NCBI GenBank assembly: GCA_000002435.2
Contig: CM018791.1
Reading direction: 5' to 3' (one strand)
From: Giardia intestinalis
Lineage: Eukaryota
DNA length: 64,000 nt
Shown one piece after another: positions 1 to 64,000 of the stretch. The translations under genes and the position numbers were made by a program. Positions within the stretch are counted from its first letter, which is position 1. Each line of letters opens with the position of its first letter. The notes under the pieces are model-generated. The model had not been told where the DNA came from, made no database searches, and was given only the letters and a program-made list of their open reading frames with translations.

Positions 1-425
1 AAAATCTGCCGAACATTAGGCCGCCGACCTGCTGGGTGGCGCTTCCAACGCAAAGCCCGGGGCCAGGCTACCACAGACAGCTTCTTGCGTGTCCATGGTA
101 ACTGGCCACTAGTCTCCGAGAAGACCCCCAGATCGCCGTGGATACATGTTTATACTCTAGCATAGTATTCATAGCCTGTAGCAATCCTGTCAATATAAGC
201 CGTACATAGCGTAAGAATTCTGTTGGTGTTTAAGCCGTAGTTACCCGTCACAAGCACTGTAATGAATGACAGGTCAGGAAGAGACAGCGAGATCGCGAAA
301 CCAGGTTGATATGCCAGAATAAGGATGAGCACCCTTGGGTCCATAGAGCTGAGTCCTTATAGAATTATGCAAAACGACTCATCTGTTACTTAGAGGGTTT
401 GCTGGTAACGAGGACATAATTGGAT

Positions 426-758
426 CTATGCATTTGAGGAACTATCAAGAGGACTGCCTAAAGTGCTTTCAGAGCAATTTTGCAAAGAACACACCTCCTC
501 CACAGCTACCATAGCACACCCATATGCATGCAGATAGTTACGCACACGAATAGCTTGCTTCCGAGTAAGGTGTGCTCGTTTGTAGTCATGTGCATCAAAG
601 AGGGCTGAAAATGCCTGTAAAGCAACCTGAGAGCCCAGGCTTTCCCAGAAGTGAAGATTCATTATCGTCTTCGCACGTTCTATATGCTTAGGACCAGATT
701 CAACGCCTTCATCCTCTGTGTCTGGGGCTGGTGCGCGAGATGGGAAAAGAATGGGCAT
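426..758 (-). CDS. Hypothetical small protein (about 110 aa). The ORF-track start at 866 is a TTG; the first ATG is at 758, and a shorter alternative ATG is at 662.
   Basis: Open frame of 146 codons on the minus strand with ungapped, non-repetitive sequence. No recognisable domain. Start codon is uncertain. Confidence 0.3.
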   Translation of the reverse strand: MPILFPSRAPAPDTEDEGVESGPKHIERAKTIMNLHFWESLGSQVALQAFSALFDAHDYKRAHLTRKQAIRVRNYLHAYGCAMVAVEEVCSLQNCSESTLGSPLDSSSNA

Positions 759-823
759 AGGTCTTCTGTTAGATCGCAGAGAAAGAGTGAAAGGACGAGT
801 AGAAGAAAATAAAAAACATAAAA

Positions 824-1486
824 ATGGACGATTCTGGTAACGATATTGGAGAGCAGCTCCGCACAAAAATCAACTCCCTGAGAACACAGCTAGCCACACT
901 CAAGGACAGCGCGCGCAGTGCCATACAGGACGATGATATAGCCCGCTTAGCTCTATTGCAGGGCAAGGTCACCGAGATCTCAGGGGCACTTACATCTCTA
1001 AAAGCTGAGTTCAAAGCTCTTACGTTATCTGACAACCTAACACGTGAGCTAGATCAGCTTTTAGTGTTTTTAGAGACAGGTGTTAACAGTCTTAAGAGCG
1101 AGCTCAGACAGGCAGACCGCGGGCCGGTAGTGACGACAGTTGACGTACCCACTGTCGTAACCCGAGAGGTGCTGCAGACTCTCGATACAAAGAAGGACAA
1201 CGAAATACTAAAGTTGGCGGATAATGTGAAGATAATCGCCGAGGTTAACAATCGTATCAATGAGAAGCTGGATGAGGGGGCAGAGGTCATGGAGGATGTT
1301 GACACGGAAATAGTGGCAGCGCAGGAAAAGATTGACCAGGCTGTGGGTAGAATGAAGCTCTTCCAGAGCTACATGAAGAAAACAAAGGTCCCTGCCTCTG
1401 TCTGCATTCTTACCTTCATTTTCCTGATTATCGTTTGGTCGTCTAAAGCATTCTGCTCATGGGGATTCACGTGGCAGTGTCCTTAA
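824..1486 (+). CDS. Tail-anchored coiled-coil protein, Q-SNARE (syntaxin-like) candidate
   Basis: 220 aa. Heptad coiled-coil with a SNARE-like segment '...IVAAQEKIDQAVGRMKLF...' containing a central Gln, followed directly by one C-terminal TM helix (VCILTFIFLIIVW). A-rich initiator 'aaaaaacataaaaATG'. Confidence 0.55.
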   Translation: MDDSGNDIGEQLRTKINSLRTQLATLKDSARSAIQDDDIARLALLQGKVTEISGALTSLKAEFKALTLSDNLTRELDQLLVFLETGVNSLKSELRQADRGPVVTTVDVPTVVTREVLQTLDTKKDNEILKLADNVKIIAEVNNRINEKLDEGAEVMEDVDTEIVAAQEKIDQAVGRMKLFQSYMKKTKVPASVCILTFIFLIIVWSSKAFCSWGFTWQCP

Positions 1487-1524
1487 GCCGCCCTGCGGCA
1501 CCGCGAACTTTATGTAAACAATTA

Positions 1525-2661
1525 ATGGTATCCTTGCTTGACCCTGCCTTATCTCCCCACGGTTCGCGCTCATTGACATCGCCGCGGGTGTTGGTTGCTC
1601 TTGCGCGCTTGGGGCTGTCACCAGAAGAGCTGGAGCATGACTTACAGGCTCAGGTCCAGGACAAGAGCTGCGACCCTTATTCAAAAGAAACAAGGCATAA
1701 GTTGGATGCTGTAAAACACATGACCGAATTTGTAGACAAGTATGGTGTCACAGAAGAAGAGGGGAAGCTCTACAGCCTCGAGTCCCTTGTTTCCGCGAAT
1801 CCTCTAACAAATGAAGTTGCTGAGCTGTGCACGTCTTACAAGGCGCAGTCTATCCGGGGACTAAAGCACAAACACGACGATCTCAACGTTGAAGAGCATC
1901 CACTTGCCAACACATGGAGCAACAGGAAAAGAACGAAGCCTTCAAACTCACCAAAGAAAGCCCATGCGTCTCCTGAGTACTCACGAACTCAAAGACAGAA
2001 TAGGGCTCTATTTGCATCACAACCACTGTCATTTGACGATCGCATAGCTCAGAAGCGAGCAAGCATCAGCGCTGAAAAGGCAAGAATGATAGCCAGAGTC
2101 GAAGATGCGCTGCAGACACATGCAAGGGACATGAACGCGCAGACCACTTACCAGCAGAAGAAGGCTACCAGGCGATATGAAGCCCTTGAGCGGCTTTTAA
2201 AGGAGAAGGAGGAAGCCAGACAAGATCACCTTCTGAAGCAGCAGTTATCTGTTCAGCGCAGAGAAAACGCGGTGAAGACACTGGCGGAGATTGACCTGAA
2301 CCGATCAACGCTTCTACAGTACAATCTACACGTGAAGGAGCTCAAGCGACGACGCTTCCTAGAACTCCAAGATTGCGAACGGGAGCAGCAGAGGCAAAAG
2401 GGGCTCCTCAATAGCTTTTATGCAGATGTCGTTCGGCATCGTCGCGAGGAACGCCTGGCAAAGAAACAACAGTTGGCCGAAATGGCGATTGCGGCAAAAC
2501 AGAAGGTGTTCTCCCTGTTGAATCACCAAGCTGTCATAAATGCTTGTCACCGTGGCTTACAAATGCGGAATTCTCTTACGAAGGAGGCTACTAAATTGAG
2601 CAGCCACGCTTCCACAACCTTCGGACACTTGCCAGAACAGAGAAGTAATTGGGCTCAGTAA
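1525..2661 (+). CDS. Hypothetical coiled-coil protein. The ORF track starts at an ATG at 1459, which overlaps the upstream gene; the ATG at 1525 has the A/T-rich context 'aaacaattaATG'.
   Basis: Long open frame (379-400 aa). The C-terminal half is K/E/R/Q-rich with coiled-coil character. No domain recognised. Confidence 0.5.
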   Translation: MVSLLDPALSPHGSRSLTSPRVLVALARLGLSPEELEHDLQAQVQDKSCDPYSKETRHKLDAVKHMTEFVDKYGVTEEEGKLYSLESLVSANPLTNEVAELCTSYKAQSIRGLKHKHDDLNVEEHPLANTWSNRKRTKPSNSPKKAHASPEYSRTQRQNRALFASQPLSFDDRIAQKRASISAEKARMIARVEDALQTHARDMNAQTTYQQKKATRRYEALERLLKEKEEARQDHLLKQQLSVQRRENAVKTLAEIDLNRSTLLQYNLHVKELKRRRFLELQDCEREQQRQKGLLNSFYADVVRHRREERLAKKQQLAEMAIAAKQKVFSLLNHQAVINACHRGLQMRNSLTKEATKLSSHASTTFGHLPEQRSNWAQ

Positions 2662-2759
2662 GGGCTCGTGCAGAAACAACGAAGGATGCGGAGACCTTCT
2701 TTATATACCCACAGTTGAACCCTTGCGCCCGATATTCTAGTAATTTGCTCGCGCAAAAA

Positions 2760-3314
2760 ATGCCATTAGCCCGAAATCAACATTCCGACCCCCCGGACGA
2801 GCGTCCTATCTACATCTTCTACGTCCCAGAGGAGGAGTTCCAAGAGTCCATTGTCATGTATCTGAAGGAGCTTTCCCATGCGCGGTACATGCCAACCGGA
2901 ATCCATGCGTTGTTATCAGAATTGGACCTCTCGTCCGATGCGCATCTTGACGTTTTCATCTACACATGTAGCATACTCAAGCGAATCTCAAGGAGGAGCC
3001 CATCGTTGCTGACCATTGAAACCATATTGGATTACTTTGCTGCCTGCTTCATTATCTCGTACAGTATGCTCTCCGACCTCACCCCACCCCTGCATGAATG
3101 GGCCGACGCCCTGGGGAAGCCATATAGTGAACGAAGGCTTTTGCAGCTCCAACGGAAGGCTCTTCTCCTCCTCCACTGGAAGATCTTCATCTCTAGACGG
3201 CAGTACGACTGGATGTGCCGTGAGATCCAGCGCACTCATGCGGAGCTGGGCTATAAGCCTCCCACGCGCTCCAAACACTTCGACTACAGAGATTATTGGC
3301 GAGGCTTCCGGTAA
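2760..3314 (+). CDS. PHO80-like (P/U-type) cyclin-fold protein
   Basis: The ORF-track start at 2649 is TTG. The first ATG at 2760 is preceded by 'gcgcaaaaaATG'. The core '...TCSILKRISRRSPSLLTIETILDYFAACFIISYSM...EWADALGKPYSERRLLQLQRKALLLLHWKIFISRRQY' matches the Pho85-cyclin box pattern (YAKVGGIS..ELN.LE..FL..LD..L.V). Confidence 0.5.
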   Translation: MPLARNQHSDPPDERPIYIFYVPEEEFQESIVMYLKELSHARYMPTGIHALLSELDLSSDAHLDVFIYTCSILKRISRRSPSLLTIETILDYFAACFIISYSMLSDLTPPLHEWADALGKPYSERRLLQLQRKALLLLHWKIFISRRQYDWMCREIQRTHAELGYKPPTRSKHFDYRDYWRGFR

Positions 3315-3462
3315 GGCAGATAAACTAGTGTGATTTACAGTAATATACCACGTTTGACAGTGCACTAATGCTAGTTAGGTCACCATGTTAGTTGTATTTC
3401 GTAGTAATAGTAGTAAGTAGTCGAACAGTGTCGAAGATATAGCTACATCTCGCTGTGCTTAG

Positions 3463-4416
3463 TTAGAGCTCTTTCTTGTCGTTCTTTGTCTTCTTACTCT
3501 TGAGCTTCTCCAGCTGCTTCTCTAATTCTGCCACTCGCTTCTCCAGCGTGAGCATTCTCGATCGTGTGGCGGTATTTGGAACGGACGATCCAGCAGATCC
3601 CTTGTCTTCTTTGCCTTTTTTCATCTTCTCCTCTGCCTGCTTAATGTGCTCTTCGAATGCTTTGCTCGTTTTGTCTTGTGCTTCCCGTCGTCGATCCAAA
3701 GTCTCCTTGTCCGATTTGATCTCTGCTTGAACAAAAGCGTCGACATCTGCACCAGCCTGACCACCCAGATAGTGTGTCCATATTCCATTGCTATAGACAG
3801 CAAACGTCGGGACTCGGTCTATGTGCACCGCGCCACACTCTTTGAGCATGTCGTCACAGTTGAGTGCGTAGAACTGTACGGACGGGTCAGCAGCGTGCAT
3901 TCTCGTTGCAGAGCGCAGAATGGAGATTGCCGTACTCGGACACGCTGCACATTTCTTCCGCGAGACGAAAAGGACCGCGGCGCCAGAGTGAGTCCCGTTA
4001 TCAACTCCCTTCATGACACTCTCCAGAGACGCGTCCGAGACTACGAGCGAATCATCGTAAGGTGCAAACTTATAGCGGATGTATTCTGATATTCCTGCAA
4101 GAGTAAATTCTCCTCTATACCTCTCTGCGTTCATCTCTTCGTAGACTAGAACATAGAGCGCCGGAAGGTTTTGAAGGTCAGGTGTCCCAAATATCTGCGC
4201 GTTGGCTTCGTCGTCCTTGTCAACCAGGAAGGTGTTATTGTGCAGGGCCATGACAGCATCTATTACCTCGCGCTGGTCATCCGTCAAGCCCGAGGAAGAT
4301 CCAAAGAAGGTGATCACGTCACCGGTGAGGGCTTTGATCTCGTCAAACTTCTTAATTGTAAGAGTGCAAAATGTGACAAGCAAGAGAAGCAGGAGCATTT
4401 TTCGAAACCTTGGCAT
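3463..4416 (-). CDS. ER-resident thioredoxin-fold (PDI-like) protein with an atypical CAAC active site and a C-terminal KKEL
   Basis: N-terminal signal peptide (MPRFRKMLLLLLLVTFCTL). Thioredoxin-fold segment 'VLFVSRKKCAACPS...VPTFAVY' with a cis-Pro loop. K/E-rich coiled tail ending in the KDEL-type retrieval signal '...NDKKEL'. Confidence 0.65.
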   Translation of the reverse strand: MPRFRKMLLLLLLVTFCTLTIKKFDEIKALTGDVITFFGSSSGLTDDQREVIDAVMALHNNTFLVDKDDEANAQIFGTPDLQNLPALYVLVYEEMNAERYRGEFTLAGISEYIRYKFAPYDDSLVVSDASLESVMKGVDNGTHSGAAVLFVSRKKCAACPSTAISILRSATRMHAADPSVQFYALNCDDMLKECGAVHIDRVPTFAVYSNGIWTHYLGGQAGADVDAFVQAEIKSDKETLDRRREAQDKTSKAFEEHIKQAEEKMKKGKEDKGSAGSSVPNTATRSRMLTLEKRVAELEKQLEKLKSKKTKNDKKEL

Positions 4417-4431
4417 TTAGTATCTATTATA

Positions 4432-4447
4432 ATGTGACATGTCACAT
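4432..4447. promoter_or_regulatory. Perfect 16-bp palindrome ATGTGACATGTCACAT in the 108-bp divergent promoter between the PDI-like gene and the DMT transporter gene
   Basis: Read directly from the sequence: 'aATGTGACATGTCACATgag'. The sequence is its own reverse complement. It sits 16 bp upstream of the minus-strand ATG at 4416 and 78 bp upstream of the plus-strand ATG at 4525. Confidence 0.3.
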
Positions 4448-4524
4448 GAGTAATTAATAATCAGTTAAAATCACCATGCTCTTAAGGATTCATTTTTGTA
4501 TCGTTCACAATCACTACAGGCTCG

Positions 4525-5793
4525 ATGTGGTGCAGGATCAACCCTAAGTATCATACCTTGCTCCTCATTATAGTGATGATGACCACGGGAACCCTCAACA
4601 CCGTTTCCAGGAAGATTTCATACCAAATGGAGGGTAAGAACATCGAGGGTCAACAAGAGCCATATAACAAAGCGTGGATAACGACTTTCTTCATGTTCGT
4701 TGGCGAAAGTATCTGTTTGGCCATCTTTTACATAAAACGATGCCTTGTTAAGCGAAATGTTTCTATGACGTCTCTCGATATGACTGCTAATGAGGTGACT
4801 GAATACGAGCAGGAAAACATTACGATCCTCAATGACATTACGCACACGTCTGTCTACACAGAGGCAGCTGAGCCTCCGCAGGACACTCAAACGACAGTGA
4901 CAAATTTGAGGAAGCCTGTAACAGGGTCGTTACCCTATTGGAAATTCGTGTTTGCGACGGCTTGTTTCGCTATTCTAGATCTTGTGCAGACAACGGCCTT
5001 CAATATAGCCATGGTATATGTGCCGGCGTCTGCGGCCCAGATTCTCCGAGGATTCGCCATAGTCTTCTGTTTGGTTCTCGCGATCCCCTTGCTGAAGAGG
5101 AAGCCGAAAATGTGGGAGATTATGGGGGTTTGCTTTGCGTTTCTTGGGCTAGCTCTGGTCGGTATTGCCACTACCATCCAGGAGCAGAACCTAGGAGAGT
5201 ATGGAAGCACATTTACGACTATTATGGGTGTTTTCCTTGTAATTTCTGGCCAGCTTTTTTCTGCGACGCAGTTCCTCATGGAGGAGAAGATTCTCAAGAG
5301 TCAGGACATAGACCCCCTAATGGTTGTCGGCTGGGAGGGTGTCTGTGGCGTGATTCTGTCGCTGTGCGTTGCGTGCCCGCTGGCACACGTGATACCTGGC
5401 AGCGACCACGGGAGCCTGGAGAACTATGCTAACTCGTGGTATATGTCCTTCGTCAACGGGAGCATCATAGCCATGAACATCCTGTATGTGTTGTCCATTC
5501 TCTTCTTCAACTGGTCTGGGCTGACTGTCGGGAAGTCCCTTACGTCGACCCATCGGTCTCTGTTCGACAATTTGAGATCGCTGTTGATATGGGTCATCAT
5601 GGTCATAATATACTATTCGACGAGGCACTACAATCGCCCGTACGGGGAGCCCCTCACCCTCTACTCACTTCTGGAGCTGTTTGGATTTGGGGTAATGATC
5701 TTGGGCGTCATGATTCACAACGACGTCCGTGGGTTTGGCGCGAAGGCTACGTGCAGAGATGAGCGAAAGACAAAATATAAATCCTTTAAGTAA
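4525..5793 (+). CDS. Drug/metabolite-transporter (DMT) superfamily membrane transporter (SLC35F/CRT-like)
   Basis: 422 aa with about 10 predicted TM helices. Duplicated EamA-like halves (for example 'AFNIAMVYVPASAAQILRGFAIVFCLVLAIPLL'). Polytopic throughout. Confidence 0.6.
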   Translation: MWCRINPKYHTLLLIIVMMTTGTLNTVSRKISYQMEGKNIEGQQEPYNKAWITTFFMFVGESICLAIFYIKRCLVKRNVSMTSLDMTANEVTEYEQENITILNDITHTSVYTEAAEPPQDTQTTVTNLRKPVTGSLPYWKFVFATACFAILDLVQTTAFNIAMVYVPASAAQILRGFAIVFCLVLAIPLLKRKPKMWEIMGVCFAFLGLALVGIATTIQEQNLGEYGSTFTTIMGVFLVISGQLFSATQFLMEEKILKSQDIDPLMVVGWEGVCGVILSLCVACPLAHVIPGSDHGSLENYANSWYMSFVNGSIIAMNILYVLSILFFNWSGLTVGKSLTSTHRSLFDNLRSLLIWVIMVIIYYSTRHYNRPYGEPLTLYSLLELFGFGVMILGVMIHNDVRGFGAKATCRDERKTKYKSFK

Positions 5794-5992
5794 TGACAAT
5801 TGATAGAATTATTACAGGGTGGCTGTTGACCTAAGTTATAGTTCTGTCCTTTAAGCTTGTTGTTTTTAGAGATACTTATGAACCTGGGTATCAGTTAATC
5901 AATAAGTGAATGTTGAAGGATAGAATCGTCAGTAGCCTTTTTTCTAAAATTCGTCGGTATCCAGGCATCATTCACACACACGGTACTTCCTT

Positions 5993-7012
5993 ATGCTGAG
6001 CTCTGTTTTTCTTCCAGCATATTACACCGGTACTACAGATGTCATCAACGGACTAGAAAGTCTCGCTGCGCAGAGAACTTGCAGCAAGCCTCGAAGGAGG
6101 CACTCCATACGCAGTTATAGAGCAGCTTCTATAGACCCAGCTGAAGTAGAACAAGAATGTCCACCACCATTGCCGCCGCCACTGCCTAGGCCAAACACAA
6201 TTTTAGATTTTATTCATTCACCTTTACGGCCTATAGAGGCTAGTTCACAAAAGCAGAGGCGCAGCGTTAGTGAACACCCTGCTCGCCACCATGGTGTCCG
6301 CCCCCCTATCTTAGATGCATCCATTTCTCAGCCACCCCAGATCCTGGAGTCTCTTCCTAAGAGCCGGTCCTTCAGCGAAGAGCCTGGCCCTCCCGAGAAG
6401 CCTCGCTACCCAAAGGCAAGGATTTCTGCAGACAGGCTAGATAGGCTCTACAGGACATACAGCAGAAGGTTCACTACGAAGATAGCAAACCAGAAACGGG
6501 CCACCAGTGTAAACAGTTGGTCTCAGAAGAAGGCCGAGAAAGATAGAGAAACGCTCGATGCAATAACCAGAATAGAAAGCACACCGTGTATGTTCGGTAG
6601 CCCACAGGACCTCGATTCTCTAGCTGTGCAGAAGGCTGAGGTCGTCAGGGCCATAAGTTCCCACAAGGGGAAGAAGCTGACAGAGTCCGCCGCTTCTCTT
6701 GCCGGGGATAAAAGTTTACACTGCCGCAAGTCGTACCTGGGAAAGTATTACTCGCTTCGTTACCTCGACAGGATTGCTGAGTGTGAAGCAGACAAGGCCA
6801 TCATTGCAAACGCAAAGAAGGTTGCTGCGGATGTGGGGCTTGCAGACAACTCCAGCACAAAGCTATGGGCTAAGATAACCCTGGATGAAGATGAAGGAGG
6901 ATACAACATCAGCATACGCGCACCCCTCGATTTCCTCTTTGAAAAGTCCCCTGTCCACGACACACTCCAGACCATATACGAGACAGCATCTGAGCGGAAT
7001 ATGTACACATAA
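5993..7012 (+). CDS. Hypothetical Pro/Ser-rich protein
   Basis: 339-codon open frame starting at an ATG. PPPLPPPLPRP tract. No domain recognised. Confidence 0.45.
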   Translation: MLSSVFLPAYYTGTTDVINGLESLAAQRTCSKPRRRHSIRSYRAASIDPAEVEQECPPPLPPPLPRPNTILDFIHSPLRPIEASSQKQRRSVSEHPARHHGVRPPILDASISQPPQILESLPKSRSFSEEPGPPEKPRYPKARISADRLDRLYRTYSRRFTTKIANQKRATSVNSWSQKKAEKDRETLDAITRIESTPCMFGSPQDLDSLAVQKAEVVRAISSHKGKKLTESAASLAGDKSLHCRKSYLGKYYSLRYLDRIAECEADKAIIANAKKVAADVGLADNSSTKLWAKITLDEDEGGYNISIRAPLDFLFEKSPVHDTLQTIYETASERNMYT

Positions 7013-7021
7013 TCACTGCTT

Positions 7022-10000
7022 TCAGACTTGATCTGATTGCCTGAGCCGTGCCTGGACCTCCTCTAGACAATTGTCCATCTTCTCCACCCGCTCAATGTCA
7101 CGCCCGACATCTAGAGCGTGTCCCAGACAGTTCCTCTTTAAATGCCTATACTGGTGATACAACAGGTCATGACTGTTCGGGAAGTAGAACCTGCGGATAA
7201 ACGTGTACATCACATCAGGGAGGAGAGCGGCAAACACCACAGAAGAGACGGTCACCCAAAAGTGCAGGGTGTGGCTAGCGAATGACATCGTATTCAGGAG
7301 TGTCTCGGTGATTATGGTCGTGTAGTTGGTCAGCAGAAGCAGGATAACAAATACTGTGACGGTGAAGATCAGGGCTATGAGAGTCGCCCACGACCAGTAC
7401 TTTGTTTGGAGGCATATTTTTATCGTGACAATAAAGATCAGCTCATTGAGCAAGTAGTAACCAAACAGCGTTAGATCTATATTATGCCCATTCATCTCCG
7501 TCACATTATAACTAATAGCAAAACGAGTCAGAAAGTACATGCATAGAGAGTGATAGAACGCAATCAGAATGCGCAAGCCGATGCTCTTGATGTTAGTTTC
7601 TGGCTTTTTCTCAAACACAGAGTAAACCCGGGGATGCACCTCTAGAACGCGGTCCTTGATGTCGTGCTCCGTGAGTGCGTAGATGAAGATTGGAAAGAAC
7701 GTGAGAACTATATTATACATGGTCACCATCATGTCGTTGAACAGGATCTGGCTTGTGAAAAGACATTGACCACTGAACAAGCCGTTAACAAAGACCAGGA
7801 TCAAATTCTTGTAAATGCAGTACTCAATGAGCTCGCTGTTTCGCAGATGGGTGTAGTGGCCGTGCACGAAGAGCAGCCGGCGGAGATACTTAAACTCCGG
7901 CAGAGAGAAGTCGGACGAGTTAGACGCATGCAGGCCCTCGTTGCCCGCAATCCCCACCCCAATGTTCGCTGACTTAATCATCGGGCAGTCGTTCGCCCCG
8001 TCCCCGATGGCCAGTGTTGTTATGTACTTATCCCTGTTCCGGGTCATTGTTACTATTAACGCCTTTTCTTCTGGAGACAATCGGCAGCATACAACAGCCG
8101 TGGAGTGCATCGTTACGCTTAAGAGGAAATCGTGTAAATTATTCATGTAGATCAGCTTGAACACGTCGCTGTCAATCACGGTCGTGAACGGCACGGTTGT
8201 CTTGTACTCCTTCTTTTTCCGATAAAGCTCTGTGAATGAAAAGGCGTCCTTGAGCTGCCTCCCAAACTTGGTAAACTTCTGCTTAACGCTAGACACGTCT
8301 GAGGTTGGCTGTTGTGCTCCTGAGGGCTTCCTATCTTGAGGATGCTCAGATGTATCATAAGTGTTGTACTCTGCAGCGTCTTCGACCCTACGATGTATCA
8401 ATTTGCGCCGTTCCTTTATGACCGTCGGAGACACCCTCTTCTCAAATGCGTCAAGGAGCGTTATTAGTGCCAGTAGCTTGTTCTTTGTAGGGCTCTTTTC
8501 CAGCTTTTCAAGCACGAACTCAGATATGGGAGGGGCTACAACTTCGCCTTGCTTCAGCTTTTCCTCCATCAGAGTGACTTCTTCGTGTGTCAGATATAAC
8601 CACTCAGACTCTGCCGGGGCAAGGTTGCTGCTTCGAGCGATGTTAACTGCTGTCTGGGTCTTGTCACCCGTAAGCATCCACACCTTAATGCCTGCACTCA
8701 ATAGAGTCGCTAACGTCTCCGGAACCATATCTGCTAGGCGGTCCTCGATGGCAGAGGCCGCAAGGAAAGTCAGGTCTCGCTCGAGTCTCTTAGTATGAGA
8801 GATGTATTCAGGGTCACTGTCCGGCTTAATAGATACCTCCCTCCATGTCTTGAGAAAGTTATCTAAAAAGCCTGGGGAAAGCTCCCGAACCGCCCACACG
8901 AGAGTCCGGAGGCCCTCGCACGAAAAGTTGTCAATTGCCGCCTTAATTGGGGGTAGATTCATGGGGTTCTCCCCCAGGATGGGCTTACAGTATGGCAAGA
9001 GGAACGAATCTGCTCCCTTGCTCAACAAAAACGGATTTCCCGGAACGGTGCAGAGCTGAATGGGCGTAAAGAAAACGCGGCGCTTAGATCTGCTATATGA
9101 AAAGCGAGGGAAGCACACTACATCCTTCGGGTCAGGTGTAGGACAGGGTGATCCATTGACCAAATAAGGAGCGATCATTGACGTAAAGTGCTCGGATGGC
9201 TCGATGCCTTCCTCACAAAGGACTATTGACATGCGTTTCCGAGCAGAAGTGAAGGGCACCACAACTGGAAATGTGTAGGTAACAGGGACACTCACTTGTC
9301 GGGGGGCCACAGAGTCCTCGTTCAGTGAGAAGCTGTAATTATACCGAACATATTCTGCCTCACGACCTGTAATAACAAGACGAAAAGCTGCAGCAGCCTT
9401 TGCAAACGCGATTTCATCAGGCGATTCCCCTTGATAAACAAGAGTGCCACCCTTGTCACTAACGATTATTGTGTTGCAAAGGGCGAGGGCATATGTCATA
9501 AGATCACTGACGTGATTCTTCTCCTCTTTGGCCTCTAGAACTAGGGTGGAATGACTGATAGTACACAGTTCAAGCTTTCCTGCTGCAATAACTGTATCGT
9601 ACACACACTGGACTCCATCGAAGAGAGTATAGAATGAGTGGAATATCATCTCGTTACTCGTCAGCGTCCCTGTCTTGTCACTGAAAATAATGTCCACCTC
9701 AGCTAGGTCTTCGATCAGTGCAGACGCCTTGACGACACAATGGACCTTAGCTGGAGGCAGCGGGTCGTAGGCACGCTTGTCAAGCTGAGGGAGAAGCTCG
9801 GCTTTCCGTAACCGCGTGTCCATCTCTATAAAGATACCTTGAACCAACCGCACAAGCTCCAATGAAACAAAGAGCGACATGGGTAGGGCATATGAAAATA
9901 GAACAGCATACGACATCCCTCGCATCAGGAAGGTGCCGAACTTCTTTGTGTTTGGGAAGCCTGCATAAGGATACCTGGTCAGATAGTCGCCGTTCGTTGC

Positions 10001-11704
10001 TGCTGCTATTGCCCCACAGATGATAACCCCCGCTACAAGAAAGAGTATTTCCAAGAGGAGAACCCTATCTAATCTCTTCTGCACATGGCTTAGCTTCAAG
10101 GGAGGCTTTGTTTGGTTCATCATGAGACGTGTGTCATAGGCAGTGTAAATTACGGCTCCAACAGCCAACTCTGTATTTTGCAGCTTCATGCCTTTGAGCA
10201 AGGTGTTATCAGTGTTGAAGTGAAGAAGCTTGTGGGTGTTATCGGTAGTGTAATTGGGGCCAGCAGCAAGATTTGTAAGTGGAAAGGCTGATACCAAATC
10301 AAGGGTCTCCGTTAAGGGAAGCTCTCCGTTTGCTCTATCACACGCTTGTGCAACAGACGCAGCAAAGCCAGTCCGTGGCGTTGTGGTTATTGAAGACCGT
10401 GTTGCCATATCTCGACCTGCTTGGTCTACTGGACTATCTCTGCTAGCTTTGCTGCTGATGCTAGTTACTCTAGGGACAACAGAGTCAAGCTTATCAATGC
10501 TAAATCCGTGGGAGCTGGTTAGGTCCTTGGCAACTTCAGTGGGCTCTGATGAAGTCACTGCGAGATCTAAATCGATAGCCAACGAGCCGGCGCAACCGCT
10601 GGTTGGCTTCACAAAAGTATGCGAGGAATTTCCAACAGATGCATCATTCAGAATGGAGTCGCCATCCTCGCTGTTCTCAGCTATATTGCTGATACCAGCA
10701 GTTGATAACAGGTTATCGGCACGAACGCCAAGGGGCCCTGTTCCTGGTACAGTATCCTGAGCAGATGGACTTGACGGTTGATAGGAGGGATAGCGTGCAG
10801 AGACGTACACAGCAGAAAAGGGAGACGCCATTGATTTGAGATTTCCAGGTGTCTTGTTGACACCCGAGTAACCTCCCGCAACCGCAGGAGGTGGTGCATA
10901 AAGTGCCATGGATTTGATCGCCAGCCGCGCGGCAAAGTCGTTTGCTGTGCCTGCTCGTGCACCGGGGTCGTGAAAGCCTATGCCATACGGAGACCAATGA
11001 TAGCTGACCTTCCCCGTGAACAAGGTCAGATTAGAATTAGGTGGATACGCGGTTATACGCCCCCACAGTGTCCTGAGAAATGACAGAAGCTCCAATTCAT
11101 TGTTGTATGGACTAAGGTGCGTGAGGATAACATTTCTGGGTTTCAGATTACTCTCTCCATCCAAGCTTGCAGTGTTAACCATGGCAGTCTTTGTCTGAGA
11201 GCTGGAGATCATAAGAAGACAGTCTGCAGGCACCTCATCGCCGTCCCTAATGATGACCAGGTCTCCCTGTGAAATTTTCGAAGCCGGCAGGGACAGAACC
11301 TCTCCCTTTCGAACTATCTTGTAGACCTTGCTATTCGAGATTTTGTCTGACCTTGACCGTCCAATGTCCTCAATGATTTCTCGCACGGCAGATATCACAA
11401 GAATAAATATGACTGGTGTTATCAGTGTACCGAATCCCACAATTGCCAGCCCAGGAATGGAGTTACAAAGTAAAACCGTAAGGAAGAAAATATTGTTAGG
11501 CCGTTGGTACTGTTCAATTAAAAACTTGAAGATAAAATTATACCAGGTGTACTTGCATGTGCTGATATGGTTTGTTTTAGCGATGCCTTCATCAAAGAAG
11601 TTAAACAGGATTGCATTTTGCTTGTCTCCAGAAGCACTCGATGTCCTCTTTGAACTGCGCTTGCAGCACAATGAGTTACATTTGCAGCACTTCGGTCGCG
11701 CCAT
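7022..11704 (-). CDS. P4-type ATPase (phospholipid flippase), 1560 aa with large lineage-specific insertions
   Basis: P-type motifs DKTGTLT ('FSDKTGTLTSNEM'), TGDK ('MLTGDKTQTA') and GDGxND ('IGDGANDCPMIKSANIGVGI'). P4-specific TM4 motif 'LPMSLFVSLELVRLVQ'. N-terminal '...CKYTWYNFIFKFLIEQYQRPNNIFFL'. Confidence 0.9.
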   Translation of the reverse strand: MARPKCCKCNSLCCKRSSKRTSSASGDKQNAILFNFFDEGIAKTNHISTCKYTWYNFIFKFLIEQYQRPNNIFFLTVLLCNSIPGLAIVGFGTLITPVIFILVISAVREIIEDIGRSRSDKISNSKVYKIVRKGEVLSLPASKISQGDLVIIRDGDEVPADCLLMISSSQTKTAMVNTASLDGESNLKPRNVILTHLSPYNNELELLSFLRTLWGRITAYPPNSNLTLFTGKVSYHWSPYGIGFHDPGARAGTANDFAARLAIKSMALYAPPPAVAGGYSGVNKTPGNLKSMASPFSAVYVSARYPSYQPSSPSAQDTVPGTGPLGVRADNLLSTAGISNIAENSEDGDSILNDASVGNSSHTFVKPTSGCAGSLAIDLDLAVTSSEPTEVAKDLTSSHGFSIDKLDSVVPRVTSISSKASRDSPVDQAGRDMATRSSITTTPRTGFAASVAQACDRANGELPLTETLDLVSAFPLTNLAAGPNYTTDNTHKLLHFNTDNTLLKGMKLQNTELAVGAVIYTAYDTRLMMNQTKPPLKLSHVQKRLDRVLLLEILFLVAGVIICGAIAAATNGDYLTRYPYAGFPNTKKFGTFLMRGMSYAVLFSYALPMSLFVSLELVRLVQGIFIEMDTRLRKAELLPQLDKRAYDPLPPAKVHCVVKASALIEDLAEVDIIFSDKTGTLTSNEMIFHSFYTLFDGVQCVYDTVIAAGKLELCTISHSTLVLEAKEEKNHVSDLMTYALALCNTIIVSDKGGTLVYQGESPDEIAFAKAAAAFRLVITGREAEYVRYNYSFSLNEDSVAPRQVSVPVTYTFPVVVPFTSARKRMSIVLCEEGIEPSEHFTSMIAPYLVNGSPCPTPDPKDVVCFPRFSYSRSKRRVFFTPIQLCTVPGNPFLLSKGADSFLLPYCKPILGENPMNLPPIKAAIDNFSCEGLRTLVWAVRELSPGFLDNFLKTWREVSIKPDSDPEYISHTKRLERDLTFLAASAIEDRLADMVPETLATLLSAGIKVWMLTGDKTQTAVNIARSSNLAPAESEWLYLTHEEVTLMEEKLKQGEVVAPPISEFVLEKLEKSPTKNKLLALITLLDAFEKRVSPTVIKERRKLIHRRVEDAAEYNTYDTSEHPQDRKPSGAQQPTSDVSSVKQKFTKFGRQLKDAFSFTELYRKKKEYKTTVPFTTVIDSDVFKLIYMNNLHDFLLSVTMHSTAVVCCRLSPEEKALIVTMTRNRDKYITTLAIGDGANDCPMIKSANIGVGIAGNEGLHASNSSDFSLPEFKYLRRLLFVHGHYTHLRNSELIEYCIYKNLILVFVNGLFSGQCLFTSQILFNDMMVTMYNIVLTFFPIFIYALTEHDIKDRVLEVHPRVYSVFEKKPETNIKSIGLRILIAFYHSLCMYFLTRFAISYNVTEMNGHNIDLTLFGYYLLNELIFIVTIKICLQTKYWSWATLIALIFTVTVFVILLLLTNYTTIITETLLNTMSFASHTLHFWVTVSSVVFAALLPDVMYTFIRRFYFPNSHDLLYHQYRHLKRNCLGHALDVGRDIERVEKMDNCLEEVQARLRQSDQV

Positions 11705-12420
11705 CTAGTGCTATCTTCGTTAATAAACCGGTCGATACAAGTAATTAGGACACGAGGCCGAGAAAATTTTAAGATCTTTTTACGATTTTTTAAAATTAAA
11801 AGTGATGTTGATCTAATTATTGTTACAACACACTGGACGGTGCAGTTTATGCAATGATTAAGGAGATCCGTGTACTAGTAAGTGCAATCTAATATCAATT
11901 TACCTATAATTGTCTTCTTCATATCCACATCTTGGCACTTGTGCTCTTTATTAGACTGAGGGCGTCTCTATCAGGTCTATAGTTATCTCTTGTCTGGCCC
12001 TGAGCATCTTAGCTTCACATCCAAGTAGTCGAATTTAACTAGACGTTTAGTTTTCGATATGCGATGTACACAACGCAGATCCTTCTGTTCGGGGATCAAA
12101 GAGTCATGAGAAAACCACAATCGGATCCGCTAAATCTCTCTATTGACCGGTTTGACGGACTTTTTGTCACAGGCAAAATACACATTATCTGTTGGCCTTA
12201 AGAGATTGAGCTAGGACAAATGAAACAGCTGAAATTGCTGGACGACACTGAAAGAGGATATCTTGCAGCTGTATTGAGTGCTTCTCTTTAACTGCTTATA
12301 TAATTAGAAGTAAACAATGACAATCACTAGCTGGTCACTACTGAATTGTAGCCCCGTTGGAAGTAAAGCAGTAAGCCGAGCATTGAGCACAGTATCAAAA
12401 ACTTTTGCAAATTTCATCAA

Positions 12421-13500
12421 ATGACCATTTTTAGCGGCCCCCGTGGCTTGTTTGCGTGCTACTGTCTTGTCGCCGAGTCTTCAGAGTCCCCTAAACGTTG
12501 TTATATTGGGTTTACGAACAATCCTTTGCGCAGAATCCGGCAGCACAATAGAAAGATTGCCGGAGGTGCTCGGAAGACGTCTCGCTATGGCCCATGGCGA
12601 ATGGTCCTATTTGTTGGAGGATTTTCTACCAAAGTATCGGCCCTAAAGTTTGAGTATATCTGGACGTACCCTACTCGTAGCAGGTATGTGAACTGTATCT
12701 CTGCTACCTCACAGAAGTTACGCTTAGCATGCCCCCGAAGCATTTCAACGGCACTCGACGTCCTGGTCACGCTTTTAATCCATCCTCCCTTTTCTCTTCA
12801 GCCTCTCTACGTCGTACTTCTGGACGCTGAGGGTAATAGAGTTAAGTCCCAACTAGAACAGCACTCTGTCCCCGTATTTGTTAGCACTATGGAGGCTTTG
12901 CAAATAGAGCCGGGGGTGCGAGCACCGAGCGACATTATATATGCCCAATGTACTTCATCGAACGGGACAACCGACACAACGTTCACCGATGTCTGTCCTA
13001 TATGCCAAGACGGAGTATCTCCATCCAACGTCCAATGCATGCAGTGCAGTGCGCGTTTTTGTATCACCTGTGCTGGAAAGCTCTTCACAAGGCGAAATAC
13101 TTTGATACCTTGTTTCGGAAAGTGTCCAATATGTAAGAGAGAGTTTCAGTGGAAGGAAATGCTCAGAAAGCGGGCGGAAGAGCTTGTTGCCGGACGTAAA
13201 TCAGTACCTCATAAGACCCAAGCTGTTGATGGACAATCAAGCCTATCTCAGAACTCCTCCTATGATGATTATGACACCATCAGCTTACTATCTTCATCAT
13301 CTGAGCCAGAAAAGGATGATATTTCGAGAGACGAAAGCGGAACCGTTGCCAGCGTTCAGCCCGTATCCTCTGTGGCTCTAAGTGACTCTAGCAGATCACC
13401 AGCCACAACGTCCCCCACTAAGCCTCTTGCCATAGACCCTCTTCTCTCCTCACCTCGTCCCTGTGCCCTTCCATCTGATGTCATAAGTATCACAGATTGA
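12421..13500 (+). CDS. SLX1: SLX1-type structure-specific endonuclease (GIY-YIG nuclease domain plus C-terminal RING/PHD-like zinc finger)
   Basis: GIY-YIG signature 'CYIGFTNNPLRRIRQHN'. C-terminal Cys-rich finger 'CPICQDG...CMQCSARFCITCAGKLF...CFGKCPICKREF'. This is the SLX1 domain order. Confidence 0.8.
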   Translation: MTIFSGPRGLFACYCLVAESSESPKRCYIGFTNNPLRRIRQHNRKIAGGARKTSRYGPWRMVLFVGGFSTKVSALKFEYIWTYPTRSRYVNCISATSQKLRLACPRSISTALDVLVTLLIHPPFSLQPLYVVLLDAEGNRVKSQLEQHSVPVFVSTMEALQIEPGVRAPSDIIYAQCTSSNGTTDTTFTDVCPICQDGVSPSNVQCMQCSARFCITCAGKLFTRRNTLIPCFGKCPICKREFQWKEMLRKRAEELVAGRKSVPHKTQAVDGQSSLSQNSSYDDYDTISLLSSSSEPEKDDISRDESGTVASVQPVSSVALSDSSRSPATTSPTKPLAIDPLLSSPRPCALPSDVISITD

Positions 13501-13521
13501 TTTAGTTCAGAAAAATCGGAG

Positions 13522-15213
13522 ATGGGTGACACTCTCGGACTGGCTCTCGGGCGTGTGGGACGCTTCTTGTCACAACATTACTGGAACTTTGAGGCCCTAG
13601 CTGGGCTGACCGCTGATGGCCGTCCGCTAGAGCACGCCTTATCTTGCTTTTACGAAACCATGAATGGTGCTGTATCTAGGTCTATCTCCGTGGACTATAA
13701 AGACAACTATGGCCCTTTACCATGGGAAGGCATCTATAGCTTAGCAGACGGCTCTGCACTAGAGGACGTTTATGGCATCACAGGTCCGGATCAAGTTATT
13801 GATTCTAGAGCCGAGCTAAGCCTTTATCATCGGTATCTCAAGAATGGGGATGAAGAGGAAAGTCGAGCCTTGTATGCAGACGCTGGGGCCAAGTTCTTTC
13901 ATGCGTGGAAGCGTTTTAACAAGCTCTCGTCGCCAACGATGACACCAGCAGGAATCCCTGGGATTTCCGACGTTCGCATCAATTTCCATAAGACAGAAAG
14001 GTTTGCAACAGACTTCGCTGCACCAAACTCAACGTCTCCTTTTGCGCTTGAGCTTCCTAGAGCAAATTTGAGTCAATCAGAGGTCCCCTCAGATTACTTC
14101 AACGAGGCATCTACCACGGGGAATACGCACGCTATCCTATCGTCTATTTATGATATTGCTATGAAACAGTTGGAAAAGTGTGATAGGCTGGACTGTTTGG
14201 TCCTGTTCTTGGCATCGGATACTCACTGGGGAACTGTCCTCACAGATATCCTGGATGAGATCTTGCCAGAAGTGCCGCGCACATCAGCTTTACTCTATGA
14301 TATCATCGATTATAAGTCTCCAAATGAGCCGTCACCCCTTGTTTGTCCGAATCCTCTTCTGGCTTCTAAACGCAGAAAATGCTCTCAGATGTCACTGTGG
14401 CACAACATAGCTGACCGTCTAAGCTCATATGCCCTACTACCTCTTTCATATGCAAGCATCAGCAACTATTTTCGGAATGCATGCGCATCCGAAGTGGACA
14501 TAGAGACACCAGGTGCTGCTGAAAATGGGCTACGGGGTAATAGGCAGGCATGTTTAACTGATGCTAGTGCTGTTATGTCCTTGGCCGTTCATAGTTTTGT
14601 GCGTCAGGCTCGGACACACACGTATCGGCTCAGTAATGTGGTGGACGGACTTGTCCCAGTTTCTTATGGTAATATCTTGGCAACCGGTTTGAATATTTCT
14701 CTCACTGGGGGCTTCTATGAGCACACACTAGATCTCAGTGGGTTGGTAGCTGCTTATCTCCAAAGCCCGATAGACTCCTCTTTCGCTGCTGCGCGGAGCT
14801 TCTGCATAGACCCTCTGGATCTCAGCGCAAAACCACGTGGGTGGGTAAACTCCTACGTCAAGCAGTATGCCGAGCTCTTCCGACAGCCCATTATACGAAA
14901 TAGTCGCGGTCTTCTATTGAGAGGGCCTGTTCTTCAACTTCCAGACGCCTTTCCCCACATTTTCACTCAGCGCTGTGGACTCTCATACAGAACAGAGCTG
15001 CCGATAGCAGTGGAACTACGCAACACGCCGTACTATTATGCAAATCTGTGTGCCACTGAGAAGTTAATACAAGGGAGATCATCTTTTCGTGACGATAACT
15101 TGGAGCTAGAGGATACTCTTCAGTACCTCTGTGTCCTGAAGGATGTTTATAAACCATCGAGACACCTTGCTGGAATACAGATAAGCGACGACCGCAGCGG
15201 TAGTGAGCAATAG
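13522..15213 (+). CDS. Hypothetical protein (563 aa)
   Basis: Long open frame starting 21 bp after the SLX1 stop. Non-repetitive. No domain recognised. Confidence 0.55.
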   Translation: MGDTLGLALGRVGRFLSQHYWNFEALAGLTADGRPLEHALSCFYETMNGAVSRSISVDYKDNYGPLPWEGIYSLADGSALEDVYGITGPDQVIDSRAELSLYHRYLKNGDEEESRALYADAGAKFFHAWKRFNKLSSPTMTPAGIPGISDVRINFHKTERFATDFAAPNSTSPFALELPRANLSQSEVPSDYFNEASTTGNTHAILSSIYDIAMKQLEKCDRLDCLVLFLASDTHWGTVLTDILDEILPEVPRTSALLYDIIDYKSPNEPSPLVCPNPLLASKRRKCSQMSLWHNIADRLSSYALLPLSYASISNYFRNACASEVDIETPGAAENGLRGNRQACLTDASAVMSLAVHSFVRQARTHTYRLSNVVDGLVPVSYGNILATGLNISLTGGFYEHTLDLSGLVAAYLQSPIDSSFAAARSFCIDPLDLSAKPRGWVNSYVKQYAELFRQPIIRNSRGLLLRGPVLQLPDAFPHIFTQRCGLSYRTELPIAVELRNTPYYYANLCATEKLIQGRSSFRDDNLELEDTLQYLCVLKDVYKPSRHLAGIQISDDRSGSEQ

Positions 15214-15272
15214 CCGCCACATCAATCACCTAGACATTTACACTGGTGCCCCCAAAACGACTCACACGAACA

Positions 15273-15443
15273 CTAGGATCCTCGGGCCTTCTCAGCGGCC
15301 ATGGCGTCCCTCAGCTGCGTGAAATGTTTCACAGCAAACTCGTAGATATTACTCGGTTGTTCCCGGAGGACCTCGCGGCAGAGATCCATGAGCAGGCCCG
15401 GGAACTCCGGCGGATACTTCGCGTTTTGCACGAATTGGGACAT
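15273..15443 (-). CDS. RIIa/DPY-30-type dimerisation-docking domain micro-protein (56 aa). It is not in the ORF track because it is under 60 aa.
   Basis: I translated the minus strand by hand: MSQFVQNAKYPPEFPGLLMDLCREVLREQPSNIYEFAVKHFTQLRDAMAAEKARGS*. The segment 'P.GL...L...VLR.QP.....FA..YF..L' is the canonical RIIa (PKA-RII/ROPN/SP17/DPY-30) helix-turn-helix dimerisation motif. It starts with ATG (cat at 15441-15443) and ends with a TAG stop at 15273-15275. Confidence 0.55.
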   Translation of the reverse strand: MSQFVQNAKYPPEFPGLLMDLCREVLREQPSNIYEFAVKHFTQLRDAMAAEKARGS

Positions 15444-15703
15444 GTTGTTCTGCTAATTTTGTGCAAAAATAGCACGCATTTAGTAAATTTCCACAAATTC
15501 GCTTCTTGTGCACGTTGAGTAAAGGTGTAGCTGGAAAACGTGTTGCCCGGGTATGGACACTGCAAGACCTGCCAGCAAGAGCTATCGCCCCAGGGAACGA
15601 GACACAGGCTCCGGCCTGCATCTTGCTAGAGGGCTTGCGTCGCAGGCTGTCAAAAAAATATGATAGAATTGACTTTAAAATACTTTGTTGGTTTTCCATA
15701 AGA

Positions 15704-17452
15704 TTACGCTGCTCTTTCACAATATCCACCTCGAAAGCCAGGATCGCACAAGCAGCGGTTGTCGCGGCACACACCATTTCCAGAGCAAACAACACCGTTG
15801 TCTGAATTGGTGACGCATGTGATGGCGGTGCAAACGCCATCTAACATCACTGCGTTGTGGTTGCACTCGCATTCAAATCCACCGGTTCCTTCTACACAGT
15901 GGCCATGACCCCCACAAACCCTTCTTTGGCCGTCGTTATACTCAGAGACACACTGCCTCGGGTAGCACGCCGTCGACGCATAGAGCTCTCCCTCTGGGCA
16001 TTTATAATCTTCACAGTACTGTCCGAGGTATCCGCTGTCGCAGACACACTTACCATCGAAGCACTGCCCATGGTTCGTGCACTCAACCATGGTTGTGATT
16101 GGGTTCAGGCAGTTCCTATGGACACATTTGCTTGTGTCAAGAAGCTCGTAATCGTCATCGCACATGCAGTAGTCAATATACTCATTGGTTGAGAGCTTAT
16201 TCCTTTGACAGACCCCGTGGCTGCTGCAGGTCTCTGGCATGTCTTCTTGCATGTCCGAGACACAAGTTAAAGGAACGCACTCACCAGTGGGGGTGGCTAC
16301 AGAGTAGGTGCTGCACAGATCACAGTGCTTTCCGCTGTATTGATAGTTGCAGCTGCACATACCAGTGAGATAGTCGCAAGTCCCGTGACCAGAGCATAAC
16401 ACTGGTTCGCCTATAGGGCTATAGTCAGTGATGCAGCTTTTCGGGACACAATACCCGTTGTGTGAAACATATGCTTTGTTGCAGGTACAGCCCCATATAC
16501 CGTCGGTATTTGTACAAGTACCATGGGGGCAAACCTGTCCCAGCACAATGCACTGGAGAGGAGTACACTCCGTTCCTCCTATGAGGGCGAAGCCTTGATC
16601 GCACACACAGTGGTCTACAACGCATGAGCCACCCCCGGAGCAAACGTCACCAGAGCTAGAGATGCACAGTTGATTGACGCACTCTCCACCTTTAGATACA
16701 TATCCTTCTTCACACTGCTGTATCTCGTACTGGCATAGACTTCCTTCATAGCCTTCATCGCACACGCAGCCTTTCCTTTTACATGTTCCATGCCCCATGC
16801 AGACGGTGTAGTTTCCTTCCTCACCGCTGAGGCATGTCTTGGGAATGCATGCATTGCCGATGTTTTTCATCTTTGGCAAGCACAGACAAAATGCTTTTGT
16901 AGCCTTTGTGGCGGGGATGCATATGCCGTGGCCACCACACGCAGTGGGCTCTCCCATTATGTCACTAACGCACTCATTGGGTATGCAGTGAGCCCCAATG
17001 AGAGTAGATTTGGCAGAGCACTCTTCACACAGTTTTCCTGCATATGATTCAAGGCACTGGCAGTACGGCTCGTCATCAAGCCCGTACATGCATACACCAT
17101 TACCGCTGCACACCTTCCCATCCGATATACAGTCTGGAGGCACACAGTTATGCCCCATAGCTATATACCCATCTTCACAAGTACATGTAAATGGAGCAGT
17201 TGCTGAGCATTCTCCGTGGCGTCCACAGTAGTATCTTGTTGCTCTATTGACACAATCTTCTGGCTGGCAGCCTTGCTCCGATAAGGCGTATCCTCTGTCA
17301 CAGTGACACTTGGACCCGATGCAGTCTCCCCTGCCAGAGCAGACTGTTCCACTAAAGACACAGTCCTCTGGATAGCAATTTTCACCGACGGCGACCCTAC
17401 CCTCGGGGCAGACAAGCGCAGAGACCACTGTTATAAAGCCTATCAAAAGCAT
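15704..17452 (-). CDS. Secreted cysteine-rich EGF-like repeat protein (tenascin-like / high-cysteine protein family). No C-terminal TM.
   Basis: The ORF-track start at 17488 is TTG. The first ATG at 17452 is preceded by 'caaagaaaaATG' and gives the signal peptide MLLIGFITVVSALVCPEG. About 11% Cys in repeated C-x-C/CxxC EGF-like modules ('GHGTCDYLTGMCSCNYQYSGKHCD'). Confidence 0.75.
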   Translation of the reverse strand: MLLIGFITVVSALVCPEGRVAVGENCYPEDCVFSGTVCSGRGDCIGSKCHCDRGYALSEQGCQPEDCVNRATRYYCGRHGECSATAPFTCTCEDGYIAMGHNCVPPDCISDGKVCSGNGVCMYGLDDEPYCQCLESYAGKLCEECSAKSTLIGAHCIPNECVSDIMGEPTACGGHGICIPATKATKAFCLCLPKMKNIGNACIPKTCLSGEEGNYTVCMGHGTCKRKGCVCDEGYEGSLCQYEIQQCEEGYVSKGGECVNQLCISSSGDVCSGGGSCVVDHCVCDQGFALIGGTECTPLQCIVLGQVCPHGTCTNTDGIWGCTCNKAYVSHNGYCVPKSCITDYSPIGEPVLCSGHGTCDYLTGMCSCNYQYSGKHCDLCSTYSVATPTGECVPLTCVSDMQEDMPETCSSHGVCQRNKLSTNEYIDYCMCDDDYELLDTSKCVHRNCLNPITTMVECTNHGQCFDGKCVCDSGYLGQYCEDYKCPEGELYASTACYPRQCVSEYNDGQRRVCGGHGHCVEGTGGFECECNHNAVMLDGVCTAITCVTNSDNGVVCSGNGVCRDNRCLCDPGFRGGYCERAA

Positions 17453-17523
17453 TTTTCTTTGCACAGCTGGATGGGCGGCACATACCAACTATTTTGACAG
17501 AAGAGATTTACATATTAGTGGTT

Positions 17524-19446
17524 TTACGTGCTAGTGGCGCGTCCCTCCAGTGACTTGCCCATCTCGAGCATCAGTCTGTGAGCTCGGTCCCTGCACTTCT
17601 TGAGCTCCAGTAAATCAATCAATTTGCGCTTCGCAAGGTCATCGGCATCCGCCAGAAAATCGGAGCTTTGGGTAACCAATCGGTTTCCCTTCTCCACGAT
17701 ATCTTTGGACAAGAGATCCTTGTGCTCCCGGAGCGCCTCCTTCAAACCAGCAATGAGACCACCTAGCTCCTTACTGTATTCAAAGATCTCACGCTCGCGT
17801 TTATCTGCCTCCTTGTTCTCCGCAGCAGCCTTAAGCATCTCATTGATAGCATCCTGGGATAAAGAGGCATTGTTAATCTTTATTGACTGTTGGACACCCG
17901 TGTCCTGGTCGACTGCCTTGACATGAATCAGCCCATTCTCGTCTACCTCAAAGCTAATATCTATCTTGAGAGAACCGCGCGGGCCTGGTGGAAGATTGTC
18001 CAGCTCGAATTCCCCTAAGTAATGGTTCTGTGACGCAATCTCGCGCTCTCCTTGAAAGACCTTAATCTTGACCGATCGCTGATTGTCCTCTGATGTGGTG
18101 AATGTCTGTGTTTTCCTTGTAGGAATGGTTGCATTGCGCTTGATGATGGGGGAAAAGATACCACCCAGCGTTTCTAAACCCAGAGAAAGCGGGGCTACAT
18201 CCAGGAGTAGGATGCTATTAACCTCGTGATTAAGAATTGCACCCTGCACAGCTGCACCTAGAGACACTGATTCGTCGGGGTTCATCGTTGTAAGCCCTTT
18301 TTGCTTAAAGAATTCGCTCACCTTTCTCTGTAGTGCCAGGCTCCTGGTGGTTCCACCAACGTAAAGAATCTTAGAGATGTCTCTTGGTGTCAAATCAGCG
18401 TCTGTCAGGGCTTGTTTGCACGGTGGGATGAGCCTAGCAACAAGAGGGGCTGTCAACAATTCGAACTGATCACGTGTAATGACCTTCTTGTAGCTCTTTC
18501 CGTCATAAAATCCGGGAAGAATGATTTCGGTGCTGACCTTTTCTGAGAATTGCTTCTTAGCTGTTTCTGCGCTCAGCTTTAAAGTGTACATCATGACAGG
18601 GTCTGCCCGGATAGCATCCATGATGGCTGCCTTCATGGACTTGGTGTCTGGGGCTCCTCGTGCAAATGTCTCAGCTATATCTCCGATAAGATACTCGACA
18701 AATCCGTTGTCCCAATCATCTCCTCCAAGAAACCCGTCCCCCGCCGTTGCAATGACACTGTACACGCCATCCCCGGAGCACTCCATGATGGAGATGTCGT
18801 ACGTCCCACCTCCGGCGTCTATAACGACGAAGATTTCGTTCTCTTTGATCTTATTACTGCTGGAATTATAGTTGTAGAGCAGTGCAGCTGCGGTTGGCTC
18901 AGACAAAACCCGGATAACATCCAGATTGGCCAACTGTCCAGCCAACTCCGTTGCTCTCCGCTGATCGTTATTGAAATATGCAGGACAAGTAATGACAGCA
19001 TGCGGCTTGTCCTCTATCTCGAGCCCCGACCGCTGCTGTACTTGTGACTTGATATACTTCAAGATTTCTGAACCCACCTCAATAGGGCTGACCGACTTGT
19101 GAAGGTTTGGAACGTTGATCATGGCTTCTCCATTGGGTCCCTGTACTATGTCATAGGAGACATGCTTTGCAGCACGCTTTACTTCTGCATCTGTGAAGCG
19201 CCTACCAATAAGTCTCTTACTGGCATTAATTGTATTCTTCACGTTAGTTAGAGCCTGCCGCTCTGCCTCTGCTCCAACCAAGGGGGTGTCGCGGGCCTCC
19301 AGGGGCAGGTAACCCACTACAGAGGGAACCGTTCGAGAACCGTCGAGCATGGGAAGGACGGTCGGCACGCCACTGACCATGGTAGAGACGCACGAGTTCG
19401 TTGTCCCCAGATCAAAGCCGAGGCACTTTACGTGCCGCTTAAGCAT
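17524..19446 (-). CDS. Hsp70 chaperone of the DnaK/mitochondrial type (mitosomal Hsp70 candidate)
   Basis: 'GFDLGTTNSCV', 'DAGGGTYDIS', 'VLLLDVAPLSLGLETLGG'. Ends '...GRATST' with no EEVD (so not cytosolic) and no KDEL (so not BiP). The ORF-track start is TTG; the first ATG is at 19446. Confidence 0.9.
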   Translation of the reverse strand: MLKRHVKCLGFDLGTTNSCVSTMVSGVPTVLPMLDGSRTVPSVVGYLPLEARDTPLVGAEAERQALTNVKNTINASKRLIGRRFTDAEVKRAAKHVSYDIVQGPNGEAMINVPNLHKSVSPIEVGSEILKYIKSQVQQRSGLEIEDKPHAVITCPAYFNNDQRRATELAGQLANLDVIRVLSEPTAAALLYNYNSSSNKIKENEIFVVIDAGGGTYDISIMECSGDGVYSVIATAGDGFLGGDDWDNGFVEYLIGDIAETFARGAPDTKSMKAAIMDAIRADPVMMYTLKLSAETAKKQFSEKVSTEIILPGFYDGKSYKKVITRDQFELLTAPLVARLIPPCKQALTDADLTPRDISKILYVGGTTRSLALQRKVSEFFKQKGLTTMNPDESVSLGAAVQGAILNHEVNSILLLDVAPLSLGLETLGGIFSPIIKRNATIPTRKTQTFTTSEDNQRSVKIKVFQGEREIASQNHYLGEFELDNLPPGPRGSLKIDISFEVDENGLIHVKAVDQDTGVQQSIKINNASLSQDAINEMLKAAAENKEADKREREIFEYSKELGGLIAGLKEALREHKDLLSKDIVEKGNRLVTQSSDFLADADDLAKRKLIDLLELKKCRDRAHRLMLEMGKSLEGRATST

Positions 19447-19562
19447 GGTCCGCAATTTACATTTACAAAGAAGCTTTTTCCACTTCTGGGTGGAGCGGAA
19501 AACACCCGAACAAGACGGATACTACGCATAGAATAATTATGCAATGCAACTCACAAGAACAC

Positions 19563-21314
19563 TCATAAGAACTTAGGTTGATACAGCGAGGTGATAGCCT
19601 GTTGTTCCTGAACCGCTTCGTATGTATCACCTTGAATCTCAACCATCTCGCCGCTGTTGTTGATGTTCTCGGGGAAGTGCTTTGTGCGTGCCAATATTCT
19701 TTCAGAAAAGCCGCACTTTCCACGATCGCTCTTTAGCACTCCCATGAAGAAGGCGACAATGACCAGCGCAATGCCAAAGAAGGTGCAAGAAAGCATTCCT
19801 GTCTGTATGCCGCGCTTCAGTCCATACCTTGGATCACTACTACTGCTGGAGGCCGTGATGGTTGATTGAACGGTGACAGCCAGAGCTATACCAATGGAGT
19901 GCCCCAAGTTGGTCATGATGGAGTTCAGAGACCCTATTGTTGGGGCATACTTCGTGGGGGTGTTGGCCAGTGACGCAGTCTGAATAGAAATGAGCAGAGC
20001 GATAAAACTAATTATGCAGATAGTCCCCATAACAACGACAAGGGCCACGTGCTCATCTAAGAAGATAGCCTCGATGCACATGGCGACGAGGTAGGTCAGT
20101 CCAAAGATTATGATTATGACGCGTGCCACGATCTTCTTGTTTGCAAAGGTAAAGAGGGGGGAAAACACGATACTGAGGACGCCACCAATGGCTGAGAAAA
20201 GGCCGTTTTCAATAGACTTACGCTCATAGTACCGAACGATGATATATGGGAAGAAAAAGCGTTCTCCAAAGTAAAGCGACGCAGCCATGAGCATAGCAAT
20301 GAGGTTCTTGATGACCGAGGGGTTGAACGCAGACTTCATATAGAGAGGGCACTTGCTCCACCTTGTGTTCCAGAAGAAGAAGACAACGAAGACACCTACC
20401 CCAAACAATAGAGACAGGGTCCCTGCATACCAAGGCATGCCCTCAGAGATAGATGTGAGCCCAAAGATGATCAGGGTGACCGCAGTGATGATAAAGATCG
20501 CCCCAATCCAGTCTATCTTCGCAGCCCTGTTACCCTTGATCCGAAGGCAGAGGAAGATGCTGTAGGTGGCGTGGAGCATGGAAAACAGCCCGATTATGGT
20601 CATCATGTACGTCCACTCACTCTTCTCAGCAATTACACTAGAGACCAGCGACGAGAAGATGGTCCCGATGGGCGTTGCAGCGCTATTTACCGTAAGGACG
20701 ATGGGCAGCGTCGCCTTGCTGGTCATCATATAAGCCATAGGATTGCCAAGGGGTAAGAGCAGCGCAAGTCCGAAGGATGCCAGGAGCCGGCAGATGATCA
20801 CCGCAGCAAGGCTAGTGGGGAAGAAGGTAATAAGAAACGTAAACAGGCCAAAGGTATATGAGCTTGCAATGTAAACGTAGCTAATGCCGAATTTCTCAGC
20901 CAGCTTGGGTGCAAGGCAGCCGAAGCCGCAGCAGATGAGCAGCTCGGAATGGATGACCCACTGGACAACAGAGGTTTCAACCCCCAACTTATTAGAGATG
21001 AGCGGAAGGTTTACCGCAAAGCACACGGCCTCCATGGCGTAGATTAGCTGACCAGGTGCAACGATCAGCCCAGCGATCCAAGCGGGAGTGCCTCCGAGCT
21101 TACTCTTTTTGCAGAAGGACTTGGGGGGATTCTGTGCCAAGGCTGCTGCCTTCATAGCTGCCGGGTCAGGCCCGGTCTCCTGTTGAGGATGAGGCATGGT
21201 GTACGAGGGCTGGCCTTGAAACGCTCCTCCCCCCTGGGGGGCAACTTTGCTACGGGAGAATATCTCATCGGATCCGAGGATGCCGTCGCCTTCACGCGTG
21301 AGCGGATCTGCCAT
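19563..21314 (-). CDS. Major-facilitator-superfamily (MFS) transporter
   Basis: About 12-14 TM helices following a soluble N-terminal tail. The ORF-track start is GTG; the first ATG at 21314 has the upstream A-rich 'tcaaaaaaacaaaaaactagg'. Confidence 0.65.
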   Translation of the reverse strand: MADPLTREGDGILGSDEIFSRSKVAPQGGGAFQGQPSYTMPHPQQETGPDPAAMKAAALAQNPPKSFCKKSKLGGTPAWIAGLIVAPGQLIYAMEAVCFAVNLPLISNKLGVETSVVQWVIHSELLICCGFGCLAPKLAEKFGISYVYIASSYTFGLFTFLITFFPTSLAAVIICRLLASFGLALLLPLGNPMAYMMTSKATLPIVLTVNSAATPIGTIFSSLVSSVIAEKSEWTYMMTIIGLFSMLHATYSIFLCLRIKGNRAAKIDWIGAIFIITAVTLIIFGLTSISEGMPWYAGTLSLLFGVGVFVVFFFWNTRWSKCPLYMKSAFNPSVIKNLIAMLMAASLYFGERFFFPYIIVRYYERKSIENGLFSAIGGVLSIVFSPLFTFANKKIVARVIIIIFGLTYLVAMCIEAIFLDEHVALVVVMGTICIISFIALLISIQTASLANTPTKYAPTIGSLNSIMTNLGHSIGIALAVTVQSTITASSSSSDPRYGLKRGIQTGMLSCTFFGIALVIVAFFMGVLKSDRGKCGFSERILARTKHFPENINNSGEMVEIQGDTYEAVQEQQAITSLYQPKFL

Positions 21315-21465
21315 GCGCACCTAGTTTTTTGTTTTTTTGACGAAGATTAAATGTAAGAAGACGACAGTCTGAAACATTACGATGATGCGCGCATGCACAG
21401 ACACCTGCGCGACCTTTTCCACAGGTTGACACACTCGTAAGAAAGGTGCCTGCTGGCTCATATAT

Positions 21466-21825
21466 TTACACAAAGGAGTTATATGCCCTCCTGAAGACCC
21501 GCAGCTCTTCTGCAGGAAGCTCCGCGACAAGTCGCTGGATCTGCAGGAGCACGTTTGCCATCTGGTCCTCTCGAAGATTGCACTTTTCAGCCATGGCCTT
21601 GAGGAGGCGTTCGCGGAGCTCCTCGTCTGTCATGGTTAGTGGGCACGGGGAATCTTCAGAAGCTTTTGCAGGCAGAGGTGAGTGGGTCTGGGCCTGAATC
21701 TGTCCGTAGCTGATGTCAGGGAGTATGTTTGCACCTGGAACGAGAAGATCCTGGTGGACATAATCCGAAGGCAACTTGTCCTCCTCTGCGCTCAACAGCC
21801 TCTCTATGTACTCTCTGGTGTTCAT
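21466..21825 (-). CDS. Hypothetical small acidic protein (119 aa from the ATG at 21825; longer alternatives start at the ATGs at 21885 and 21909)
   Basis: Open frame. The ATG at 21825 is preceded by the A/T-rich 'ttttttaaaaggATG'. This shares the 48-bp divergent region with the gene starting at 21874. No domain recognised. Confidence 0.35.
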   Translation of the reverse strand: MNTREYIERLLSAEEDKLPSDYVHQDLLVPGANILPDISYGQIQAQTHSPLPAKASEDSPCPLTMTDEELRERLLKAMAEKCNLREDQMANVLLQIQRLVAELPAEELRVFRRAYNSFV

Positions 21826-21873
21826 CCTTTTAAAAAAGGTACTGCTGTCGTCCTCTTTTTTTGCTCTTAAAGG

Positions 21874-24855
21874 ATGACAACCCATGGTTACGCAGACAGA
21901 GCTACTCATTCCTCGTGTTCCTCCCGCAAGAGTGAATTTAGGAAGAAGCCGGGGATAACTCCTCTTCCAGGATTTCTTCCTACTTCCGCAGAATCTATCA
22001 GACTAGCCCTAAGCCTCTCGCTGCATGGAATGCCACATGATCGGGTGTTCGGAGTGTACAAGGAGGGCTACTATACTCTTATCAACACATACCTCTGGGA
22101 TATATCTCGATTTAACCAGCTTATAGACGCTTTCAGTGAGTATTTGGTAGTGACACCAATCTCTCTGGAAAGCTTTTCCACCGGCCTGGTCTCGTTTATT
22201 AAGGTATCGGATGCTTTTTGCACCTTATTAGATTTTGTAATCCTGAGTGATAATCAGGAGCTTCGCGATAGTATCTGTGCACTTTATAAAGAAAAGTGCG
22301 CACAGCAGGATTCGAACCTCTATCCGTACGAACTGCATGTCAAAGAGATTTCTCAGCGATACATCGCTTGCATCGACTCAGAGCTGCACGAGGGTCTTAC
22401 TAAGCAGAAGAATCGTTATAGGATCGCATACACCCGCTTATTGGAGATGTATTCTGAGGACATAGCGGCCGTTAACCGGATTCTTGGTAATGTTGGGGCA
22501 CAGTTTATCAGCGACAGGAATATCTTAGGATCAGCCGGTCTTTTCCCTACCATTCTGACCTCTCGTCTGCTGTCATTCATCAAAACTTCTTTTCCACACA
22601 ATGCTGACCTTGCTCCTAGCCCAGTAGCCATGCCACCTGTCCTAGACTTCCGCTCCTTTGACACAGGGTTTCCAGACTTCAGCAGCCGATCACCTGTCGT
22701 GCGCGTAAAGTCTATTCAGCAAGGACACGAATACAGTGCCAGAAGCTCTACATCCTACACTGCACGAAGGAGTTATGCAGATAACAAGAGCCAGCCCCTC
22801 TATCAAGATCCAATCCAGCAAAAACCTAGTTTATTCAACATTCGGGCAGAGCTATTGAACCTTATGTCGGCAACAGAGACCCAAGTGCACACCGATCACC
22901 GGCAGCAGCAACATATCACTCAGCGTTCCTCGGCTGCTGGCTTTTTCATCAGAGATGGAGCGGGCTTTGAAACGCAGCATATAAATGGGAAATCAAGCAT
23001 AGTAGAGGGACAAGGGATAGATGTGGGGTTGCAAACAGAGACAGAGATAAGCCTTGGAGCTGCCGATGCAGGCGTCTGGACAGTGCCCATTGATACCAGT
23101 GATCAGCTTGTCAGTACAGACACGCAGCTACAGGTAGATACACAGACACAAGTGGAGCTGGAGAAGCAGCGAGAGGTGGAGATACAAACAGAAGCAGACG
23201 CAACGGTTATGCACTCTCTGAGTGAGCTGCATACTGCACTACAGAACAAGCTCGGATTTGATGATTCTATCACTTTGGCATACACTCTTCTAGAACACCT
23301 TCTAGAGCAAGTACATGAGGCCAAAGAACAGAACGTGTCTGACAGCAATTCAGAGACAGGAGCAGAGGATGCAGCAACACAAACCATAACTAGTAGTCAA
23401 GATGCTCTACAGGCAGAAACCTGTGGGACCAATACGGTAGTAACGAATATGAATTTGCACACAAGAACGTCGACAACTGGACCCCTTCAATCAAACACAG
23501 AGCTTTTGACTCCTGCAATACACGAGGAGAAGCCATCGGAGAATCAGTGGATAGCACATGACCCGGAGCAAGAGGAGACACCACTTGGGAATGACCATCT
23601 CTGGAAGCAAGTATTCGATCCTTACTTGGCACGAGTTTCATTTGCCCAGTGCCTCTCACAAGAAATTTCAGATGGAGAGAACTCTCTGCAACCTATTTTT
23701 GACACATGTGATCAATCATCTCTGATCATGTCTGCAGACGGAGTTGTTGGGGCGGCAATCTTTTCAGTTTCAAGGTCTTTTCCAGAGTTTATATATGATA
23801 CGTTGACGAGTAACAGCTCAGAGTTTTATACATCTCAGTCTCAGCTCCAAACAATGGCTCAGATGGAAGAGGGTCATCCAAGGTACTGTGAGGCCGAACA
23901 CATGTCAGCTGAATTGTCGGTAAATATGCAGCTTAAGCATGCTCCTCAAGCATGTAAAGAACATAGCTACGAAATACGCTACAACAACCTCTTGAGCAAG
24001 TACACATCAATGGAAGAGCAGTCCCTCAAACGGACTTTAGAGGCCGAGGAGTTACAAGCAAAAGTGGATGCGTTGACAGAGGAGATAGAATCATTGCGAG
24101 TAGAGCTACAGAGAGTGAGAGATAGATACGCAGTCGATTGTCTAAACAATTATGGGATGATAGTGCAAGGGTCAATAAGCGAGAACGAGGATTTGTCCAA
24201 GGATAGGTACTTAGCACGTGGAAAGTTAGAAGGGGAAGTAATTGCTCAGACAGCAACCCAACAGGAAAAGGGGCACCAATTGCCGAAGCAGGTGACAGAG
24301 AGTGCTGCCCTCTTCTTAACCGCTGACCTACTAGAATCTAAACAATCAATAGATCATGAAGTTTGCAGCAGTACAGCAGAAAGGATTGTGTGCTCTGTTA
24401 TCAGAAATGATGTCGTTGCGGGGGTTCAAGACGAGGATGCGCTAGCAGAGAGCGCTATTACAATGCAGCCACAGGACAAGGCTGAACGTGACACATTAGA
24501 AAGAGAAAGGGGTCTGCTGGCTATGCAAGAAAATACATTTCTCTTGCAGCAACTCGATGTTCTAGAACGACAAGAACAGACCCTTCTTGCTAAGCTTAAT
24601 CAGGTGTCAGAAGAGAGCCAAGCCAAGACCAAATTGAATAAGAACATACAAAGCATGCTATCGACTATCAGCCTGACTGTGAGTACCCAGTTGAGCGACA
24701 TGGAGCAGCTGAATACTCTTGTTGACAGTATAGAAACGAGTGCCTTTTCATTGCGGCCAGAAATAAAGAAGCTCCATTCTTATCTTGCCAATACAGCCAG
24801 TGTGTCATCTCATCGGTCTTCTTCTGCCTCCTTTATTGACTGCCTGGATGACTAG
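21874..24855 (+). CDS. Hypothetical large protein (993 aa) with C-terminal coiled-coil segments
   Basis: Uninterrupted 993-codon frame. Q/E-rich heptad regions ('LEAEELQAKVDALTEEIESLRVELQRVRDRY'). Confidence 0.6.
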   Translation: MTTHGYADRATHSSCSSRKSEFRKKPGITPLPGFLPTSAESIRLALSLSLHGMPHDRVFGVYKEGYYTLINTYLWDISRFNQLIDAFSEYLVVTPISLESFSTGLVSFIKVSDAFCTLLDFVILSDNQELRDSICALYKEKCAQQDSNLYPYELHVKEISQRYIACIDSELHEGLTKQKNRYRIAYTRLLEMYSEDIAAVNRILGNVGAQFISDRNILGSAGLFPTILTSRLLSFIKTSFPHNADLAPSPVAMPPVLDFRSFDTGFPDFSSRSPVVRVKSIQQGHEYSARSSTSYTARRSYADNKSQPLYQDPIQQKPSLFNIRAELLNLMSATETQVHTDHRQQQHITQRSSAAGFFIRDGAGFETQHINGKSSIVEGQGIDVGLQTETEISLGAADAGVWTVPIDTSDQLVSTDTQLQVDTQTQVELEKQREVEIQTEADATVMHSLSELHTALQNKLGFDDSITLAYTLLEHLLEQVHEAKEQNVSDSNSETGAEDAATQTITSSQDALQAETCGTNTVVTNMNLHTRTSTTGPLQSNTELLTPAIHEEKPSENQWIAHDPEQEETPLGNDHLWKQVFDPYLARVSFAQCLSQEISDGENSLQPIFDTCDQSSLIMSADGVVGAAIFSVSRSFPEFIYDTLTSNSSEFYTSQSQLQTMAQMEEGHPRYCEAEHMSAELSVNMQLKHAPQACKEHSYEIRYNNLLSKYTSMEEQSLKRTLEAEELQAKVDALTEEIESLRVELQRVRDRYAVDCLNNYGMIVQGSISENEDLSKDRYLARGKLEGEVIAQTATQQEKGHQLPKQVTESAALFLTADLLESKQSIDHEVCSSTAERIVCSVIRNDVVAGVQDEDALAESAITMQPQDKAERDTLERERGLLAMQENTFLLQQLDVLERQEQTLLAKLNQVSEESQAKTKLNKNIQSMLSTISLTVSTQLSDMEQLNTLVDSIETSAFSLRPEIKKLHSYLANTASVSSHRSSSASFIDCLDD

Positions 24856-24877
24856 TTTTTACAAAATTCAAAGTTGC

Positions 24878-25402
24878 ATGGCAGAGACGTATAATCTTCA
24901 GCCAGGACCTCCTCGTGTTCTTATTGGGAACTGGGTGGAAGAAAAGGCGTTCTGGGACGCCAAGAAAGCTTACCAGCAACGCCTAGCCAACGGCGAGGAA
25001 ATCCTTGAGCCCGCGTGCCAGACTCTCGAGCTGCAAGCAGGGTCCCTCTTTCTGGACCAGGAGTTTTGCACGACTAATAATGACTACGGAGACTTTACGC
25101 AGAGCAATAAGCCTGTGTACGGTAAGCCGCAGGTAGCGCCCACAAGTGTTGCTGCGGCACAGTTGGCGGCGGCCAAGAAAGAGGAGACCTGCGCACTGCT
25201 CGACCAGACAAAGGCACACGATATATTTGGTACCAGCGGAAAGCCTCTGGCTTCTAATGACGACATGCTTTCAGTGACACGCTCAACCTACTACAAAGAT
25301 GAGCTGGATCCCAGGCCCAGGCTGCCCCTCTTTGAGGAGCACATCAAACTCTACAACACCAGCCGGCGCAAGTGCGATGGGTCTGGGCCCGTCTGTCAGT
25401 AA
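24878..25402 (+). CDS. Hypothetical protein (174 aa)
   Basis: The ORF-track start at 24785 is TTG and overlaps the upstream gene. The ATG at 24878 is preceded by 'tttttacaaaattcaaagttgcATG'. The stop at 25402 is followed immediately by AGTGAAC. Confidence 0.5.
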   Translation: MAETYNLQPGPPRVLIGNWVEEKAFWDAKKAYQQRLANGEEILEPACQTLELQAGSLFLDQEFCTTNNDYGDFTQSNKPVYGKPQVAPTSVAAAQLAAAKKEETCALLDQTKAHDIFGTSGKPLASNDDMLSVTRSTYYKDELDPRPRLPLFEEHIKLYNTSRRKCDGSGPVCQ

Positions 25403-25409
25403 AGTGAAC
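25403..25409 (+). terminator. Putative polyadenylation signal AGTGAAC (AGTRAAY) for the gene 24878..25402
   Basis: It directly abuts the TAA stop ('cagTAAAGTGAACtac'). It matches the Giardia-type AGTRAAY consensus. Confidence 0.5.
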
Positions 25410-25420
25410 TACTATGTGCG

Positions 25421-25427
25421 GTTTACT
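25421..25427 (-). terminator. Putative polyadenylation signal AGTAAAC (minus strand) for the kelch-repeat gene
   Basis: The minus strand reads 'TAAcgAGTAAACcgc'. It lies 3 nt after the stop at 25430-25432 and is interleaved with the plus-strand signal of the convergent gene. Confidence 0.5.
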
Positions 25428-25429
25428 CG

Positions 25430-28378
25430 TTAGAGAGATGCGTTCATATCATCATCCTCCTCGAGTGGCTCGTCTTCAAGCTGCTCCTCATCAGGTAGTA
25501 GTTCATCGTTGCTGTCCCCTTCGTCCAAGGGCCCGTCATCCAGAGGCTCATTCTGATCATCTTCTGCAAGACCTTCCAATGCATCCGGGATCGCTGCATC
25601 ATTGTCTTCCTCAGCTACCGGTTCTTCTTGTTCAGGTACATCCATTGGGTCATTGGGATCATCGTGGTCCTGGTCTTCGTCTGGAAACTCTTCACCAAGG
25701 TCAGGATTCTCGTCATCAGGAGCGTCTTCGTTAAGCTCTTCTTCAGCCTCATTGGGATTGTCATCGTCGAGCGGCTCTTCCTCAACCAGTTGCTCTTCAT
25801 CGGGAACTTCTTCTAATTGTTTTTCAAGTGCCTCCTCTGGCGCCTCTTCCAACATCTCTTCCGGCATTTCGTCTGGCATCGTTTTCAGTGCTTCTTCTGG
25901 TTCTTCTTCTAGGGGCTCTTCTAGTATCTCCTCTGGTTGTTCTTCTAAGGGCTCCTCAGCACATTCCTCGGTAGGCTGCTGGTTGGCGGATTCGTGCGAC
26001 CCCGACTGTTCCGCTTCCATATGTTCTTCAGGGGTCTCATCGACCAACTGTTCATCTTCAACTTGCTCAACCAGCTCGTTGCTAGGATCTCTGTCCTCAA
26101 CTTTGGAGGATGGGGAGGACAGGTTTTCAAGTGCCTTGTTGGGCGCTTCTTCGGAGTGCTTGCTTTCTTCGAGTTCTTCATCAGCCCGTTCTTCTGGAGC
26201 TTCATCTTTAACCGATGCTTCATCATGCTCTTGCTCATCCTCTTGCATATCCTTATTGCTCGACGAGTCTGCATGTGGGCCTTTATGAGAATAGTGTTCT
26301 TGTGCGTCTTCTGGATCCTCTAGAACTCCTCCATCACCTTGAGTGTCTGAAGACTGTTCCTCTTTGGGAGCTTCTTTGAGCGCCGCTGGATGCTCATATT
26401 CCTGAATCGGTTCGTTGAGGGTTAGGACTTGTTGGTCATTGTCGTGCTCAGCATGATCTTCGACTGGTTCGTCAATGGATGGCTCTTCTAGTTTGTCTGG
26501 AGATAGAGGGTCTTGCAAGTGTTCTGGGGCCACCTCCCCTAACACCTCTCTAGGAGACTCTTCCTCCATCTCAATTTCTGCAGGGGCTTCTTGCTCATTT
26601 TGATCATCATCATGGTGGTTTGACTCTTCAATAGGTTCTTCTTCAAGTGGCCTGTCAGGCGCCATATTATGATCCTCTTCATGGATAGGCTCCTCGAGAG
26701 TCATCAGGTGCTCTTCGTCATGAATAGGTTCCTCCACGTTAGGCTCAAACTCTCTGACCATCCTGGTTTGTGGAGAATTTCCTTCGATCTCGATCTCTTC
26801 CATATGAGGGGCATCTTCTGCTTCAGGTACAGGCTCCTCAACTGGTCCGCGTGCAGATAGCTGATGATCTTGCTCATTCATGAAGTCTGAGGAAGCAGAG
26901 TGGTCAGGAGCTGCCAGTGGGGCAGACACGGGCTCCTCAACCGGCCGTTTGTCTTGCTTATCATCTGGTAGGGGAGAATCAGAGTGTAAAGGCGCATAGC
27001 TAATAGTGGACACCCTTGGCTCTGCAGCCACAACATCCAAGTCGCGAGGATGAAGCTTGCCCTCTGCAACAGCAGCCTCATAAGGCTCCTCATTGACCTT
27101 AGTATCCTGCTCAGCAGCAGGCTGTGCCTTTGTGCTACGAAGCTGGGAGTCTGAAAGAGATCCCTCCAGCGTCTTCATGTGAGACTCCAGCTCAAAAACC
27201 CTCGACTTGAGCTGCTTATTCTCGAGGACAATCGATTCCATGTCTGTCTGGAGCGTTGATATCTTATTCTTCAGACTCGAAATTACCGTGAGTAGCTCCT
27301 GTTTTACTGTCTCTGCTGCAGCTCCGTCGACAACCATGGAGGCCCCAAGGGATCTGGTGGTATCCTCATACTGACCACCGCCTTCAACGTGTATGCCGAG
27401 TGCGTTGCGGAGGCTCATAGTACTAAATCGGTACGTATCAAGATATATCGTCTTGTGCGTACCACAGCCAGAAACTATATAGCAAAAGTCCTGCTCAAAG
27501 ATGAGGGACGAGAGACACCTGCCCTCGGATGGTGCAAGACCTGTTATGGTCACCGAGTGCCACTTGTTCTCCTGAAGATCAAAGAGCCAAAGATCGGCGT
27601 AGAGCTTTCCTGCGTCGACGCCACCAAATAGCAGGAGGTAGTTGTTCCTGAATACAGCAACCGTGTGGTCACTGCGCATCTTGAAGAGTGACAGCCTGTG
27701 CCATTGATCAGAACTGGCGAGATATTCAAAGATAACCATGTTAGAAGACGTCTTCTGTGAGTATTGACTGCCGCCAATGAGCACTACTCGATTCTGTACA
27801 TATGTCAACGAAAAGCGGCGCAGAGGATACGGCAGGTTGGCCGCCTTGATAATTGAATTTGATCGCAGATCGATTAGGTATGCGTCTGCCAGCACGGTCG
27901 AGCTTGGCGTTGCGCTGACGGTACCAGGTTGATTCGTTGCTGGCGTAACTGTCACTCCACCACACACAAGAAACTGGGCCTCATTGACTTGGCAAAGATT
28001 GTACCCGTTGCGTGCAGGAACGCTGACCCCAGTTAAGTTAAGATGCACAGCGTTTAATTCATCTGGGTCAAGAAGGTAGAATTGCAGATCACGAGATAGC
28101 TGATGGCCACGTTGATAGGTTATTGAAATGAGAATAAGATTGTTGAAAGGGGTGAGGCGCAGACCAGATAGTGCGGAGGTGTCTATCATGGAGCGAATGG
28201 GCCGCTCAGTGATCTTGACTTCTTCATGCGTGGGTTCAAGGAGCAAGAGCTTAATGCTCGAAGCGGTTCCTTCGCGATAGAGCTTAATGCCATAGTGATG
28301 GTCTCCGATACTGACCACCTGCGAAGAAAGTAGGTGGTTTGTGAGATTGCGCTTGACCTTGGAGAAAAGGACTCGCAT
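25430..28378 (-). CDS. Kelch-repeat beta-propeller protein with a central coiled-coil and a C-terminal poly-acidic (E/D/P-rich) tail of about 450 aa
   Basis: Kelch blades ('LIGGSQYSQ...WHRL', 'LLLFGGVDAGKLYADLWLFDLQENKWHSV'). Then a coiled-coil ('LQTDMESIVLENKQLKSRVFELESHMKTLEGSL'). Then an 'EEPLEE/PEEALE' low-complexity tail. The ORF-track start is GTG; the first ATG is at 28378. Confidence 0.75.
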   Translation of the reverse strand: MRVLFSKVKRNLTNHLLSSQVVSIGDHHYGIKLYREGTASSIKLLLLEPTHEEVKITERPIRSMIDTSALSGLRLTPFNNLILISITYQRGHQLSRDLQFYLLDPDELNAVHLNLTGVSVPARNGYNLCQVNEAQFLVCGGVTVTPATNQPGTVSATPSSTVLADAYLIDLRSNSIIKAANLPYPLRRFSLTYVQNRVVLIGGSQYSQKTSSNMVIFEYLASSDQWHRLSLFKMRSDHTVAVFRNNYLLLFGGVDAGKLYADLWLFDLQENKWHSVTITGLAPSEGRCLSSLIFEQDFCYIVSGCGTHKTIYLDTYRFSTMSLRNALGIHVEGGGQYEDTTRSLGASMVVDGAAAETVKQELLTVISSLKNKISTLQTDMESIVLENKQLKSRVFELESHMKTLEGSLSDSQLRSTKAQPAAEQDTKVNEEPYEAAVAEGKLHPRDLDVVAAEPRVSTISYAPLHSDSPLPDDKQDKRPVEEPVSAPLAAPDHSASSDFMNEQDHQLSARGPVEEPVPEAEDAPHMEEIEIEGNSPQTRMVREFEPNVEEPIHDEEHLMTLEEPIHEEDHNMAPDRPLEEEPIEESNHHDDDQNEQEAPAEIEMEEESPREVLGEVAPEHLQDPLSPDKLEEPSIDEPVEDHAEHDNDQQVLTLNEPIQEYEHPAALKEAPKEEQSSDTQGDGGVLEDPEDAQEHYSHKGPHADSSSNKDMQEDEQEHDEASVKDEAPEERADEELEESKHSEEAPNKALENLSSPSSKVEDRDPSNELVEQVEDEQLVDETPEEHMEAEQSGSHESANQQPTEECAEEPLEEQPEEILEEPLEEEPEEALKTMPDEMPEEMLEEAPEEALEKQLEEVPDEEQLVEEEPLDDDNPNEAEEELNEDAPDDENPDLGEEFPDEDQDHDDPNDPMDVPEQEEPVAEEDNDAAIPDALEGLAEDDQNEPLDDGPLDEGDSNDELLPDEEQLEDEPLEEDDDMNASL

Positions 28379-28463
28379 GAGCGCCACTAATTCTGCTTTT
28401 TGGCTTCAGAGGTTGCCATTTCAAAATAAATTGCAATTAAAATGAACTTTACAACACTTTTAA

Positions 28464-30137
28464 TCATGTTTTGCGAAACAATAACACAACCTCGCAGACG
28501 GCTGCTGAAGCGTTAAAGAGCACAAGGATGACGGCGGTGGTGTAGAACATAACTCGTATACACAGATGCGGCTTATGATGCGCCTTGGACAAATCTAGCA
28601 TCCTGTAGCGAATCGATATTTCATTTTCTTTTAGCGCAGAGGTAGATTTAGCAGAGCCTTTCTTAGTTTTTCGCAACCGTTGTTTCTTTTTCTTGCTACC
28701 GCTCTCCTCATCTATCTCGTCACCAGACTCATTTTTCATAGGAGCAGAGCCGAACTCGACCCCATCTATGTTGCTTTGCTTTGCTCCCAGAGATTGCTCA
28801 TGAAGTGCTCTTTTAAGTTTTTCTTCCAGAATGTCACCAACAGAATTCTTCTTGAGTAATGGAAGCTTGTAGACCACCATAAGCGGGAATAGTTGGAAAA
28901 TAATGACCCCAAACACGTTCCCCATGATGCTGAGAACCTTGTCGATATTTGGTATGAGGATTGCCAAAGTAGTACAGACTACAGTTAATATGAAACCTAC
29001 CAAAATAAATAATCCGTATCCGCGCCTGGTATATTTGTCGATTTTGAACCATGCAAGAATATTTGCTCGGATCGGGTAAAGCATAACTGGAAAGCTCGTT
29101 AGGATCACAATGGAGTAGAGGAACATGACGACGGAGATGACGGTGTCACCAGTGAAAGAGAGGAGGATGTTTGAGTTCACGGGTATACAGTCGACAACTG
29201 AAGGATCCGGGCAGTTTCTGTTGAACATTAGAGAGCCCTCAATGGCAGCAGCTGCATAGATAACCGTGACTATGGGGAGGATGATCAAGATCGTCAACTT
29301 CATGCTGCGCGTTTTGTACCGTGGAGACCCCGTGATGTCGAACTGAATCGGGGTTATAGAGGCATGGAGTGAGTACAGTGTGGAGAAGATGGTATAATAG
29401 GATATGATGTCTGCGATGTAGTTAGTTGACTCAGGAAACCATGGAACGGGTGGCGCAGCGTGGTGCTGCCCATTTAGATTGCCAGTGGTAAACCAACCGA
29501 AGAAGCGGACATTGAGTACTATAAAGGCAAAAATAACAAAGACAACAGCGAAAGAGCTGACGATGTTGAGGGCACTGATGGACCGGGGGATCGTCAGGGG
29601 GAAGATGATAGCCGCTCCAATGATGACTTTAAATGTTACACTCCACATCTGTGACTCTAGTACGGTGAGGCCTGCCAGGGTTATTAGCGAGGTTCTGATG
29701 TAGTCAGCCGAGATAGAGACATAGGTTATAGGGAGAATGCAGGCCAGCACAGAGATGTCTACGCTCCACATAAAAGCCTTGCCATAAAGATTCCTAGCGA
29801 GCTCCCGGGCACTGGCAAAGTTCCCGTGATAGTTGACCTCCGTTATGAGCAGAAAACAATACGTGCAAAATGTAAGCGCAATCACGTCATAGCACGCAGC
29901 CACAGCAAAGCCGCTAACAGAGACGACCTTCGGAATGGCAAGAAGCCCTGACCCGATGCAACAATTGAATATTGTAAAGAGCAAGGCGTAACGGCTCGTA
30001 GCGCTGGATTTTCGATAGATATACACGTGCTCAGTTGACTGGATTGTTTCTGCTATGTCACAGTCTGGCTTGGTACTTTCTGTAGACATGTCCCCGTCGC
30101 GGGTAAGTCCTCTAGACTCTCCGGAATCTAAAGTCAT
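28464..30137 (-). CDS. Amino-acid transporter (AAAP/SLC38-like, Aa_trans family)
   Basis: 557 aa with about 11 TM helices. N-terminal Aa_trans signature 'ALLFTIFNCCIGSGLLAIPKVV'. Initiator 'ataaaaagtATG'. Confidence 0.7.
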   Translation of the reverse strand: MTLDSGESRGLTRDGDMSTESTKPDCDIAETIQSTEHVYIYRKSSATSRYALLFTIFNCCIGSGLLAIPKVVSVSGFAVAACYDVIALTFCTYCFLLITEVNYHGNFASARELARNLYGKAFMWSVDISVLACILPITYVSISADYIRTSLITLAGLTVLESQMWSVTFKVIIGAAIIFPLTIPRSISALNIVSSFAVVFVIFAFIVLNVRFFGWFTTGNLNGQHHAAPPVPWFPESTNYIADIISYYTIFSTLYSLHASITPIQFDITGSPRYKTRSMKLTILIILPIVTVIYAAAAIEGSLMFNRNCPDPSVVDCIPVNSNILLSFTGDTVISVVMFLYSIVILTSFPVMLYPIRANILAWFKIDKYTRRGYGLFILVGFILTVVCTTLAILIPNIDKVLSIMGNVFGVIIFQLFPLMVVYKLPLLKKNSVGDILEEKLKRALHEQSLGAKQSNIDGVEFGSAPMKNESGDEIDEESGSKKKKQRLRKTKKGSAKSTSALKENEISIRYRMLDLSKAHHKPHLCIRVMFYTTAVILVLFNASAAVCEVVLLFRKT

Positions 30138-30285
30138 ACTTTTTATACTTTAGCTCAACACTTAAAAGTAGCAAAAGACAACCGATAGCTGATTTACTAT
30201 CCTAGTTTACTACCACGTTACTACCACGTCCAGACAACTGGTTTGCTGGTTTGTATGCTGCTATGCTGACATGCCGGTACACTTT

Positions 30286-30708
30286 TTATGAGAGCGAATG
30301 TAAATAGCCCTGAAGAACGGCACCCTCCCCCAATTGAATTCTGCTGGAGCCTGCCGATACGTCTATGCTCGATGTGAGTGCCATCCACTTCTTCATGTCG
30401 AGGGTTAAATAGTACGCATTGGTCTCTGTAACGCGCAGATACGCCTGCTGCCGGTAACTGTTCCAACCAGCCAACGAGATCAATCCATCATAGCCTGTTA
30501 TTCGTGTGCTCTCGCAGAACATGTCTCCGTGAATATGCGTGATCCCAAAGACCTTGTCGGGCTGAAGGAGGTCCAGTGGGAGAAGCCCGGGTCCCTTGCA
30601 TGTCCACACGAGAGAGTCGACACTACACGAGGCTTCTGCGAGTCCTCCAGTAACACCAACAGCAAGGTGCTGCCAGAACAATATCGAGAGAACAACGAGC
30701 ACCCACAT
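30286..30708 (-). CDS. Hypothetical small secreted protein (140 aa) lying between the two transporter genes
   Basis: ATG start with 'cgaataaATG' context. N-terminal signal peptide MWVLVVLSILFWQHLAVG. No domain recognised. Confidence 0.35.
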   Translation of the reverse strand: MWVLVVLSILFWQHLAVGVTGGLAEASCSVDSLVWTCKGPGLLPLDLLQPDKVFGITHIHGDMFCESTRITGYDGLISLAGWNSYRQQAYLRVTETNAYYLTLDMKKWMALTSSIDVSAGSSRIQLGEGAVLQGYLHSLS

Positions 30709-30907
30709 TTATTCGTGCCTTCTCAGAGTTAAACGTTTCACTGGACCATCGTTTCATAAGTGTTGTAGATTGACTTAAGTGGCGACCATTCTCTCGTAAC
30801 ACAAACCTCAAGCGTGCCACTAACAAGAGTTTCAGACTTTTGGAAGTGTGTGTCTAATGCAGGGGTAGTCAGCCATATCGTAAGGTGTTCAAAGGGGTTT
30901 GAACACG

Positions 30908-33064
30908 CTAGAAGAGCAGAATAAATTGAAATATGAGAGAAGTAACAGTAAGTCCCAAGGACACCATCATAAGGATAAGAAATGTTATCTTCTTAGTGCG
31001 GGGCGCTATAATCTTAACGCGAGAGAAATCCGGTAGGGTGCCCATGACGACGATCCCAACAGCATACTGGGTGTGTTCCAGGGAGATTTTCTCAGAGCCT
31101 TGAGGCCCGGCCAAGACTACGTCCTTCGCAATTGTTTCGTATCCAAGTTCCACGCTTCCATCCATACCAGAGAGTGTATCGTCAATGAGCATCTTCTTCT
31201 CTTTCATTCGAGAAGTCACACTCTTGAAGGTATCCAGCTGGGATATCGACGCTTCCCTGTTGCATGGCTCTATGCTTTCGAGGTCGTCTTCTGTGATTTC
31301 TCTATGTAGAGATGCCTTAGACTCTATGTTCCGTCTGGTTACTGCCAAGATGTCTTTCTCCACAGCGGCGCCTTTACGTGGTTCTCTTCTAGTCCCAGGC
31401 TCGGCTGCCTTGCTGTACAGGGTAATGCTTCTTAGTGACTTGCTAGCGGTGGACTTACGCAGGCTCTGCCTCTCTCTATCCGGGATGCCGTCACATTTGG
31501 ACGGCGTGGTAGTACCTGAACACGAGGAGCCGGACGACGAGCTAGTTTCTGACGAATAAAAGTCAAGCAGGGCAGAAGAGTCCGATGACTCGTCGTCTAA
31601 GATATTATTCTCTCTGTAACGGGCTGCAATGGCACACAAGTCTATGTTCCGCCCAGCAGACATCCTGCGCAGGTAGGGCAGTTTATAGCGGATAACGAGA
31701 GGCACAAGTACGCAGACAATGCTGCCTAGAACGCTGGCGGCCAAGGAGGAGAGGATTGTCAGATTTGGAATTACCAGCGTGAGTGCAAGCGTGAAGCAGA
31801 TGATAGGCCCGGAGACTAATAGGTATAGGAGACGCGTTCTGCATGGAATGGAGCCCTTTTCCTTATTGCCCTGCGCATGTAGGCACGCCAATTCGGGCTC
31901 TGAAAGTGTTCTTCCTATAGGGAGCTTTGGCGAGTATCCTGCCAGCTTATGAAGAGATGCCAACCAAACGTTTTCTTGTGCAACTGCGGAATTATCAGGC
32001 TTTCTTCTAATAACCTTTGATGCATAAGGGATCAGCATGTTTCCCAGGACAATGATCTTCACAACTGCCACGAGCACTAGGGAGGCAGTATAAAGGATCA
32101 TGATTACAAGAACGCCAAATGGCATGATGTACTCCTTAGAAAAGGGATCCCTGTATACCAAAGACATGACATAGTTGTCTTGTAGTAAGATGCAATCCGT
32201 ATCGACTGCCGTACAGGTACCATCGAAGAAGAACACAGAAACAATGGAAACACCAAATGACAGGACCAATATAACGCCCACTGTGAAGAAAATGGTGGAC
32301 GCTGCCCACCGGTAACGGGATGAGTATGAGCCCTGCTGCTTGTTTTGCTGTCCGATAAGGGTAGGCGATATCCATAAGCAGTATAAGTAGTAAAAGGGAG
32401 AAAAGACTCCTGGTTTTGTGTGAAACTCAAAGGGCACAAGGGGAGCTGGGGGAGGGTCATGTCTGTAGCTGTGTACATATCCAGTCCTACGCCAATCTCC
32501 ATAGACTACGCAAACACACAAGAAAACGATGATGAAAAGAAAGCCAGCGACGGCACACCCAATTGTAAGACCGTGAAGGGTTCCCCGAGGCAAGAGAGTA
32601 AACGGAAGAATAACGACAATGCAGTACAACAACTTAATGAGTATATAAACTATGGGGTCGACCTTTTGAGTAAGCTGGCTGAGCTGTGCATACGCACCAA
32701 GGGTTTGGTCAACTAAGGCTAAAATCTCTGGGGCAGGAAGGTATGTAAGCATCGTGCTTATCGCTGCAAAGTGGTAAGCCCAAGGCCTCAAGACACGAGC
32801 TAGAAGATCCACAAGCGACGATGACGCCATGTGGTAGGCTGCTTCTGCCAGTACGATCTGCGCGTAAACGGAGTATGCAGCAGACAAAAGCATCAAAACG
32901 ACGGAGAGAGGAATCCCTAGTACATGCATAAAGCGTGGTGCCGCAAGGAGTAGGGGCGAAAAGCTGCAGAACAAGATTAGGGTGCTTGCTCCGACATACG
33001 CCTTCACACTCGATTCTCTCATGGGCGCTACACCTGAATGAGAAGCCTCCTTGGCCGTCAGCAT
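30908..33064 (-). CDS. Polytopic membrane protein, probable second amino-acid/solute transporter paralogue
   Basis: 718 aa with more than 10 TM helices and a Ser-rich cytosolic loop. Same orientation as, and adjacent to, the AAAP transporter. Confidence 0.55.
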   Translation of the reverse strand: MLTAKEASHSGVAPMRESSVKAYVGASTLILFCSFSPLLLAAPRFMHVLGIPLSVVLMLLSAAYSVYAQIVLAEAAYHMASSSLVDLLARVLRPWAYHFAAISTMLTYLPAPEILALVDQTLGAYAQLSQLTQKVDPIVYILIKLLYCIVVILPFTLLPRGTLHGLTIGCAVAGFLFIIVFLCVCVVYGDWRRTGYVHSYRHDPPPAPLVPFEFHTKPGVFSPFYYLYCLWISPTLIGQQNKQQGSYSSRYRWAASTIFFTVGVILVLSFGVSIVSVFFFDGTCTAVDTDCILLQDNYVMSLVYRDPFSKEYIMPFGVLVIMILYTASLVLVAVVKIIVLGNMLIPYASKVIRRKPDNSAVAQENVWLASLHKLAGYSPKLPIGRTLSEPELACLHAQGNKEKGSIPCRTRLLYLLVSGPIICFTLALTLVIPNLTILSSLAASVLGSIVCVLVPLVIRYKLPYLRRMSAGRNIDLCAIAARYRENNILDDESSDSSALLDFYSSETSSSSGSSCSGTTTPSKCDGIPDRERQSLRKSTASKSLRSITLYSKAAEPGTRREPRKGAAVEKDILAVTRRNIESKASLHREITEDDLESIEPCNREASISQLDTFKSVTSRMKEKKMLIDDTLSGMDGSVELGYETIAKDVVLAGPQGSEKISLEHTQYAVGIVVMGTLPDFSRVKIIAPRTKKITFLILMMVSLGLTVTSLIFQFILLF

Positions 33065-33178
33065 GGGTAGGTAGTCTGTCCCTCAGAAATTCTAGTGTTG
33101 GAATCCCTGTGGAGGTAGAAGCAAGAATGAACTTTCGAGTGAAATGGCGAAAATACATTCCAAATAAGAAAGCAGAAG

Positions 33179-35065
33179 ATGGGAAAGGGAACCACGCCTA
33201 AAACGTCCCAAATAGGCTCGGCTGCCGCCAGCCGAGTTACTCCTTCGTCCATGAAGATCTCTCACACAAATATAAAGAGTAAAGCGCAGACCCCGACCTC
33301 GTCCATGACCAAATCTTTGAACAGCACAGGTCAGCGCATTAAGGGGATGGTCAAGTCCCTCTTTGGCACTAAACCTCTCATCCAGGAGGATATGGAGCCC
33401 TCAGGGTCTTCTTCGGAGATGATTCCCTTGCCAACCAAGCCTATACCTGGCAAATCCCAGAGTTCGCAGACAAGTCACACTCCTAGGAGATCAACAAGGC
33501 AGTCCGATGACAAGTCTTCCACGCGTGAGACTGGACCTGCGCCCGTGACCGCTAGTAGCCCCGATGCACAGCAAGCAGAGACCCTCTTTCCTGCGGCGAT
33601 CGCCACGCTTGCCACCATGGCCAACGCAGCACTCGCGCAGGCCCTCACGAACCCTCAGGCGTCTGCAGCCCTGACATCATCACTTATTTCGTCTCAAGGT
33701 CTCTCTACACGGGACTTAGCACTAACGACCTCAAATTTACAGCCGCCTCAACCTAGTATCGAGTACCCAGCCTCCTTTGGGGCTAATTACAATTCCCTAA
33801 GCAAATCTGTGACACAGCCACCTCCGTCTATTAATCAGCCATCTCTGCATCCATCGGCCGCGCCTACAGAGCAAGAGTATGTTATTTTTCCTGCGTCAAT
33901 CATAAACATGTACATGGCCATGAGAAATAAGGGAACAGATGTGGCACAGAGCTCCGTACAGCACGTGAGACCAGCGATGGCAAACTCTTTACCGGTACAG
34001 CAAGCTACAGAGTCTTTTGTGTCCACGAAGCGCACGGTCCACTTTGAGGCTCCATCAAAGGATACAGTTGGCCTCTCCAATTCGACGGGGTCTATAATCC
34101 AAGGAAGCGCCCTTGAGATATCAGCAGGGGCTGCGGAGAAGGAGCCAGCTCCTAAGAAAGTCATCATACGTGAAGATCCCAAGCCCGTGGAGCCTCCAAA
34201 GCAGGATACTAGTGTCGCTGACGCAAAACCAGCTGTTCCCGATCAACCCAAGAATGAACCTTCGAAGCCGACTGGTACGTTTTTGTTTGGAAAGGCAGAT
34301 TTTAGTGTAACCAGTTCAGCTTCAACAGCTAAAGATGGGCAACCGCCCTTAGCTGATTCTGCTTCTACATCCAACACTCAGAACAAGGCTGTTACTTATT
34401 CATTTAAATTTGGAAGCACCTCTGAGGATACGAAGAGCAATACATCCTCTAATCCGCCGGGGCCTGATTCCGATTTGAAGAAGGAGGAGACTGCAACTGG
34501 AGATAGCGCTGCATTCAAATTATCGCAAACAGACAATGTCCCGAAACCTCCATCGAAAGGTTTTGTCTTTGGTGCCCCAGTAGCGCCTGCACAGCAACCA
34601 CCGCCTCCTTCAACTCAGCTAACCACAAAGCAAGAGCAGCCTCCAGAGCAAAAGAAGGATCACCCGGTCTTCTCATTCGGGTCTATGTCTGCATCGACTA
34701 CACAAGGGTTTGGATTTAAACCCCCGGCAGATGAGCCCAAATCGACACCAGTCGCACCTACTGCAGGCTTCTCCTTCACTGCCCCCCAGACGGGCGCTAA
34801 ACAGACAGGTGCGTTTTCCTTCCAGGTATCTACCCCTCCTGTGCAATTTGGAGCGACAGGAAGTAACGCCGCATCATCTACCCAGCCCGGTTTTAGTGGC
34901 TTTGGTGGGTTTGGCGGCGGCTCCTCTAGTCAGTCCGTCTTTGGTGCGGGCGTGTCTCCATTTGGTACACAACCTTCAACGACCGACGGGGCCTCGGGAC
35001 CTCAGGCAGGATCCTTCGGCTCCTTCACCTTCTCTAATCCGTCAATCAAACCGCAGCTCTCTTAA
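33179..35065 (+). CDS. FG-repeat (FxFG-type) nucleoporin candidate
   Basis: S/T/P/Q-rich and natively unstructured. The C-terminal 260 aa carry about 12 FG motifs spaced 15-30 aa apart: FLFGKADFS, FKFGSTS, FVFGAP, FSFGSMS, FGFKPP, FSFTAP, FSFQ, QFGATG, GFSGFGGFGG, SVFGAG, SPFGTQ, SFGSFTFS. Confidence 0.55.
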   Translation: MGKGTTPKTSQIGSAAASRVTPSSMKISHTNIKSKAQTPTSSMTKSLNSTGQRIKGMVKSLFGTKPLIQEDMEPSGSSSEMIPLPTKPIPGKSQSSQTSHTPRRSTRQSDDKSSTRETGPAPVTASSPDAQQAETLFPAAIATLATMANAALAQALTNPQASAALTSSLISSQGLSTRDLALTTSNLQPPQPSIEYPASFGANYNSLSKSVTQPPPSINQPSLHPSAAPTEQEYVIFPASIINMYMAMRNKGTDVAQSSVQHVRPAMANSLPVQQATESFVSTKRTVHFEAPSKDTVGLSNSTGSIIQGSALEISAGAAEKEPAPKKVIIREDPKPVEPPKQDTSVADAKPAVPDQPKNEPSKPTGTFLFGKADFSVTSSASTAKDGQPPLADSASTSNTQNKAVTYSFKFGSTSEDTKSNTSSNPPGPDSDLKKEETATGDSAAFKLSQTDNVPKPPSKGFVFGAPVAPAQQPPPPSTQLTTKQEQPPEQKKDHPVFSFGSMSASTTQGFGFKPPADEPKSTPVAPTAGFSFTAPQTGAKQTGAFSFQVSTPPVQFGATGSNAASSTQPGFSGFGGFGGGSSSQSVFGAGVSPFGTQPSTTDGASGPQAGSFGSFTFSNPSIKPQLS

Positions 35066-35074
35066 GGCGCTTAG

Positions 35075-35707
35075 TTAAGGACGACACACTGGTGGGCTAT
35101 ACTGCTCATGAATGCCTTTGTAAAGGGAAAAAAGCTTACAAAGGAAGTGCTTTTCACTTCTATCAGAATCTTTGGGGTCTCCGGATGTTTCTACGATGCG
35201 GTTAGTGAAAAAGCGCTCTAAGTTCACGTTGTAGCGGGCGCTATAGCAGTGTGCTTGACAAAGCATATCTATCTTATCGATAACGTGGGCTGCACGCGCA
35301 AGCGGAGAGTGAGCATCTTCATACATTGTAAACAGCTCTTTATAGAGTGCTCCCATGCGATGGAGACCAGAGTTGCAGAGGAGTAGTACCAGTTCTCTCA
35401 TAGCTGAAGCCTCTTGCATACGCTTTTCGGCGGCAGAGACCTTGCTCAGAGACTCGGGAATAATGTCACCGACGATAGACTCAGCCAAGTCGTGAAGGAG
35501 CATCATACAAACAAGACGTGTGCGCCTCTGCGGATCTAAGCTCACTGAGGAATCGAGGGCTACACAGGCCGTGGCGTAGCTGTGGTCAGCGACAGACTCA
35601 ACACAGCCAATTTCGGGATGGAGTGTCCAGCCAGTTCGTGGCAGGCAGCAGAGCCGATCCAGTAAAGCGTAAAAAGCCAAAAACGACTGCACACGGGAGG
35701 AGAGCAT
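35075..35707 (-). CDS. HD-domain phosphohydrolase (HDDC2/YfbR-like 5'-deoxynucleotidase family)
   Basis: '...LPRTGW...ESVADHSYATACVALD...' plus 'LVCMMLLHDLAESIVGDIIP' (the H..HD..D metal-binding motif). Confidence 0.75.
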   Translation of the reverse strand: MLSSRVQSFLAFYALLDRLCCLPRTGWTLHPEIGCVESVADHSYATACVALDSSVSLDPQRRTRLVCMMLLHDLAESIVGDIIPESLSKVSAAEKRMQEASAMRELVLLLCNSGLHRMGALYKELFTMYEDAHSPLARAAHVIDKIDMLCQAHCYSARYNVNLERFFTNRIVETSGDPKDSDRSEKHFLCKLFSLYKGIHEQYSPPVCRP

Positions 35708-35732
35708 TTCTTAACAGGCTCTGCCTGATTTG

Positions 35733-35739
35733 GTTTACT
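35733..35739 (-). terminator. Putative polyadenylation signal AGTAAAC for the PX-domain gene 35747..38824
   Basis: The minus strand reads '...gagggAGTAAACcaaatc'. It lies 8 nt downstream of the stop and 26 nt upstream of the HD-domain gene's ATG. Confidence 0.45.
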
Positions 35740-35746
35740 CCCTCGT

Positions 35747-38700
35747 TCAGCAGCGAGCTGCCTTTAAGAATTGTCTGTATATGTTACTCGTACGCACAAA
35801 CGTTATGGAGTGCATGCTATAAAGGTAAGCTTCTAAAAGCCTTGCTCGTTCCCTAATAAACTCCGGCTTCCAGCCGCCCAAAGCGTAAGGCCTGTCGGGT
35901 GGGATGTCAGGCAAAGTCGCTGCAGGATAGGCCGCAGAGATTGCCGCGTGAAGCTCCTTGACCTCCGAAAAGCGGCAGCTTATGTGGAGCCTCCTGCCGT
36001 CCATGCCCAGCTCAATGTAGTAACTAATGAAGGGTCGCGACCCAGAAATAATAACAGTGCGGTGGCTCAACACCTTGACATAGAAACTGGAGCATGACGA
36101 GGTGTCGACGAACAGGGATACATGTCTGCCGCTATCCCTATGCTTGTTGCTTCTAACTATGGACGATGCAGCTCCATGGCCACTCCTTCTAATTGCACTC
36201 AGTGTCTGCACAGACGGATCATACTCAACAGAATCGGATTCTCTCTCTAGTTGAGCCTCGATGTTGTGCCGTAAAGCCTGAAGCTCCTTGTCGCGCCTTT
36301 CACGAAGGCGAATCTCACGCATCAGCTCTCTATCCAAAAGAAGGCCACTATTAGTTGTGTCTATCGCAGAAGACGTCGTAGAGTTGGACTCTATCTGCGA
36401 ATTGACAGCGAAGCGTTTCCTCTCTGCCTCAAGTTTTTGGTACTCACGGTCAGCTTTGCGATTGGCCCGTTCAATCTCCTTGTCCATCCGCAACTTCTCT
36501 TCGGCTAAAAGACGCCGCAGCTCTTTCTCTTCCTGCCGTTTCTTCTGCTCCTCAATCTTTCGAAGTTGCTCTTCACGCAATTTCTCTGCCACGGCGATGT
36601 CTTCGCTGTGAGAGGACTCTGTTAGAGATGATACGGTTGTAGACGTCTCGCGCTCCATAGGCTCCTTCTTGTCCTTCTGCTGCTTCTTAGCAATCTTCTT
36701 ATCTGCACGACGCGTCTCGGTAGTGGATTTGATGGTGGAGTGGGGCTTAGACGAAGAAGTGTCTCCGTTAATCTTCTGTGGCTTTTCTGCTGGTGCGTCT
36801 TTAGTTTCCTTAATGAGGTCGGGCTTCTTCTTGATTGCGCTAGTCTTCTTTTTGTCTGCTTCATGCTTCGGTTCCTTCTCAGGCTTCTCAAGCTTCTTCT
36901 CCTTCTTCTGCTTGGCAGCATGATGCTTTTCCTTGGCATGTTCATCCCTCTGATGCTCCGCTTTATGCTTGGTATGTGATTTGGGAAGATGCTTTGGTGG
37001 AGTGTGTAGTTCTACAACAGGTGTATTCAGCCTATCAACATACAGGCTATCACTATCCTCATTATCGACGACCAAACTTATCGCAGGAGTATCAAGCCTG
37101 GATACAACCAAAGAGTCCTCCTGCACTTCTTGTTCTGTACGTAGAGCTGCATGGCCTGTCTCGTCCTCAAGCCCTTGAGGCTCTTCCTCTTGGCAGTATA
37201 GGTCCTCCTCGGCCTGGCGCAGCATCTCCTCCTCTTCACGTCGCGCCTGCTCAAGCATCTCTGCCTCTTTGCGAGCCATTTCAATATCAAATTCATCCAG
37301 CGTCTCTTCCGGAAGCTGAAGTACCCCTTCCGGTGTAGGCTCATATTCTTGTTCGTGGACCGACACCTGCTGTTCAATATAAGGCTCTTCTTGGCATACA
37401 TCAGAAGATTGTGCTAGCCCAAACGACCCATCGAGAACGTCAGGAGTTGCGACACGATCAACAACCAAATCCTCAGAAGGCAATAGCAGGCTCTCTGGCC
37501 CATGCGAGTCAGGTGGGGCAAAGTCGTCCGGAGTACTATCACAAGGAGTGACCTGACGATGGACCGAGCTTGCACAGCTATGTTCCTCTAGGGCTGGCTG
37601 TCCCCATTGAGATATCTCGCTTTTGAGTTCATCAATAAGGTCACTGTCTTGTATTCTCTCGAATGAATCCGATTCAGTCTTGTTAGAAATGTGCTCCAGA
37701 GGTGGAGCTGTCTCCATATCAGGCAAGCTCTCCAGGTCCTTGATCTCAGGGGTGTGTACTACCGCATCCTCAATGATAGCCTCCGCCTCACGAATGCTTC
37801 GTTCTGTCTCCGGGTCTGTTTGCAGTCTGGAAACAACATCCTCAGATACGTACTCATCAGCGTTGGAGAAGCTTCGCAAAAGCTCTACCTCCTGACTGCA
37901 TTGCGGTTCCTCGCTCAGGACCTGCTGTAAAGACTCGTCACAAGGTAGAGCCATGCTTATCTCCTCGCGGCTCTCAATAGGTACTAGCTGTTGTGGTTGT
38001 ATGTCCCTGAAGACTCTGTCCGCTCCAACAGCTGCGCGCAAACGCAGAATCTGATCTATGACCAGCATCTTCCTGACTCTGCGGAGATGCTCGAGCAGAG
38101 CTGCTGAGTCTTCTGCTTGAGCGGGGTCGACGACCTCTGGCCCTTGAGCAAAGGCTGTCTGAGGACTGGGGTCAATGGGGACTGAATCAGAAGGCGTAGG
38201 TACCCTGGAGACGCATATCGGAACGGCTGAGATGTCATTGTCTGAGAACGGCATAACTGGAGTCACATCAGAAAAGGCAGCCAAATCTGGGGCAGGTGCC
38301 TCACTAATTGCGGCAGGCGTCGATGGCGCATCATCAAAGCCAAAGAAGCCGAAAGCATCATTAGGCTCGATAGCGTCGGGGACCTCAGCGGCGCCATCCG
38401 CAAGGTTAGCCCCAAAGCCGAACATTTCATCCGGCTGCTCTGCAGGAGGGTCATTGGTGTTTGTTGGTTCGAGCATGTATTGTGGCTGGACATCATCGTT
38501 GTCGGGATTCTCGGGCCTAGGGGCCTCATCCTTACAGGTGTCCACGGGCTGGTCTTGTGGCTCATCATCAATAGGCCCTGCCTCCAATTTGGGTTCGTCG
38601 TTGTGCAGTTCCTGAGGATCATTGTAAGCATTATCTTCTGGCAAGCCATAGGCATATGCGTATGGGTTGGAACCATCACCGGCCACGTAAGGGGCGCCAT

Positions 38701-38824
38701 AGTAGTCCATGTCCGCGGCCATTGCGTAGGGGTTCTGGTGGTCACCAGTGGTCTCGTCCTGGCTCGTCCCGTAGTCCCCCCATCCATAGGCTTGGTATCC
38801 GCCCTGCTCCTGATCACCGTCCAT
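35747..38824 (-). CDS. PX-domain protein (C-terminal PX) with N-terminal acidic FGF motifs and a K/E-rich coiled-coil (GlPXD-family-like)
   Basis: C-terminal PX: 'YYIELGMDGRRLHISCRFSEVKELHAAISAAYPAATLPDIPPDRPYALGGWKPEFIRERARLLEAYL'. N-terminal 'EMFGFGAN' and 'DAFGFFGFDDAP'. The ORF-track start at 38881 is GTG; the first ATG at 38824 is preceded by 'cttaaaaaaATG'. Confidence 0.75.
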   Translation of the reverse strand: MDGDQEQGGYQAYGWGDYGTSQDETTGDHQNPYAMAADMDYYGAPYVAGDGSNPYAYAYGLPEDNAYNDPQELHNDEPKLEAGPIDDEPQDQPVDTCKDEAPRPENPDNDDVQPQYMLEPTNTNDPPAEQPDEMFGFGANLADGAAEVPDAIEPNDAFGFFGFDDAPSTPAAISEAPAPDLAAFSDVTPVMPFSDNDISAVPICVSRVPTPSDSVPIDPSPQTAFAQGPEVVDPAQAEDSAALLEHLRRVRKMLVIDQILRLRAAVGADRVFRDIQPQQLVPIESREEISMALPCDESLQQVLSEEPQCSQEVELLRSFSNADEYVSEDVVSRLQTDPETERSIREAEAIIEDAVVHTPEIKDLESLPDMETAPPLEHISNKTESDSFERIQDSDLIDELKSEISQWGQPALEEHSCASSVHRQVTPCDSTPDDFAPPDSHGPESLLLPSEDLVVDRVATPDVLDGSFGLAQSSDVCQEEPYIEQQVSVHEQEYEPTPEGVLQLPEETLDEFDIEMARKEAEMLEQARREEEEMLRQAEEDLYCQEEEPQGLEDETGHAALRTEQEVQEDSLVVSRLDTPAISLVVDNEDSDSLYVDRLNTPVVELHTPPKHLPKSHTKHKAEHQRDEHAKEKHHAAKQKKEKKLEKPEKEPKHEADKKKTSAIKKKPDLIKETKDAPAEKPQKINGDTSSSKPHSTIKSTTETRRADKKIAKKQQKDKKEPMERETSTTVSSLTESSHSEDIAVAEKLREEQLRKIEEQKKRQEEKELRRLLAEEKLRMDKEIERANRKADREYQKLEAERKRFAVNSQIESNSTTSSAIDTTNSGLLLDRELMREIRLRERRDKELQALRHNIEAQLERESDSVEYDPSVQTLSAIRRSGHGAASSIVRSNKHRDSGRHVSLFVDTSSCSSFYVKVLSHRTVIISGSRPFISYYIELGMDGRRLHISCRFSEVKELHAAISAAYPAATLPDIPPDRPYALGGWKPEFIRERARLLEAYLYSMHSITFVRTSNIYRQFLKAARC

Positions 38825-38973
38825 TTTTTTAAGATACAGAGGCAAAAGGCATCGAGGGGCGGCACTGCGGTCGTGTTTCACTTATTTTCCCCCGGCTGTG
38901 CGGATTCCTCTGTGGCAGCCACGCTACACTAGAGTATTCTTTAACAGTCCACAGGACTCCATGTGGGAAAAAA

Positions 38974-41157
38974 ATGTCTTCACGGTTCACTGAGACGAGT
39001 CGGTATGCTAACGACCGAATTGACATTGCGTTTCGCGATGATGTTTCATTGGATGATCTTGAGGAGCATACCATGTCCCTCCGTATTGACGACGATCAGC
39101 ATGCAACTCTGGGGTCTTCAACAGAAGAGTTTTCTCAAGTGACTGTAATAGACCTCTCCAGCATCGAAGCTAAGCGCAGGAGCAGCCTGCTGAGCGACTT
39201 TAAAATTCTTCAAGATCTGCACACTCGGCATTTCCTTAAATACAAAGAGTTATATTTCGACAAGACAAATAGTACACTATATATAACGCACGAAAAGGTT
39301 CTCGACATGCCTTTTGAAAGCTATATGAACAGTAAGGTCCGAGAACATGGAGACATTCCAGAGCAGGACATCCTCATTACCCTTGTTCAGCTTCTTGCCA
39401 TGGCTCGGTACCTCTCATCTTTGAAGCTTAGCAACCCCGAATGGGTGCGGTACATCTTCCTGCCCGCACACATCTATGTCTCAGCGATGGGCATCCTAAC
39501 GTTTGACTACGCAGCATGTTTTGAAAAAGCCCTGGCAAAGACCATAAGTGAAGACGTATACGAATGTCTTGCCCCAGAGTTTCTTGTTGAGCCATGGGGC
39601 TCTTCTCTACGGACATATAACTTCGACATCACTGGGACTCTGTCCTCAGGAGTTCTCCGCGATAGTGACAGAACCACGCCCCAGGATCAGAGTGTCGTAT
39701 GCGCATACGACAACATCATAGACACATATAGTGCGCAGGGAGGTGGCTCGCTCTTACGAGGGTGGGAGAGGCTGCAGTCATTCGACGAGCGGTCGCTAGT
39801 GTGGTCCATTGGATATCTAGTCTTGAGCATGTGTATTTATAGCAGGCGTGAAGCCCAATGTCAGAGCTCTCAGGCACCCCAGGACATTGCGTCTATGAGT
39901 AGTCAATTGAAGGTAGATGGCATGACAGCCGATGAATCTATTCCATCCCTTGTAGCTATCGGTTTGATGGAGAAGGTGGAGGAAGATACTTTCGCCCAGA
40001 CGACTGCGAAGCACGGCCGCGATGGGGACGCAGTCACAGCCTTTCTTCAGCAACGAATAGAGGATGGAAAGCGTCACAGCTATCTAGCTGAGACAAGGTA
40101 TATAGAGCTAGACAATAGCGTACCGCAAGAGGTTTGCGCCATCCTTGACCAATATGACTTGCGTAGCGTGTATTCATTGGCACTCATTGACTTCATTGGA
40201 CGGGCGCTGAAGGCTAGTGTGGAGGTACGCCCCCTTGTGAGTACACTTATCTCTGAAGAAGTGTTCTTTAATGCTCTGTCCGACATAGCGCAATTCTTGG
40301 AGTACCGCGACTCTCACGGCAACACGCCTCTCCATTTTGCTTGTGCCTTTGGGTGTGATTCGTTTATTTATGATAAGAGGAACACGCTAGTATACGCTAA
40401 GATGGGCAACGATAACATGCAGTCCGGCTCAATGATAGCAGCGTACATGGGCCATACCAAATGTCTGGAGGAGGTGGTCAAATATGAGTATAATTGTCGT
40501 GATGGTTATGGGAGAACTGCGCTCATGCTGGCCGCGTCTCAGGGCCACGTGGAGTGTGTGCACCATTGCATCATGGAGGCTAAACAAGTTGATAACAGCA
40601 ACAAAACAGCAATGATATATGCGGCAGAAAACGGCCATTGGGAGGTGGTGGAGATTCTCGCGCCCTTTGAGTCAGGGCGCCGCCCGGACAATGGTGAGCC
40701 TGCCATCTGTGTTGTGGCTCGGAAGGGGTATGCACGCTGTCTACGAGGCCTGCTAGACACAGAGCAGGAGTTTTTGCCTGAGGTGCTGCGAATAATTACA
40801 TCGCACCCGGCTGCCCTTGGGTTGAAGGAGCTTTCTGATGAGGCCTTGGTGAAGAGTGCGTCCGGTAACATCGTTAAGAACACGAGCTCACCATATTATG
40901 GCGAGTCATTCCTTAAGCCCGAACATTGCAGCTTTGTAGAATTCAACCCTCGAGACACTGATGACGAGCGTGCAAGGAAAGTCCGGGGATTGTTTCTTAT
41001 TGTCAAGACCCACTGTCGAAGGGTGAAGCTGATGCACCAGTGGGAAACAGAAGAAGAGTTCGTTCAAAAGGTCCTGGACGGACGGAACGTAAAATACTCA
41101 GCAACAAATTCCAGTCAGAATCTTTCAGAAATATCCAGCATGTACATTTCGTTTTAG
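38974..41157 (+). CDS. NEK-like pseudokinase with C-terminal ankyrin repeats
   Basis: The N-terminal domain keeps the kinase scaffold but lacks catalytic residues: 'ARYLSSLKLSNPEWV' replaces HRDLKPEN and 'FDYAAC' replaces DFG, while 'LAPEFLVEPWG' (APE) and 'VWSIGYLVLSMC' are retained. Ankyrin repeats 'GNTPLHFACAFG', 'GRTALMLAASQGHVECV' and 'NKTAMIYAAENGHWEVVEIL'. Initiator 'ggaaaaaaATG'. Confidence 0.7.
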   Translation: MSSRFTETSRYANDRIDIAFRDDVSLDDLEEHTMSLRIDDDQHATLGSSTEEFSQVTVIDLSSIEAKRRSSLLSDFKILQDLHTRHFLKYKELYFDKTNSTLYITHEKVLDMPFESYMNSKVREHGDIPEQDILITLVQLLAMARYLSSLKLSNPEWVRYIFLPAHIYVSAMGILTFDYAACFEKALAKTISEDVYECLAPEFLVEPWGSSLRTYNFDITGTLSSGVLRDSDRTTPQDQSVVCAYDNIIDTYSAQGGGSLLRGWERLQSFDERSLVWSIGYLVLSMCIYSRREAQCQSSQAPQDIASMSSQLKVDGMTADESIPSLVAIGLMEKVEEDTFAQTTAKHGRDGDAVTAFLQQRIEDGKRHSYLAETRYIELDNSVPQEVCAILDQYDLRSVYSLALIDFIGRALKASVEVRPLVSTLISEEVFFNALSDIAQFLEYRDSHGNTPLHFACAFGCDSFIYDKRNTLVYAKMGNDNMQSGSMIAAYMGHTKCLEEVVKYEYNCRDGYGRTALMLAASQGHVECVHHCIMEAKQVDNSNKTAMIYAAENGHWEVVEILAPFESGRRPDNGEPAICVVARKGYARCLRGLLDTEQEFLPEVLRIITSHPAALGLKELSDEALVKSASGNIVKNTSSPYYGESFLKPEHCSFVEFNPRDTDDERARKVRGLFLIVKTHCRRVKLMHQWETEEEFVQKVLDGRNVKYSATNSSQNLSEISSMYISF

Positions 41158-41254
41158 CAGTGATAGAAGTGCAGTGGCTGGACTGAACAGAGACTCCCCA
41201 GTTTATGGTCTCTGAGTCACCACAAATTAAGCTTGCGCTTGGATTTATTTTTTA

Positions 41255-42556
41255 ATGATTTACCTGGACAACCAGGCCACTACGGCTATCGACCCCCGCG
41301 TGTTAGCTAAGATGGTCCCGTACATGACCACAAACTTTGCTAATGTTCACTCTACGCACCGTCTGGGGCGCTCTCTCCGAAAGGTTGTTGAGAAGGCCAG
41401 GGAGCAGGTTGCCGGGGCGATAGGTGCCGCGCCCGGGGAGATCATATTCACTAGCGGTGCAACAGAGTCTAATAATATTGCGCTCAAGGGGGTTTGTCAC
41501 TTCTACGGTGATGACAAGCCGCATCTAGCAATTTCCCGGATCGAGCACAAGTGTGTCCTTGAGTCCGCGCGGAAGCTGGAGTCAGAGGGATTTAAGCTTC
41601 ACTGGATAGATGTAGACGACGAGGGACTTGTCAAGTTGGACCAGCTCCAGGACCTCCTGAAGACCTACTACGACCCCGAGGAGGAGGAGTCGAAGGTGGC
41701 CATTGTGAGCATCATGGCTGCGAACAATGAGATTGGGACCATCCAGGATTTGGGGGCCATTGGTAAGGTCTGCGAGCAATACGAGACGCTGTTTCACACC
41801 GATGCAGCGCAGGCCCTCGGCAAGATACCTCTGGATGTGGTCAGAGACAAGATTGATCTGATGAGTCTCTCGGGGCACAAGATTTATGGGCCCAAAGGCG
41901 TGGGTGCCTTGTACATAAAGAGAACCGATGAAAAGAGAGTCCACCTGGACCCCGTGTTCAGCGGGGGCGGCCAAGAAGGTGGGATCCGTAGCGGAACTCT
42001 CCCAGTTTTCCTGGTGGTTGGTATGGGTGAGGCGGCAGAGCTTGCACAGAAGGAGATGAAGAAGGACGCCCTCCACTACAAGAGCCTCTTTGAGATTGCC
42101 AGGGAGAAGCTGCTCTCCCTTCCTTCTGTGAGGCTTAATGGGCCGTTTCCAGAGGACGCGATTCTAGCAGACAAGACAAAAGGCGCTCAAAAGTCTCAGA
42201 AGAAGGAGCCCTTCAGTAAGAAGCGCATTCTTAACAACATGAACATCAGCTTTTTCGGGGTAGAAGGGGAGTCTCTGATGCTTGGATTGGATGATGCCAT
42301 TTGCATGTCCAGCGGAAGCGCCTGCACGTCTCAGTCCCTCGAGCCCAGCCATGTTCTGTTTGCGCTAGGGCTGGACCCAGAGTTTGCTCATACGGCTGTG
42401 CGACTGGGGACATCACGATTTACTACGGAGGCAGAGTTCCGCCGGGCATGCGATCTCATAGCGAAGCAGGTCGCCCATCTCAGGGATCTTTCGCCTCTCT
42501 GGGAGATGACTCAGAAGGGGATCGATACAAAGAGCATAGAGTGGAAGCATGACTAG
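41255..42556 (+). CDS. iscS: Cysteine desulfurase IscS/NifS (class-V aminotransferase; mitosomal Fe-S cluster assembly)
   Basis: PLP-lysine motif 'SGHKIYGPKGVGALYI'. Active-site Cys loop 'SSGSACTS'. N-terminal 'YLDNQATTAIDPRVLAKMVPYM'. Initiator 'ttttttaATG'. Confidence 0.9.
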   Translation: MIYLDNQATTAIDPRVLAKMVPYMTTNFANVHSTHRLGRSLRKVVEKAREQVAGAIGAAPGEIIFTSGATESNNIALKGVCHFYGDDKPHLAISRIEHKCVLESARKLESEGFKLHWIDVDDEGLVKLDQLQDLLKTYYDPEEEESKVAIVSIMAANNEIGTIQDLGAIGKVCEQYETLFHTDAAQALGKIPLDVVRDKIDLMSLSGHKIYGPKGVGALYIKRTDEKRVHLDPVFSGGGQEGGIRSGTLPVFLVVGMGEAAELAQKEMKKDALHYKSLFEIAREKLLSLPSVRLNGPFPEDAILADKTKGAQKSQKKEPFSKKRILNNMNISFFGVEGESLMLGLDDAICMSSGSACTSQSLEPSHVLFALGLDPEFAHTAVRLGTSRFTTEAEFRRACDLIAKQVAHLRDLSPLWEMTQKGIDTKSIEWKHD

Positions 42557-42561
42557 CATGC

Positions 42562-43332
42562 TCACACCACTTCACCACCTTCATTGTCTGATTCATTGGC
42601 AAACGTAGCGAATCCCCTAATGGAGCCCAGTAAGCGAAACTTCGCCAGTGACGTCTCGTTGACCCCTAAAATCTGTCCGTGGTCAGTATCCTCGTTCATT
42701 AGAAGGCGGATTGTGTGGGAGCTCACCGTTTTCTTGCTGGAACCAAGCGCCCTGCGTTCATATTTGTTAAGATTGGACGCCAGCGCAGCCAGTTCCAGCT
42801 TTTCTACAGAGGGGGGTGAAGCAGCTGCGGATGTTGCGTCTTCGCATAGTAGGGGGTAGCAGCGATATGGCTGCAAGTCCATGGATAGCTCCAGTCGTAC
42901 AACCTCTCGGCTGAGCATCCGCATGTAGTCACCGGCCCCGACTGGTTTGTTGCCGGTCATGAGGGGGCTTGCGTATGAATAAATTGGAGCTTGGAGTAGG
43001 AAGACCCGCCTAGGGGAGGCTATCGATGAGCCAAAAATGAGCGCGACCGTCACGTAGAGGCGGGAGGTCCGCAACGTGGGGAGGAGCCTCTCCACTGTCT
43101 CTGCGAGGCGGCCTCTGCAGGAGCGCAAGGAAGCGTGAAACTGACGCATTTGCCGCCCGACAGCCCTATCGGTTGAAGGTATCTGCCCCGCCGCCTCCAG
43201 AGCTGGATCGATCAGGACAGGAACCTGGCCGGTCACATATAGCAGGTATGCTGTCAAGCTGGCAACCAGATCAGGATACACTTCCGCGGGTATCGCGTTT
43301 TTCAGGGGAAGGGTGCTTGTGTGCTGGTCCAT
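42562..43332 (-). CDS. Hypothetical protein (256 aa); tentative HORMA-like N-terminus
   Basis: The ORF-track start at 43401 is GTG; the first ATG is at 43332. The N-terminal 'PAEVYPDLVASLTAYLLYVTGQVP' weakly resembles the Mad2/Rev7 HORMA start 'SAEIVAEFFSFGINSILYQRGIYP'. I cannot confirm this. Confidence 0.45.
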   Translation of the reverse strand: MDQHTSTLPLKNAIPAEVYPDLVASLTAYLLYVTGQVPVLIDPALEAAGQIPSTDRAVGRQMRQFHASLRSCRGRLAETVERLLPTLRTSRLYVTVALIFGSSIASPRRVFLLQAPIYSYASPLMTGNKPVGAGDYMRMLSREVVRLELSMDLQPYRCYPLLCEDATSAAASPPSVEKLELAALASNLNKYERRALGSSKKTVSSHTIRLLMNEDTDHGQILGVNETSLAKFRLLGSIRGFATFANESDNEGGEVV

Positions 43333-43894
43333 GAAATAGAATAAACTCAGACAGAGCAGGATAGGGACAGGGACTAGGTTCCTTGCGCGGAGCAGCTGCA
43401 CGTGGCCAGGCTAGGATGGAGGGCAAGAGAAGGAGATGGCGTTACTTGTGAGAATCCTAACCGCAGCGCTCAAAATGCTATGTGTAAAGGGAAGGCCTAG
43501 CCATTCGTGTGGCACAGTCCTCGGACATCAGGATCCTCTGGAGCAACAGCCCATCCACATGTAAACTATGCTCGAGCTGTTCTATCACCACACAAAGTTT
43601 TTTGAGTAGTAGGTGTCCACGATTGAAAAGCGCGATGCCATATTTCTTCATAAATGCTATCACTGTACGGTGATAAAACGGGTATAATAGTGCGTGGTAA
43701 TGTCACAAGTGCTACATAGTTCTATGTTTACAGGAATATTTATTCGGAGCTTGGAAGTTTGTTACAATATTTATCGAAGCATTCCTCCGTCAGGTAGCTT
43801 AGCAGGGTTGGACTTAAGGATTGTGGTCTTGGTGATTCCGCTTAGCAGTGTATAGGCTTCCAATAAAGGAGTGTAATTTTATATAAAATCGCGG

Positions 43895-45943
43895 ATGATT
43901 AACACTTTGCTATATTTGAGCTTATCGTCAGCAGCTAACGTTGAGACGGAACCCCTGCGCAACTCGCCCTATCAGAACGGATTTGGGATAAGCTGTTCGT
44001 CGTCTGTAATGATAGCAGACTGCCAGCAGATGAAGTGTCTTCCCACGGGGCGGTACATTACGGTTTGCTCCTTGTGTAGGACAGGATTGGTCCCCATAAA
44101 TGGGGTGTGCGTCAATCAAACTACTGCGCATGACTACGGAGACATAAGTGTCTGTCAAAAGAATGATGAAACAAATCCCACCCATTGTATCTCTTGTTCG
44201 AAGAACGGGTCCTCCAATAATTATTTTCTCTTCTACGGAGGATGCTATCTTGCTACCCGGTGGCCTGGTAATAGCTATTGTCTGTCGGCATCTAATGGAG
44301 TTTGCACCAGTTGCAACACCAACGCCAAGATGGTCTTCACCAATCCTAACACTACCGCACAAGAGAAGTGCATCCTCTGCTCAGACAACATCGGCTTTGG
44401 TGGTTCAAAGGGTATCCAGGGCTGTGCGGATTGTATGAACAGAAACTCTGCTGGTTCCACGGACATTCAGTGCTTGCGCTGCAAGGCTTACGATACTGCG
44501 CCAATTGACGACGCGTGCATACCCTTTGGCCGGCACACCTGCGCAGATGGGCACTGCACTCGTTGTTACAAGACTCACATTTTCCATCTGGGCGGCTGCT
44601 TTACACGGGGAGGGCCGCGAGCAGAGGCTGTCTGTGCTAGCAACAACCAGTTTGAGATAGGCGACTATTCGGCATGCAAAGCCTGCGTCAACACCAGCGA
44701 GGCGCCAGACCAGGGGAACTGTAAAAAACACTCTGAGCAGAACAAGTGCACGAAGAGCTCGACTGGAAGTTGCTCAGATTGTCTTCATAGCAACCCCGGT
44801 TCAACGTTCCTATTCTATGGGGGCTGCTATGATGCGACTGATGTTCCCGGAAGGCTGATCTGCAGTACCTCAAGCGGAGGCTCTTGTACTAGTGTCGTTA
44901 ACAACTCAGGTGTATACTTGAACGGTAGGGCCTGCTACTTTTGTAATGACACAGCTAACGGTGGGATCTCCAACTGCCTCACTTGCTCTTATGAATCCAA
45001 CGCGGTGGTGTGTAGCAGATGTGGCTCTGGCACTGCTAGGTCGCTAGATGGAAGGGAGTGCCTTAGCGACTGCGTCTTTCCACTGAGAAAGTATTGCAGT
45101 AATGATGTTTGTATTTGTGAGTGCGAGGTAGGTCATTACCTCAGTGGTAACACCTGCTTAGCGTGCCACGAGTCCTGTGCCTTTTGTACAGGGCCATCGG
45201 CGGACCAGTGTGAGGCGTGTACGCAGGGCTGGCTTTGGCGGTACGATGAGAACAATCACTTGACCTGCGTTGGCGTTGACGGTTGCGGGGACGGGTTCTA
45301 TCCGGACGTGGCCGAGTCTGCCTGTATGCCGTGTGATATTAACAGGTGCAAGACATGTGTGAAGCAAAGCAACGTGCTCTGTACCGAGTGCTCTACTGGA
45401 TACATCTCACTGAATGAAACTGTGTGTGTTGATAGCTGCGCAGGAGAGTATATGGAACCTAGCGCCACGGGAGCCAGGCGCTGCATTTGCCAGGAGGGAT
45501 ATACAAAGAACGCCGACAGTTCCAGGTGTGTACCGGTGCATCCGTGCCCCTCCGATACCAGTGGGTGTAGCAGGTGCGACAGCGCTGGGTACTGCATGAA
45601 GTGCACGAACACTGATCATGTCATTCAGCTGGGCAGAAAGTCCTGCACTAGCGAGTGTCCTCTCAATTCGTCGCCCCTGTACGAATACATATGTGTGTGC
45701 AACGAGGGGTCTGTTCTAACCAATGGTACGTGTACTATCGTGCCCACCACGACCAGTGGGGTGCCGGTTACGACAATGATTATCGCAATTGCCGTTATCG
45801 TTATCGTCGTGATCGTGGGTGTTCTCGTTGGGGTTTTGTGCTGGTACTTCCTGCGCAATAAGAGAAAGCGGTCGATTCGTCCACGCACTGTCTCCAAAAT
45901 GTCCGAGAGTATGGGGCTCGTGGGCTCAGTTGACGACTTTTAA
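43895..45943 (+). CDS. High-cysteine membrane protein (HCMP/VSP-like): signal peptide, CXXC/EGF-like ectodomain, single C-terminal TM and a 34-aa cytoplasmic tail
   Basis: About 12% Cys, with many CxxC motifs and GGCY motifs ('FLFYGGCY' twice). C-terminal 'IIAIAVIVIVVIVGVLVGVLCWYFL' followed by 'RNKRKRSIRPRT...'. The tail is longer than the VSP CRGKA pentapeptide, so this is an HCMP rather than a VSP. Confidence 0.8.
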   Translation: MINTLLYLSLSSAANVETEPLRNSPYQNGFGISCSSSVMIADCQQMKCLPTGRYITVCSLCRTGLVPINGVCVNQTTAHDYGDISVCQKNDETNPTHCISCSKNGSSNNYFLFYGGCYLATRWPGNSYCLSASNGVCTSCNTNAKMVFTNPNTTAQEKCILCSDNIGFGGSKGIQGCADCMNRNSAGSTDIQCLRCKAYDTAPIDDACIPFGRHTCADGHCTRCYKTHIFHLGGCFTRGGPRAEAVCASNNQFEIGDYSACKACVNTSEAPDQGNCKKHSEQNKCTKSSTGSCSDCLHSNPGSTFLFYGGCYDATDVPGRLICSTSSGGSCTSVVNNSGVYLNGRACYFCNDTANGGISNCLTCSYESNAVVCSRCGSGTARSLDGRECLSDCVFPLRKYCSNDVCICECEVGHYLSGNTCLACHESCAFCTGPSADQCEACTQGWLWRYDENNHLTCVGVDGCGDGFYPDVAESACMPCDINRCKTCVKQSNVLCTECSTGYISLNETVCVDSCAGEYMEPSATGARRCICQEGYTKNADSSRCVPVHPCPSDTSGCSRCDSAGYCMKCTNTDHVIQLGRKSCTSECPLNSSPLYEYICVCNEGSVLTNGTCTIVPTTTSGVPVTTMIIAIAVIVIVVIVGVLVGVLCWYFLRNKRKRSIRPRTVSKMSESMGLVGSVDDF

Positions 45944-46244
45944 TTCTATTGTTCGTCTCTTTTTGTCTATGTAAATTAATCTCTGCGAGCCCAGACAGTA
46001 GTAGCAAGGGCTCGTCTAAAGGTCCTGTTGTCTGAGCATTGATCGGCCACATGTAATGCTGGATTTACTCGTCAGCTATCTGCCTCTGTGAAGTGTCAAG
46101 CTGAGTTGTAGCTAGTTGTAGATAAATAGGCTTCATATACCTAGCCGGTCGCTGCCTCAGAGCCTTTCCAAAAGGCCTCAAGAGAAAGACCTTCTCATTG
46201 ACAGGTACTGATAGAGCAAATCGTTTCTTACCGCGAAAGCAAAA

Positions 46245-46544
46245 ATGGATGATCTGGACGTCGATTTCAACATGATACCCGAGGATGCTAAGAACCTGAG
46301 CGCATGCTCAAAGTGTCACTACGTAATGGAGAACCGGCAGTGGCGCTCGATCGATGGATGTCCAAATTGTAAGGAAGAGCGCGACACCCTCCGATTCCAA
46401 GGTGCAGTCGCTCTTCTTACCATGAACGACAAAGATTCATACATTCTTAGGCTTCTCCGAGCTAATTACAACGCTGAGCCAAGGATACCGGGGATATACG
46501 CCATCACGCTAGTAAGGCGTGCGTCTGCCGAAGAAGACGAGTAA
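46245..46544 (+). CDS. SPT4: Transcription elongation factor Spt4 (small subunit of DSIF)
   Basis: 99 aa. C4 zinc finger 'ACSKCHYVMENRQWRSIDGCPNCKEE'. Conserved C-terminal half '...NYNAEPRIPGIYAITLV'. Initiator 'gcaaaaATG'. Confidence 0.7.
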   Translation: MDDLDVDFNMIPEDAKNLSACSKCHYVMENRQWRSIDGCPNCKEERDTLRFQGAVALLTMNDKDSYILRLLRANYNAEPRIPGIYAITLVRRASAEEDE

Positions 46545-46546
46545 AT
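46540..46546 (+). terminator. Putative polyadenylation signal AGTAAAT overlapping the SPT4 stop codon
   Basis: 'gacgAGTAAATgata'. The TAA stop (46542-46544) is embedded in the AGTRAAY signal. Confidence 0.5.
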
Positions 46547-46556
46547 GATAATCTGT

Positions 46557-47285
46557 TCACGTGCCGTGCTCTTGGTGATATTCCTCTATCTCTTGGTTCG
46601 TCAGTAAAGGAATGCTCGCCCCTCCAAGGGTCATTGAAAAAGACGAAAGGTCAATCATCGCCCTGTACATCGAGAGCGCGCTCATCCCAATAAGCGTGTC
46701 GCAGACAGAGTCCAGGACTGCAAAGTTCATCGGTAAGAAAATATCTCCACACTGCATCAGGCAAATGTGGATTCTTCCGAGCATCCGAGTCGAGCCCACC
46801 CCAATCGCGCGCCCCGCATAACGGGTATCTATGTGGCCCTCTAGCCCACACGCACGCGCTGTTTTGCGGCCCATGGAGTTGAACTCTGCGCCCGTGTCGA
46901 TAACGCAGACGACCGGAGTCCCATTGATGGAGACGCGGATGTACAGAGATGGAACCGCGTTGACTAGGAGTCCTGGATAGTACTTGTTGATCTCAATGAG
47001 GTCCTGGTACACCTGCTCCGGGACCCCCGTCTGTTCCTGGGAAGAGGTGTCCCCGGATATACTGTAGAGCAGTGTAGACTTTTCCGGGATGCTTGAAAGC
47101 ACGGTCTCATCCCGGAGAACGCGGCCCTTGAACCAGAGAGCTGCCCCGGGGCCCGGTGGCGCGAACCCGTACTCTGACGCCAGGTGTGCGAGCAGCTGCC
47201 CCGCGCGTGCCCGCACATCGACAAGGGCCTCCACAGCAACGTCTTCTGCGAGCCGGACGTGATAAAGGAGCGCGGGAGGGGCCAT
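46557..47285 (-). CDS. DDI1: Ddi1-like protein: N-terminal ubiquitin-like domain plus retropepsin-type aspartyl protease
   Basis: Protease signature 'VVCVIDTGAEFNSM' (D-T-G-A) plus 'LIGMSAL'. The ORF-track start at 47567 overlaps the peroxiredoxin gene in another frame; the first ATG at 47285 gives 'MAPPALLYHVRLAED...' with a ubiquitin-like fold. Confidence 0.75.
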   Translation of the reverse strand: MAPPALLYHVRLAEDVAVEALVDVRARAGQLLAHLASEYGFAPPGPGAALWFKGRVLRDETVLSSIPEKSTLLYSISGDTSSQEQTGVPEQVYQDLIEINKYYPGLLVNAVPSLYIRVSINGTPVVCVIDTGAEFNSMGRKTARACGLEGHIDTRYAGRAIGVGSTRMLGRIHICLMQCGDIFLPMNFAVLDSVCDTLIGMSALSMYRAMIDLSSFSMTLGGASIPLLTNQEIEEYHQEHGT

Positions 47286-47317
47286 GGCGGTGTCCGAAAA
47301 ATACGAAAGGGACAGAA

Positions 47318-47324
47318 ATTCACT
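47318..47324 (-). terminator. Putative polyadenylation signal AGTGAAT for the peroxiredoxin gene
   Basis: The minus strand reads 'TAAgtggtgtAGTGAATttc'. It lies 8 nt after the stop at 47332-47334. Confidence 0.5.
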
Positions 47325-47331
47325 ACACCAC

Positions 47332-47937
47332 TTACTTCTTGAACGTCTTGGAGAAGTACTCCTTCTTCTTCTCGGGGTCGGGGATGATAGTGTCGTTCTT
47401 CTCGGGGGTCCAGCCGCACGGGATGACGCCGCCGGTTTTATCAGCGTACTGGAAGGCCTGGACCAGGCGCATGGCCTCCTCCACCGAGCGACCCACTGGA
47501 AGATCGTTGATCGTGACGTGGCGAACGACGCCCTTGTCAGAGACGATGAACATCCCGCGGAGCGCAATGCCGGCGTCCTCGACCAGAACGCCGAAGTCGC
47601 GGGCCATCTTGTGGTTCGTGTCGGCGAAGAGGTCGCACTTGCACGTCCCGATGCCGCCCTCGTTCTGGCCCTGGAGGCACCAGGCGTAGTGGCTGTAGAC
47701 GGAGTCCGTCGAGCCGATGATGATCTCCGCGTTGCACTTCTTCTTCAGCTGCTCAGCCAGATTCGAGAAGTGGATGATCTCCGAGGGGCAGACGAAGGTG
47801 AAGTCGAGCGGGTAGAAGAAGACAATCAGGTACTTGCCCTTGTAGTCAGAGAGCTTGCGCTTGGCGAACTTAAGCTCAGGGGTGACGACGTCGACCTCGA
47901 AGTCGGGGCAGGGCGTGCCGGGGATGGGGACGGGCAT
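47332..47937 (-). CDS. Typical 2-Cys peroxiredoxin (thioredoxin peroxidase)
   Basis: Peroxidatic Cys motif 'FTFVCPSEI'. Resolving Cys 'VIPCGWTP'. The first ATG at 47937 is preceded by the initiator 'aaaaattaaaATG'. The ORF-track N-terminal extension (from 48030) is out of context. Confidence 0.9.
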   Translation of the reverse strand: MPVPIPGTPCPDFEVDVVTPELKFAKRKLSDYKGKYLIVFFYPLDFTFVCPSEIIHFSNLAEQLKKKCNAEIIIGSTDSVYSHYAWCLQGQNEGGIGTCKCDLFADTNHKMARDFGVLVEDAGIALRGMFIVSDKGVVRHVTINDLPVGRSVEEAMRLVQAFQYADKTGGVIPCGWTPEKNDTIIPDPEKKKEYFSKTFKK

Positions 47938-48185
47938 TTTAATTTTTACCGAGTCCTGTGATATATTGTAATAACCAGAACTCGAGCTTGTGGAAATAGA
48001 AAAAAGATGACACCACCGGCAGTCTGGCAAAAGTCTAAGACTTTGCTATCCAACAAATCACCAAAAGAAGGACACTCTTTTTGACTGATAGTTTTTTCAA
48101 ATGAGGAAGGAGGTTGGTCTGTGTGCGACTGCTCTCACTCTGCTGGCGACTTTCGTCCCAGTCTATAGCACATGTATTTTAAAAA

Positions 48186-51100
48186 ATGTTCGGCTATATT
48201 ACTTGTGCAACCACAGGCATCGTGTTAGATCGCCTTAAGACCGCAACGCATGTCGAGCTGCACTTCTGCATTCGCTCTTGCACAGACCCACCTAACATAA
48301 TGGCCACCTCGCCCACGGTCTTCACTCCGCTCCAGCTCAAGGACAAGCGCAAGGGCGTATACACACCAAAGATCACTGATATCACGCTGCCCATACCCCT
48401 ACTAAGCGATCTGGATGCACACGAGCTTTGTATCTCCGTTCTTCTTGCAGAGGTTGCTAAGGATGGCACCACTGCATGTGCAGACCTAGTGCATGTGTGC
48501 TCCAGAGCCACACTTGCAGAGATCCTGGCTGGCCGAACTGTAGAAGAAACAGCTCCTTTCAGCAGCCCAGCTGCTTCACCCTGCACAGACCATATTAAAC
48601 TGTCGCTCTCCTACCGCAAGCCGCTGAGAAAGGCAAACAGTGCAGCGTACGAGTGTCTACGGCTCGACACGCTCTTTATTCAATTAGCCGATATTACGCT
48701 TCCCCTCAGCAAGAGAAGCTATCTAGATGAGCAGCGGCTGTGTCTCCGTGTGTGTACCCAGACGTATGCATCGGAGTTCCCACTAGCTGAGCTTCCCAGG
48801 GATCACTCTACTAAGAGGAGCTACCAGCTGGCCTCTCCGGTACCCATTTCCATTCCCTACTCTCCTGTGATAACCTTTCAGGTTGTCTTTTTGTATAGCG
48901 TAACAGTCTCTGAAACATTTTTCCGGCTGAACGGTCTCCAGGTAGGATCGCCCTCTGCCAATTCCCACAGCTTTTGTGATTACGTGCCTATCTTTCAGTG
49001 CTCAATCAGCAGCAAGAAGAATTTATATAAGTATCAGTCTTTTGGTGTTCCGCTCTCCCTCTGCTTTCCCCCGAGTCTTATATCCTCTGACTTGGTGTCC
49101 TTTTATGACGTCATCTGTGCGTCCCTTCAATTGGCTGCAGACTCCACTCACAAGAAGGCTCCCCGGAGCCTCACAGACCTCTTAGGACACCTTAAGGAGG
49201 CTGTTATCCCACACATTTTTGAGGGCATCTTTCTGCGCGGTGAAGACATAGCCGATGTCTTTTCTCCTTACAGATCTACGATCACTCTCACAAACCATTC
49301 AAAGTCTGACTCTGCCCGCTTCAAGGCTTACGAGAAGATTCTTCAGTATGCAGGTCTCACTGACACACTGCTGGCAGCTGTCGGAAAGGACTGGACAGAT
49401 CTGGCCGTGAGAGTGGGGACAGAGGTTGGTTTTTCACAGAATGTTGCACAGAACAAGATTCTGTTCGTCGCCACTTTTCTTTTGGACATGTTTGAGCCAT
49501 ACTCTTCGTCTGCAGCAAAGCGCAACGATACCATGTACCCTGACTCCACATCAGTATCGACGCCAGGCCTCTCCGAGTCATCTTCTTTCCAACGCTTTGA
49601 GTCCCTTAATTGTGCGTCGCGGGCCCGTGACATGCTCTATGCGTTTTCGTCTAAGCGGCAGGATAAAGATGCGGCAGCCTCGTGTCTCACGATTCTTCCA
49701 ATTGAGTTTTCCTTAGCAAATGCATTAGTATCCAATAAGGTGTGCATTTACACCATCAACTTTTCCGAAGATGGCACAGATGCCAACCAAACCTTTCATG
49801 ACGCTGCCCCCATAGTCATGTCAAAGCCCGAGCTATCTGGGAGCAATCGGGGTCTCTGGCAGTTCACTTTGGAGGAAAGAAGAGATAAGGCGCAGATGAT
49901 AGCTGTCGGGCCTGTACTTAGCGCTACTCAATCGAAGGTGTCCATAAACCGCGTTCTGCTAGGATGTAAGAACAACGCAGAGCTCACCTTTGCTAACTAT
50001 CTTTGGATGCTGCCGCAAGTCCTCTTTCTTCCCGATTCTGTTTCCTCCCAGCAGATGATCCGCGATCGCGTAACAGCGTTCGAAAAGTGCGTCCTTATAG
50101 CATGTCTCTATGACTTTGAGACCGGCGCACTCCTTGCCCGTGGAAGCCTACGATTAAAGAATGTCACTGATACCTTTATTTCAGCCGCAACATCTGATCT
50201 GGACGTCGAAATAAAGCTACGGTGGTTCTATGAACAGGAGTTTTCATCATCCGTTAAGGGGGTCGAGGACACGGTTACATTTTTAGCAAGTTGCTACGGG
50301 TTTCTGAAGGAGTTGGAGCCTGCTGGTTCTCCGCATCAATCTACTCATACCTCAGCGAATGTATCCATCTGTGGCAAGAACAGTGCATGCCTGGTCACCG
50401 CTGAAAACTCTAATAGACCGACGTCTGCGCCTTCCTCTATCCACGCAGAGGCTGCCAACTGTTCGCTGGTGCGCGAAAATTCTCCAGACTGCCCCGAAGA
50501 CTTAAGTACTATTGAGTATGTTCGAGCCCAAGCGGAACCCCGACAATTCACAGAGCGGAGCGAGATAGTGAGCCAGGATGACAAGGGACTACGCACTCCT
50601 CGACTCTTATCAGGAAAGGAGATAGAGATTATTGACGGAACTATTACGTTTCAGCTTGCACCCAGTCAGAGGCAAAGTACATCAGGACCGGTCTGTGGCA
50701 TCCCTAACAACACGAAAGACGAGATAGGTGTACTCAAACAATTAATACATACGTTGCGGAAGGACCTAGATCGGCTCACTCCCAAAACCTTTAGACAAGC
50801 GGTTGCTGCAAGCCCCTCGACATACGCTGGCCTAGAGCATCCGATTTCGGAGGATCTGCGACGGAAAGTGGAGGTCTCCACCGGCTTGGTGATGCAAGAG
50901 GAAGGCACCACATATGAATTATGTCAAACAATAGCTGAAAAGTTGGATCGAAATATCCTAGCATATCTGTTAGTGGATATGGTCAAGCAGAATGTCCAGC
51001 TAAGTAAGGAGCTTGATGGTACCAGAGACAAGATCGATGTTTTGGAGAGCGCCTGTACTACAAATGGTGCGGCGCTATCTAAATTGAAGGCCCTAGTACT

Positions 51101-51491
51101 GGAGCAGGAGCAACTACTTCAATATATGGAAGCGCAAAGCAAAAAGTCGATCCATACGTCAACAGAGTCAGCAGAAAGGCTTATTGCCGTTGAAAAGGAG
51201 AATGCACGGCTCACTGAAATCTTACGGGCCGTTACAGCTTCTTTGGGTAAGGATGGTGCTGCCAAGGTCATCTCCATCTCAAGGAACCCCGCAGGGTATA
51301 CCCGAGCACAGTCATCTCCATCGCTAGATGACGGAAGAAGTGGTGTGTTGCTTAGCGTTAAGCTACCGCCCGGAAGATTGCCTCCGTTGAGTCCTGACCC
51401 AGAAGCCTTGTCTCCGCATGCTGCCAGCAAAGCTTCTAACGTTGCGAAAAGAAAGAGTCCCAGCCAGGCCGTCATCCTTTCGCGGTCCTGA
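48186..51491 (+). CDS. Hypothetical large protein (1101 aa)
   Basis: Uninterrupted 1101-codon frame. Initiator 'attttaaaaaATG'. Coiled-coil near the C-terminus. No domain recognised. Confidence 0.6.
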   Translation: MFGYITCATTGIVLDRLKTATHVELHFCIRSCTDPPNIMATSPTVFTPLQLKDKRKGVYTPKITDITLPIPLLSDLDAHELCISVLLAEVAKDGTTACADLVHVCSRATLAEILAGRTVEETAPFSSPAASPCTDHIKLSLSYRKPLRKANSAAYECLRLDTLFIQLADITLPLSKRSYLDEQRLCLRVCTQTYASEFPLAELPRDHSTKRSYQLASPVPISIPYSPVITFQVVFLYSVTVSETFFRLNGLQVGSPSANSHSFCDYVPIFQCSISSKKNLYKYQSFGVPLSLCFPPSLISSDLVSFYDVICASLQLAADSTHKKAPRSLTDLLGHLKEAVIPHIFEGIFLRGEDIADVFSPYRSTITLTNHSKSDSARFKAYEKILQYAGLTDTLLAAVGKDWTDLAVRVGTEVGFSQNVAQNKILFVATFLLDMFEPYSSSAAKRNDTMYPDSTSVSTPGLSESSSFQRFESLNCASRARDMLYAFSSKRQDKDAAASCLTILPIEFSLANALVSNKVCIYTINFSEDGTDANQTFHDAAPIVMSKPELSGSNRGLWQFTLEERRDKAQMIAVGPVLSATQSKVSINRVLLGCKNNAELTFANYLWMLPQVLFLPDSVSSQQMIRDRVTAFEKCVLIACLYDFETGALLARGSLRLKNVTDTFISAATSDLDVEIKLRWFYEQEFSSSVKGVEDTVTFLASCYGFLKELEPAGSPHQSTHTSANVSICGKNSACLVTAENSNRPTSAPSSIHAEAANCSLVRENSPDCPEDLSTIEYVRAQAEPRQFTERSEIVSQDDKGLRTPRLLSGKEIEIIDGTITFQLAPSQRQSTSGPVCGIPNNTKDEIGVLKQLIHTLRKDLDRLTPKTFRQAVAASPSTYAGLEHPISEDLRRKVEVSTGLVMQEEGTTYELCQTIAEKLDRNILAYLLVDMVKQNVQLSKELDGTRDKIDVLESACTTNGAALSKLKALVLEQEQLLQYMEAQSKKSIHTSTESAERLIAVEKENARLTEILRAVTASLGKDGAAKVISISRNPAGYTRAQSSPSLDDGRSGVLLSVKLPPGRLPPLSPDPEALSPHAASKASNVAKRKSPSQAVILSRS

Positions 51492-51547
51492 AAATGGCGT
51501 CCACACGCTCTGCAATGATGTTCGATTAAATATGTAAGTAAAACTTT

Positions 51548-53347
51548 ATGTCTAATAGGTTTACCACCCAGACGGTGTTGGACTCCGTCCTCAAGAGCCG
51601 GGGCCTGTCCAGCTCAGACACGGAAATGCATGAACTCCCTGCTAGGTGGTCAGCAGTGGCGTCACACCTGTCTTCTTTTTTGCAGTGCGAAAATAACCCG
51701 CTGGAGTGCTACACAGCGATGTATGAGGCGGTCATAAGCCAGCCATGTCTCTCCTTCGAGCAGGACTGCCAGTGTGGGTCGTGCTCAGAGCGCGTGACGG
51801 AGTTCTTCCATTTGGGACCTTGTTCTCACAAGCTCTGTAAAGCCTGCCTCAGAAAGATGTTTGACCAACTCAATGATGAATGTCTGGTCTGCAATGAACC
51901 TATTAGAGAGCTCGCCTTCTGCAAACAGCCTGGCTCCATGCCTCCTCCACCGGCGCTTGTGCCGCCGCCTCTTGCTCTTCCTACCAAGGCCACCCCTGCC
52001 CCTGCACCCGCCTGCGAAGAGTGCCCTGTCTTTGCTTCTATTCTTAAAAAGAATGGTCTGCCACCAGACACGTCCGGAATTGTCCATGGATACAAGAAAA
52101 TCAAACAGATTAATTTACTGGAAGATGACTACATATCGTCTCCTCCTACGGGACAGACCCTTATTCCGGAGGAGGACTTGATATACCTCAGGGACTATAT
52201 GAAGTTTCAGTTCCTACACTTCTTCGAGGAAGTCGATGCCAGCGAGACTATCTTTTGCGCATGGAAGGGCGGCGACGCGGCTGAGCACCAACTCGAGTGT
52301 CCTCTCCGCGAAGATACGTGCAAGAATAAGGCACTTGGTTGCAGCTTTATGCAGCCATACATCATTGTAGCGTATCACGGGATAAACTGCGAGAATATAT
52401 GCCTCTACGAAAGTCAGCCGTGCCCTCTATGCAATAAGACAGTACTGAACAAGGACATGTACACCCATGAGGTCACTTGCTCTAAGAAGCTCATAGAAGA
52501 GCATAAGGAGAAGGTCAAGTCTTCGCAGAAAGAGTACATCGCTGGGGCTCAAGCTACTTTCGCTGCTGAGGCCTCCAAGGAAAACTCTCCTATGAAGAGC
52601 GCGTCTCCCAACAATCCGAATAGCAATCCAAGCATCGTCTCTCCTGAGAACAGGTCCGATGATGACATCAAGGGTATCACGATTAGGGATGCCTGCGAAA
52701 ACATGAACGTGCTGGGAGAGATGTATTGCGACCTTGTGACAGCTGCTCGCCCAGATATATACTCTAGCACCTCCAGCGCTGTCAACTCTTCTACTGACGT
52801 AAGGGGAAGCAGGGAGCTTTTACGCGATCCAACGGAGATTGTTGTGATAGGGCCTGCTGAGCTCTCACCTGAACAGGTCAAAGACATAAAAAGAACCAAG
52901 TCTCCCAAGTCTCCGAAGAGGTCTGGTGCATCGGAAAAGAACGATAACTCGAGGAAAGAAAGGAAGGGAACATCAGAGGCGCGTGTCTTATCTTACGAGG
53001 TCTGCTCCACTGGGTCTGGCCATCCGTTTGTGGTCTACAAGATCGAGCTCCCAAGCCAGGACGGCGGAGAGAGCGTAGTCATCCATAAGCGAATGAAGGA
53101 GATCAAGGCGTTCCACAAGCGCCTGCAGCGCAACTTTCCAAGTATCACGCTGCCCAAGCTTCCGCAGGACAGGCCTTGGGCACTCGGAGGGAACAAGCTT
53201 AAGTTTGTTCAGGAGCGCTCCAGACTTTTGGAGGCATATTGTGGAGACATCAATCACAATGCGATGATATATAAATCGAGGATTTATAAAGACTATATTA
53301 ACGAGCAATGCGCTTATGTGCCGATCACTTATGCTCTTAAAGAGTAG
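51548..53347 (+). CDS. RING-finger plus TRAF-type zinc-finger protein with a C-terminal PX domain
   Basis: RING-HC 'CGSC..(11)..CSHKLCKAC..(11)..CLVC'. Cys/His-rich TRAF-like finger 'CPLREDTCKNKALGCSF...CPLCNKTV...HEVTC'. C-terminal PX 'VVYKIELPSQDGGESVVIHKRMKEIKAFHKRLQRNFPSITLPKLPQDRPWALGGNKLKFVQERSRLLEAY'. Confidence 0.7.
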   Translation: MSNRFTTQTVLDSVLKSRGLSSSDTEMHELPARWSAVASHLSSFLQCENNPLECYTAMYEAVISQPCLSFEQDCQCGSCSERVTEFFHLGPCSHKLCKACLRKMFDQLNDECLVCNEPIRELAFCKQPGSMPPPPALVPPPLALPTKATPAPAPACEECPVFASILKKNGLPPDTSGIVHGYKKIKQINLLEDDYISSPPTGQTLIPEEDLIYLRDYMKFQFLHFFEEVDASETIFCAWKGGDAAEHQLECPLREDTCKNKALGCSFMQPYIIVAYHGINCENICLYESQPCPLCNKTVLNKDMYTHEVTCSKKLIEEHKEKVKSSQKEYIAGAQATFAAEASKENSPMKSASPNNPNSNPSIVSPENRSDDDIKGITIRDACENMNVLGEMYCDLVTAARPDIYSSTSSAVNSSTDVRGSRELLRDPTEIVVIGPAELSPEQVKDIKRTKSPKSPKRSGASEKNDNSRKERKGTSEARVLSYEVCSTGSGHPFVVYKIELPSQDGGESVVIHKRMKEIKAFHKRLQRNFPSITLPKLPQDRPWALGGNKLKFVQERSRLLEAYCGDINHNAMIYKSRIYKDYINEQCAYVPITYALKE

Positions 53348-53426
53348 GGTGGCCGCTCGGCTGTGGAAAGAATATTCAATTTGACTGGCGGAAGACCGGC
53401 AGTAAATTACTTTAAAAACAATCGCC

Positions 53427-55535
53427 ATGGAGGAGTTTTTTGGGTTTTCAGACGCGCCGGTTGCTCCTGGCCACGTCTCCGAGGAGGCTCTGTTCTTTGG
53501 CTTTGATGACGCCTCCGCTAACCAGCCGCAGCCCCCCGTCTCCATTCCATTTCCAGTTATCAACCAAGTCGCGACCATCCCAAGGTTTCAGGAGTTCCAA
53601 GAGTTCCAGGAGTATGACTCGCCAGAGCTTCGGGCAGCCAGGCAACCCAAGTTCCTGGATCCAGCACTATTTGTGGGCCCTGGGAGAGAGGACGTCATTC
53701 ATGATGTGGTGATAGATGAGGCAAAGTACGACTTCGGCTACGACCTTGACTACCTGCGAGAAACCACAGATGAGATGAAGACCGAAGAGGACGAGGAGGA
53801 CATAATAAGTAGGCTTCCCTACGGCTTTTCCTCCAACTACACATACAAGGACGATATGGCAGATCTTATGCGTAGCAGCCCTGTGAAAGACATTGTTCTC
53901 CCCCGGGTTGGTGTCACTGTAGAGTGCTCCGACAGTGACATGGAAGCAGAATTCAACCGTCTGCAAGCTATAGACTTCAACGAGAAGCGCAAGGACATAG
54001 AACAGATGCTTCGCATTCGTAGAGAGCAGGAGCACCAGAGAAGGCAAGAGGAAGAGCAAGAACGACTGCGGCAAGAGGCCCTTAAAGCTCAGAGCTCAGT
54101 TCCATCCCGGATCCCCTCTATTCCGGCCGCCGCCCCATCTGCCACTATTGCCTCTGATAGAGCAGTCGGACCTGCTGCCGTTCCAAGCCTTCCTCCCCTG
54201 TCTCAGCCAATGGTTGACGTTGCTCCGCAGCCAGAGCCCCAGCCAATTATGGATCTCCTGATAGCTCCAAAGGCAGTGGAGGCGGTGTATGCCCCGTTAC
54301 AAGCTACCCCTGTACAGCCTATCCATACCCAATCTTCCATTTTAGTGCCATCAGCTCCACCAGCGGCTACTCTGGCCCCTCAAGTATGCTCTATTGAGCA
54401 ACCTCCCTCAGAGGATCCTCAGCTAGAGGAAATGTTCGGATTCCAGTCACAACCCGATATTAGTTACTCCCCAGAAGTCAAGGATCTAGATAAGATAGAG
54501 CCAGACTTGACCGCAGATCCTGCCACAAATCCGGTTATCGTGGACCAGCCTGTCTCAAAGTCGTGGAGCGCAAGAGGATCGATACAGCAGCAGCTAGACA
54601 ATCTACAGAGCGAAATAAAGCAACTAGAGCAAGACTCCATGTTTTCTAAAGAAGATAGAAAGCGGAGCAGACACGCAGAAGCCCGTAAATATCTCGAAAC
54701 CAGAACATATACAGACAACTACGACGTTTTCAGACCGTCGCACCATCTACAGAAGTACTATGCAGCGAAGAAGCCAAAACCAAAGCCAAAGGAAACCATT
54801 TATTCCCCATACTCAGAGACGGAGCTATCGAACCAGCGCATGCAAGTGCGAGCAGAGCTGGAGGCTCAGAAGCACAAAGAGCAGCGGGAGCGCAACTACT
54901 ACGAGAAAATTGAGATCAAAAGGCTAACAGCCATGTACTCCAAGCTCGAATCTGAATTAACCGTCAAAGCCATCAGTGAGGAGCTTGCACAAGAAAAACG
55001 TCAGGAATTTGAAAAGTACTTCAAGAGCGCGTCCCTCCTTGAAAAGAGCTCTGACATGTACACCAGCACACACGATGATAAGACCATACGCATACAGGTA
55101 TCTGAGCATAACGCTTTGCATCTCCCCCGGTCCCTCTTCTTCACCCCTGATGGGAAGTATAAAAACTACGTTAGATACCTGGACTATAGGAAGGTTTTCG
55201 ACCGCTTCACGCACACGCAGGTCCTTATGTTCATATTCGCGGTGTCCTCGCAGGAGCGAAAGTTGAAGTGCATTTCCAAGACTTACGAGGACTTTCATGT
55301 CCTTCACAAGGAGCTTGTGGGGGCCTTCGGGTACTCAGCAGTACCTGGGCTTCCCTCCTTCCGATCCATGAACATGGGTGGCGGTAGACATGAGGTCATT
55401 CATGACACTCAAAAGAGACTAACCAAGTACCTGACTGAAATCAACAACGTCCAGGCTCTGCGCACATCCGCCATCTACAGGAGCTTCCTCAAGCACCAGG
55501 ACCTCAACTTTTTCCAGGGGATGCATCGCCACTAG
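53427..55535 (+). CDS. PX-domain protein (C-terminal PX) with N-terminal acidic FGF motifs and a coiled-coil
   Basis: Starts 'MEEFFGFSDAP...EEALFFGFDDAS'. Later 'LEEMFGFQSQPD'. C-terminal PX 'TYEDFHVLHKELVGAFGYSAVPGLPSFRSM...VIHDTQKRLTKYLTEI'. Confidence 0.7.
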   Translation: MEEFFGFSDAPVAPGHVSEEALFFGFDDASANQPQPPVSIPFPVINQVATIPRFQEFQEFQEYDSPELRAARQPKFLDPALFVGPGREDVIHDVVIDEAKYDFGYDLDYLRETTDEMKTEEDEEDIISRLPYGFSSNYTYKDDMADLMRSSPVKDIVLPRVGVTVECSDSDMEAEFNRLQAIDFNEKRKDIEQMLRIRREQEHQRRQEEEQERLRQEALKAQSSVPSRIPSIPAAAPSATIASDRAVGPAAVPSLPPLSQPMVDVAPQPEPQPIMDLLIAPKAVEAVYAPLQATPVQPIHTQSSILVPSAPPAATLAPQVCSIEQPPSEDPQLEEMFGFQSQPDISYSPEVKDLDKIEPDLTADPATNPVIVDQPVSKSWSARGSIQQQLDNLQSEIKQLEQDSMFSKEDRKRSRHAEARKYLETRTYTDNYDVFRPSHHLQKYYAAKKPKPKPKETIYSPYSETELSNQRMQVRAELEAQKHKEQRERNYYEKIEIKRLTAMYSKLESELTVKAISEELAQEKRQEFEKYFKSASLLEKSSDMYTSTHDDKTIRIQVSEHNALHLPRSLFFTPDGKYKNYVRYLDYRKVFDRFTHTQVLMFIFAVSSQERKLKCISKTYEDFHVLHKELVGAFGYSAVPGLPSFRSMNMGGGRHEVIHDTQKRLTKYLTEINNVQALRTSAIYRSFLKHQDLNFFQGMHRH

Positions 55536-55611
55536 CGCTGAGGACTACTTCCTCATGTAAACTTCTTTCTGCGGTTTTTTAAAAGGCGCCTTAAAAAAAA
55601 GTGTCTGACGG

Positions 55612-58600
55612 ATGGAGGACATTGCCTACACCGACGGATACGCTGCGCAGTACGGAGATAATTATGCATATGATGGGTATGGCTATGGTGGTGACCTGGC
55701 TGTGGGAGATTACAATCCGTACGGAACGGACTATGGTTATGATGCAGGAGGCTACGACTATGGTGCCGGGTACGGTGGGTATGGGAATCAAGAGACTGGA
55801 TATGGCGATCAGACATATGGATATGGTGAGCCTGCTGAGCAACCGCAAGACAGTTTATCGCTTAAGCTGGACGAGCCGAAGCCGTTTACTGAGCAAGACG
55901 ATGGGAGGTCCCTCGTCGTCCGTACTGATGCGGCGTCTGTGTCCATGGATCCTTTTAGTGCGCCCATAGATACAGTGACAGAGCCCATAGGTTCACAGAC
56001 GCACACGAGCTCCGCTTTTCCACCTGTCTCTCAGGACTTGCTGAACTCTATCAGGGTCCAGCAAGAGACTAGTGGAAACCTGAGTAAGTCTCCAAGCAAA
56101 ATCTCAAGCAGGCCTGCCTCTGCTAGACTTGACGAGCTTGATAAGGTAATCGAAGAAGATGCAGAACAGCTTAATAGGGAGGCCAAAACAGATACTCACG
56201 TTACTGGTGCTGCCCCCGATACTAGCGATATGTTTGGCTTTACTGACCAACCGGCGGCACCAACAGCTACCGAAGAGCCTGTCGCAACTGCTGGTGACGA
56301 CATGTTTGGATTTGGGCTAGAAAGTGACGCGCACGATGCAACGGTTCAGCCCCCAGTTGAAGATGCAGGGCCTGCTCTACCTGATAAAGAAGCTCCCTCC
56401 ACTGAGGCCGAAGACGATATGTTTGGCTTCGCCACATCTCCTCAGGAGACCATAGCCAGCCCTCCAGCAGGCTCCACCGCCCCTGCTGCTGAGCCTGTTG
56501 ACGACATGTTTGGCTTCACCGATCCTGCCGTCGAATCAGCGGCTACTGCAGAGCCAGGAACAATGGAGGGCGATGATATGTTTGGATTTGGCCCCTCAGA
56601 AAGCACACCTAAAGATCCTGACACTGATGCATCTGCAGTAGCTAAGGATGTAACGGTGGACGCTCAAGATGCTGCCGATGATATGTTCGGTTTTGATGGA
56701 GCGGGCTCCCCTGCAGAGGCTCCTGCACAATCAACCGAAGCAGTAGCAAGCCCAGTTGCTGACTTGGAGACGGACAGCATGTTTGGCTTTGATTCTCCGC
56801 CAGCCCCAGCAGATAATACTACTACTGTGCCTGTGGATGATTCGGCGGATGACCTGTTCGGATTTGGGCCTTCCACTTTAGATGCACAAGGTGAGCCCGC
56901 CCAAGATGCTCAGCCAGATATTCAAGATGTGGCACAAGTCTCCGCTGACAGCATGTTTGGCTTTGACTTGCCAGCTGATGCCTCGGCAACTGTGGAGCCA
57001 TCAACTACCGGCCTTGCTACTGAGAAGCCAGAGGATTCTCCTGTCGATGACATGTTCGGCTTTTCTCCAAACGAAGCAGCAGCTACAGCCAAGTCAGATG
57101 AGGATCAAGAGATAACGCCGGTGAACACCAAGACTTTAGACGAACCATTGTCAGTAGCAAATGATTACACCCAACCAACAGCTGGGCCCTCAGATGACAT
57201 GTTCGGCTTTGGAAACAGCGCAGATCTTCCTCAAACAGATTCTGTACCCCACTCTGGAGCCACGGCTGATAGCATGTTTGGATTTGACTCTGTACCAGCA
57301 ACAGGGGCCTCGGTAGAACCACCAACAGAGACGCCAGAGCTTCACGACGCATCTCAGACACAACCTACTTTGGACATGCCAACAATTCCAGAGCACATCC
57401 CAACTATAGAGGATAACCAAACGGACCTGTCACATGAGAGTCAAAATGAGAGTCAAGTTGCAAGTGAAGAGTCTGATCAGCTAAGAGAGACCAATGAGAC
57501 GCTGGAAGGAGAGGAAATGAATAAGGAACTGGCACAAGAGCCCGCTGTAGAGGATATGTTTGGCTTTGGGGATGCATCAGCGCCAGTGGAGGATTCCTCA
57601 ACAGAAAAGGCCACTGAAAGCCACCCAACTGAGCCACCTAATTTAGCAGATCTTCCACCTCCTGTGTCTGCATCATCACTGCTTCCCGTGCAGACACTTG
57701 AGTCTGCGAAGCAATCCGCAAGAGCTGCAACTACCCCAGTGGCCGATATGGCCATTGATATAGATTCTATGATCTCGGCTGCACTAGTTCCACAGCAACC
57801 CTCCCCCGCTCCTGAACAGAAGGTCGAGGACCAAGTTCTTGACGAATCCTCGCCTAACGTGATAACTGCAGAGCTTCCTCCCATTGTTGTGAAGGGATCT
57901 TTAGAAGAGGCCAACGACAAGTCTGCCGCAGAGTCGCAACATGAACCAGTAGAGCTCTCGGAGGACCGTGACCTCAGTAAAGATATCGAGCTGGTTGCTC
58001 AAGATCCTCTACCGGCCGAGGAGGATACGCAGGATATTTTTGTTGAGCCAGCTGTGCCAGTTGAAGCTCTAGAAAGGTTGGCGATCAGCGAAACGTTCAT
58101 CAAGCTCCAGGAGGAGCTTCAATTTACATACCTGATGCCAGAGCCTAACCGCGAAGAACTAGACAAGCTCCAGATGACTGATCATGAGCAGCAGCTTATT
58201 CAACTTAAGGACGAAGCGGAGCGGCTACAGAGAGAGAATAAGGTGCTCGCAGGCAGAAGTGCGGCTCCCAGGCATCTCCACCCTAACGAGTTTGATAGCA
58301 AATCTATCTCAGTTAGCTTCTTCGAGGGTCTTCTGAATGAGCCCACCCACAGTGATGGCATATCCCTAACGACTGGGGAAGAGCTTCGGCTCTTGGCGAT
58401 TCTGGAGCAGGGAGACTACGAAGCACTTGATGCTCTTCACGGCATGTCTCCAGAGGAGCTTCAGTTAATGGAGCAACGAGAACGCGAGTTCAATTTGAAG
58501 CTCAAGGAACTCACCGACCGCCGAGACGAGCTGTTGTACAAGGATGATACGGAGGCTTTAAAACTCATTGAGGAAGAGATCTGGGCCTTTGTAGACGCTG

Positions 58601-61047
58601 AGGAAGAAAAGAAAATGCGCATCCAAGCGGCAGACGACCTTTTGAAAAAGCGTGCTCAGGAGGAAGAGGACCGACGTCGTGCTGAGATAGAAGCAAAGAT
58701 CAAGGAGGAGCAGGATCGTGTTGCAGAGGAGCGCCGACTCCAGGAAGAGATGATAGCGCTCCAAAAGAAGCAGCAGCAAGAGTATGCAGAGCAGGAGACT
58801 AGGAAAGCAGATCTTCTCCGTGAGGCCATGGAAAAGGAGCAACTAGAGCGAATTGAGGAGGAGCAGCGCATAAAAGCAGAGGCACGACGACGCCTAATCG
58901 ACGATCTGGAGGCCACAGCTGAACGCGCAGCCGCCGAGGACCGGATACGGGTTAAGGCTGAGTTGGAAGAAATGGCCAGGATCAAAAAGGAACTGGAGGA
59001 GGCTGCCCGGACGGCCAGCGAAGAGAAGCGAAAGCTTCTTCTACAACAGAAGGAGCAATTGGAAAGAGAAATGGCCGAGACAGCAAGACGACACGAGGAA
59101 GACGTGGCGCGTAGGCACAAGGAGCTGCAAACTCTTCATGAGGAGCGGCGGAAGATGCGCGAACAACGCTTAGCCAGCTCAGAACCGATGGATGAGCTTC
59201 TTCGCGAAGATGGCAACGATGCCTCTGCCGATCCGTTCTCATATGCGTCTCTGGACATTGAGCGCAGAATCAGGGAAATGAAAGCCCAGTTAGAGAAGGA
59301 GATGACCGAAAAGATGGCCCTAGAGCACGCTGACCTCAATGCTCTAGAGCAGGAGTTGGCTGCTAAGAAGCTGTCGACCTTACAAGCAGAACGACTCTTA
59401 AGCACGGCTGCAAGCGATACAGTGGCACGGCTCGATAACGAGGATCGTCTCTTTAACGAAGCAATGGATGCCAAGCGCCAGGAGCTGCTTCTTTTGAAAG
59501 AACAGTATGGACTCGTGCGTCACCAGAACGAAAGTCAGCGCGCCTTGCACCTAGAGGAGCAGAGAAAGGCTAAGAAGTTAGCGAGGTTAGTCGAACAAGT
59601 TGCCGAGCTAGCCGAGAAGAAGCACAATTTAGAAAGAAAGATTGCCCATGGAAACAAAGAGTTTCACAAGAAAGAGAGCAAGCTGGTGGCTTCTAACAGC
59701 AAAGGCGCACTCAAAGCGTTGAGAAAGGAGCACGCTAAGGAGCACGAGGCGTTGGAGACGCAGCTCTCTAGCGTCTCAGAGCAGTTACGCAGAGCAAAGA
59801 AGCAGCTCAAGGTACTTAACCCCCAGGGAGAGACTTCTGATATGGACCGATCTCTTAGTGTCAAAGACTATTTGCGCTCCACAGATCGGAGTGAGAAAGA
59901 GCAAGAAGTGTCCGCTGCAGATAAGGACCATTCCCAGCCGCGTCTGTCCGTCTTCGAGGGAGGCTCTCTTGGCCAACCTTCGTTGGTAAGCGGCCATGGA
60001 ATTGGAACAGCGATGTCAACAGGTGTGGACCACGGAGATGGAGGGAGAAAGCAACATGCATCCAGTGACTTGCCTGTAGCGCTGCAGAAGCTGAGAGAGG
60101 AGCACGCTCGCAGGCTTGAGAAGATTGAGCAGCGACGAGCAGCCTTTGCTTCGGAAAGGGAGCAGCTTCAAGCCCAGGCACACGCGCTCGAGGCTCAGCT
60201 TTCCAAGCCCGTCAACGTTCCTGATTCTAAGCTACGCACCAGAGAGCAGCGCAAGCAGATCATTTTCGCAGAGATGAATAGAATGGAAAAGCTGTCGAAG
60301 GCACACATGGTTGAAGTTAAGCCTCAGATCCCAGAGAAAACAATCGATGACATTCTTAACGAACGCCGCAAACGACACGGGGAGGAGCGTGAGCAACTAA
60401 AGAACATGGCAGTGCGCTTTACATCTGCGTACGATCGGCATTCCCGGGTCTCTGTTAACATGGACAGCAGCGACGACGAATGGAATGACCTAGCTGCACG
60501 GACCTCCTCACGTTATGCAGATATTTCTGCTAAGCCACGCTCGATGCAGGCGCAGGTCCGCCAATTTGCATCTGATCGGATAGATCCTGCCTTCAATAGC
60601 TACATCGAGGCCCCTGTGCGACCTGGCTATGAGTCCTCTCTCCTCTCGTATGTGAAGGTGAGCTCTGACCCTACTACGTGCCACCCGACCAAGTTTGTGG
60701 CTCGGCTCACTGCACACACCTGGTGCATTGAGCAGAAGAGCAAGCCGTATGTGGTCTATACGTTTACAATCAGCACAGAGAAGGGTGTCTTTGAAGTAGC
60801 GAAGCGCTTCTCTGAGCTGCGTGAGCTGGACAAGGCGCTCCGTCGCGTTTTCCCAACAGTTACTTTGCCCAAGTATCCGTCGTCTATGGGAGGGAAGTTT
60901 ACTGATGAACAACTGGAGGAGCGGAAGCGGCTCCTTGGGCGCTATATGAGCCAGCTGAATCAGATCGCGGTCATTAGAACAAGCCAGGTGTACAAGGAGT
61001 TTATACAGATGAAGGTGAGACACGATATCCTTGTATATCACCGGTGA
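55612..61047 (+). CDS. Giant PX-domain protein (1811 aa): a 13-copy acidic 'DDMFGF' motif array, then a long E/R/K-rich coiled-coil, then a C-terminal PX
   Basis: N-terminal Y/G-rich segment. 13 copies of (D/E)(D/S)(M/L)FGF(G/D/T/S) at irregular spacing of about 25-35 aa. A coiled-coil of about 650 aa. C-terminal PX 'YVVYTFTISTEKGVFEVAKRFSELRELDKALRRVFPTVTLPKYPSSMGGKFTDEQLEERKRLLGRYM'. Confidence 0.8.
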   Translation: MEDIAYTDGYAAQYGDNYAYDGYGYGGDLAVGDYNPYGTDYGYDAGGYDYGAGYGGYGNQETGYGDQTYGYGEPAEQPQDSLSLKLDEPKPFTEQDDGRSLVVRTDAASVSMDPFSAPIDTVTEPIGSQTHTSSAFPPVSQDLLNSIRVQQETSGNLSKSPSKISSRPASARLDELDKVIEEDAEQLNREAKTDTHVTGAAPDTSDMFGFTDQPAAPTATEEPVATAGDDMFGFGLESDAHDATVQPPVEDAGPALPDKEAPSTEAEDDMFGFATSPQETIASPPAGSTAPAAEPVDDMFGFTDPAVESAATAEPGTMEGDDMFGFGPSESTPKDPDTDASAVAKDVTVDAQDAADDMFGFDGAGSPAEAPAQSTEAVASPVADLETDSMFGFDSPPAPADNTTTVPVDDSADDLFGFGPSTLDAQGEPAQDAQPDIQDVAQVSADSMFGFDLPADASATVEPSTTGLATEKPEDSPVDDMFGFSPNEAAATAKSDEDQEITPVNTKTLDEPLSVANDYTQPTAGPSDDMFGFGNSADLPQTDSVPHSGATADSMFGFDSVPATGASVEPPTETPELHDASQTQPTLDMPTIPEHIPTIEDNQTDLSHESQNESQVASEESDQLRETNETLEGEEMNKELAQEPAVEDMFGFGDASAPVEDSSTEKATESHPTEPPNLADLPPPVSASSLLPVQTLESAKQSARAATTPVADMAIDIDSMISAALVPQQPSPAPEQKVEDQVLDESSPNVITAELPPIVVKGSLEEANDKSAAESQHEPVELSEDRDLSKDIELVAQDPLPAEEDTQDIFVEPAVPVEALERLAISETFIKLQEELQFTYLMPEPNREELDKLQMTDHEQQLIQLKDEAERLQRENKVLAGRSAAPRHLHPNEFDSKSISVSFFEGLLNEPTHSDGISLTTGEELRLLAILEQGDYEALDALHGMSPEELQLMEQREREFNLKLKELTDRRDELLYKDDTEALKLIEEEIWAFVDAEEEKKMRIQAADDLLKKRAQEEEDRRRAEIEAKIKEEQDRVAEERRLQEEMIALQKKQQQEYAEQETRKADLLREAMEKEQLERIEEEQRIKAEARRRLIDDLEATAERAAAEDRIRVKAELEEMARIKKELEEAARTASEEKRKLLLQQKEQLEREMAETARRHEEDVARRHKELQTLHEERRKMREQRLASSEPMDELLREDGNDASADPFSYASLDIERRIREMKAQLEKEMTEKMALEHADLNALEQELAAKKLSTLQAERLLSTAASDTVARLDNEDRLFNEAMDAKRQELLLLKEQYGLVRHQNESQRALHLEEQRKAKKLARLVEQVAELAEKKHNLERKIAHGNKEFHKKESKLVASNSKGALKALRKEHAKEHEALETQLSSVSEQLRRAKKQLKVLNPQGETSDMDRSLSVKDYLRSTDRSEKEQEVSAADKDHSQPRLSVFEGGSLGQPSLVSGHGIGTAMSTGVDHGDGGRKQHASSDLPVALQKLREEHARRLEKIEQRRAAFASEREQLQAQAHALEAQLSKPVNVPDSKLRTREQRKQIIFAEMNRMEKLSKAHMVEVKPQIPEKTIDDILNERRKRHGEEREQLKNMAVRFTSAYDRHSRVSVNMDSSDDEWNDLAARTSSRYADISAKPRSMQAQVRQFASDRIDPAFNSYIEAPVRPGYESSLLSYVKVSSDPTTCHPTKFVARLTAHTWCIEQKSKPYVVYTFTISTEKGVFEVAKRFSELRELDKALRRVFPTVTLPKYPSSMGGKFTDEQLEERKRLLGRYMSQLNQIAVIRTSQVYKEFIQMKVRHDILVYHR
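56227..57570 (+). repeat. In-frame array of 13 degenerate repeats encoding the short linear motif D-D-M-F-G-F (DNA core 'gayrryatgttyggmtty') separated by divergent acidic spacers
   Basis: Recurring 'gatatgtttggcttt', 'gacgacatgtttggattt', 'gatgatatgttcggtttt', 'gacagcatgtttggcttt' and similar at about 56227, 56299, 56416, 56500, 56572, 56672, 56776, 56848, 56950, 57043, 57193, 57270 and 57553. Confidence 0.7.
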
Positions 61048-61053
61048 ATTGCG

Positions 61054-62175
61054 TTACGTCTCGTGTGACACGGACGTCTCTGGCTGGGAACCCTTCTGGG
61101 CGTATGAGACTTCACAAGTGGACTCATTGTCTTGTGCCTGGCAAACTCTTGAAAAAGCGGGAGTGTCGAGGGCCTTTGACTCTCCTGCCGTTGCGCGTGT
61201 GCTCATATACAATTCAGAGAATGAAGGGGCGTTGTAAATTGACGTTGTCTGGGGGTGTCCTGCTTCGGTGCGTTCATGGCGTCGCTGCGGTCTGTCAGGG
61301 CTGTTCAAGCTGGAGCCATCCCCGAGAGATGATTCGGCTGCTCGCCAGGGTTTGGCGGCAATGGAGGGCAAGACACCGACCGGCTTCTGGTGGACCATGG
61401 AGTCGCTGAGCATCTTGGTAGAGCTACCCGTGGACTTTGCCGAGCCAGACATCATTGTACGGGTGACTGACCTCTTCGGGGTCTTGTATATGAGCTTGAT
61501 CGGGCTTTTTCCGGGGGACGACATGCTCTGAATTGCCATCATCGATTCGCTCTTACTGTACTCATGCATTATCTCCGAACGGAAGTCGCTGAATTCCTGG
61601 ATGCTCTGCAGTGCAGGCTTTTCTGTGCACATGAGCATCGCCGGCGCCCGCGTGTTGAAATATTCTTCTTCCAGCTTTGCGATTGAGTGGGTAGGCTTAA
61701 TATTGGGAATAGGGACTTTCCGGGTAGGGTTGCTTGTAAGCTTAGTGCTTCGCGCCCTTTTCTCAGGATTTTTGCTCTGAATGGCAGCTATCCAGGCAGC
61801 AGTCAACTCTTGCTCTTCACGCATTCGCCTCTTCACAGCATTCATGGGCGAGCCTGTCTTGGAGTTGAGATCACAGTAATCGATGGGACGCTGTTGAACA
61901 AGAAGCCGCGCCTGGCTATACTCCCCCGCTCCCTTGGTTATCTCAGTTATCTTGCGGTATACGCGCTTATTTTCCTTATCTACCTGCCGCGCATTTTCGT
62001 GCTCCCGAAACGGGATGTGGTTGCTGGTGAAGCGACTGATGTGAGTATATTGTTTGGGGGCTGCGTTATCTACAGACGGCTTCAGTCGTGCCAGGCGCTG
62101 CTTATCCTTAAAGTCGCGCTCTTCTCGCCACTTCTTATCAAGAATTCGAGACGCCGTTGGAATGGCACGATCCAT
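61054..62175 (-). CDS. Hypothetical basic, Ser-rich protein
   Basis: Open frame. The second ATG at 62175 has the context 'cctaaaaATG'; the ORF-track ATG is at 62196. The N-terminal half is K/R-rich. No domain recognised. Confidence 0.4.
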   Translation of the reverse strand: MDRAIPTASRILDKKWREERDFKDKQRLARLKPSVDNAAPKQYTHISRFTSNHIPFREHENARQVDKENKRVYRKITEITKGAGEYSQARLLVQQRPIDYCDLNSKTGSPMNAVKRRMREEQELTAAWIAAIQSKNPEKRARSTKLTSNPTRKVPIPNIKPTHSIAKLEEEYFNTRAPAMLMCTEKPALQSIQEFSDFRSEIMHEYSKSESMMAIQSMSSPGKSPIKLIYKTPKRSVTRTMMSGSAKSTGSSTKMLSDSMVHQKPVGVLPSIAAKPWRAAESSLGDGSSLNSPDRPQRRHERTEAGHPQTTSIYNAPSFSELYMSTRATAGESKALDTPAFSRVCQAQDNESTCEVSYAQKGSQPETSVSHET

Positions 62176-62358
62176 TTTTAGGACTACAAAAAGCATTTAC
62201 CCCAGTGGGACATAGTTATCAATATATGCAACCAAGATATGCATCAGCAGGCTGTGTGTCTAGAGTAGTAGAAACTTGCAAGTGACAGAGTTGTCAGATC
62301 CCTCTGCCCCTGATAGATTTTAGAATCAATCAATGCTACAGATCTACTGCGGCACGCA

Positions 62359-64000
62359 TTAACTACGCACACTGGAAGGATGCATATAAGACTTAGCAGC
62401 ATATCCTGTATTGTAGGGAGGGTTTGATGGTGCCGCGTATAAATTATAGATGTTGTCATCTCCTGGACCCTGCAGAACATTTCCCACACGAAAACTGAAG
62501 GCTGGCTGTTTATATGAAGGATGAGGGATACGCGAAACGTGGCCCTCCAAGTTGGTTGTTGGTGGAAGATATGGTCCAGATGCTGTGGCCATCTGAACTG
62601 TGGATTGATGTACGGGCTGCTGCATTCCGTAAGAGCTATTGATCATGTTGCGAATTGGGTTGCTGGAATCTGGAGGCTCTATGTGGTGACTCTGGTCACC
62701 AAGAGAGTTACGTGTGGGTACACCTTGAGAGGACGCCATCTGCTGTGGAGAAGCAGGCGCATTGAAGGATGCTTCCACGTAAGAGATATTAGAGGCACTT
62801 GCAAAGCTACCTCCGCCTCCTCCTTGAGCATAGCCCCCAGAGACTCGTCTTCCAGCTGTCGGTAACAATACCTTCGTGGGCGAATTGCCAGCCAGCACAG
62901 ATGGGTCCGCTAGCAGAGAGACAGTGTCTGTTCCATAACTGTTAACATTGCTATCGATACTGGCTTCTATAATTGTATCTGTAGAAAATAAGTGAGGGTT
63001 GTGTTGTCTGACGCTGACAAACCCTTTAGACGGGCCCACCTTCACGAGAGCTCCCCTACCATTATCCTGCCTGACCATGTTCTGCGGAAGTGCCTGCTGG
63101 TTTCGAGAAGGTGAGCTGGTGACGTTGGTTGCAGCCTGTAGGGGTGAATGTGGGGAAATCGTTCGAAGCGGAGATAAAGATGAATCTCTCACAGTGTCCA
63201 CCTCAAACAGAGTCGGACTCACTCTTAGTGGAGATGACTGTATAGGTGAAGCAAGTGACTTAATTGTTGGAGAGTTTCTTGACCCTGCATCTGAATTCAT
63301 CATAGAACTTGCCAGAGGCTCTGTGTGTTGGAAGGCAGGAGAATTGCTGTAATCCTTGGCCAGGTCGTCATGCTCTCTAAAAAGATACTCTTGTTCGGGA
63401 TCCTGCTGCTGGCTCTTACTTGGGAGATCTACGTTGGGTTCATCTATTAATCCTCTCCACGGTGGAAGCTGCTTGACCTTTCCTGGCTTTGAGGGTAGTG
63501 TCAGTGCTTGAGATTTAGAGGTCCTCGTCTGCCTGATTCCCTGGCTTGAAGACCTGTGCAAGCCGTTTGGATCTGCATCTGCGCCAGTGTCATCATCATA
63601 CGATGCTACTGGCACCATGCTCCGTCTCTCAGCAGACTTTTGAGAGGCACCCTTTCCTTGCCTTTTCTCCTTCTCTGCTCCTCCTAAGTGCTCCTTCTGA
63701 CTTGCTATTATGCCCCGCGCTTGAGTTAAGAGTGCATTCTTATTGGATACTTCTGCTCGAAGCTTGTTGATCGTATTCTGCAAGTCTAAAACTTTAGACT
63801 CCTGTCTCAGCAGATCCTCCTGCATTACCTTGTACGATTTTTCCAGTTGCATGTAAGGAATCAAGTGTGGACTGGGGACTTGCTTGTTTTTCGCCTCGTC
63901 CAGCTCTGACAGTAAGCGCGTGCATCTCTTTTCTGATTCAAGTAGTTGGTCCTGCAGGAACACAATTTGCTTGTCTTTTTCAAGGACTTCCTTGGTGTCC
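62359..64000 (-). CDS. Hypothetical coiled-coil/Ser-Pro-rich protein, 5'-truncated by the window edge
   Basis: The ORF-track start at 63963 is GTG. I translated 63964-63999 on the minus strand by hand and it continues in frame (…DTKEVLEKDKQIV-FLQDQLLESEK…) as a heptad coiled-coil with no stop. The gene therefore starts beyond position 64000. Confidence 0.5.
   Translation of the reverse strand, partial: DTKEVLEKDKQIVFLQDQLLESEKRCTRLLSELDEAKNKQVPSPHLIPYMQLEKSYKVMQEDLLRQESKVLDLQNTINKLRAEVSNKNALLTQARGIIASQKEHLGGAEKEKRQGKGASQKSAERRSMVPVASYDDDTGADADPNGLHRSSSQGIRQTRTSKSQALTLPSKPGKVKQLPPWRGLIDEPNVDLPSKSQQQDPEQEYLFREHDDLAKDYSNSPAFQHTEPLASSMMNSDAGSRNSPTIKSLASPIQSSPLRVSPTLFEVDTVRDSSLSPLRTISPHSPLQAATNVTSSPSRNQQALPQNMVRQDNGRGALVKVGPSKGFVSVRQHNPHLFSTDTIIEASIDSNVNSYGTDTVSLLADPSVLAGNSPTKVLLPTAGRRVSGGYAQGGGGGSFASASNISYVEASFNAPASPQQMASSQGVPTRNSLGDQSHHIEPPDSSNPIRNMINSSYGMQQPVHQSTVQMATASGPYLPPTTNLEGHVSRIPHPSYKQPAFSFRVGNVLQGPGDDNIYNLYAAPSNPPYNTGYAAKSYMHPSSVRS

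What the first reader, a model, noticed from the sequence alone, without database searches (positions are those of the whole stretch)
33179..35065. Candidate FxFG nucleoporin in a lineage with a poorly defined nuclear pore
The 628-aa protein is Ser/Thr/Pro/Gln-rich and predicted disordered. Its C-terminal 260 aa carry about 12 FG motifs, mostly FxFG or SxFG, spaced by hydrophilic linkers, and the protein ends in 'GSFGSFTFSNPS'. This is the compositional signature of FG-Nups such as Nup153, Nup2 or Nsp1. Diplomonad FG-Nups are hard to detect by homology, so a composition-based candidate is worth testing.
Basis: inference. Interest (0 to 1): 0.55.

Follow-up and report, generated by a model that had tools for sequence, protein, structure and literature searches.

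The report
Candidate Giardia FxFG nuclear-pore protein
This is a real, conserved Giardia gene for an almost wholly disordered protein whose C-terminal end carries selectively preserved FxFG motifs, so it is a credible but unproven candidate for one of the missing transport-channel proteins of the Giardia nuclear pore.

Summary
The ORF at 33179-35065 (+) is exactly as described. It is GL50803_16478 of Giardia duodenalis WB, annotated "hypothetical protein", and no searchable paper names it.

It has 13 FG dipeptides against 2.2 expected, 11 of them in the last 260 residues. It has 4 FxFG against 0.1 expected.

Syntenic orthologues exist in five G. duodenalis-complex lineages, in G. muris and in a G. 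muris-like relative, and nowhere else. Across them the FxFG count is held at 3-5 while the spacers diverge. In the FG region, 12 of 25 Phe are invariant against 12 of 238 other residues. dN/dS is 0.04-0.43 in every region tested.

AlphaFold finds no globular domain. It predicts only short conserved helices: a basic amphipathic helix (aa 45-62), a helical region (131-187) and a helix at 239-253. The FG domain contains no Arg, Trp or Cys.

No Pfam, PDB or profile hit links the protein to any named nucleoporin family. FG density alone is not specific here: a PX-domain protein in the same window is equally FG-dense, but its motifs sit in an acidic MFGF context.

Verdict: a plausible FG nucleoporin (about 0.6). 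Its layout is most like the basket nucleoporin Nup60, and Nup1/Nup153 share the membrane-binding helix. Localisation is untested.

The parts
33179..35065 (+). Complete gene GL50803_16478, 628 codons plus TAA stop. Single copy. Flanked by a 718-aa multi-pass membrane protein (30908-33064, -) and an HD_3-domain protein (35075-35707, -).
   Evidence: Synteny with the same neighbours in assemblage B, in two unnamed G. duodenalis-like lineages, in G. muris and in a G. muris-like relative. dN/dS 0.04-0.43 in all regions.
33179..33478 (+). aa 1-100: basic, Ser/Thr-rich N-terminal region. Unusually conserved for a predicted disordered segment.
   Evidence: Mean identity to the WB sequence 84% and 67% invariant columns among five orthologues. 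dN/dS 0.12. This is the segment that HMMER can still align with G. muris (profile positions 19-173, E=4.9e-9).
33311..33364 (+). aa 45-62, KSLNSTGQRIKGMVKSLF: predicted basic amphipathic helix. Hydrophobic face L47/I54/M57/V58/L61/F62; basic residues R53, K55, K59 and K65 just beyond the segment. Candidate membrane- or partner-binding anchor.
   Evidence: Predicted helix 48-62 and 41-62, pLDDT about 52-57. It is the highest hydrophobic-moment 18-mer of the whole protein (0.52; the 95th percentile is 0.35). The homologous site is also the top scorer in G. muris (0.58) and in P0023 (0.66). The function is inferred.
33479..33568 (+). aa 101-130: fast-evolving linker.
   Evidence: 7% invariant columns and mean identity 49%. 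dN/dS 0.43.
33569..33739 (+). aa 131-187: Ala/Leu/Thr-rich helical region (three predicted helices) containing 'LFPAAIATLATMANAALAQAL'. It is the most constrained part of the protein and is not a transmembrane segment. Candidate pore-docking region.
   Evidence: Helices 131-157, 159-173 and 177-187, seen again as 128-155, 159-173 and 177-184. aa 131-260 has dN/dS 0.04. Lowest summed Hessa insertion energy for a 19-mer is +4.05 kcal/mol, against -3.79 for the neighbouring membrane protein; maximum Kyte-Doolittle score 1.46.
33869..33937 (+). aa 231-253, EQEYVIFPASIINMYMAMRNKGT: conserved short helix and the best-predicted element of the protein. Candidate short linear interaction motif.
   Evidence: Helix 239-253 with block pLDDT 60-74. 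E231, E233, Y234, V235, P238, S240, I241 and Y245 are invariant, G. muris included.
34028..34045 (+). aa 284-289, KRTVHF: conserved island matching the PP1-docking RVxF consensus [RK]-x(0,1)-[VI]-{P}-[FW]. G. muris has SRSVRF.
   Evidence: R285, V287 and F289 are invariant in the six orthologues aligned, inside an otherwise variable stretch; P0023 carries the same SRSVRF. The match to the consensus rests on my own knowledge of the motif. Roughly 0.6 such matches would be expected by chance in a protein of this size (my estimate), so only the conservation is notable.
34274..34678 (+). aa 366-500: FG sub-domain 1. Four canonical FxFG cores (FLFG, FKFG, FVFG, FSFG) separated by long charged spacers of 36-53 aa. 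Gly 5.9%, D+E+R+K 20%.
   Evidence: This corresponds to the 'low Gly, high DERK' group II of FG domains defined in PMC2742445. pLDDT below 50 from residue 371.
34679..35062 (+). aa 501-628: FG sub-domain 2. Seven FG plus three FxF motifs at short spacing. Gly 17.2%, D+E+R+K 5.5%, Phe 11.7%. Contains the 9-bp x3 array (34892-34918) encoding FGGFGG.
   Evidence: [quoted passage not shown]

Best explanation
GL50803_16478 is most likely a Giardia-genus-specific FG nucleoporin. On this model the disordered C-terminal 260 residues project into or next to the nuclear pore channel. Their FxFG, FxF and FG phenylalanines give multiple weak, fast-exchanging docking sites for the hydrophobic pockets of importin-beta-type receptors or NTF2-like factors. 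The non-FG N-terminal half holds the protein at the pore. It would do this through an array of short conserved elements rather than a folded domain: a basic amphipathic helix (aa 45-62) that could sit on the pore or inner nuclear membrane, a helical region (aa 131-187) that could dock on scaffold nucleoporins, and further short motifs (aa 231-253, 284-292, 302-309). This order of elements is the one described for yeast Nup60. Nup1 and NUP153 share the membrane-binding amphipathic helix, so a position on the nuclear-basket side is the most specific guess.

Shown here: the gene is real, conserved and under purifying selection; the FG domain is predicted disordered; Phe and FxFG are selectively retained.

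Inferred, not shown: pore localisation, karyopherin binding, membrane binding by the helix, and basket position.
For: 1. FG enrichment: 13 FG against 2.2 expected, 8 FxF against 1.5, 4 FxFG against 0.1, with 0 of 3000-5000 shuffles reaching the observed values.

2. The FxFG count is maintained across the genus. It is 4-5 in five G. duodenalis-complex lineages, 4 in G. muris and 3 in a G. muris-like relative, each against about 0.1 expected. Yet HMMER can align G. muris only over the N-terminal ~155 aa.

3. Selective conservation of Phe in the FG region:
- 21 of 25 Phe invariant against 74 of 238 other residues in five orthologues (p=3e-7);
- 12 of 25 against 12 of 238 in seven orthologues (p=4e-8);
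- 17 of 20 against 94 of 213 in the independent G. muris pair (p=6e-4).
Rapid spacer evolution with retained FG motifs is what PMC2742445 describes for FG nucleoporins, citing Denning and Rexach 2007.

4. Predicted disorder. pLDDT is below 50 for all of 371-628, and there is no globular domain anywhere.

5. Composition of the FG region (aa 366-628). Phe is 9.5% against 3.45% in the other ORFs of the window, a 2.8-fold excess; PMC2742445 reports about 3-fold for FG domains. There is no Trp, Cys or Arg, with 17 Lys, and net charge is 0. Large hydrophobic residues other than Phe and Val (W, Y, I, L, M, C) make up 2-4%. The two sub-domains match the two Gly/DERK groups of PMC2742445.

6. The non-FG half is more conserved than the FG half (dN/dS 0.04-0.12 against 0.16-0.30). 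It contains the protein's top amphipathic segment at the same site in three divergent orthologues. [quoted passage not shown] It also fits the Nup60 plan of AH, HR, short motifs and then an FG region (PMC8836807).

7. No signal peptide-like or transmembrane segment and no other domain.

8. In T. brucei, every recognisable FG-repeat protein in the genome turned out to be in the pore proteome (PMC2742445).
Against: - No homology to any nucleoporin. Pfam, NCBIfam, PDB sequences and a 1.84-billion-protein profile search gave no hit outside Giardia.
- There are no localisation, interaction or expression data, and no paper names the gene.
- The FG number is modest and not conserved. The G. muris orthologue has only 5 FG, with at most 4 in any 200 aa. 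That is just under the '5 FG per 200 aa' working threshold of PMC8311347.
- Spacers between the first four FxFG are long (36-53 aa).
- FG-dense non-pore proteins are common (PMC8311347). A PX-domain protein in this very window has the same FG density.
- The helices are low-confidence predictions (pLDDT 50-74) from shallow alignments of 5-6 sequences.
- The Phe-conservation statistic is partly inflated, because aligners anchor low-complexity regions on rare residues such as Phe.
Confidence: 0.6

Rival explanations
1. It is a non-pore FG low-complexity protein. For example, it could be a scaffold of a cytoplasmic or nucleoplasmic condensate, where the Phe motifs drive cohesive self-association rather than receptor passage. 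Non-pore FG proteins of this kind are known, such as the P-granule GLH helicases, keratins and filaggrin in animals.
For: About half of the top FG-dense proteins of C. elegans and human are not nucleoporins (PMC8311347). FG density is not specific in this genome either. No pore-anchoring domain is recognisable. The Gly-rich 'GFSGFGGFGGGSSS' stretch resembles keratin or GAR-type glycine loops; that resemblance is from my own knowledge.
Against: The conserved units are FxFG and FxF, not FGG or RGG. The variable Gly-rich FGG part is exactly what is lost in G. muris, while FxFG is kept. The FG region has no Arg, which argues against an RGG/GAR-type RNA-binding region. There is no helicase, RRM or other RNA-binding domain.
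Confidence: 0.22
2. It is an endocytic or secretory accessory protein. Its Phe-containing short motifs would recruit clathrin or adaptor appendages, like the FG-dense PX-domain proteins encoded nearby.
For: Two PX-domain proteins in the window carry repeated FGF motifs in disordered regions. The ORF at 55612-61047 has 13 [ML]FGF copies, and the ORF at 35747-38881 has 'EMFGFG' and 'AFGFFGF'. The latter lies two genes downstream of the candidate, and this arrangement is conserved in G. muris.
Against: The motif context is quite different. Flanks within 6 residues of FG are 27% D/E and 0% K/R in the PX protein, whose FG region has net charge -98. In the candidate the flanks are 4% D/E and 3% K/R, with net charge 0. 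The candidate has no PX, ENTH, EH or other membrane-traffic domain. Gene adjacency in Giardia is not evidence of shared function.
Confidence: 0.05
3. It is primarily a disordered regulatory or scaffolding subunit, for example a PP1-targeting protein acting through the conserved RVxF-like KRTVHF motif. On this reading the FG motifs are incidental or serve another partner.
For: R285, V287 and F289 are invariant in all orthologues, inside a variable region. PP1 regulators are typically disordered and lineage-specific (my own knowledge).
Against: An RVxF match is expected by chance about 0.6 times in a protein of this length (my estimate). It does not explain the selective retention of 3-5 FxFG. 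It is also not exclusive of the main explanation: some nucleoporins dock PP1, for example MEL-28/ELYS (my own knowledge).
Confidence: 0.08
4. It is not a real gene: a chance ORF in a compact genome.
For: None beyond the lack of annotation and of detectable domains.
Against: An intact syntenic ORF of 563-650 aa is present in seven lineages. dN/dS is 0.04-0.43. An A-rich initiator-like sequence lies directly upstream of the ATG.
Confidence: 0.01

Closest known systems
Yeast Nup60. Nup1 and metazoan NUP153 share the membrane-binding amphipathic helix. These are nuclear-basket nucleoporins tethered by an amphipathic helix.
   Same: The order of elements matches. The layout described for Nup60 (PMC8836807) is an N-terminal amphipathic helix binding the inner nuclear membrane, an adjacent helical region (aa 48-162) docking on the pore core, several short conserved motifs in a disordered chain, and an FG region at aa 381-504. 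The candidate has an amphipathic helix at 45-62, a helical region at 131-187, conserved islands at 231-253, 284-292 and 302-309, and an FG domain at 366-628. My own knowledge adds that Nup60 is of similar size (539 aa, against 563-650 aa here) and has a small number of FxF-type motifs.
   Different: No sequence similarity could be shown. There is no NUP153 zinc finger. Membrane binding by the helix is untested. The candidate's FG domain runs to the C-terminus and has more FG motifs in G. duodenalis. The resemblance could be convergent, since Giardia orthologues are undetectable outside the genus.
   Same: FxFG cores with small or hydroxyl residues before and after (xFSFG, xFKFG, xFVFG). Lys-rich, Arg-free charged spacers in sub-domain 1. 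Predicted disorder.
   Different: Nsp1/Nup62 have the FG domain at the N-terminus and a C-terminal coiled coil (Nsp1_C). Nup2/Nup50 end in a Ran-binding domain. Nup153 has RanBP2-type zinc fingers. None of these domains is present.
Trypanosome lineage-specific FG nucleoporins (DeGrasse et al. 2009, PMC2742445)
   Same: These are FG proteins with no detectable homology outside their lineage. They were recognised only by FG pattern, disorder and a small helical anchor, and were later confirmed at the pore. They show the same two Gly/DERK classes of FG domain.
   Different: Those proteins were found in nuclear-envelope proteomes and were tagged. This one has no experimental support.
POM121 (vertebrate membrane-anchored FG nucleoporin)
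   Same: An N-terminal membrane-associated element, a long disordered middle and a C-terminal FG domain (my own knowledge).
   Different: POM121 has a true transmembrane helix. The candidate's most hydrophobic 19-mer is far from insertion-competent (+4.05 kcal/mol).
Acidic [ML]FGF-repeat PX-domain proteins of Giardia (window 55612-61047 and 35747-38881)
   Same: Repeated Phe-Gly-containing motifs in a long disordered region, at equal FG density (12 against 11 per 260 aa).
   Different: Strongly acidic context (net charge -98), a DDMFGF core rather than xFxFG, followed by a coiled coil and a PX lipid-binding domain. This is a different motif class and serves here as a negative control.

Membership tests
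FG nucleoporins (functional class) | Multiple degenerate Phe-Gly motifs clustered in one domain | tested here: met
   13 FG against 2.2 expected, with 11 in the last 260 aa. 4 FxFG against 0.1 expected. At most 9 FG in any 200 aa. In G. muris the total drops to 5 FG, of which 4 are FxFG.
FG nucleoporins (functional class) | FG domain natively unfolded, with hydrophilic or charged spacers and few large hydrophobic residues | tested here: met
   pLDDT below 50 for all of 371-628. No W, C or R in 366-628. W, Y, I, L, M and C together make up 2-4%.
FG nucleoporins (functional class) | Phe about 3-fold above the proteome mean in the FG domain (PMC2742445) | tested here: met
   9.5% against 3.45% in 29 other ORFs of the window, a 2.8-fold excess. 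The background is only a local proxy for the proteome.
FG nucleoporins (functional class) | FG motifs conserved while spacers evolve rapidly, with the anchor part more conserved than the FG part | tested here: met
   Phe invariant at 12 of 25 positions against 12 of 238 for other residues across seven orthologues. An independent G. muris pair gives 17 of 20 against 94 of 213. dN/dS is 0.04-0.12 for the N-terminal regions against 0.16-0.30 for the FG region. Caveat: alignment anchoring on Phe inflates the statistic.
FG nucleoporins (functional class) | A small structured or helical domain that anchors the protein to the pore | tested here: inconclusive
   Conserved predicted helices at 45-62, 131-187 and 239-253, but pLDDT is only 50-74. 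No coiled-coil domain or other homology was found.
FG nucleoporins (functional class) | Localisation at nuclear pore complexes | not testable with these tools
   No localisation data were found in the literature searches.
FG nucleoporins (functional class) | Phe-dependent binding of karyopherins or NTF2 | not testable with these tools
   The structure tool predicts one chain only and accepts only sequences of this window or proteins returned by the homology search, so a complex with a transport receptor could not be modelled.
Nsp1/Nup62 family | N-terminal FG domain plus a C-terminal Nsp1_C coiled coil | tested here: not met
   The FG domain is C-terminal, and there is no Pfam hit even at E<=10.
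Nup98/Nup145N/Nup100/Nup116 family | GLFG repeats and a C-terminal autoproteolytic beta-sandwich domain | tested here: not met
   Zero GLFG and no Pfam hit.
Nup2/Nup50 family | C-terminal Ran-binding domain | tested here: not met
   No Pfam hit. The C-terminus is FG-rich and disordered.
NUP153 family | RanBP2-type zinc fingers and the Nup153 N-terminal domain | tested here: not met
   No Cys at all in the protein and no Pfam hit.
Nup60/Nup1-type basket nucleoporins | N-terminal amphipathic helix that binds membrane | tested here: inconclusive
   The best amphipathic 18-mer of the protein is at aa 45-62 (moment 0.52, net charge +4). The homologous site is also the top scorer in G. muris and in P0023. 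Lipid binding is untested.
Nup60/Nup1-type basket nucleoporins | Sequence homology to Nup60 or Nup1 | not tested
   No Nup60 or Nup1 profile was available for a direct profile-profile comparison. Pfam and PDB searches gave nothing.
POM121 | Transmembrane helix | tested here: not met
   Minimum Hessa sum is +4.05 kcal/mol, against -3.79 for a control membrane protein.

The most novel reading that the evidence does not exclude
Giardia anchors part of its transport barrier with a genus-specific, membrane-tethered 'suspension-cable' FG nucleoporin: an amphipathic helix, a helical docking region, short motifs and then FxFG repeats. This protein would be the functional counterpart of Nup60/Nup1/NUP153. 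That design would then either date back to the last eukaryotic common ancestor and have diverged beyond recognition, or have arisen convergently in metamonads. Either way, the protein would be the first experimentally usable bait for mapping the otherwise almost invisible diplomonad nuclear pore.
Probability: 0.27. Interest if true: 0.65.

Novelty: new member of a known kind. Interest (0 to 1): 0.45.

Why it matters
Comparative genomics recovered only a handful of nucleoporins in Giardia, and it deliberately excluded proteins recognisable only by FG repeats (PMC2951903). In the searchable literature I found no study of the composition of the Giardia nuclear pore. The transport barrier of the diplomonad pore is therefore essentially undescribed.

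A conserved, single-copy FxFG protein with a plausible anchor gives a concrete, cheap experiment: tag it, then use it as bait. In trypanosomes, finding the lineage-specific FG proteins went hand in hand with establishing the whole pore inventory (PMC2742445).

If confirmed, the protein would also bear on two questions. One is whether the amphipathic-helix-tethered basket design is ancestral. The other is how Giardia's two nuclei are equipped with pores.

If it is not a nucleoporin, it is still a useful negative. It would show that FxFG signatures are not pore-specific in this lineage.

Tried and rejected
1. Sequence homology to known families. All of the following gave nothing outside Giardia:
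- Pfam at E<=1 and E<=10, on the whole protein and on each half;
- NCBIfam;
- PDB sequences with the single protein, with the N-terminal profile and with the FG-domain profile;
- the word-indexed 5.8-billion-protein search with the protein and with the N-terminal profile;
- an exhaustive HMMER profile search of 1.84 billion representatives.

2. A 'nearest-neighbour' test with a profile of the FG domain alone. It returned no scored hit at all, not even the orthologues. The candidate list was swamped by low-complexity proteins, so the result is uninformative.

3. Fold search was not run. Both AlphaFold models have mean pLDDT around 40 and no globular part, so any match would be meaningless.

4. 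The transmembrane-anchor (POM121-like) idea for 'LFPAAIATLATMANAALAQAL' was rejected on insertion energy.

5. N-myristoylation of the MGKG start was rejected. Lys after Gly2, and Pro at the sixth motif position (P7 of the protein), violate the consensus (my own knowledge), and G. muris starts MSRR.

6. A secreted or cyst-wall protein was rejected. The N-terminus is hydrophilic and the protein has no Cys.

7. An origin of the motifs by recent tandem duplication was rejected.

8. Literature. The supplementary alignments and tables of Neumann et al. 2010 contain neither peptides of this protein nor the number 16478 as a gene identifier; the only matches to '16478' there are digits inside numeric values. 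Supplementary tables of Giardia proteomic papers could not be searched globally.
Full report
**Observation**

The window is Giardia duodenalis assemblage A (WB). The ORF at 33179-35065 (+) encodes 628 aa. It is 100% identical to GL50803_16478, annotated 'hypothetical protein'.

S, P, T and Q make up 43.8% of the protein, against 24.4% in the other 29 long ORFs of the window.

There are 13 FG dipeptides, 11 of them in the last 260 residues. Shuffling the protein gives 2.2-2.3 expected, and 0 of 5000 shuffles reach 13.

Four motifs are canonical FxFG: FLFG 368, FKFG 409, FVFG 462 and FSFG 498. The expected number is 0.1, and 0 of 3000 shuffles reach 4. Three are SxFG, and there are three further FxF (FSF 531, FSF 546, FTF 616). 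There is no GLFG.

Minor corrections: 'GSFGSFTFSNPS' is followed by IKPQLS, so it is not the very end.

At the DNA level there is no tandem-repeat structure, apart from a 9-bp x3 array encoding FGGFGG. The motifs are therefore not a replication-slippage artefact.

**Is it a real gene?**

Yes. Intact orthologous ORFs of 563-650 aa lie in the same gene neighbourhood in all lineages where the DNA could be read. The neighbourhood is a 718-aa membrane protein upstream, then an HD_3 phosphohydrolase-like gene and a PX-domain gene downstream. This holds for:
- assemblage B;
- an unnamed G. duodenalis-like lineage from sequencing runs ERR3333381, SRR17450158 and ERR3333379;
- G. muris, gene GMRT_12723;
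- a G. muris-like relative, P0023.

Assemblage E (GLP15_431) and one more lineage (P0004) add protein sequences.

Nei-Gojobori dN/dS is 0.04-0.43 in every region and every pair tested. Synonymous sites are near saturation, so these values are rough.

An A-rich stretch typical of Giardia initiators lies directly upstream of the ATG (the interpretation rests on my own knowledge).

**Anatomy**

AlphaFold2 finds no globular domain, either with the five-sequence alignment or with a six-sequence alignment of the N-terminal half. Mean pLDDT is 37.9 and 41.2 respectively.

Only short helices are predicted: aa 41/48-62, 128/131-187 (three helices) and 239-253. The best of them reaches a block pLDDT of 60-74. 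Every residue of 371-628 is below 50.

Conservation runs opposite to what a simple 'disordered means unconstrained' view predicts:
- aa 1-100: 84% mean identity to WB;
- aa 131-260: 79%;
- the linker aa 101-130: 49%;
- the FG region: 64%.

dN/dS is 0.12, 0.04, 0.43 and 0.16 for those same regions.

Within the N-terminal part, aa 45-62 (KSLNSTGQRIKGMVKSLF) has the highest helical hydrophobic moment of the whole protein: 0.52, against a 95th percentile of 0.35. The homologous segment is also the top scorer in G. muris (0.58) and in P0023 (0.66).

The Ala/Leu-rich helix at 136-156 is not a transmembrane segment. Its summed insertion energy is +4.05 kcal/mol, against -3.79 for a helix of the neighbouring membrane protein.

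Further conserved islands are EQEYVIFPASIINMYMAMRNKG (231-252), KRTVHFEAPS (284-293, which fits the PP1-docking RVxF pattern) and STGSIIQG (302-309).

**The FG domain**

The FG domain (366-628) has two parts:
- aa 366-500 carries the four FxFG cores, separated by 36-53-residue spacers. Gly is 5.9% and D+E+R+K is 20%.
- aa 501-628 is dense in FG and FxF. Gly is 17.2%, D+E+R+K is 5.5% and Phe is 11.7%.

These correspond to the 'low Gly, high DERK' and 'high Gly, low DERK' groups into which yeast, human and trypanosome FG domains fall (PMC2742445).

The whole FG region lacks Arg, Trp and Cys. It has 17 Lys and net charge 0. Phe is 9.5%, which is 2.8 times the local background of 3.45%. This is close to the roughly 3-fold excess reported for FG domains.

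**Evolutionary test**

If the Phe motifs are the functional units, they should be retained while the spacers drift.

In five G. duodenalis-complex orthologues, 21 of 25 Phe in the FG region are invariant, against 74 of 238 other residues (Fisher p=3e-7).

An exhaustive profile search of 1.84 billion representative proteins found only one further relative, the G. muris protein. HMMER could align it only over profile positions 19-173 (E=4.9e-9). Yet its C-terminal end again carries AFSFG, GFVFP, GFSFG, VFSFG, GFQFG, GFSFS and VFGLG. A second profile search added the G. muris-like P0023, which has the same set of motifs.

Across all seven sequences, 12 of 25 Phe are invariant, against 12 of 238 other residues (p=4e-8). 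In the independent G. muris/P0023 pair the figures are 17 of 20 against 94 of 213 (p=6e-4).

The FxFG count is 4, 4, 4, 5, 4, 4 and 3 in the seven proteins, against about 0.1 expected. The total FG count, in contrast, falls from 13 to 4-5 in the G. muris lineage. The conserved core is therefore a small set of FxFG/FxF motifs. The Gly-rich FGG part is lineage-variable.

Caveat: aligners tend to anchor low-complexity regions on rare residues such as Phe. This inflates the column statistics. The motif counts do not depend on the alignment.

**Control for specificity**

FG density alone is not diagnostic in this genome. The 1811-aa ORF at 55612-61047 has 18 FG, with up to 12 in 260 aa, which equals the candidate.

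Its motifs are 13 copies of an acidic [DS][DS][ML]FGF unit, in a region with net charge -98. They are followed by a long coiled coil and a C-terminal PX domain.

Within 6 residues of FG, the flanks are 27% D/E and 0% K/R in that protein. In the candidate they are 4% D/E and 3% K/R, with 56% S/T/G/A.

So motif context separates the two proteins, whereas the count does not. A review of non-pore FG proteins makes the same general point: about half of the most FG-dense proteins of C. elegans and human are not nucleoporins (PMC8311347).

**Comparison with what is known**

No Pfam, NCBIfam or PDB-sequence match exists for the whole protein, for either half, or for profiles of either half.

- There is no Nsp1_C coiled coil, and the FG domain is at the wrong end for Nsp1/Nup62.
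- There is no Ran-binding domain, which excludes Nup2/Nup50.
- There are no zinc fingers, and indeed no Cys at all, which excludes Nup153.
- There is no GLFG or autoproteolytic domain, which excludes Nup98.
- There is no transmembrane helix, which excludes POM121.

What the protein works like is a separate question. Its order of elements is the plan described for yeast Nup60: an amphipathic helix on the inner nuclear membrane, a helical region (aa 48-162) on the pore core, short linear motifs, and an FG region at aa 381-504. The same paper describes the amphipathic-helix function as shared with Nup1 and conserved in metazoa, and names NUP153 among the lipid-interacting basket components (PMC8836807).

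This is an architectural analogy, not demonstrated homology.

**Literature status**

The locus tags of the WB, P15, assemblage B (GL50581) and G. muris genes occur in no main text of the searchable library.

The main comparative study of nucleoporins lists Giardia candidates for Nup107, Nup155, Nup35, Nup54, Nup98, Rae1 and Sec13. It explicitly discarded proteins recognisable only by FG repeats (PMC2951903). Its supplementary files contain no peptide of this protein.

No study of Giardia pore composition was found. Supplementary tables of proteomic papers could not be searched globally, and papers outside the library may exist.

**Verdict**

I put the probability that this is a pore-associated FG nucleoporin at about 0.6. 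For the more specific membrane-tethered, basket-type reading I put it at about 0.27.

The main rival is a non-pore FG low-complexity protein (about 0.22). A role in membrane traffic or as a PP1-targeting subunit is less likely, and the PP1 idea is not exclusive of the main explanation.

It would be a new member of a known kind, not a new kind of system. Its value is practical: it is a conserved, single-copy, easily tagged entry point into an essentially uncharted nuclear pore.

Noticed in passing
window 55612-61047 (+): An 1811-aa ORF with 13 copies of an acidic [DS][DS][ML]FGF[GDTS] motif in a very acidic disordered N-terminal region (aa ~190-700, net charge -98). This is followed by a long coiled coil and a C-terminal PX domain (PF00787, aa 1724-1799, E=1.3e-13). 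It is as FG-dense as the candidate but clearly belongs to a different motif class. The motif may be an adaptor- or clathrin-binding one; it resembles acidic-FG gamma-ear motifs, which is my own knowledge. The N-terminus is also a striking Tyr/Gly/Asp-rich low-complexity stretch.
   Followed up: partly
window 35747-38881 (-): A second PX-domain protein lies two genes downstream of the candidate, and this arrangement is syntenic in G. muris. It also has 'DEMFGFGANL' and 'NDAFGFFGFDD' in an acidic disordered N-terminal region. The acidic FGF motif therefore seems to be a shared feature of Giardia PX proteins.
   Followed up: no
window 34028-34045 (aa 284-289): KRTVHF (SRSVRF in G. muris and in P0023) matches the PP1-docking RVxF consensus. 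It is an invariant island in an otherwise variable stretch of the candidate.
   Followed up: partly
window 34478-34489 (aa 434-437): A 'KKEE' island (K435, E436 and E437 invariant in the six-sequence alignment, G. muris included) sits in the middle of a fast-evolving FG spacer. It may be a further short linear motif.
   Followed up: no
window 34892-34918: A 9-bp x3 array (TTTGGTGGC) encodes FGGFGG. This spot is length-variable among assemblages: there is a deletion in assemblage B and insertions in P0004 and P0005. The Gly-rich part of the FG domain therefore changes by slippage, while the FxFG cores stay fixed.
   Followed up: partly
L005 5629-7935 (G. muris CM016926.1): In G. muris a PIF1-family helicase gene lies directly upstream of the FG-protein gene, after the membrane-protein gene. 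It is absent at this position in G. duodenalis, and is the only break in an otherwise conserved gene order.
   Followed up: no
P0002 (GLP15_431, assemblage E): The annotated protein starts 8 residues upstream (MFQIREQK) of the MGKG start used by the other four G. duodenalis-complex orthologues. This is probably a mis-called start codon in that annotation.
   Followed up: no
window 35063-35077: The stop codon of the candidate (35063-35065) and the stop codon of the convergent HD_3 gene (the ORF ends at 35075) are only 9 bp apart. The two 3' ends must therefore overlap at the transcript level.
   Followed up: no

Follow-up and report, generated by a model that had tools for sequence, protein, structure and literature searches.

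The monomeric clathrin adaptors (CLASPs) AP180/CALM and epsin combine a lipid-binding ANTH or ENTH domain with long disordered regions, in which many short clathrin and AP2 motifs, spaced a few tens of residues apart, work by a multivalent, low-affinity logic. Giardia has a single epsin, which is not found at the peripheral vacuoles, and we know of no AP180-type (ANTH) protein in this organism. The consensus of the clathrin box and the degenerate binding of such peptides to the clathrin N-terminal domain have been described (PMC5182127), and the D(L/I)(L/F) motif of AP180, which occurs in multiple copies, is on record as a degenerate form of the clathrin box (PMC5004861). A further array of this kind is that of FAM21, which carries 21 copies of the LFa motif (L-F-[D/E]3-10-L-F) and binds VPS35 (PMC3374753).

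In Giardia, phosphoinositide binding by the phox-homology (PX) proteins GlPXD1 to GlPXD4, their location at peripheral vacuoles, and their clathrin/AP2 interactomes were published between 2016 and 2020 (Zumthor 2016, PMC4954726; Jana 2017; Cernikova 2020, PMC7058353), and the PX part of the present locus is thus already known. Published lipid overlays showed binding of PXD1 to PI(4,5)P2, of PXD2 to PI3P and PI(4,5)P2, of PXD3 to PI3P, and of PXD4 to PI(3,5)P2 and PI(4,5)P2. PXD1 and PXD2 each interact strongly and reciprocally with GlCHC and are found with clathrin at the interface between vacuoles and plasma membrane; among the PIP binders, these two alone recover GlCLC. All four AP2 subunits are recovered with a single PXD, PXD2, whose interactions with alpha and beta are strong and reciprocal (PMC7058353). 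In the same study, PXD3 co-purified strongly and reciprocally with GlCHC and AP2 in cross-linked coimmunoprecipitations (co-IPs), and PXD2 and PXD4 co-purified reciprocally (PMC7058353). Overexpression of PXD2 gives rise to clusters of vacuoles that label for both clathrin and PI(3)P. The PX proteins were proposed as possible monomeric adaptors with no clathrin-binding element named, in a text from which the term "clathrin box" is absent (Zumthor 2016, PMC4954726), and the GlPXDs have been called "PX domain-only," without other special sequences (PMC6115752). The words tandem, duplication, RING, and MFGF are all absent from the text of Cernikova 2020 (PMC7058353); the legend to its Fig. 1A mentions "positions of repetitive motifs." A search of literature full text for "MFGF" returned FGF gene names only, and the FGF motif described below is apparently undescribed in the open-access literature searched.

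The DNA analyzed here (the window) is a stretch of 64 kb from Giardia intestinalis WB. All four of its PX open reading frames match WB proteins (A8B341, A8B343, A8B344, and A8B322) exactly, and their assignment to GlPXD3, GlPXD1, GlPXD2, and GlPXD4 follows Cernikova 2020 (PMC7058353). The genes, and a neighbor used as a synteny anchor, are as follows.

35747..38824, minus strand: GlPXD4 (GL50803_42357, A8B322), 1025 aa
51548..53347, plus strand: GlPXD3 (GL50803_16596, A8B341), 599 aa, with RING, TRAF-like zinc fingers, and C-terminal PX; identical to XP_001710118.1
53427..55535, plus strand: GlPXD1 (GL50803_7723, A8B343), 702 aa, with three Phi-FGF motifs and C-terminal PX
55612..61047, plus strand: GlPXD2 (GL50803_16595, A8B344), 1811 aa
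61054..62196, minus strand: synteny anchor "e," a CFAP97/Hemingway-like gene (Pfam Hmw_CFAP97) directly following PXD2 in WB

All four reading frames were present at the coordinates and on the strands given for them in a preliminary description of this DNA. PXD3, PXD1, and PXD2 are adjacent, co-oriented homologues that lie, as had been claimed, head-to-tail on the plus strand; the spacers between them are 76 to 79 bp long, and PXD4 lies on the minus strand 12.7 kb upstream of the trio (∼13 kb in the earlier account). From N to C terminus, GlPXD2 consists of a Tyr/Gly/Asp-rich segment, an acidic, disordered stretch that holds 13 motifs, a long charged and probably helical stretch, and the PX domain, and GlPXD4 consists of a Tyr/Gly-rich start, FGF motifs, a charged region, and the PX domain. 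The same description called the window trafficking-rich. Its P4 flippase is a solid assignment; its Q-SNARE is a candidate with an E value of 2.6e-4, under the Pfam threshold, and the label as a whole is weak.

The C termini of all four proteins had been read as PX domains, and the Pfam profile bears this out. Scores against PF00787 were 36.4, 39.2, 51.7, and 41.5 bits, all above the gathering cut-off of 21.6 bits; the G. muris orthologues scored 31.6 to 41.7 bits. A six-frame scan of the window with the PX profile found exactly four PX domains.

35756..36145, minus strand: PX domain of PXD4
52958..53335, plus strand: PX domain of PXD3
55107..55532, plus strand: PX domain of PXD1, divergent
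60628..61044, plus strand: PX domain of PXD2, with canonical KRFSEL

A PxxP loop was found in all four domains. At R-[YF]-S-[DE]-F, one of the canonical sites for phosphoinositide binding, the Arg is kept in PXD2 (KRFSEL), PXD4 (CRFSEV), and PXD3 (KRMKEI). PXD1 has KTYEDF at this site (KSYESI in G. muris), so the conserved Arg is absent, and its PX domain is only 18 to 24% identical to the other three. The core string said to be shared by the four domains is a good fit to PXD3 and PXD4, a partial fit to PXD2, and a poor one to PXD1. The preliminary description also said that PX-domain proteins of Giardia read phosphoinositides at the peripheral vacuoles; this turned out to concern GlPXD1-4 literally (Cernikova 2020, PMC7058353), and the lipid overlays and tagging of the paralogues that had been proposed as checks are already part of published work.

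How old is this cluster? The preliminary description inferred local gene duplication followed by shuffling of domains, with RING and TRAF-type fingers gained by one paralogue and a 13-copy motif array by another, and suggested a possible duplication hot-spot, a reading taken here to mean a recent origin. The genes are indeed adjacent and co-oriented, the paralogues differ in architecture, and four of the six Giardia PX genes fall inside 25.3 kb, for which the chance probability is ∼4e-6 (with the genome, which is ∼12 Mb in size, taken at that value). However, linked PX pairs are just 18 to 35% identical, which does not exceed the 36% identity of an unlinked PX paralogue to PXD3 and, equally, to PXD4 (189 aa; the comparison covered this one member of the unlinked pair PXD5 and PXD6). 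In a neighbor-joining tree of 114 PX columns, a clade of the tandem genes was recovered in 0 of 200 bootstraps, and orthologue pairs were recovered in 195, 144, and 194 of 200. The linked genes are therefore no closer to one another than to an unlinked paralogue, an outcome that the preliminary description had itself named as counting against it and that argues against a recent duplication. Furthermore, all four genes with their architectures already exist in G. muris, with gene copy number equal in the two species, and the acidic FGF motif is common to three paralogues rather than a gain of one of them.

The synteny comparison that had been suggested (run here with assemblages A and B and G. 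muris) points the same way. The order PXD3-PXD1-PXD2 is the same in assemblage B and G. muris. In G. muris all the genes point the same way, in the full order PXD3-PXD1-[kinase]-PXD2-[4 genes]-e-PXD4, with the orthologue of anchor "e" (50% identity, E = 2e-72) directly preceding PXD4. One inversion suffices to turn this arrangement into the WB layout. The cluster with the same four members thus predates the split between G. intestinalis and G. muris, and the linkage is ancient and stable. As to timing, the hot-spot reading is largely refuted, and we consider it highly improbable overall; the evolutionary result corrects it to a cluster that is old and stable. In our reconstruction, local duplications that predate the diversification of the genus Giardia would have given rise to the paralogues, which would have stayed together afterwards, save for a single inversion and the insertion of a few genes.

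Three of the four PX proteins, PXD1, PXD2, and PXD4, carry a short motif of consensus [DE][DES]-Phi-F-G-F-[DG] (Phi mostly [MLF]) in acidic disordered regions, in agreement with the earlier account. Matches to [MFL]FGF number 13 in PXD2, 3 in PXD1, 2 plus one overlapping AFGF in PXD4, and 0 in PXD3.

38336..38425, minus strand: PXD4 motifs DE-MFGF-GA (residues 134-137) and overlapping ND-AFGF-FGF-DD (residues 157-163)
53436..53504, plus strand: PXD1 N-terminal motif pair, EE-FFGF-SD (residues 4-7) and AL-FFGF-DD (residues 23-26)
54432..54443, plus strand: third PXD1 motif, EE-MFGF-QS (residues 336-339)
55612..55836, plus strand: Tyr/Gly/Asp-rich low-complexity N terminus of PXD2 (18 Tyr in the first 80 residues versus 2% Tyr protein-wide)
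56230..57567, plus strand: PXD2 array of 13 [DE][DES]-[ML]FGF-[DGTSA] motifs (residues 207-652)
58459..59811, plus strand: Glu/Lys/Arg-rich region of PXD2 (∼residues 950-1400; 31 to 48% E+K+R and almost no Pro/Gly in a composition scan)

The description of these motifs as near the N terminus is loose, since the PXD2 array spans residues 207 to 652 and the third PXD1 copy lies at residue 336. In PXD2 the copies are spaced 24 to 94 residues apart in a region that is acidic and rich in Ala, Pro, Thr, and Ser. The claim that one paralogue had acquired the array did not hold: the motif is common to PXD1, PXD2, PXD4, and the G. muris orthologues, and only copy number differs. Shuffled versions of each protein are expected to contain <0.01 copies. 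In sequence from three Giardia lineages, ∼154 kb in all, only two isolated matches lie outside these genes, both in hydrophobic surroundings with few or no acidic residues nearby. Given the shuffles and the near absence of the motif from this other sequence, a chance or low-complexity artifact was rejected.

The motif is conserved far beyond its surroundings. All 13 PXD2 copies hold their position between assemblages A and B, with an identity of 49/52 (94%) in the motif cores versus 171/402 (42.5%) in the rest of the disordered region (Fisher P = 8e-14). The FGF codons carry 10 synonymous and 0 nonsynonymous changes. Tandem Repeats Finder detected no DNA tandem repeat at the PXD2 array, and the DNA identity of the flanks between copies is 0.37; a DNA-level tandem repeat or gene conversion was discarded as the source of the array on these results. 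The N-terminal pair of PXD1 is kept in assemblage B as IFGF and FFGF, and PXD1 residues 331 to 345 are 100% identical between A and B within a region that is 68% identical. G. muris keeps the motif in regions no longer alignable with G. intestinalis: its PXD1 orthologue has LFGFDA at residue 11, its PXD4 orthologue has three copies (LFGFGQ, FFGFGE, and FFGFDP), and its PXD2 has 7 copies versus 13 in G. intestinalis. Across 53 instances in nine proteins, the first F and the G are invariant (53/53 each) and the second F is present in 51/53. A core conserved amid diverged flanks, without a DNA repeat, is what is expected of a functional short linear motif, and Phi-FGF looks like a selected motif under strong purifying selection. 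The ancient linkage and the selected FGF motif are new here; the motif may also be new as a putative binding determinant of PXD1, PXD2, and PXD4.

What could such a motif do? One potential explanation is that the FGF motifs are aromatic "stickers" that, together with the Tyr/Gly-rich N termini, drive multivalent self-association or condensation of the PXD proteins where vacuoles meet the plasma membrane, in the manner of cohesive FG repeats. The N termini of PXD2 and PXD4 are Tyr/Gly/Asp-rich, and PXD2 has 17 to 18 Tyr among its initial 80 residues in three lineages (18 in assemblage B and 17 in G. muris). The aromatic residues of the disordered region are all concentrated in motifs (26/26 Phe in PXD2 residues 191 to 670), and both the large clusters seen upon PXD2 overexpression and the reciprocal PXD2-PXD4 co-purification would fit. 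However, stickers normally allow aromatic swaps; here F-G-F is invariant in 51 to 53 of 53 instances and the acidic flanks are conserved, a pattern more in keeping with a specific pocket that binds the motif. Homotypic condensation is further disfavored by the strongly acidic net charge, and we regard this explanation as very unlikely. An identity as FG-nucleoporins was rejected on the basis of the strongly acidic spacers (22% D+E, 0.2% Arg, and 1.9% Lys in the PXD2 array), the PX domains, and the published location at peripheral vacuoles. FFAT and LIR motifs were set aside as well, as their spacing would not suit Phi-FGF.

Our best guess, drawn from the sequence and from analogy, is that Phi-FGF binds clathrin directly, because it resembles the clathrin box and the AP180 D[LI][LF] motif. 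Like the clathrin box (ELM LIG_Clathr_ClatBox_1), [LM]-F-G-F-[DE] has a hydrophobic register and an acidic end; it lies in acidic disorder, and its host proteins co-purify with clathrin. D[ML]F likewise resembles the AP180 motif. The G. muris-lineage forms LFGFD and LFGFE fit the ELM pattern exactly. The strict pattern L[IVLMF].[IVLMF][DE] matched 6/21 G. muris-lineage copies and 0/32 G. intestinalis copies, in which position 1 is M, F, or V; with M or F permitted at position 1, 24/53 copies matched. Met in place of Leu at position 1, together with D/E at position 5 in ∼45%, leaves no G. intestinalis copy that passes the strict pattern. The two motifs differ, too, in that position 5 of Phi-FGF is Gly in ∼36% and that position 3, variable in the clathrin box, is an invariant Gly in the motif for which we predict binding. 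An invariant Gly within a strict F-G-F is tighter than any known clathrin box and may point to a different receptor pocket.

Other receptors were weighed as well. Adaptor appendages typically bind acidic-aromatic motifs that lie in disorder, and Phi-FGF might bind AP2 (the alpha/beta2 appendage or the core) in the manner of the DPF/DPW, FxDxF, and WxxF arrays of Eps15, epsin, and AP180. PXD2, with its 13 copies, is the PXD that alone brings down the complete set of AP2 subunits, and the disordered region of AP180 binds AP2 besides clathrin (PMC11246429). However, Phi-FGF is unlike any known appendage-motif consensus, and searches of these proteins for the ELM gamma-ear (GAE), DPF, FxDxF, NPF, WxxF, and W-box motifs gave no recurring matches, with DPF, FxDxF, and WxxF essentially absent. 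Moreover, PXD3, with zero motifs, binds AP2 alpha and beta just as strongly. AP2 is on balance an unlikely receptor. Since PXD3 lacks the motif and still co-purifies with GlCHC and AP2, the motif is dispensable for membership in the network, and the co-IP data cannot tell the receptors apart.

Alternatively, Phi-FGF could dock on a Giardia-specific partner such as the clathrin-light-chain analogue Gl4259 (GlCLC/GlACLC), the two forming a genus-restricted, co-evolved pair. The only known orthologue of Gl4259 is in G. muris (PMC9490929). In an exhaustive HMMER search of 1.84 billion representative proteins, the motif occurred only in Giardia-lineage proteins among the best 150 of 1803 PX matches, a restriction that is to be read within those 150. 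GlCLC is present in the interactomes of PXD1 and PXD2 only; PXD4, however, has the motif but no reported GlCLC interaction, and GlCLC might co-purify merely via clathrin. We think this pairing quite unlikely.

Returning to clathrin itself, the C-terminal PX of each protein binds phosphoinositides on peripheral-vacuole or plasma membranes, as published, and each Phi-FGF would offer the N-terminal beta-propeller of the clathrin heavy chain a docking site of low affinity. The motif would thus be a version, particular to this lineage, of the clathrin box L-Phi-x-Phi-[DE] and of AP180 D[LI][LF]. PXD1, PXD2, and PXD4 would then act as multivalent adaptors or scaffolds for clathrin, anchored by PX and analogous in function to AP180 and epsin. 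The Glu/Lys/Arg-rich region of PXD2, to judge by composition, probably forms either a coiled coil or one single alpha-helix; with this and its 13 sites, PXD2 could cross-link many clathrin legs. Such cross-linking fits static clathrin assemblies and the clustering of vacuoles on PXD2 overexpression. Taken as a whole, this explanation (an old PX cluster in which Phi-FGF docks clathrin on PX-anchored PXD1, PXD2, and PXD4, with PXD3 apart) has in our judgment an even chance of being right. As a more tentative and somewhat doubtful extension, Phi-FGF might be a genus-specific clathrin-recruitment code, a clathrin box invented anew, that through PXD2 (13 copies) and through PXD1 and PXD4 (2 to 3 copies) would cross-link the terminal domains of clathrin heavy chains to phosphoinositide membranes and so supply the missing determinant of the static, nonvesiculating clathrin assemblies unique to Giardia.

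The proposed adaptors would share with AP180/CALM and epsin a lipid-binding domain, long motif-bearing disorder, and a motif spacing of a few tens of residues. They differ in having a C-terminal PX instead of ANTH/ENTH, so that the domain order is inverted, and in their invariant F-G-F core and the long charged, probably helical region in between; there is no homology. With FAM21 they have in common many acidic Leu/Phe motifs in a very long disordered tail, and in both arrays multivalency would sense membrane-coat density. FAM21, however, has bipartite LF dipeptides around an acidic run, and its ligand is retromer instead of clathrin. In Giardia each motif is one compact Phi-FGF unit, and the partners on record are clathrin and AP2. 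If the proposal is true, a divergent eukaryote without AP180 has rebuilt the adaptor made of a lipid-binding domain plus a multivalent motif array on PX, and the catalogue of clathrin-binding motifs gains a variant. A compact, selected motif confined to PXD1, PXD2, and PXD4 is a direct experimental handle.

PXD3 stands apart from the other three proteins in its N-terminal architecture, which had been described as RING plus TRAF-type fingers.

51773..51892, plus strand: C3HC4 RING of PXD3, residues 76-115 (Pfam zf-C3HC4_3, E = 2.4e-5)
52256..52480, plus strand: Cys/His-rich region of PXD3, residues 237-311, with TRAF-type spacing

The RING scored 24.5 bits in Pfam versus a gathering cut-off of 27. 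Its eight Zn ligands (C76, C79, C92, H94, C97, C100, C112, and C115) show no variation among assemblages A, B, and E of G. intestinalis or in G. muris. By phmmer against the PDB, the RING matched the RING domains of RNF168 and TRAF6 (E = 2e-3 to 1e-2), and Foldseek with the model of this segment placed the TRAF6 RING among the top matches (probability 0.99 to 1.00, E ∼0.03). The AF2 model of PXD3 has a mean pLDDT of 47.8, and the RING segment, at 69 to 84, is its sole confident part. The fingers are spaced C258-x6-C265-x11-H277-x7-C285 and C292-x2-C295-x11-H307-x3-C311; their Cys and His residues are invariant across Giardia, and model confidence there is low. Pfam zf-TRAF gave no match in PXD3 up to E = 1, and the TRAF-type zinc finger of FLN29/TRAFD1 (2d9k) matched weakly (E = 0.023). 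The RING is supported by its invariant ligands, with TRAF6 as the best match and a Pfam score below the cut-off, and the fingers, which Pfam zf-TRAF does not recognize, only by their conserved Cys/His spacing and the weak FLN29 match. A ubiquitin-like match at PXD3 residues 161 to 197 was rejected as the sum of nine 1.7-bit polyubiquitin repeats (E ∼0.7 against a single ubiquitin).

PXD3 shares with TRAF6-type proteins an N-terminal order of C3HC4 RING first and C-x(2-6)-C-x11-H-x(3-7)-C fingers next, and the TRAF6 RING is the best match in both structure and sequence. PXD3 differs from them in lacking TRAF-C/MATH, in carrying a PX domain at the C terminus, and in its Pfam scores below threshold, and its E3 activity is a prediction. 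Because PXD3 is without the FGF motif but has the RING and TRAF-like fingers, it is more likely an E3 ligase or a coat component than a clathrin adaptor of the kind proposed for its paralogues. We predict that PXD3, with its PX domain, TRAF6-like RING, and TRAF-like fingers, would act as a membrane-bound E3 ubiquitin ligase or as a component of the coat.

The window comes from Giardia intestinalis WB, and four of its open reading frames match proteins of this strain exactly; each of the four bears the annotation 'PX domain-containing protein'. According to Table 1 of Cernikova, Faso and Hehl 2020 (PMC7058353), they are GlPXD1 through GlPXD4 (here PXD1 to PXD4), with GlPXD5 and GlPXD6 located elsewhere in the genome.

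51548-53347, + strand: PXD3, 599 aa (XP_001710118, A8B341, GL50803_16596)
from 53427, + strand: PXD1, 702 aa (XP_001710120, A8B343, GL50803_7723)
from 55612, + strand: PXD2, 1811 aa (XP_001710121, A8B344, GL50803_16595)
35747-38824, - strand: PXD4, 1025 aa (XP_001710106, A8B322, GL50803_42357)

The C-termini score 36.4 to 51.7 bits against Pfam PF00787 (gathering cut-off, 21.6), and a six-frame scan of the whole 64 kb with a PX profile found these four PX domains and no others. The four PX-domain genes of the preliminary description are thus borne out by profile scores and exact protein matches. The core sequence said there to be shared by all four fits PXD3 and PXD4 well, PXD2 in part and PXD1 poorly; the PXD1 domain is only 18 to 24% identical to the other three. 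At the position of the usual R-[YF]-S-[DE]-F, the PXD1 domain (55107-55532, + strand) reads KTYEDF, and its G. muris counterpart KSYESI. The canonical PI3P-contacting Arg is therefore absent in both species, in agreement with published lipid overlays, in which GlPXD1 prefers PI(4,5)P2. For PXD4, an in-frame upstream GTG lengthens the reading frame to 1044 aa (35747-38881, - strand); this longer form is called in many assemblies in the protein collection, and the RefSeq WB model starts at the ATG at 38824.

The reading of these genes as phosphoinositide-binding machinery of the peripheral vacuoles is correct, but it had already been published. All four proteins localize to these vacuoles, with PXD1 and PXD2 at the interface between vacuole and plasma membrane and PXD3 in a coat surrounding the vacuoles. 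In published overlays, PXD2 bound PI3P and PI(4,5)P2, PXD3 bound PI3P, and PXD4 bound PI(3,5)P2 and PI(4,5)P2; clathrin heavy chain and AP2 co-purify with all four (PMC7058353). The overlay and localization experiments proposed in the preliminary description are in print, and nothing that concerns the PX domains as such is new. A 2018 review summarizing Jana et al. calls the proteins 'PX domain-only' (PMC6115752). The words tandem, duplication, RING and MFGF do not occur in Cernikova 2020 (PMC7058353).

How did the cluster arise? Assuming a 12 Mb genome, the chance of finding four of six PX genes inside 25.3 kb is ∼4e-6, so far from random that an origin by local duplication is likely. The locus had also been described as a possible duplication hot-spot, and a recent one is contradicted by our comparisons. 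PX-domain identity was 33 to 58% between orthologues and 18 to 35% between paralogues, and neighbor-joining (NJ) bootstraps recovered the orthologue pairs of PXD2, PXD3 and PXD4 in 195/200, 144/200 and 194/200 replicates, versus 0/200 for a grouping of the tandem genes. Identity to PXD3 and PXD4 reaches 36% in an unlinked Giardia PX protein of 189 aa (P0052/P0221), which has no other PX gene in its genomic context; no linked pair is closer. The preliminary description had named tandem genes no more similar to each other than to unlinked PX genes as a refutation, and judged in this way the reading as a recent hot-spot fails. Three environmental PX proteins lacking FGF motifs, P0051 (750 aa, JGI metagenome), P0054 and P0055, fall together with PXD3 and the 189-aa paralogue in the NJ tree. 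They are possible diplomonad relatives and, as such, potential outgroups.

Gene order is in keeping with an old cluster. With neighboring genes abbreviated, assemblage B shares the WB order U-PXD3-PXD1-PXD2-e. G. muris has Ank-IscS-x-U-PXD3-PXD1-[Ank-kinase]-PXD2-a-b-c-d-e-PXD4-HD-Nup, its four PX genes all lying on one strand. Reciprocal BLAST of neighboring genes revealed that the WB gene directly after PXD2 (61054-62196, - strand) and the G. muris gene directly before PXD4 are orthologues (50% identity, E 2e-72), and that the HD, Nup and amino-acid-transporter genes beside PXD4 in WB correspond to those downstream of PXD4 in G. muris. On the basis of this orthology, one inversion of the segment from Ank to e interconverts the two layouts. 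One of its breakpoints separates PXD4 precisely from the Ank gene (38974) in WB (window sites 38824-38974 and 61047-61054), which is equivalent to a position between gene e and PXD4 in G. muris. The layouts also differ by extra genes: in G. muris, the Ank-kinase gene inserted after PXD1 and four genes separating PXD2 from e; in WB, a VSP-like gene (43895-45943) and a DDI1-like aspartyl protease gene (46557-47567) between x (42562) and U (48186). Cluster membership and protein architectures were in place before the split of G. intestinalis and G. muris and have stayed stable; the gene identities and the antiquity of the cluster are almost certain.

The part worth pursuing is an acidic motif, [DE][DES]-Phi-F-G-F-[DG] (Phi-FGF), which is real, selected and apparently undescribed. 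Counts per protein confirmed those given earlier: [ML]FGF occurs 13 times in PXD2 and 3 times in PXD1, PXD4 carries two copies plus one overlapping AFGF, and PXD3 has none in any lineage compared. Fewer than 0.01 copies are expected after shuffling each protein. Across 53 instances in nine proteins of G. intestinalis A and B, G. muris and one related Giardia lineage, the consensus is [DE][DES], then M (27), L (15) or F (9), then F (53/53), G (53/53) and F (51/53), then D (21) or G (19). In PXD2 the copies lie in residues 191 to 670, of which A, D, P, T, E and S make up 65%. All 26 Phe residues of this region fall inside the 13 motifs, and it contains no Trp and a single Tyr; it is an acidic disordered region with the motifs as its sole hydrophobic features.

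Between assemblages A and B, all 13 PXD2 copies are kept in position. Their cores are identical at 49/52 residues, compared to 171/402 in the rest of the region (Fisher P = 8e-14); of the three substitutions, two are M to L and one is L to V. Codons for the F-G-F core show 10 synonymous and no non-synonymous differences. Could the array be a recently amplified DNA repeat, or have been produced by gene conversion? Tandem Repeats Finder reported no repeat with its period, and flank DNA identity between copies is 0.37, so it is neither. PXD1 keeps 3/3 copies in assemblage B, and residues 331 to 345 around the third are 100% identical within a region of 68% identity. The G. muris orthologues of PXD1, PXD2 and PXD4 carry 2, 7 and 3 copies in regions that are past alignment, and this distribution leaves the proposal that a single paralogue acquired the array unsupported. 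Elsewhere in ∼154 kb of Giardia DNA, the motif gave two isolated hits in hydrophobic context with few or no nearby acidic residues. Judged by these sequence comparisons, Phi-FGF has evolved as a functional short linear motif would, and we consider it very probably functional. Two proteins from Logan contigs, P0049 (1584 aa) and P0064 (516 aa), are near but not identical to G. muris PXD2 and PXD1 and carry 7 and 2 copies. Their source is apparently a Giardia lineage that is akin to G. muris and has not been sequenced.

What does the motif bind? None of the classical endocytic motifs (DPF/W, FxDxF, NPF, WxxF, W-box, GAE) occurs repeatedly in the PXD proteins. [LM]-F-G-F-[DE] follows the register of the clathrin box, L-Phi-x-Phi-[DE], and LFGFD and LFGFE copies of the G. 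muris lineage match the ELM clathrin-box pattern exactly. D-[ML]-F also resembles the D(L/I)(L/F) motif of AP180, described as a degenerate clathrin box (PMC5004861), and the clathrin N-terminal domain binds peptides degenerately at several sites (PMC5182127). Published work found no ANTH protein in Giardia, its epsin away from the vacuoles, and PXD1 and PXD2 as strong reciprocal clathrin partners placed where clathrin is; these two alone among PIP binders pull down the clathrin-light-chain analogue GlCLC. The authors of the 2016 study raised monomeric adaptors as a possible role for these PX proteins and did not name the binding element (PMC4954726). From these likenesses and partnerships, we propose that PXD1, PXD2 and PXD4 may work much as AP180 does, as multivalent clathrin adaptors or scaffolds anchored by their PX domains. 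Residues from about 950 to 1400 of PXD2 (E+K+R, 31 to 48%) are a probable coiled coil, which together with 13 sites could cross-link clathrin legs. Such cross-linking would lead to vacuole clustering on overexpression; clathrin- and PI3P-positive vacuole clusters have been published for overexpressed PXD2.

The clathrin N-terminal domain nevertheless remains a tentative receptor, somewhat short of an even chance. Unlike the clathrin box, copies in G. intestinalis begin with Met, their position 5 is frequently Gly, and the invariant Gly is stricter than in any known clathrin box. Also against it, the motif-less PXD3 co-purifies with clathrin and AP2 in cross-linked co-immunoprecipitations (PMC7058353). 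AP2 is itself a rival receptor, as is a Giardia-specific partner such as Gl4259 (GlCLC). The motifs might also serve as 'stickers' with no receptor. No paper in the literature searched mentions Giardia together with 'clathrin box'. Phi-FGF is a candidate clathrin- or adaptor-binding determinant of PXD proteins, open to direct test.

PXD2 and PXD4 also resemble each other at the N-terminus.

55612-55836, + strand: Tyr/Gly/Asp-rich low-complexity N-terminus of PXD2 (counterpart in compared locus L001, 16823-17060)
38600-38824, - strand: weaker YG-rich N-terminus of PXD4, 11 Tyr in G. intestinalis

Of the first 80 residues of PXD2, 18 are Tyr in both assemblage A and assemblage B, and 17 in the G. 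muris protein; G. muris PXD4 has no Tyr/Gly-rich N-terminus. PXD2 and PXD4 are therefore built alike from end to end, with a YG-rich N-terminus, FGF motifs, a charged helix and a PX domain. The Tyr/Gly/Asp-rich segment resembles a prion-like or 'sticker' domain.

PXD3 was said to carry RING and TRAF-type fingers. The RING is supported: Pfam RING models match below the gathering score (E 2.4e-5 to 6e-3), PDB sequence matches are RING domains of RNF168, TRAF6, RING2 and RNF8, and all eight ligands are invariant, G. muris included, where the orthologue has the same Pfam pattern. In the AF2 model only the RING segment is confident, and Foldseek matches it best to TRAF6 RING structures (probability 1.00, 30% identity, rmsd 3 Å, E about 0.03). 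The fingers are less secure: two invariant Cys/His sets have TRAF-type spacing, FLN29 is matched weakly (E 0.023), and Pfam returned no zf-TRAF. Taken together, these features make PXD3 plausibly a PX-anchored E3 ligase, a role not discussed in the literature searched. Between the RING and the TRAF-like fingers, residues 161 to 197 of PXD3 (gene 51548-53347, + strand) resemble ubiquitin residues 26 to 62 (compared stretch VFASILKKNGLPPDTSGIVHGYKK). This resemblance is probably spurious; its low E value came only from summed polyubiquitin repeats, and a single ubiquitin gave E of about 0.7.

Other features of the window are as follows.

33179-35065, + strand: 628-aa Ser/Thr/Pro-rich protein with no Pfam match
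824-1486 (+ strand) and 7022-11704 (- strand): putative SNARE and P4 flippase genes

The C-terminal third of the 628-aa protein contains FG, GFG and FSFG repeats (FGFKPP, FSFTAP, GFGGFGGG, FGSFTFS), and it looks like an FG-nucleoporin; its G. muris orthologue is syntenic with weak similarity (E 4e-8). The putative SNARE matches PF05739 at E 2.6e-4 (21.3 bits, below the cut-off of 26.8), and the P4 flippase noted earlier is solid (PhoLip_ATPase_C, E 5e-56).

Follow-up and report, generated by a model that had tools for sequence, protein, structure and literature searches.

GlPXD3 of Giardia has a TRAF-like N-terminal half composed of a RING finger and zinc fingers, and is not a PX-only protein. 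The gene, the PI(3)P binding of its product and the vacuole coat are already known; the RING-finger module is described here. Judged from its sequence, GlPXD3 may act, anchored to lipid, as a ubiquitin ligase or as a ligase-like scaffold. The best explanation of the RING, zinc-finger and PX arrangement is a membrane-restricted RING-type E3 at the peripheral vacuoles, and we put its probability at about one half.

The gene and its published biology

The window analysed is a 64,000-nucleotide stretch of Giardia intestinalis DNA (contig CM018791.1, GCA_000002435.2), in which the following features define the gene.

51548..53347, + strand: complete GlPXD3 ORF, given in the ORF list as 599 aa, ATG to TAG, uninterrupted
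51520..51547, + strand: AT-rich upstream region adjoining the start codon on its 5' side; end of the endogenous promoter in the published HA-GlPXD3 construct
53401..53407, + strand: AGTAAAT, candidate polyadenylation signal, read directly 54 nt past the GlPXD3 stop

The ORF at 51548-53347 is the already studied GlPXD3. An exact sequence look-up identified it as Giardia lamblia WB GL50803_16596 (XP_001710118.1, UniProt A8B341), and the public database name of A8B341 is 'PX domain-containing protein, Giardia intestinalis ATCC 50803'. The published GlPXD3 ORF primer matched positions 51551-51574 with 0 mismatches, and the published PX construct (residues 443-587) was identical in sequence to the ORF in the window. 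The reverse complement of primer pE_HA_16596_prom_Avr_as, GTTCGATTAAATATGTAAGTAAAACTTTATG, equals window positions 51520-51550. At the 3' end, AGTAAAT fits the Giardia polyadenylation signal (AGTRAAY) and is a candidate for it. The earlier note on this DNA had set the gene apart from its tandem neighbours, and this contrast was borne out: the next two ORFs encode PX proteins with 3 and 13 FGF motifs, whereas GlPXD3 has none. Giardia, the organism that the note implied, was also correct.

GlPXD3 binds PI(3)P and coats the peripheral vacuoles, and the coat is continuous, fenestrated and 'hive-like' (PMC7058353; Cernikova et al. 2020, PLoS Pathog). Its partners are clathrin, AP2 and dynamin (PMC7058353). 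The term RING is absent from the 2020 GlPXD3 paper, which, like the public database name, treats the protein as PX-only (PMC7058353). The gene is elsewhere labelled 'sorting nexin-22/24' (PMC7985675), and the 2020 Giardia ubiquitin inventory leaves it out. We found no mention of the RING and TRAF-type finger module of GlPXD3 in the searched literature.

Relatives with the same architecture

The family used for the profiles below has six members: the four Giardia intestinalis assemblage orthologues, G. muris TNJ28570.1 and one metagenomic protein, P0007. Overall identity across the six-sequence alignment was roughly 23-32%. The G. muris and metagenomic proteins have the same RING-fingers-PX architecture and aligned collinearly with GlPXD3, with E 6e-8 for the N-terminal half and E 6e-21 for PX. 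The metagenomic relative comes from JGI 3300010163, on a contig of about 60% GC. Word-indexed searches returned the Giardia assemblage orthologues only, the exhaustive representative search found the N-terminal module only in G. muris and one metagenomic protein, and two metagenome contig scans found no further family members.

The linker between the two halves, about 160 residues long and poorly conserved, would fit an artefactual fusion of two genes, one for a RING finger and one for PX. Against this, the ORF is single and uninterrupted, and the metagenomic contig, G. muris and four G. intestinalis assemblages all carry the same fusion. Furthermore, the clone of full-length GlPXD3 starts at the first ATG and carries an HA tag at the N-terminus; used as bait, this protein gave 895 spectra, and it localised to the peripheral vacuoles (PMC7058353). 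Given the recurrence of the fusion in relatives and the recovery of the full-length protein, this artefact was rejected, with a probability that we regard as negligible.

The RING finger

51764..51910, + strand: RING-HC (C3HC4) finger, residues 73-121, with ligands C76, C79, C92, H94, C97, C100, C112 and C115

The strings on which a RING-HC finger had been proposed are all present (C76GSC79, C92SH94KLC97KAC100 and C112LVC115). The ligands are spaced C-x2-C-x12-C-x1-H-x2-C-x2-C-x11-C-x2-C, so that residues 76-115 conform to the eight-ligand cross-brace spacing C-x2-C-x9-39-C-x1-3-H-x2-3-C-x2-C-x4-48-C-x2-C. None of 20,000 shuffles of GlPXD3 matched the RING regular expression, and no second match was found in the six-frame translation of the window. 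Cys and His are clustered in GlPXD3: residues 67-125 contain 12 of them and residues 237-320 contain 13, as opposed to 2 in 321-480.

With the single sequence, the RING scored below the gathering threshold of the Pfam RING models zf-C3HC4_3 (24.5 bits vs cut-off 27, E 2.4e-5), zf-RING_5 (24.3 vs 27.9) and zf-C3HC4 (16.9 vs 21), although the E values of 2.4e-5 to 6e-3 are still significant. The profile of the six-member family matched 196 RING chains in the PDB, with a best E of 2.4e-7. These matches took in RINGs that are not E3s, for example MAT1 and BARD1, and also Hakai. The hhalign comparison of the family RING with TRAF6-family RINGs gave 97.4%. The claim of a RING finger is therefore upheld by six-member profile matches that are significant and specific, though the single-sequence Pfam scores are sub-threshold.

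None of the eight RING ligands or of the finger ligands varied among the four G. intestinalis assemblage orthologues. In the six-sequence alignment 7 of 8 RING ligands were invariant, H94 being Glu in the metagenomic protein. AF2 run on full-length GlPXD3 with four close orthologues gave a mean pLDDT of 30 and was unusable. The run from the six-sequence N-terminal alignment reached a mean pLDDT of 67, which is moderately confident and usable, and in a fold search the predicted fold of the N-terminal half resembled RING E3s.

The TRAF-type zinc fingers

52256..52300, + strand: TRAF-type zinc finger 1, residues 237-251, degenerate, with C237, H247 and C251; one Cys ligand missing
52319..52402, + strand: TRAF-type zinc finger 2, residues 258-285, with C258, C265, H277 and C281 or C285
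52421..52480, + strand: TRAF-type or UBZ-like zinc finger 3, residues 292-311, with C292, C295, H307 and C311

Finger 1 keeps the TRAF 'C-x-W-x-G' signature, and in hhalign its FCAWKG..EHQLEC aligned with TRAF6 ZF1 (consensus C.W.GeL..le.Hl..C). It is complete in the metagenomic relative (C-x3-C-x7-H-x4-C). The complete fingers 2 and 3 conform to the tandem C2HC pattern C-x2-6-C-x11-12-H-x3-7-C. This double, TRAF-like pattern at 258-311 was matched by 1 of 20,000 shuffles of GlPXD3. In the family profile, finger 2 aligned with fingers of FLN29/TRAFD1, FBXO30 and TRAF6. Across the six sequences the finger ligands were invariant except C281, and the sole Cys kept there in G. muris and the metagenomic protein is the one aligned with C285. 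Finger 3 is spaced C-x2-C-x11-H-x3-C and was modelled by AF2 at a pLDDT of 85-89; its equivalent in the metagenomic protein passed the Pfam zf_UBZ threshold (27.4 bits, cut-off 25.6). ZF1 and ZF2 were poorly modelled (pLDDT 37-65), and the fold searches gave RING matches only.

Pfam zf-TRAF was sub-threshold on the family (13.9-14.4 bits vs cut-off 27; E 0.0091 for the best member). It was the commonest Pfam match across the family (5 of 6 members), with zf-TRAF_2 in 4 of 6, and TRAFD1-XIAF1_ZnF and Sina_ZnF were further sub-threshold matches of the finger block. The best three PDB matches of the family profile were all TRAF-type, namely FLN29/TRAFD1 (E 3.6e-4), FBXO30 (3.2e-3) and TRAF6 (6.3e-3), with all ligand columns aligned. 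The fingers aligned collinearly with TRAF6-family ZF1-3 over 96 columns (hhalign 93.4%, E 2.5e-7), whereas a Cys-rich control against the TRAF6 alignment gave 2.9%. The proposed TRAF-type finger holds on these profile matches and on the contrast with the control, with Pfam below threshold. The earlier note had also named a domain search of residues 60-330 as a check. Its outcome was divided: the family profile matched RING and TRAF domains, but the single sequence did not reach the curated Pfam cut-offs. The Cys/His spacing narrowly escaped failing the RING and TRAF profile searches and was rescued by the six-member profile.

These results bear on the view that the Cys/His pattern arose by chance in a low-complexity or disordered N-terminus and that GlPXD3 is effectively PX-only. 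Such a view agrees with the single-sequence RING and zf-TRAF scores below curated cut-offs, with the pLDDT of 30 in the first AF2 run and with a 2018 review, in which Giardia PX proteins are 'PX domain-only' and have no other special sequences or domains (PMC6115752). It is effectively refuted, and in our estimation very improbable, by the shuffles (0/20,000 for the RING and 1/20,000 for C2HC), by ligands that are invariant in six sequences except H94 and C281 at such low overall identity, by significant and specific profile and hhalign matches and by the RING E3-like predicted fold. In addition, conservation within GlPXD3 is highest in the finger block, with 80% invariant columns among the four assemblages compared with 69% for PX.

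The PX domain and the remaining regions

52982..53344, + strand: PX domain, residues 479-599; Pfam match 509-586
51548..51745, + strand: N-terminal helical region, residues 1-66; three predicted helices; 74% of columns invariant in the four assemblages
51923..52012, + strand: proline-rich variable linker, residues 126-155; 30% of columns invariant among the assemblages; pLDDT <50
52013..52255, + strand: conserved middle region, residues 156-236; 75% of columns invariant; inserted between RING and fingers relative to TRAF6
52481..52981, + strand: helix (to ~339) followed by a low-complexity linker, residues 312-478; 32-38% of columns invariant

The C-terminal PX domain noted earlier was confirmed above the curated Pfam threshold (PF00787, 36.4 bits vs 21.6, E 7.7e-9), and the orthologues scored 35-45 bits. 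Its PDB matches were the PX domains of SNX27 and CISK. The canonical PI(3)P site of PX domains consists of an Arg-Tyr after beta3, a PxxP loop and an Arg in helix 2. In GlPXD3, K514-R515-M516 aligned with the KRY/RRY of SNX27/CISK, with the Arg kept and Tyr replaced by Met; LPKLPQDRPW aligned with the PxxP loop; and R557 and R559 aligned with the RRR of SNX27. On lipid arrays MBP-GlPXD3(443-587) prefers PI(3)P, with weaker binding of PI(5)P (PMC7058353).

Residues 1-66 had no Pfam match and belong to no recognised family. The counterpart of linker 126-155 has grown to about 90 residues in G. muris. The family profile of residues 154-238, covering the middle region, matched nothing in the PDB. 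A ubiquitin-like segment at 161-197, suggested by a single-sequence match to tetra-ubiquitin (E 0.3), was dropped; the family profile did not reproduce the similarity. Both AF2 models contained the helix at 301-334/339, and G. muris and the metagenomic protein have long E/R/K-rich helical segments in place of linker 312-478.

Ubiquitin ligase or scaffold

As a membrane-restricted E3, GlPXD3 would be a cytosolic TRAF-like protein in which the receptor-binding MATH domain is swapped for a lipid-binding PX domain. From the N-terminus its order is helices, the C3HC4 RING, an insert of ~110 residues, three TRAF-type C2HC fingers, a helical or disordered spacer and PX. Published experiments show that PX, by binding PI(3)P, holds the protein on the cytoplasmic face of the peripheral vacuoles (peripheral endocytic compartments), and the flexible spacer could present the RING-zinc-finger module close to the membrane. 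By homology, the RING would recruit a charged E2 and direct ubiquitin onto GlPXD3 itself, the endocytic machinery or membrane cargo; the fingers, also by homology, may play the part of ZF1 in TRAF6, which supports the RING, or may serve as binding sites for ubiquitin or partner proteins.

The residues expected to contact the E2 were compared with those of TRAFs. The E2 is contacted by an Ile/Leu pair of the RING, and RINGs such as BARD1 and MAT1, in which no hydrophobic residue stands at this site, are often not E2-binding; Hakai has an active RING and also lacks the Ile at the first position. GlPXD3 has C76-G-S78-C79-S80 where TRAFs have C-P-I-C-L, so that Ser78 and Ser80 occupy the Ile and Leu positions. 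The Ile was invariant in 12 TRAF sequences. At the same two positions G. muris has K/S and the metagenomic protein N/G. The linchpin position after the last RING Cys, where a basic residue is expected, varies across the family (N, K, D or G). Hydrophobic residues are kept at M104, four positions after the sixth Cys/His ligand (L and I in relatives), and at L113 and V114 between the last two Cys. The two Ser residues, the variable linchpin position, the Glu in place of the RING His in the metagenomic relative and the degenerate finger 1, one ligand short in Giardia, count against an E3, as do the sub-threshold single-sequence Pfam scores, the moderate confidence of the structure model and the published interactome, which is without any E2 (PMC7058353). 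A TRAF6-style Ubc13 mechanism is unsupported because the published Giardia E2 list has no Ubc13 orthologue, and it was set aside.

It is a real, if tentative, possibility that the RING and fingers are structural and non-catalytic and that GlPXD3 is a coat or scaffold without E2 recruitment. PX would bind the membrane, and the RING-finger half would serve in self-association or in binding ubiquitin or partners such as the ZipA-like Gl16811, NEK pseudokinases and ankyrin '21.1' proteins. The polar residues at both TRAF6 E2-contact positions in all three lineages speak for this, together with the change of the RING His to Glu in the metagenomic relative, whose third finger passes the ubiquitin-binding zf_UBZ threshold, and with the non-E3 RINGs MAT1 and BARD1 among the profile matches. 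A continuous fenestrated coat also suggests a scaffold rather than a transient enzyme (PMC7058353), and the interactome is dominated by stoichiometric-looking partners. However, the RING is otherwise canonical and retains the hydrophobic M104, L113 and V114, and active RINGs such as Hakai likewise do without the Ile. Moreover, the interactome, in favour of the E3, does include ubiquitin and ESCRT-linked proteins at low counts: a BRO1-domain protein, Vps4b, a ubiquitin hydrolase, E1, UPL-1 and another RING protein were recovered (PMC7058353).

A more elaborate arrangement, which we consider unlikely, would have RING dimers, helix oligomers and PX-PI(3)P anchoring build the fenestrated coat as a TRAF-like lattice that is itself an active ubiquitin-ligase surface and marks cargo or machinery. 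Oligomer networks formed by RING dimerisation and helix oligomerisation have been proposed for TRAF6. If true, this lattice would be an E3-scaffold membrane coat of a new type, in an organism without canonical clathrin-coated vesicle formation.

Comparison with known systems

GlPXD3 resembles TRAF6 and other TRAFs in having an N-terminal C3HC4 RING, tandem C2HC fingers and a helical segment in the same order. Unlike TRAFs, in which a trimerising coiled coil leads into a C-terminal MATH/TRAF-C domain, it has no MATH/TRAF-C (none at E<=1) and carries PX at the C-terminus; its helical segment, short in G. lamblia, is conserved in neither length nor sequence. RING and ZF1 of TRAF6 are contiguous and form one rigid unit, whereas about 110 residues separate them in GlPXD3. 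Because MATH is missing and the helix is unconserved, the likeness of GlPXD3 to TRAFs is limited to its N-terminal half, and it does not belong to the TRAF family.

The best PDB matches of the finger block, TRAFD1/FLN29 and FBXO30, belong with XAF1, TRAF7, RNF151 and SIAH to a compared group that lacks MATH and combines a RING or F-box with TRAF-type fingers. In this group the RING/finger module is joined to many different C-terminal domains; none of these six is known to have a PX or other lipid-binding domain. Since the similarity is confined to the fingers, no orthology to TRAFD1/FBXO30-type proteins is implied.

In FYVE-RING ligases (yeast Pib1, mammalian RFFL/CARP2), a PI(3)P module puts the RING on endosomal or vacuolar membranes. 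GlPXD3 shares this functional logic of a PI(3)P-binding module plus a RING, but it differs in having PX instead of FYVE, an N-terminal RING (the reverse order) and TRAF-type fingers. Given this parallel with the yeast and mammalian ligases, GlPXD3 looks like an independent way of bringing a RING to PI(3)P membranes. In a 2010 cross-eukaryote survey, the domains associated with FYVE include zf-C3HC4 and zf-TRAF, and those listed for PX include neither RING nor zf-TRAF (PMC2837644).

Among sorting nexins, with SNX27, SNX11 and SNX22/24 as the comparison set, the likeness lies in the PX domain, which is most similar to theirs. The small PX-only proteins SNX22 and SNX24 have no counterpart of the conserved 340-residue RING and finger half of GlPXD3, and with this half beside its PX domain the PX-only label fails.

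Significance for Giardia

The architecture of PX with RING and zf-TRAF documented here is absent from the PX partners in the PMC2837644 survey, and GlPXD3 is a missed member for the published Giardia RING inventory. Few markers of the unusual endocytic organelles of Giardia are better than GlPXD3, and no other protein has so far been described to coat the peripheral vacuole as a whole. The TRAF-like module in its N-terminal 340 residues offers a mechanism, which may be membrane-restricted ubiquitination or RING/finger-driven assembly of the coat.

Identity of the gene

The ORF at 51548-53347 (+) comprises 599 codons, from ATG to TAG. By exact-sequence look-up, its product is XP_001710118.1/UniRef100_A8B341, a 'PX domain-containing protein' of Giardia intestinalis ATCC 50803, and the window as a whole comes from Giardia lamblia (intestinalis) WB. 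A8B341 is GL50803_16596, called GlPXD3 by Cernikova et al. 2020 (PMC7058353). The published ORF cloning primer matches window 51551-51574 exactly, the promoter primer is the reverse complement of 51520-51550, and the PX construct of that study (residues 443-587) is identical in sequence to the ORF product. The two ORFs that follow, 53427-55535 and 55612-61047, agree with the GlPXD1 and GlPXD2 PX sequences of the same paper. The GlPXD3 gene was known before and has been characterised in part.

A TRAF-like RING and finger half precedes the PX domain

The earlier note had read a RING-HC finger, a TRAF-type zinc finger and a C-terminal PX domain in this protein. The Cys/His strings that it quoted are present, with perfect C3HC4 spacing at residues 76-115. 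The RING expression was matched by none of 20,000 shuffles of GlPXD3 and had no second match among the six translated frames of the window, and the double C2HC pattern at residues 258-311 arose in 1 of 20,000 shuffles. The PX domain exceeded its Pfam curated cut-off (36.4 vs 21.6 bits).

In single-sequence searches, the RING models gave E values of 2.4e-5 to 6e-3, just below the Pfam cut-offs (24.5 vs 27). The top three Pfam matches to residues 231-321 were zf-TRAF, zf-TRAF_2 and TRAFD1-XIAF1_ZnF, at only about 14 bits. Because these scores alone would have spoken in part against the RING/TRAF reading, family profiles of six members were built and searched against all PDB sequences, and here the assignment was significant. 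The RING block matched 196 PDB RING chains, with a best E of 2.4e-7; TRAF6, RNF8, RNF4 and RNF168 are among them. The three best matches of the finger block were all TRAF-type, with all Cys/His columns aligned: FLN29/TRAFD1 (3.6e-4), FBXO30 (3.2e-3) and TRAF6 (6.3e-3). Real TRAF sequences were also collected and twelve were aligned. With hhalign, the RING block matched the TRAF alignment at 97.4% (E 1.3e-11), and the finger block matched TRAF6 ZF1-3 at 93.4% (E 2.5e-7) over 96 columns in the same order; in a control, the finger profile aligned with the RING profile of the same family scored 2.9%. The observation in the earlier note is confirmed, and its domain interpretation is supported.

Domain anatomy of GlPXD3
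Residues 1-66: N-terminal helices
Residues 73-121: RING
Residues 126-155: Proline-rich variable linker
Residues 156-236: conserved middle block
Residues 237-251: first TRAF-type finger (ZF1), three ligands only, TRAF 'C-x-W-x-G' signature kept
Residues 258-285: second finger (ZF2)
Residues 292-311: third finger (ZF3)
To about residue 339: helix after ZF3
Up to residue 478: poorly conserved linker
Residues 479-599: PX

Across four assemblages, the share of invariant columns was highest in the finger block (80%), followed by the middle block (75%), the N-terminal helices (74%), PX (69%), RING (61%) and the linkers (30-38%). The family profile of the middle block found no relative in the PDB. Within this block, residues 161-197 (window 52028-52138) weakly resemble ubiquitin alpha1-beta3-beta4 as a single sequence ('GLPPD...' vs 'GIPPD...', E 0.3). 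We rejected this ubiquitin-like segment as chance, since neither ubiquitin nor any other PDB relative was hit by the family profile of the region.

The N-terminal half of GlPXD3 is TRAF-like. The protein lacks a MATH domain and for this reason falls outside the TRAF family.

Relatives and the tandem PX cluster

A word-indexed search found GlPXD3 orthologues only in four G. intestinalis assemblages (69-100% identity). When 1.84 billion representatives were searched exhaustively with a profile, 17 proteins came back, and the N-terminal half was shared by only two others: TNJ28570.1 of G. muris and P0007, a 750-aa protein encoded on a contig from a JGI metagenome. Each of the two combines a RING and three C2HC fingers with a helical spacer and, at the C-terminus, a PX domain. 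By BLASTP, both halves of GlPXD3 and P0007 are collinear (PX, 39% identity, E 6e-21; residues 69-311, E 6e-8). A comparative study found GL50803_16596 orthologues in G. muris only (PMC7985675).

P0007 (L001 446-2698, JGI 3300010163) is the only non-Giardia relative; its 4.7-kb contig has about 60% GC, a SEP-domain gene adjoins, and its spacer of about 190 residues is extremely E-, R- and K-rich. A 182-aa protein from a read-archive assembly (P0006) matches GlPXD3 residues ~45-167; beyond them its sequence follows the +1 frame ('MVCHQTRPELSMD...'), corresponding to the overlapping window ORF 51861-52181 (+). The frame change most likely stems from an indel or an assembly error in the sample concerned and not from biology.

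The G. muris orthologue lies within the same tandem PX cluster, with the same gene upstream. In the window this gene is an 1101-aa ORF at 48186-51491 (+), directly 5' of GlPXD3 and with no Pfam domain; it is conserved and syntenic in G. muris (L002, CM016926.1, 4898-7996; 25% identity over 1049 residues, E 3e-72). The PX domains of the three tandem window proteins share 25-33% pairwise identity, which is consistent with old paralogues. At L002 11622-14789, an ankyrin-repeat protein kinase gene separates the GlPXD1 and GlPXD2 orthologues; it is missing at the equivalent position in the G. lamblia window, and the cluster was therefore interrupted or rearranged in one lineage.

The contrast with the tandem neighbours, also drawn in the earlier note, holds for the FGF motifs, of which GlPXD3 has none. 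Acidic '(D/E)(D/E)MFGF' repeats number 3 in GlPXD1 (53427-55535, +) and 13 in GlPXD2 (55612-61047, +), and motifs of this kind also occur in GlPXD4 (P0010). They resemble short linear interaction motifs that may bind adaptors or clathrin.

Further upstream are a Ddi1-like aspartyl protease gene (46557-47567, -; Pfam Asp_protease E 1.6e-23) and a peroxiredoxin gene (47332-48030, -; AhpC-TSA E 2.5e-30). The mechanical start of the protease ORF overlaps the peroxiredoxin gene on the shared strand; the protease itself probably begins at an internal Met ('MAPPALLYH...'), where a segment of ubiquitin-like appearance starts. Proteins of the Ddi1 type act as ubiquitin receptors, but we see no reason to link this one with GlPXD3.

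Membrane role and possible ubiquitin ligase function

On its own, the PX domain binds PI(3)P preferentially, and tagged full-length GlPXD3 forms a coat on the cytoplasmic side of peripheral vacuoles (PMC7058353). The protein co-purifies with clathrin heavy chain, AP2, dynamin, a dynamin-like protein, a ZipA-annotated protein and NEK kinases; low-count partners include a BRO1-domain protein, Vps4b, a ubiquitin hydrolase, E1 and another RING protein (PMC7058353). A 2025 preprint again recovered it with ARF-system baits at peripheral endocytic compartments. A 2011 study detected GL50803_16596 in the proteome of a mitosome-enriched fraction and went on to report a cytosolic location for the tagged protein (PMC3044749); tag position or expression level may account for the difference from the later vacuole coat.

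With the PX domain as tether, the TRAF-like module of RING and fingers would sit on PI(3)P membranes and may act there as a RING E3, as the earlier note had proposed. We put the probability that GlPXD3 is a real E3 at about 0.5, because of five points. First, at the E2-contact-aligned positions, C-P-I-C-L of TRAF6 aligns with C-G-S-C-S in GlPXD3, and these positions are polar or small in both relatives too. Second, the RING His ligand is Glu in P0007. Third, ZF1 is one ligand short in Giardia. In addition, no E2 is among the published co-purifying proteins. Finally, Ubc13 is not named in the published Giardia E2 list. The E2-contact positions, the Glu of P0007 and the lack of a co-purified E2 also favour a somewhat less probable reading, in which the RING and fingers are non-catalytic and serve as a scaffold, an oligomerisation module or a ubiquitin-binding module; the last option fits the third finger of P0007, which exceeds the Pfam zf_UBZ threshold.

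For an E3 role, the closest functional parallels of GlPXD3 are the FYVE-RING ligases targeted to PI(3)P, such as Pib1 and RFFL. A 2010 survey listed RING and zf-TRAF as partners of FYVE, not of PX (PMC2837644). The six Giardia PX proteins have been described as having no other domains (PMC6115752), the 2020 GlPXD3 paper never mentions a RING (PMC7058353), and GL50803_16596 is absent from the text and supplement of an HMM-based inventory from 2020, which covers about 70 Giardia RING proteins. New here are the TRAF-like N-terminal half, with its RING and fingers, of a protein so far handled as PX-only, and with it the PX-RING-zfTRAF architecture. An E3 activity of GlPXD3 is uncertain but directly testable.
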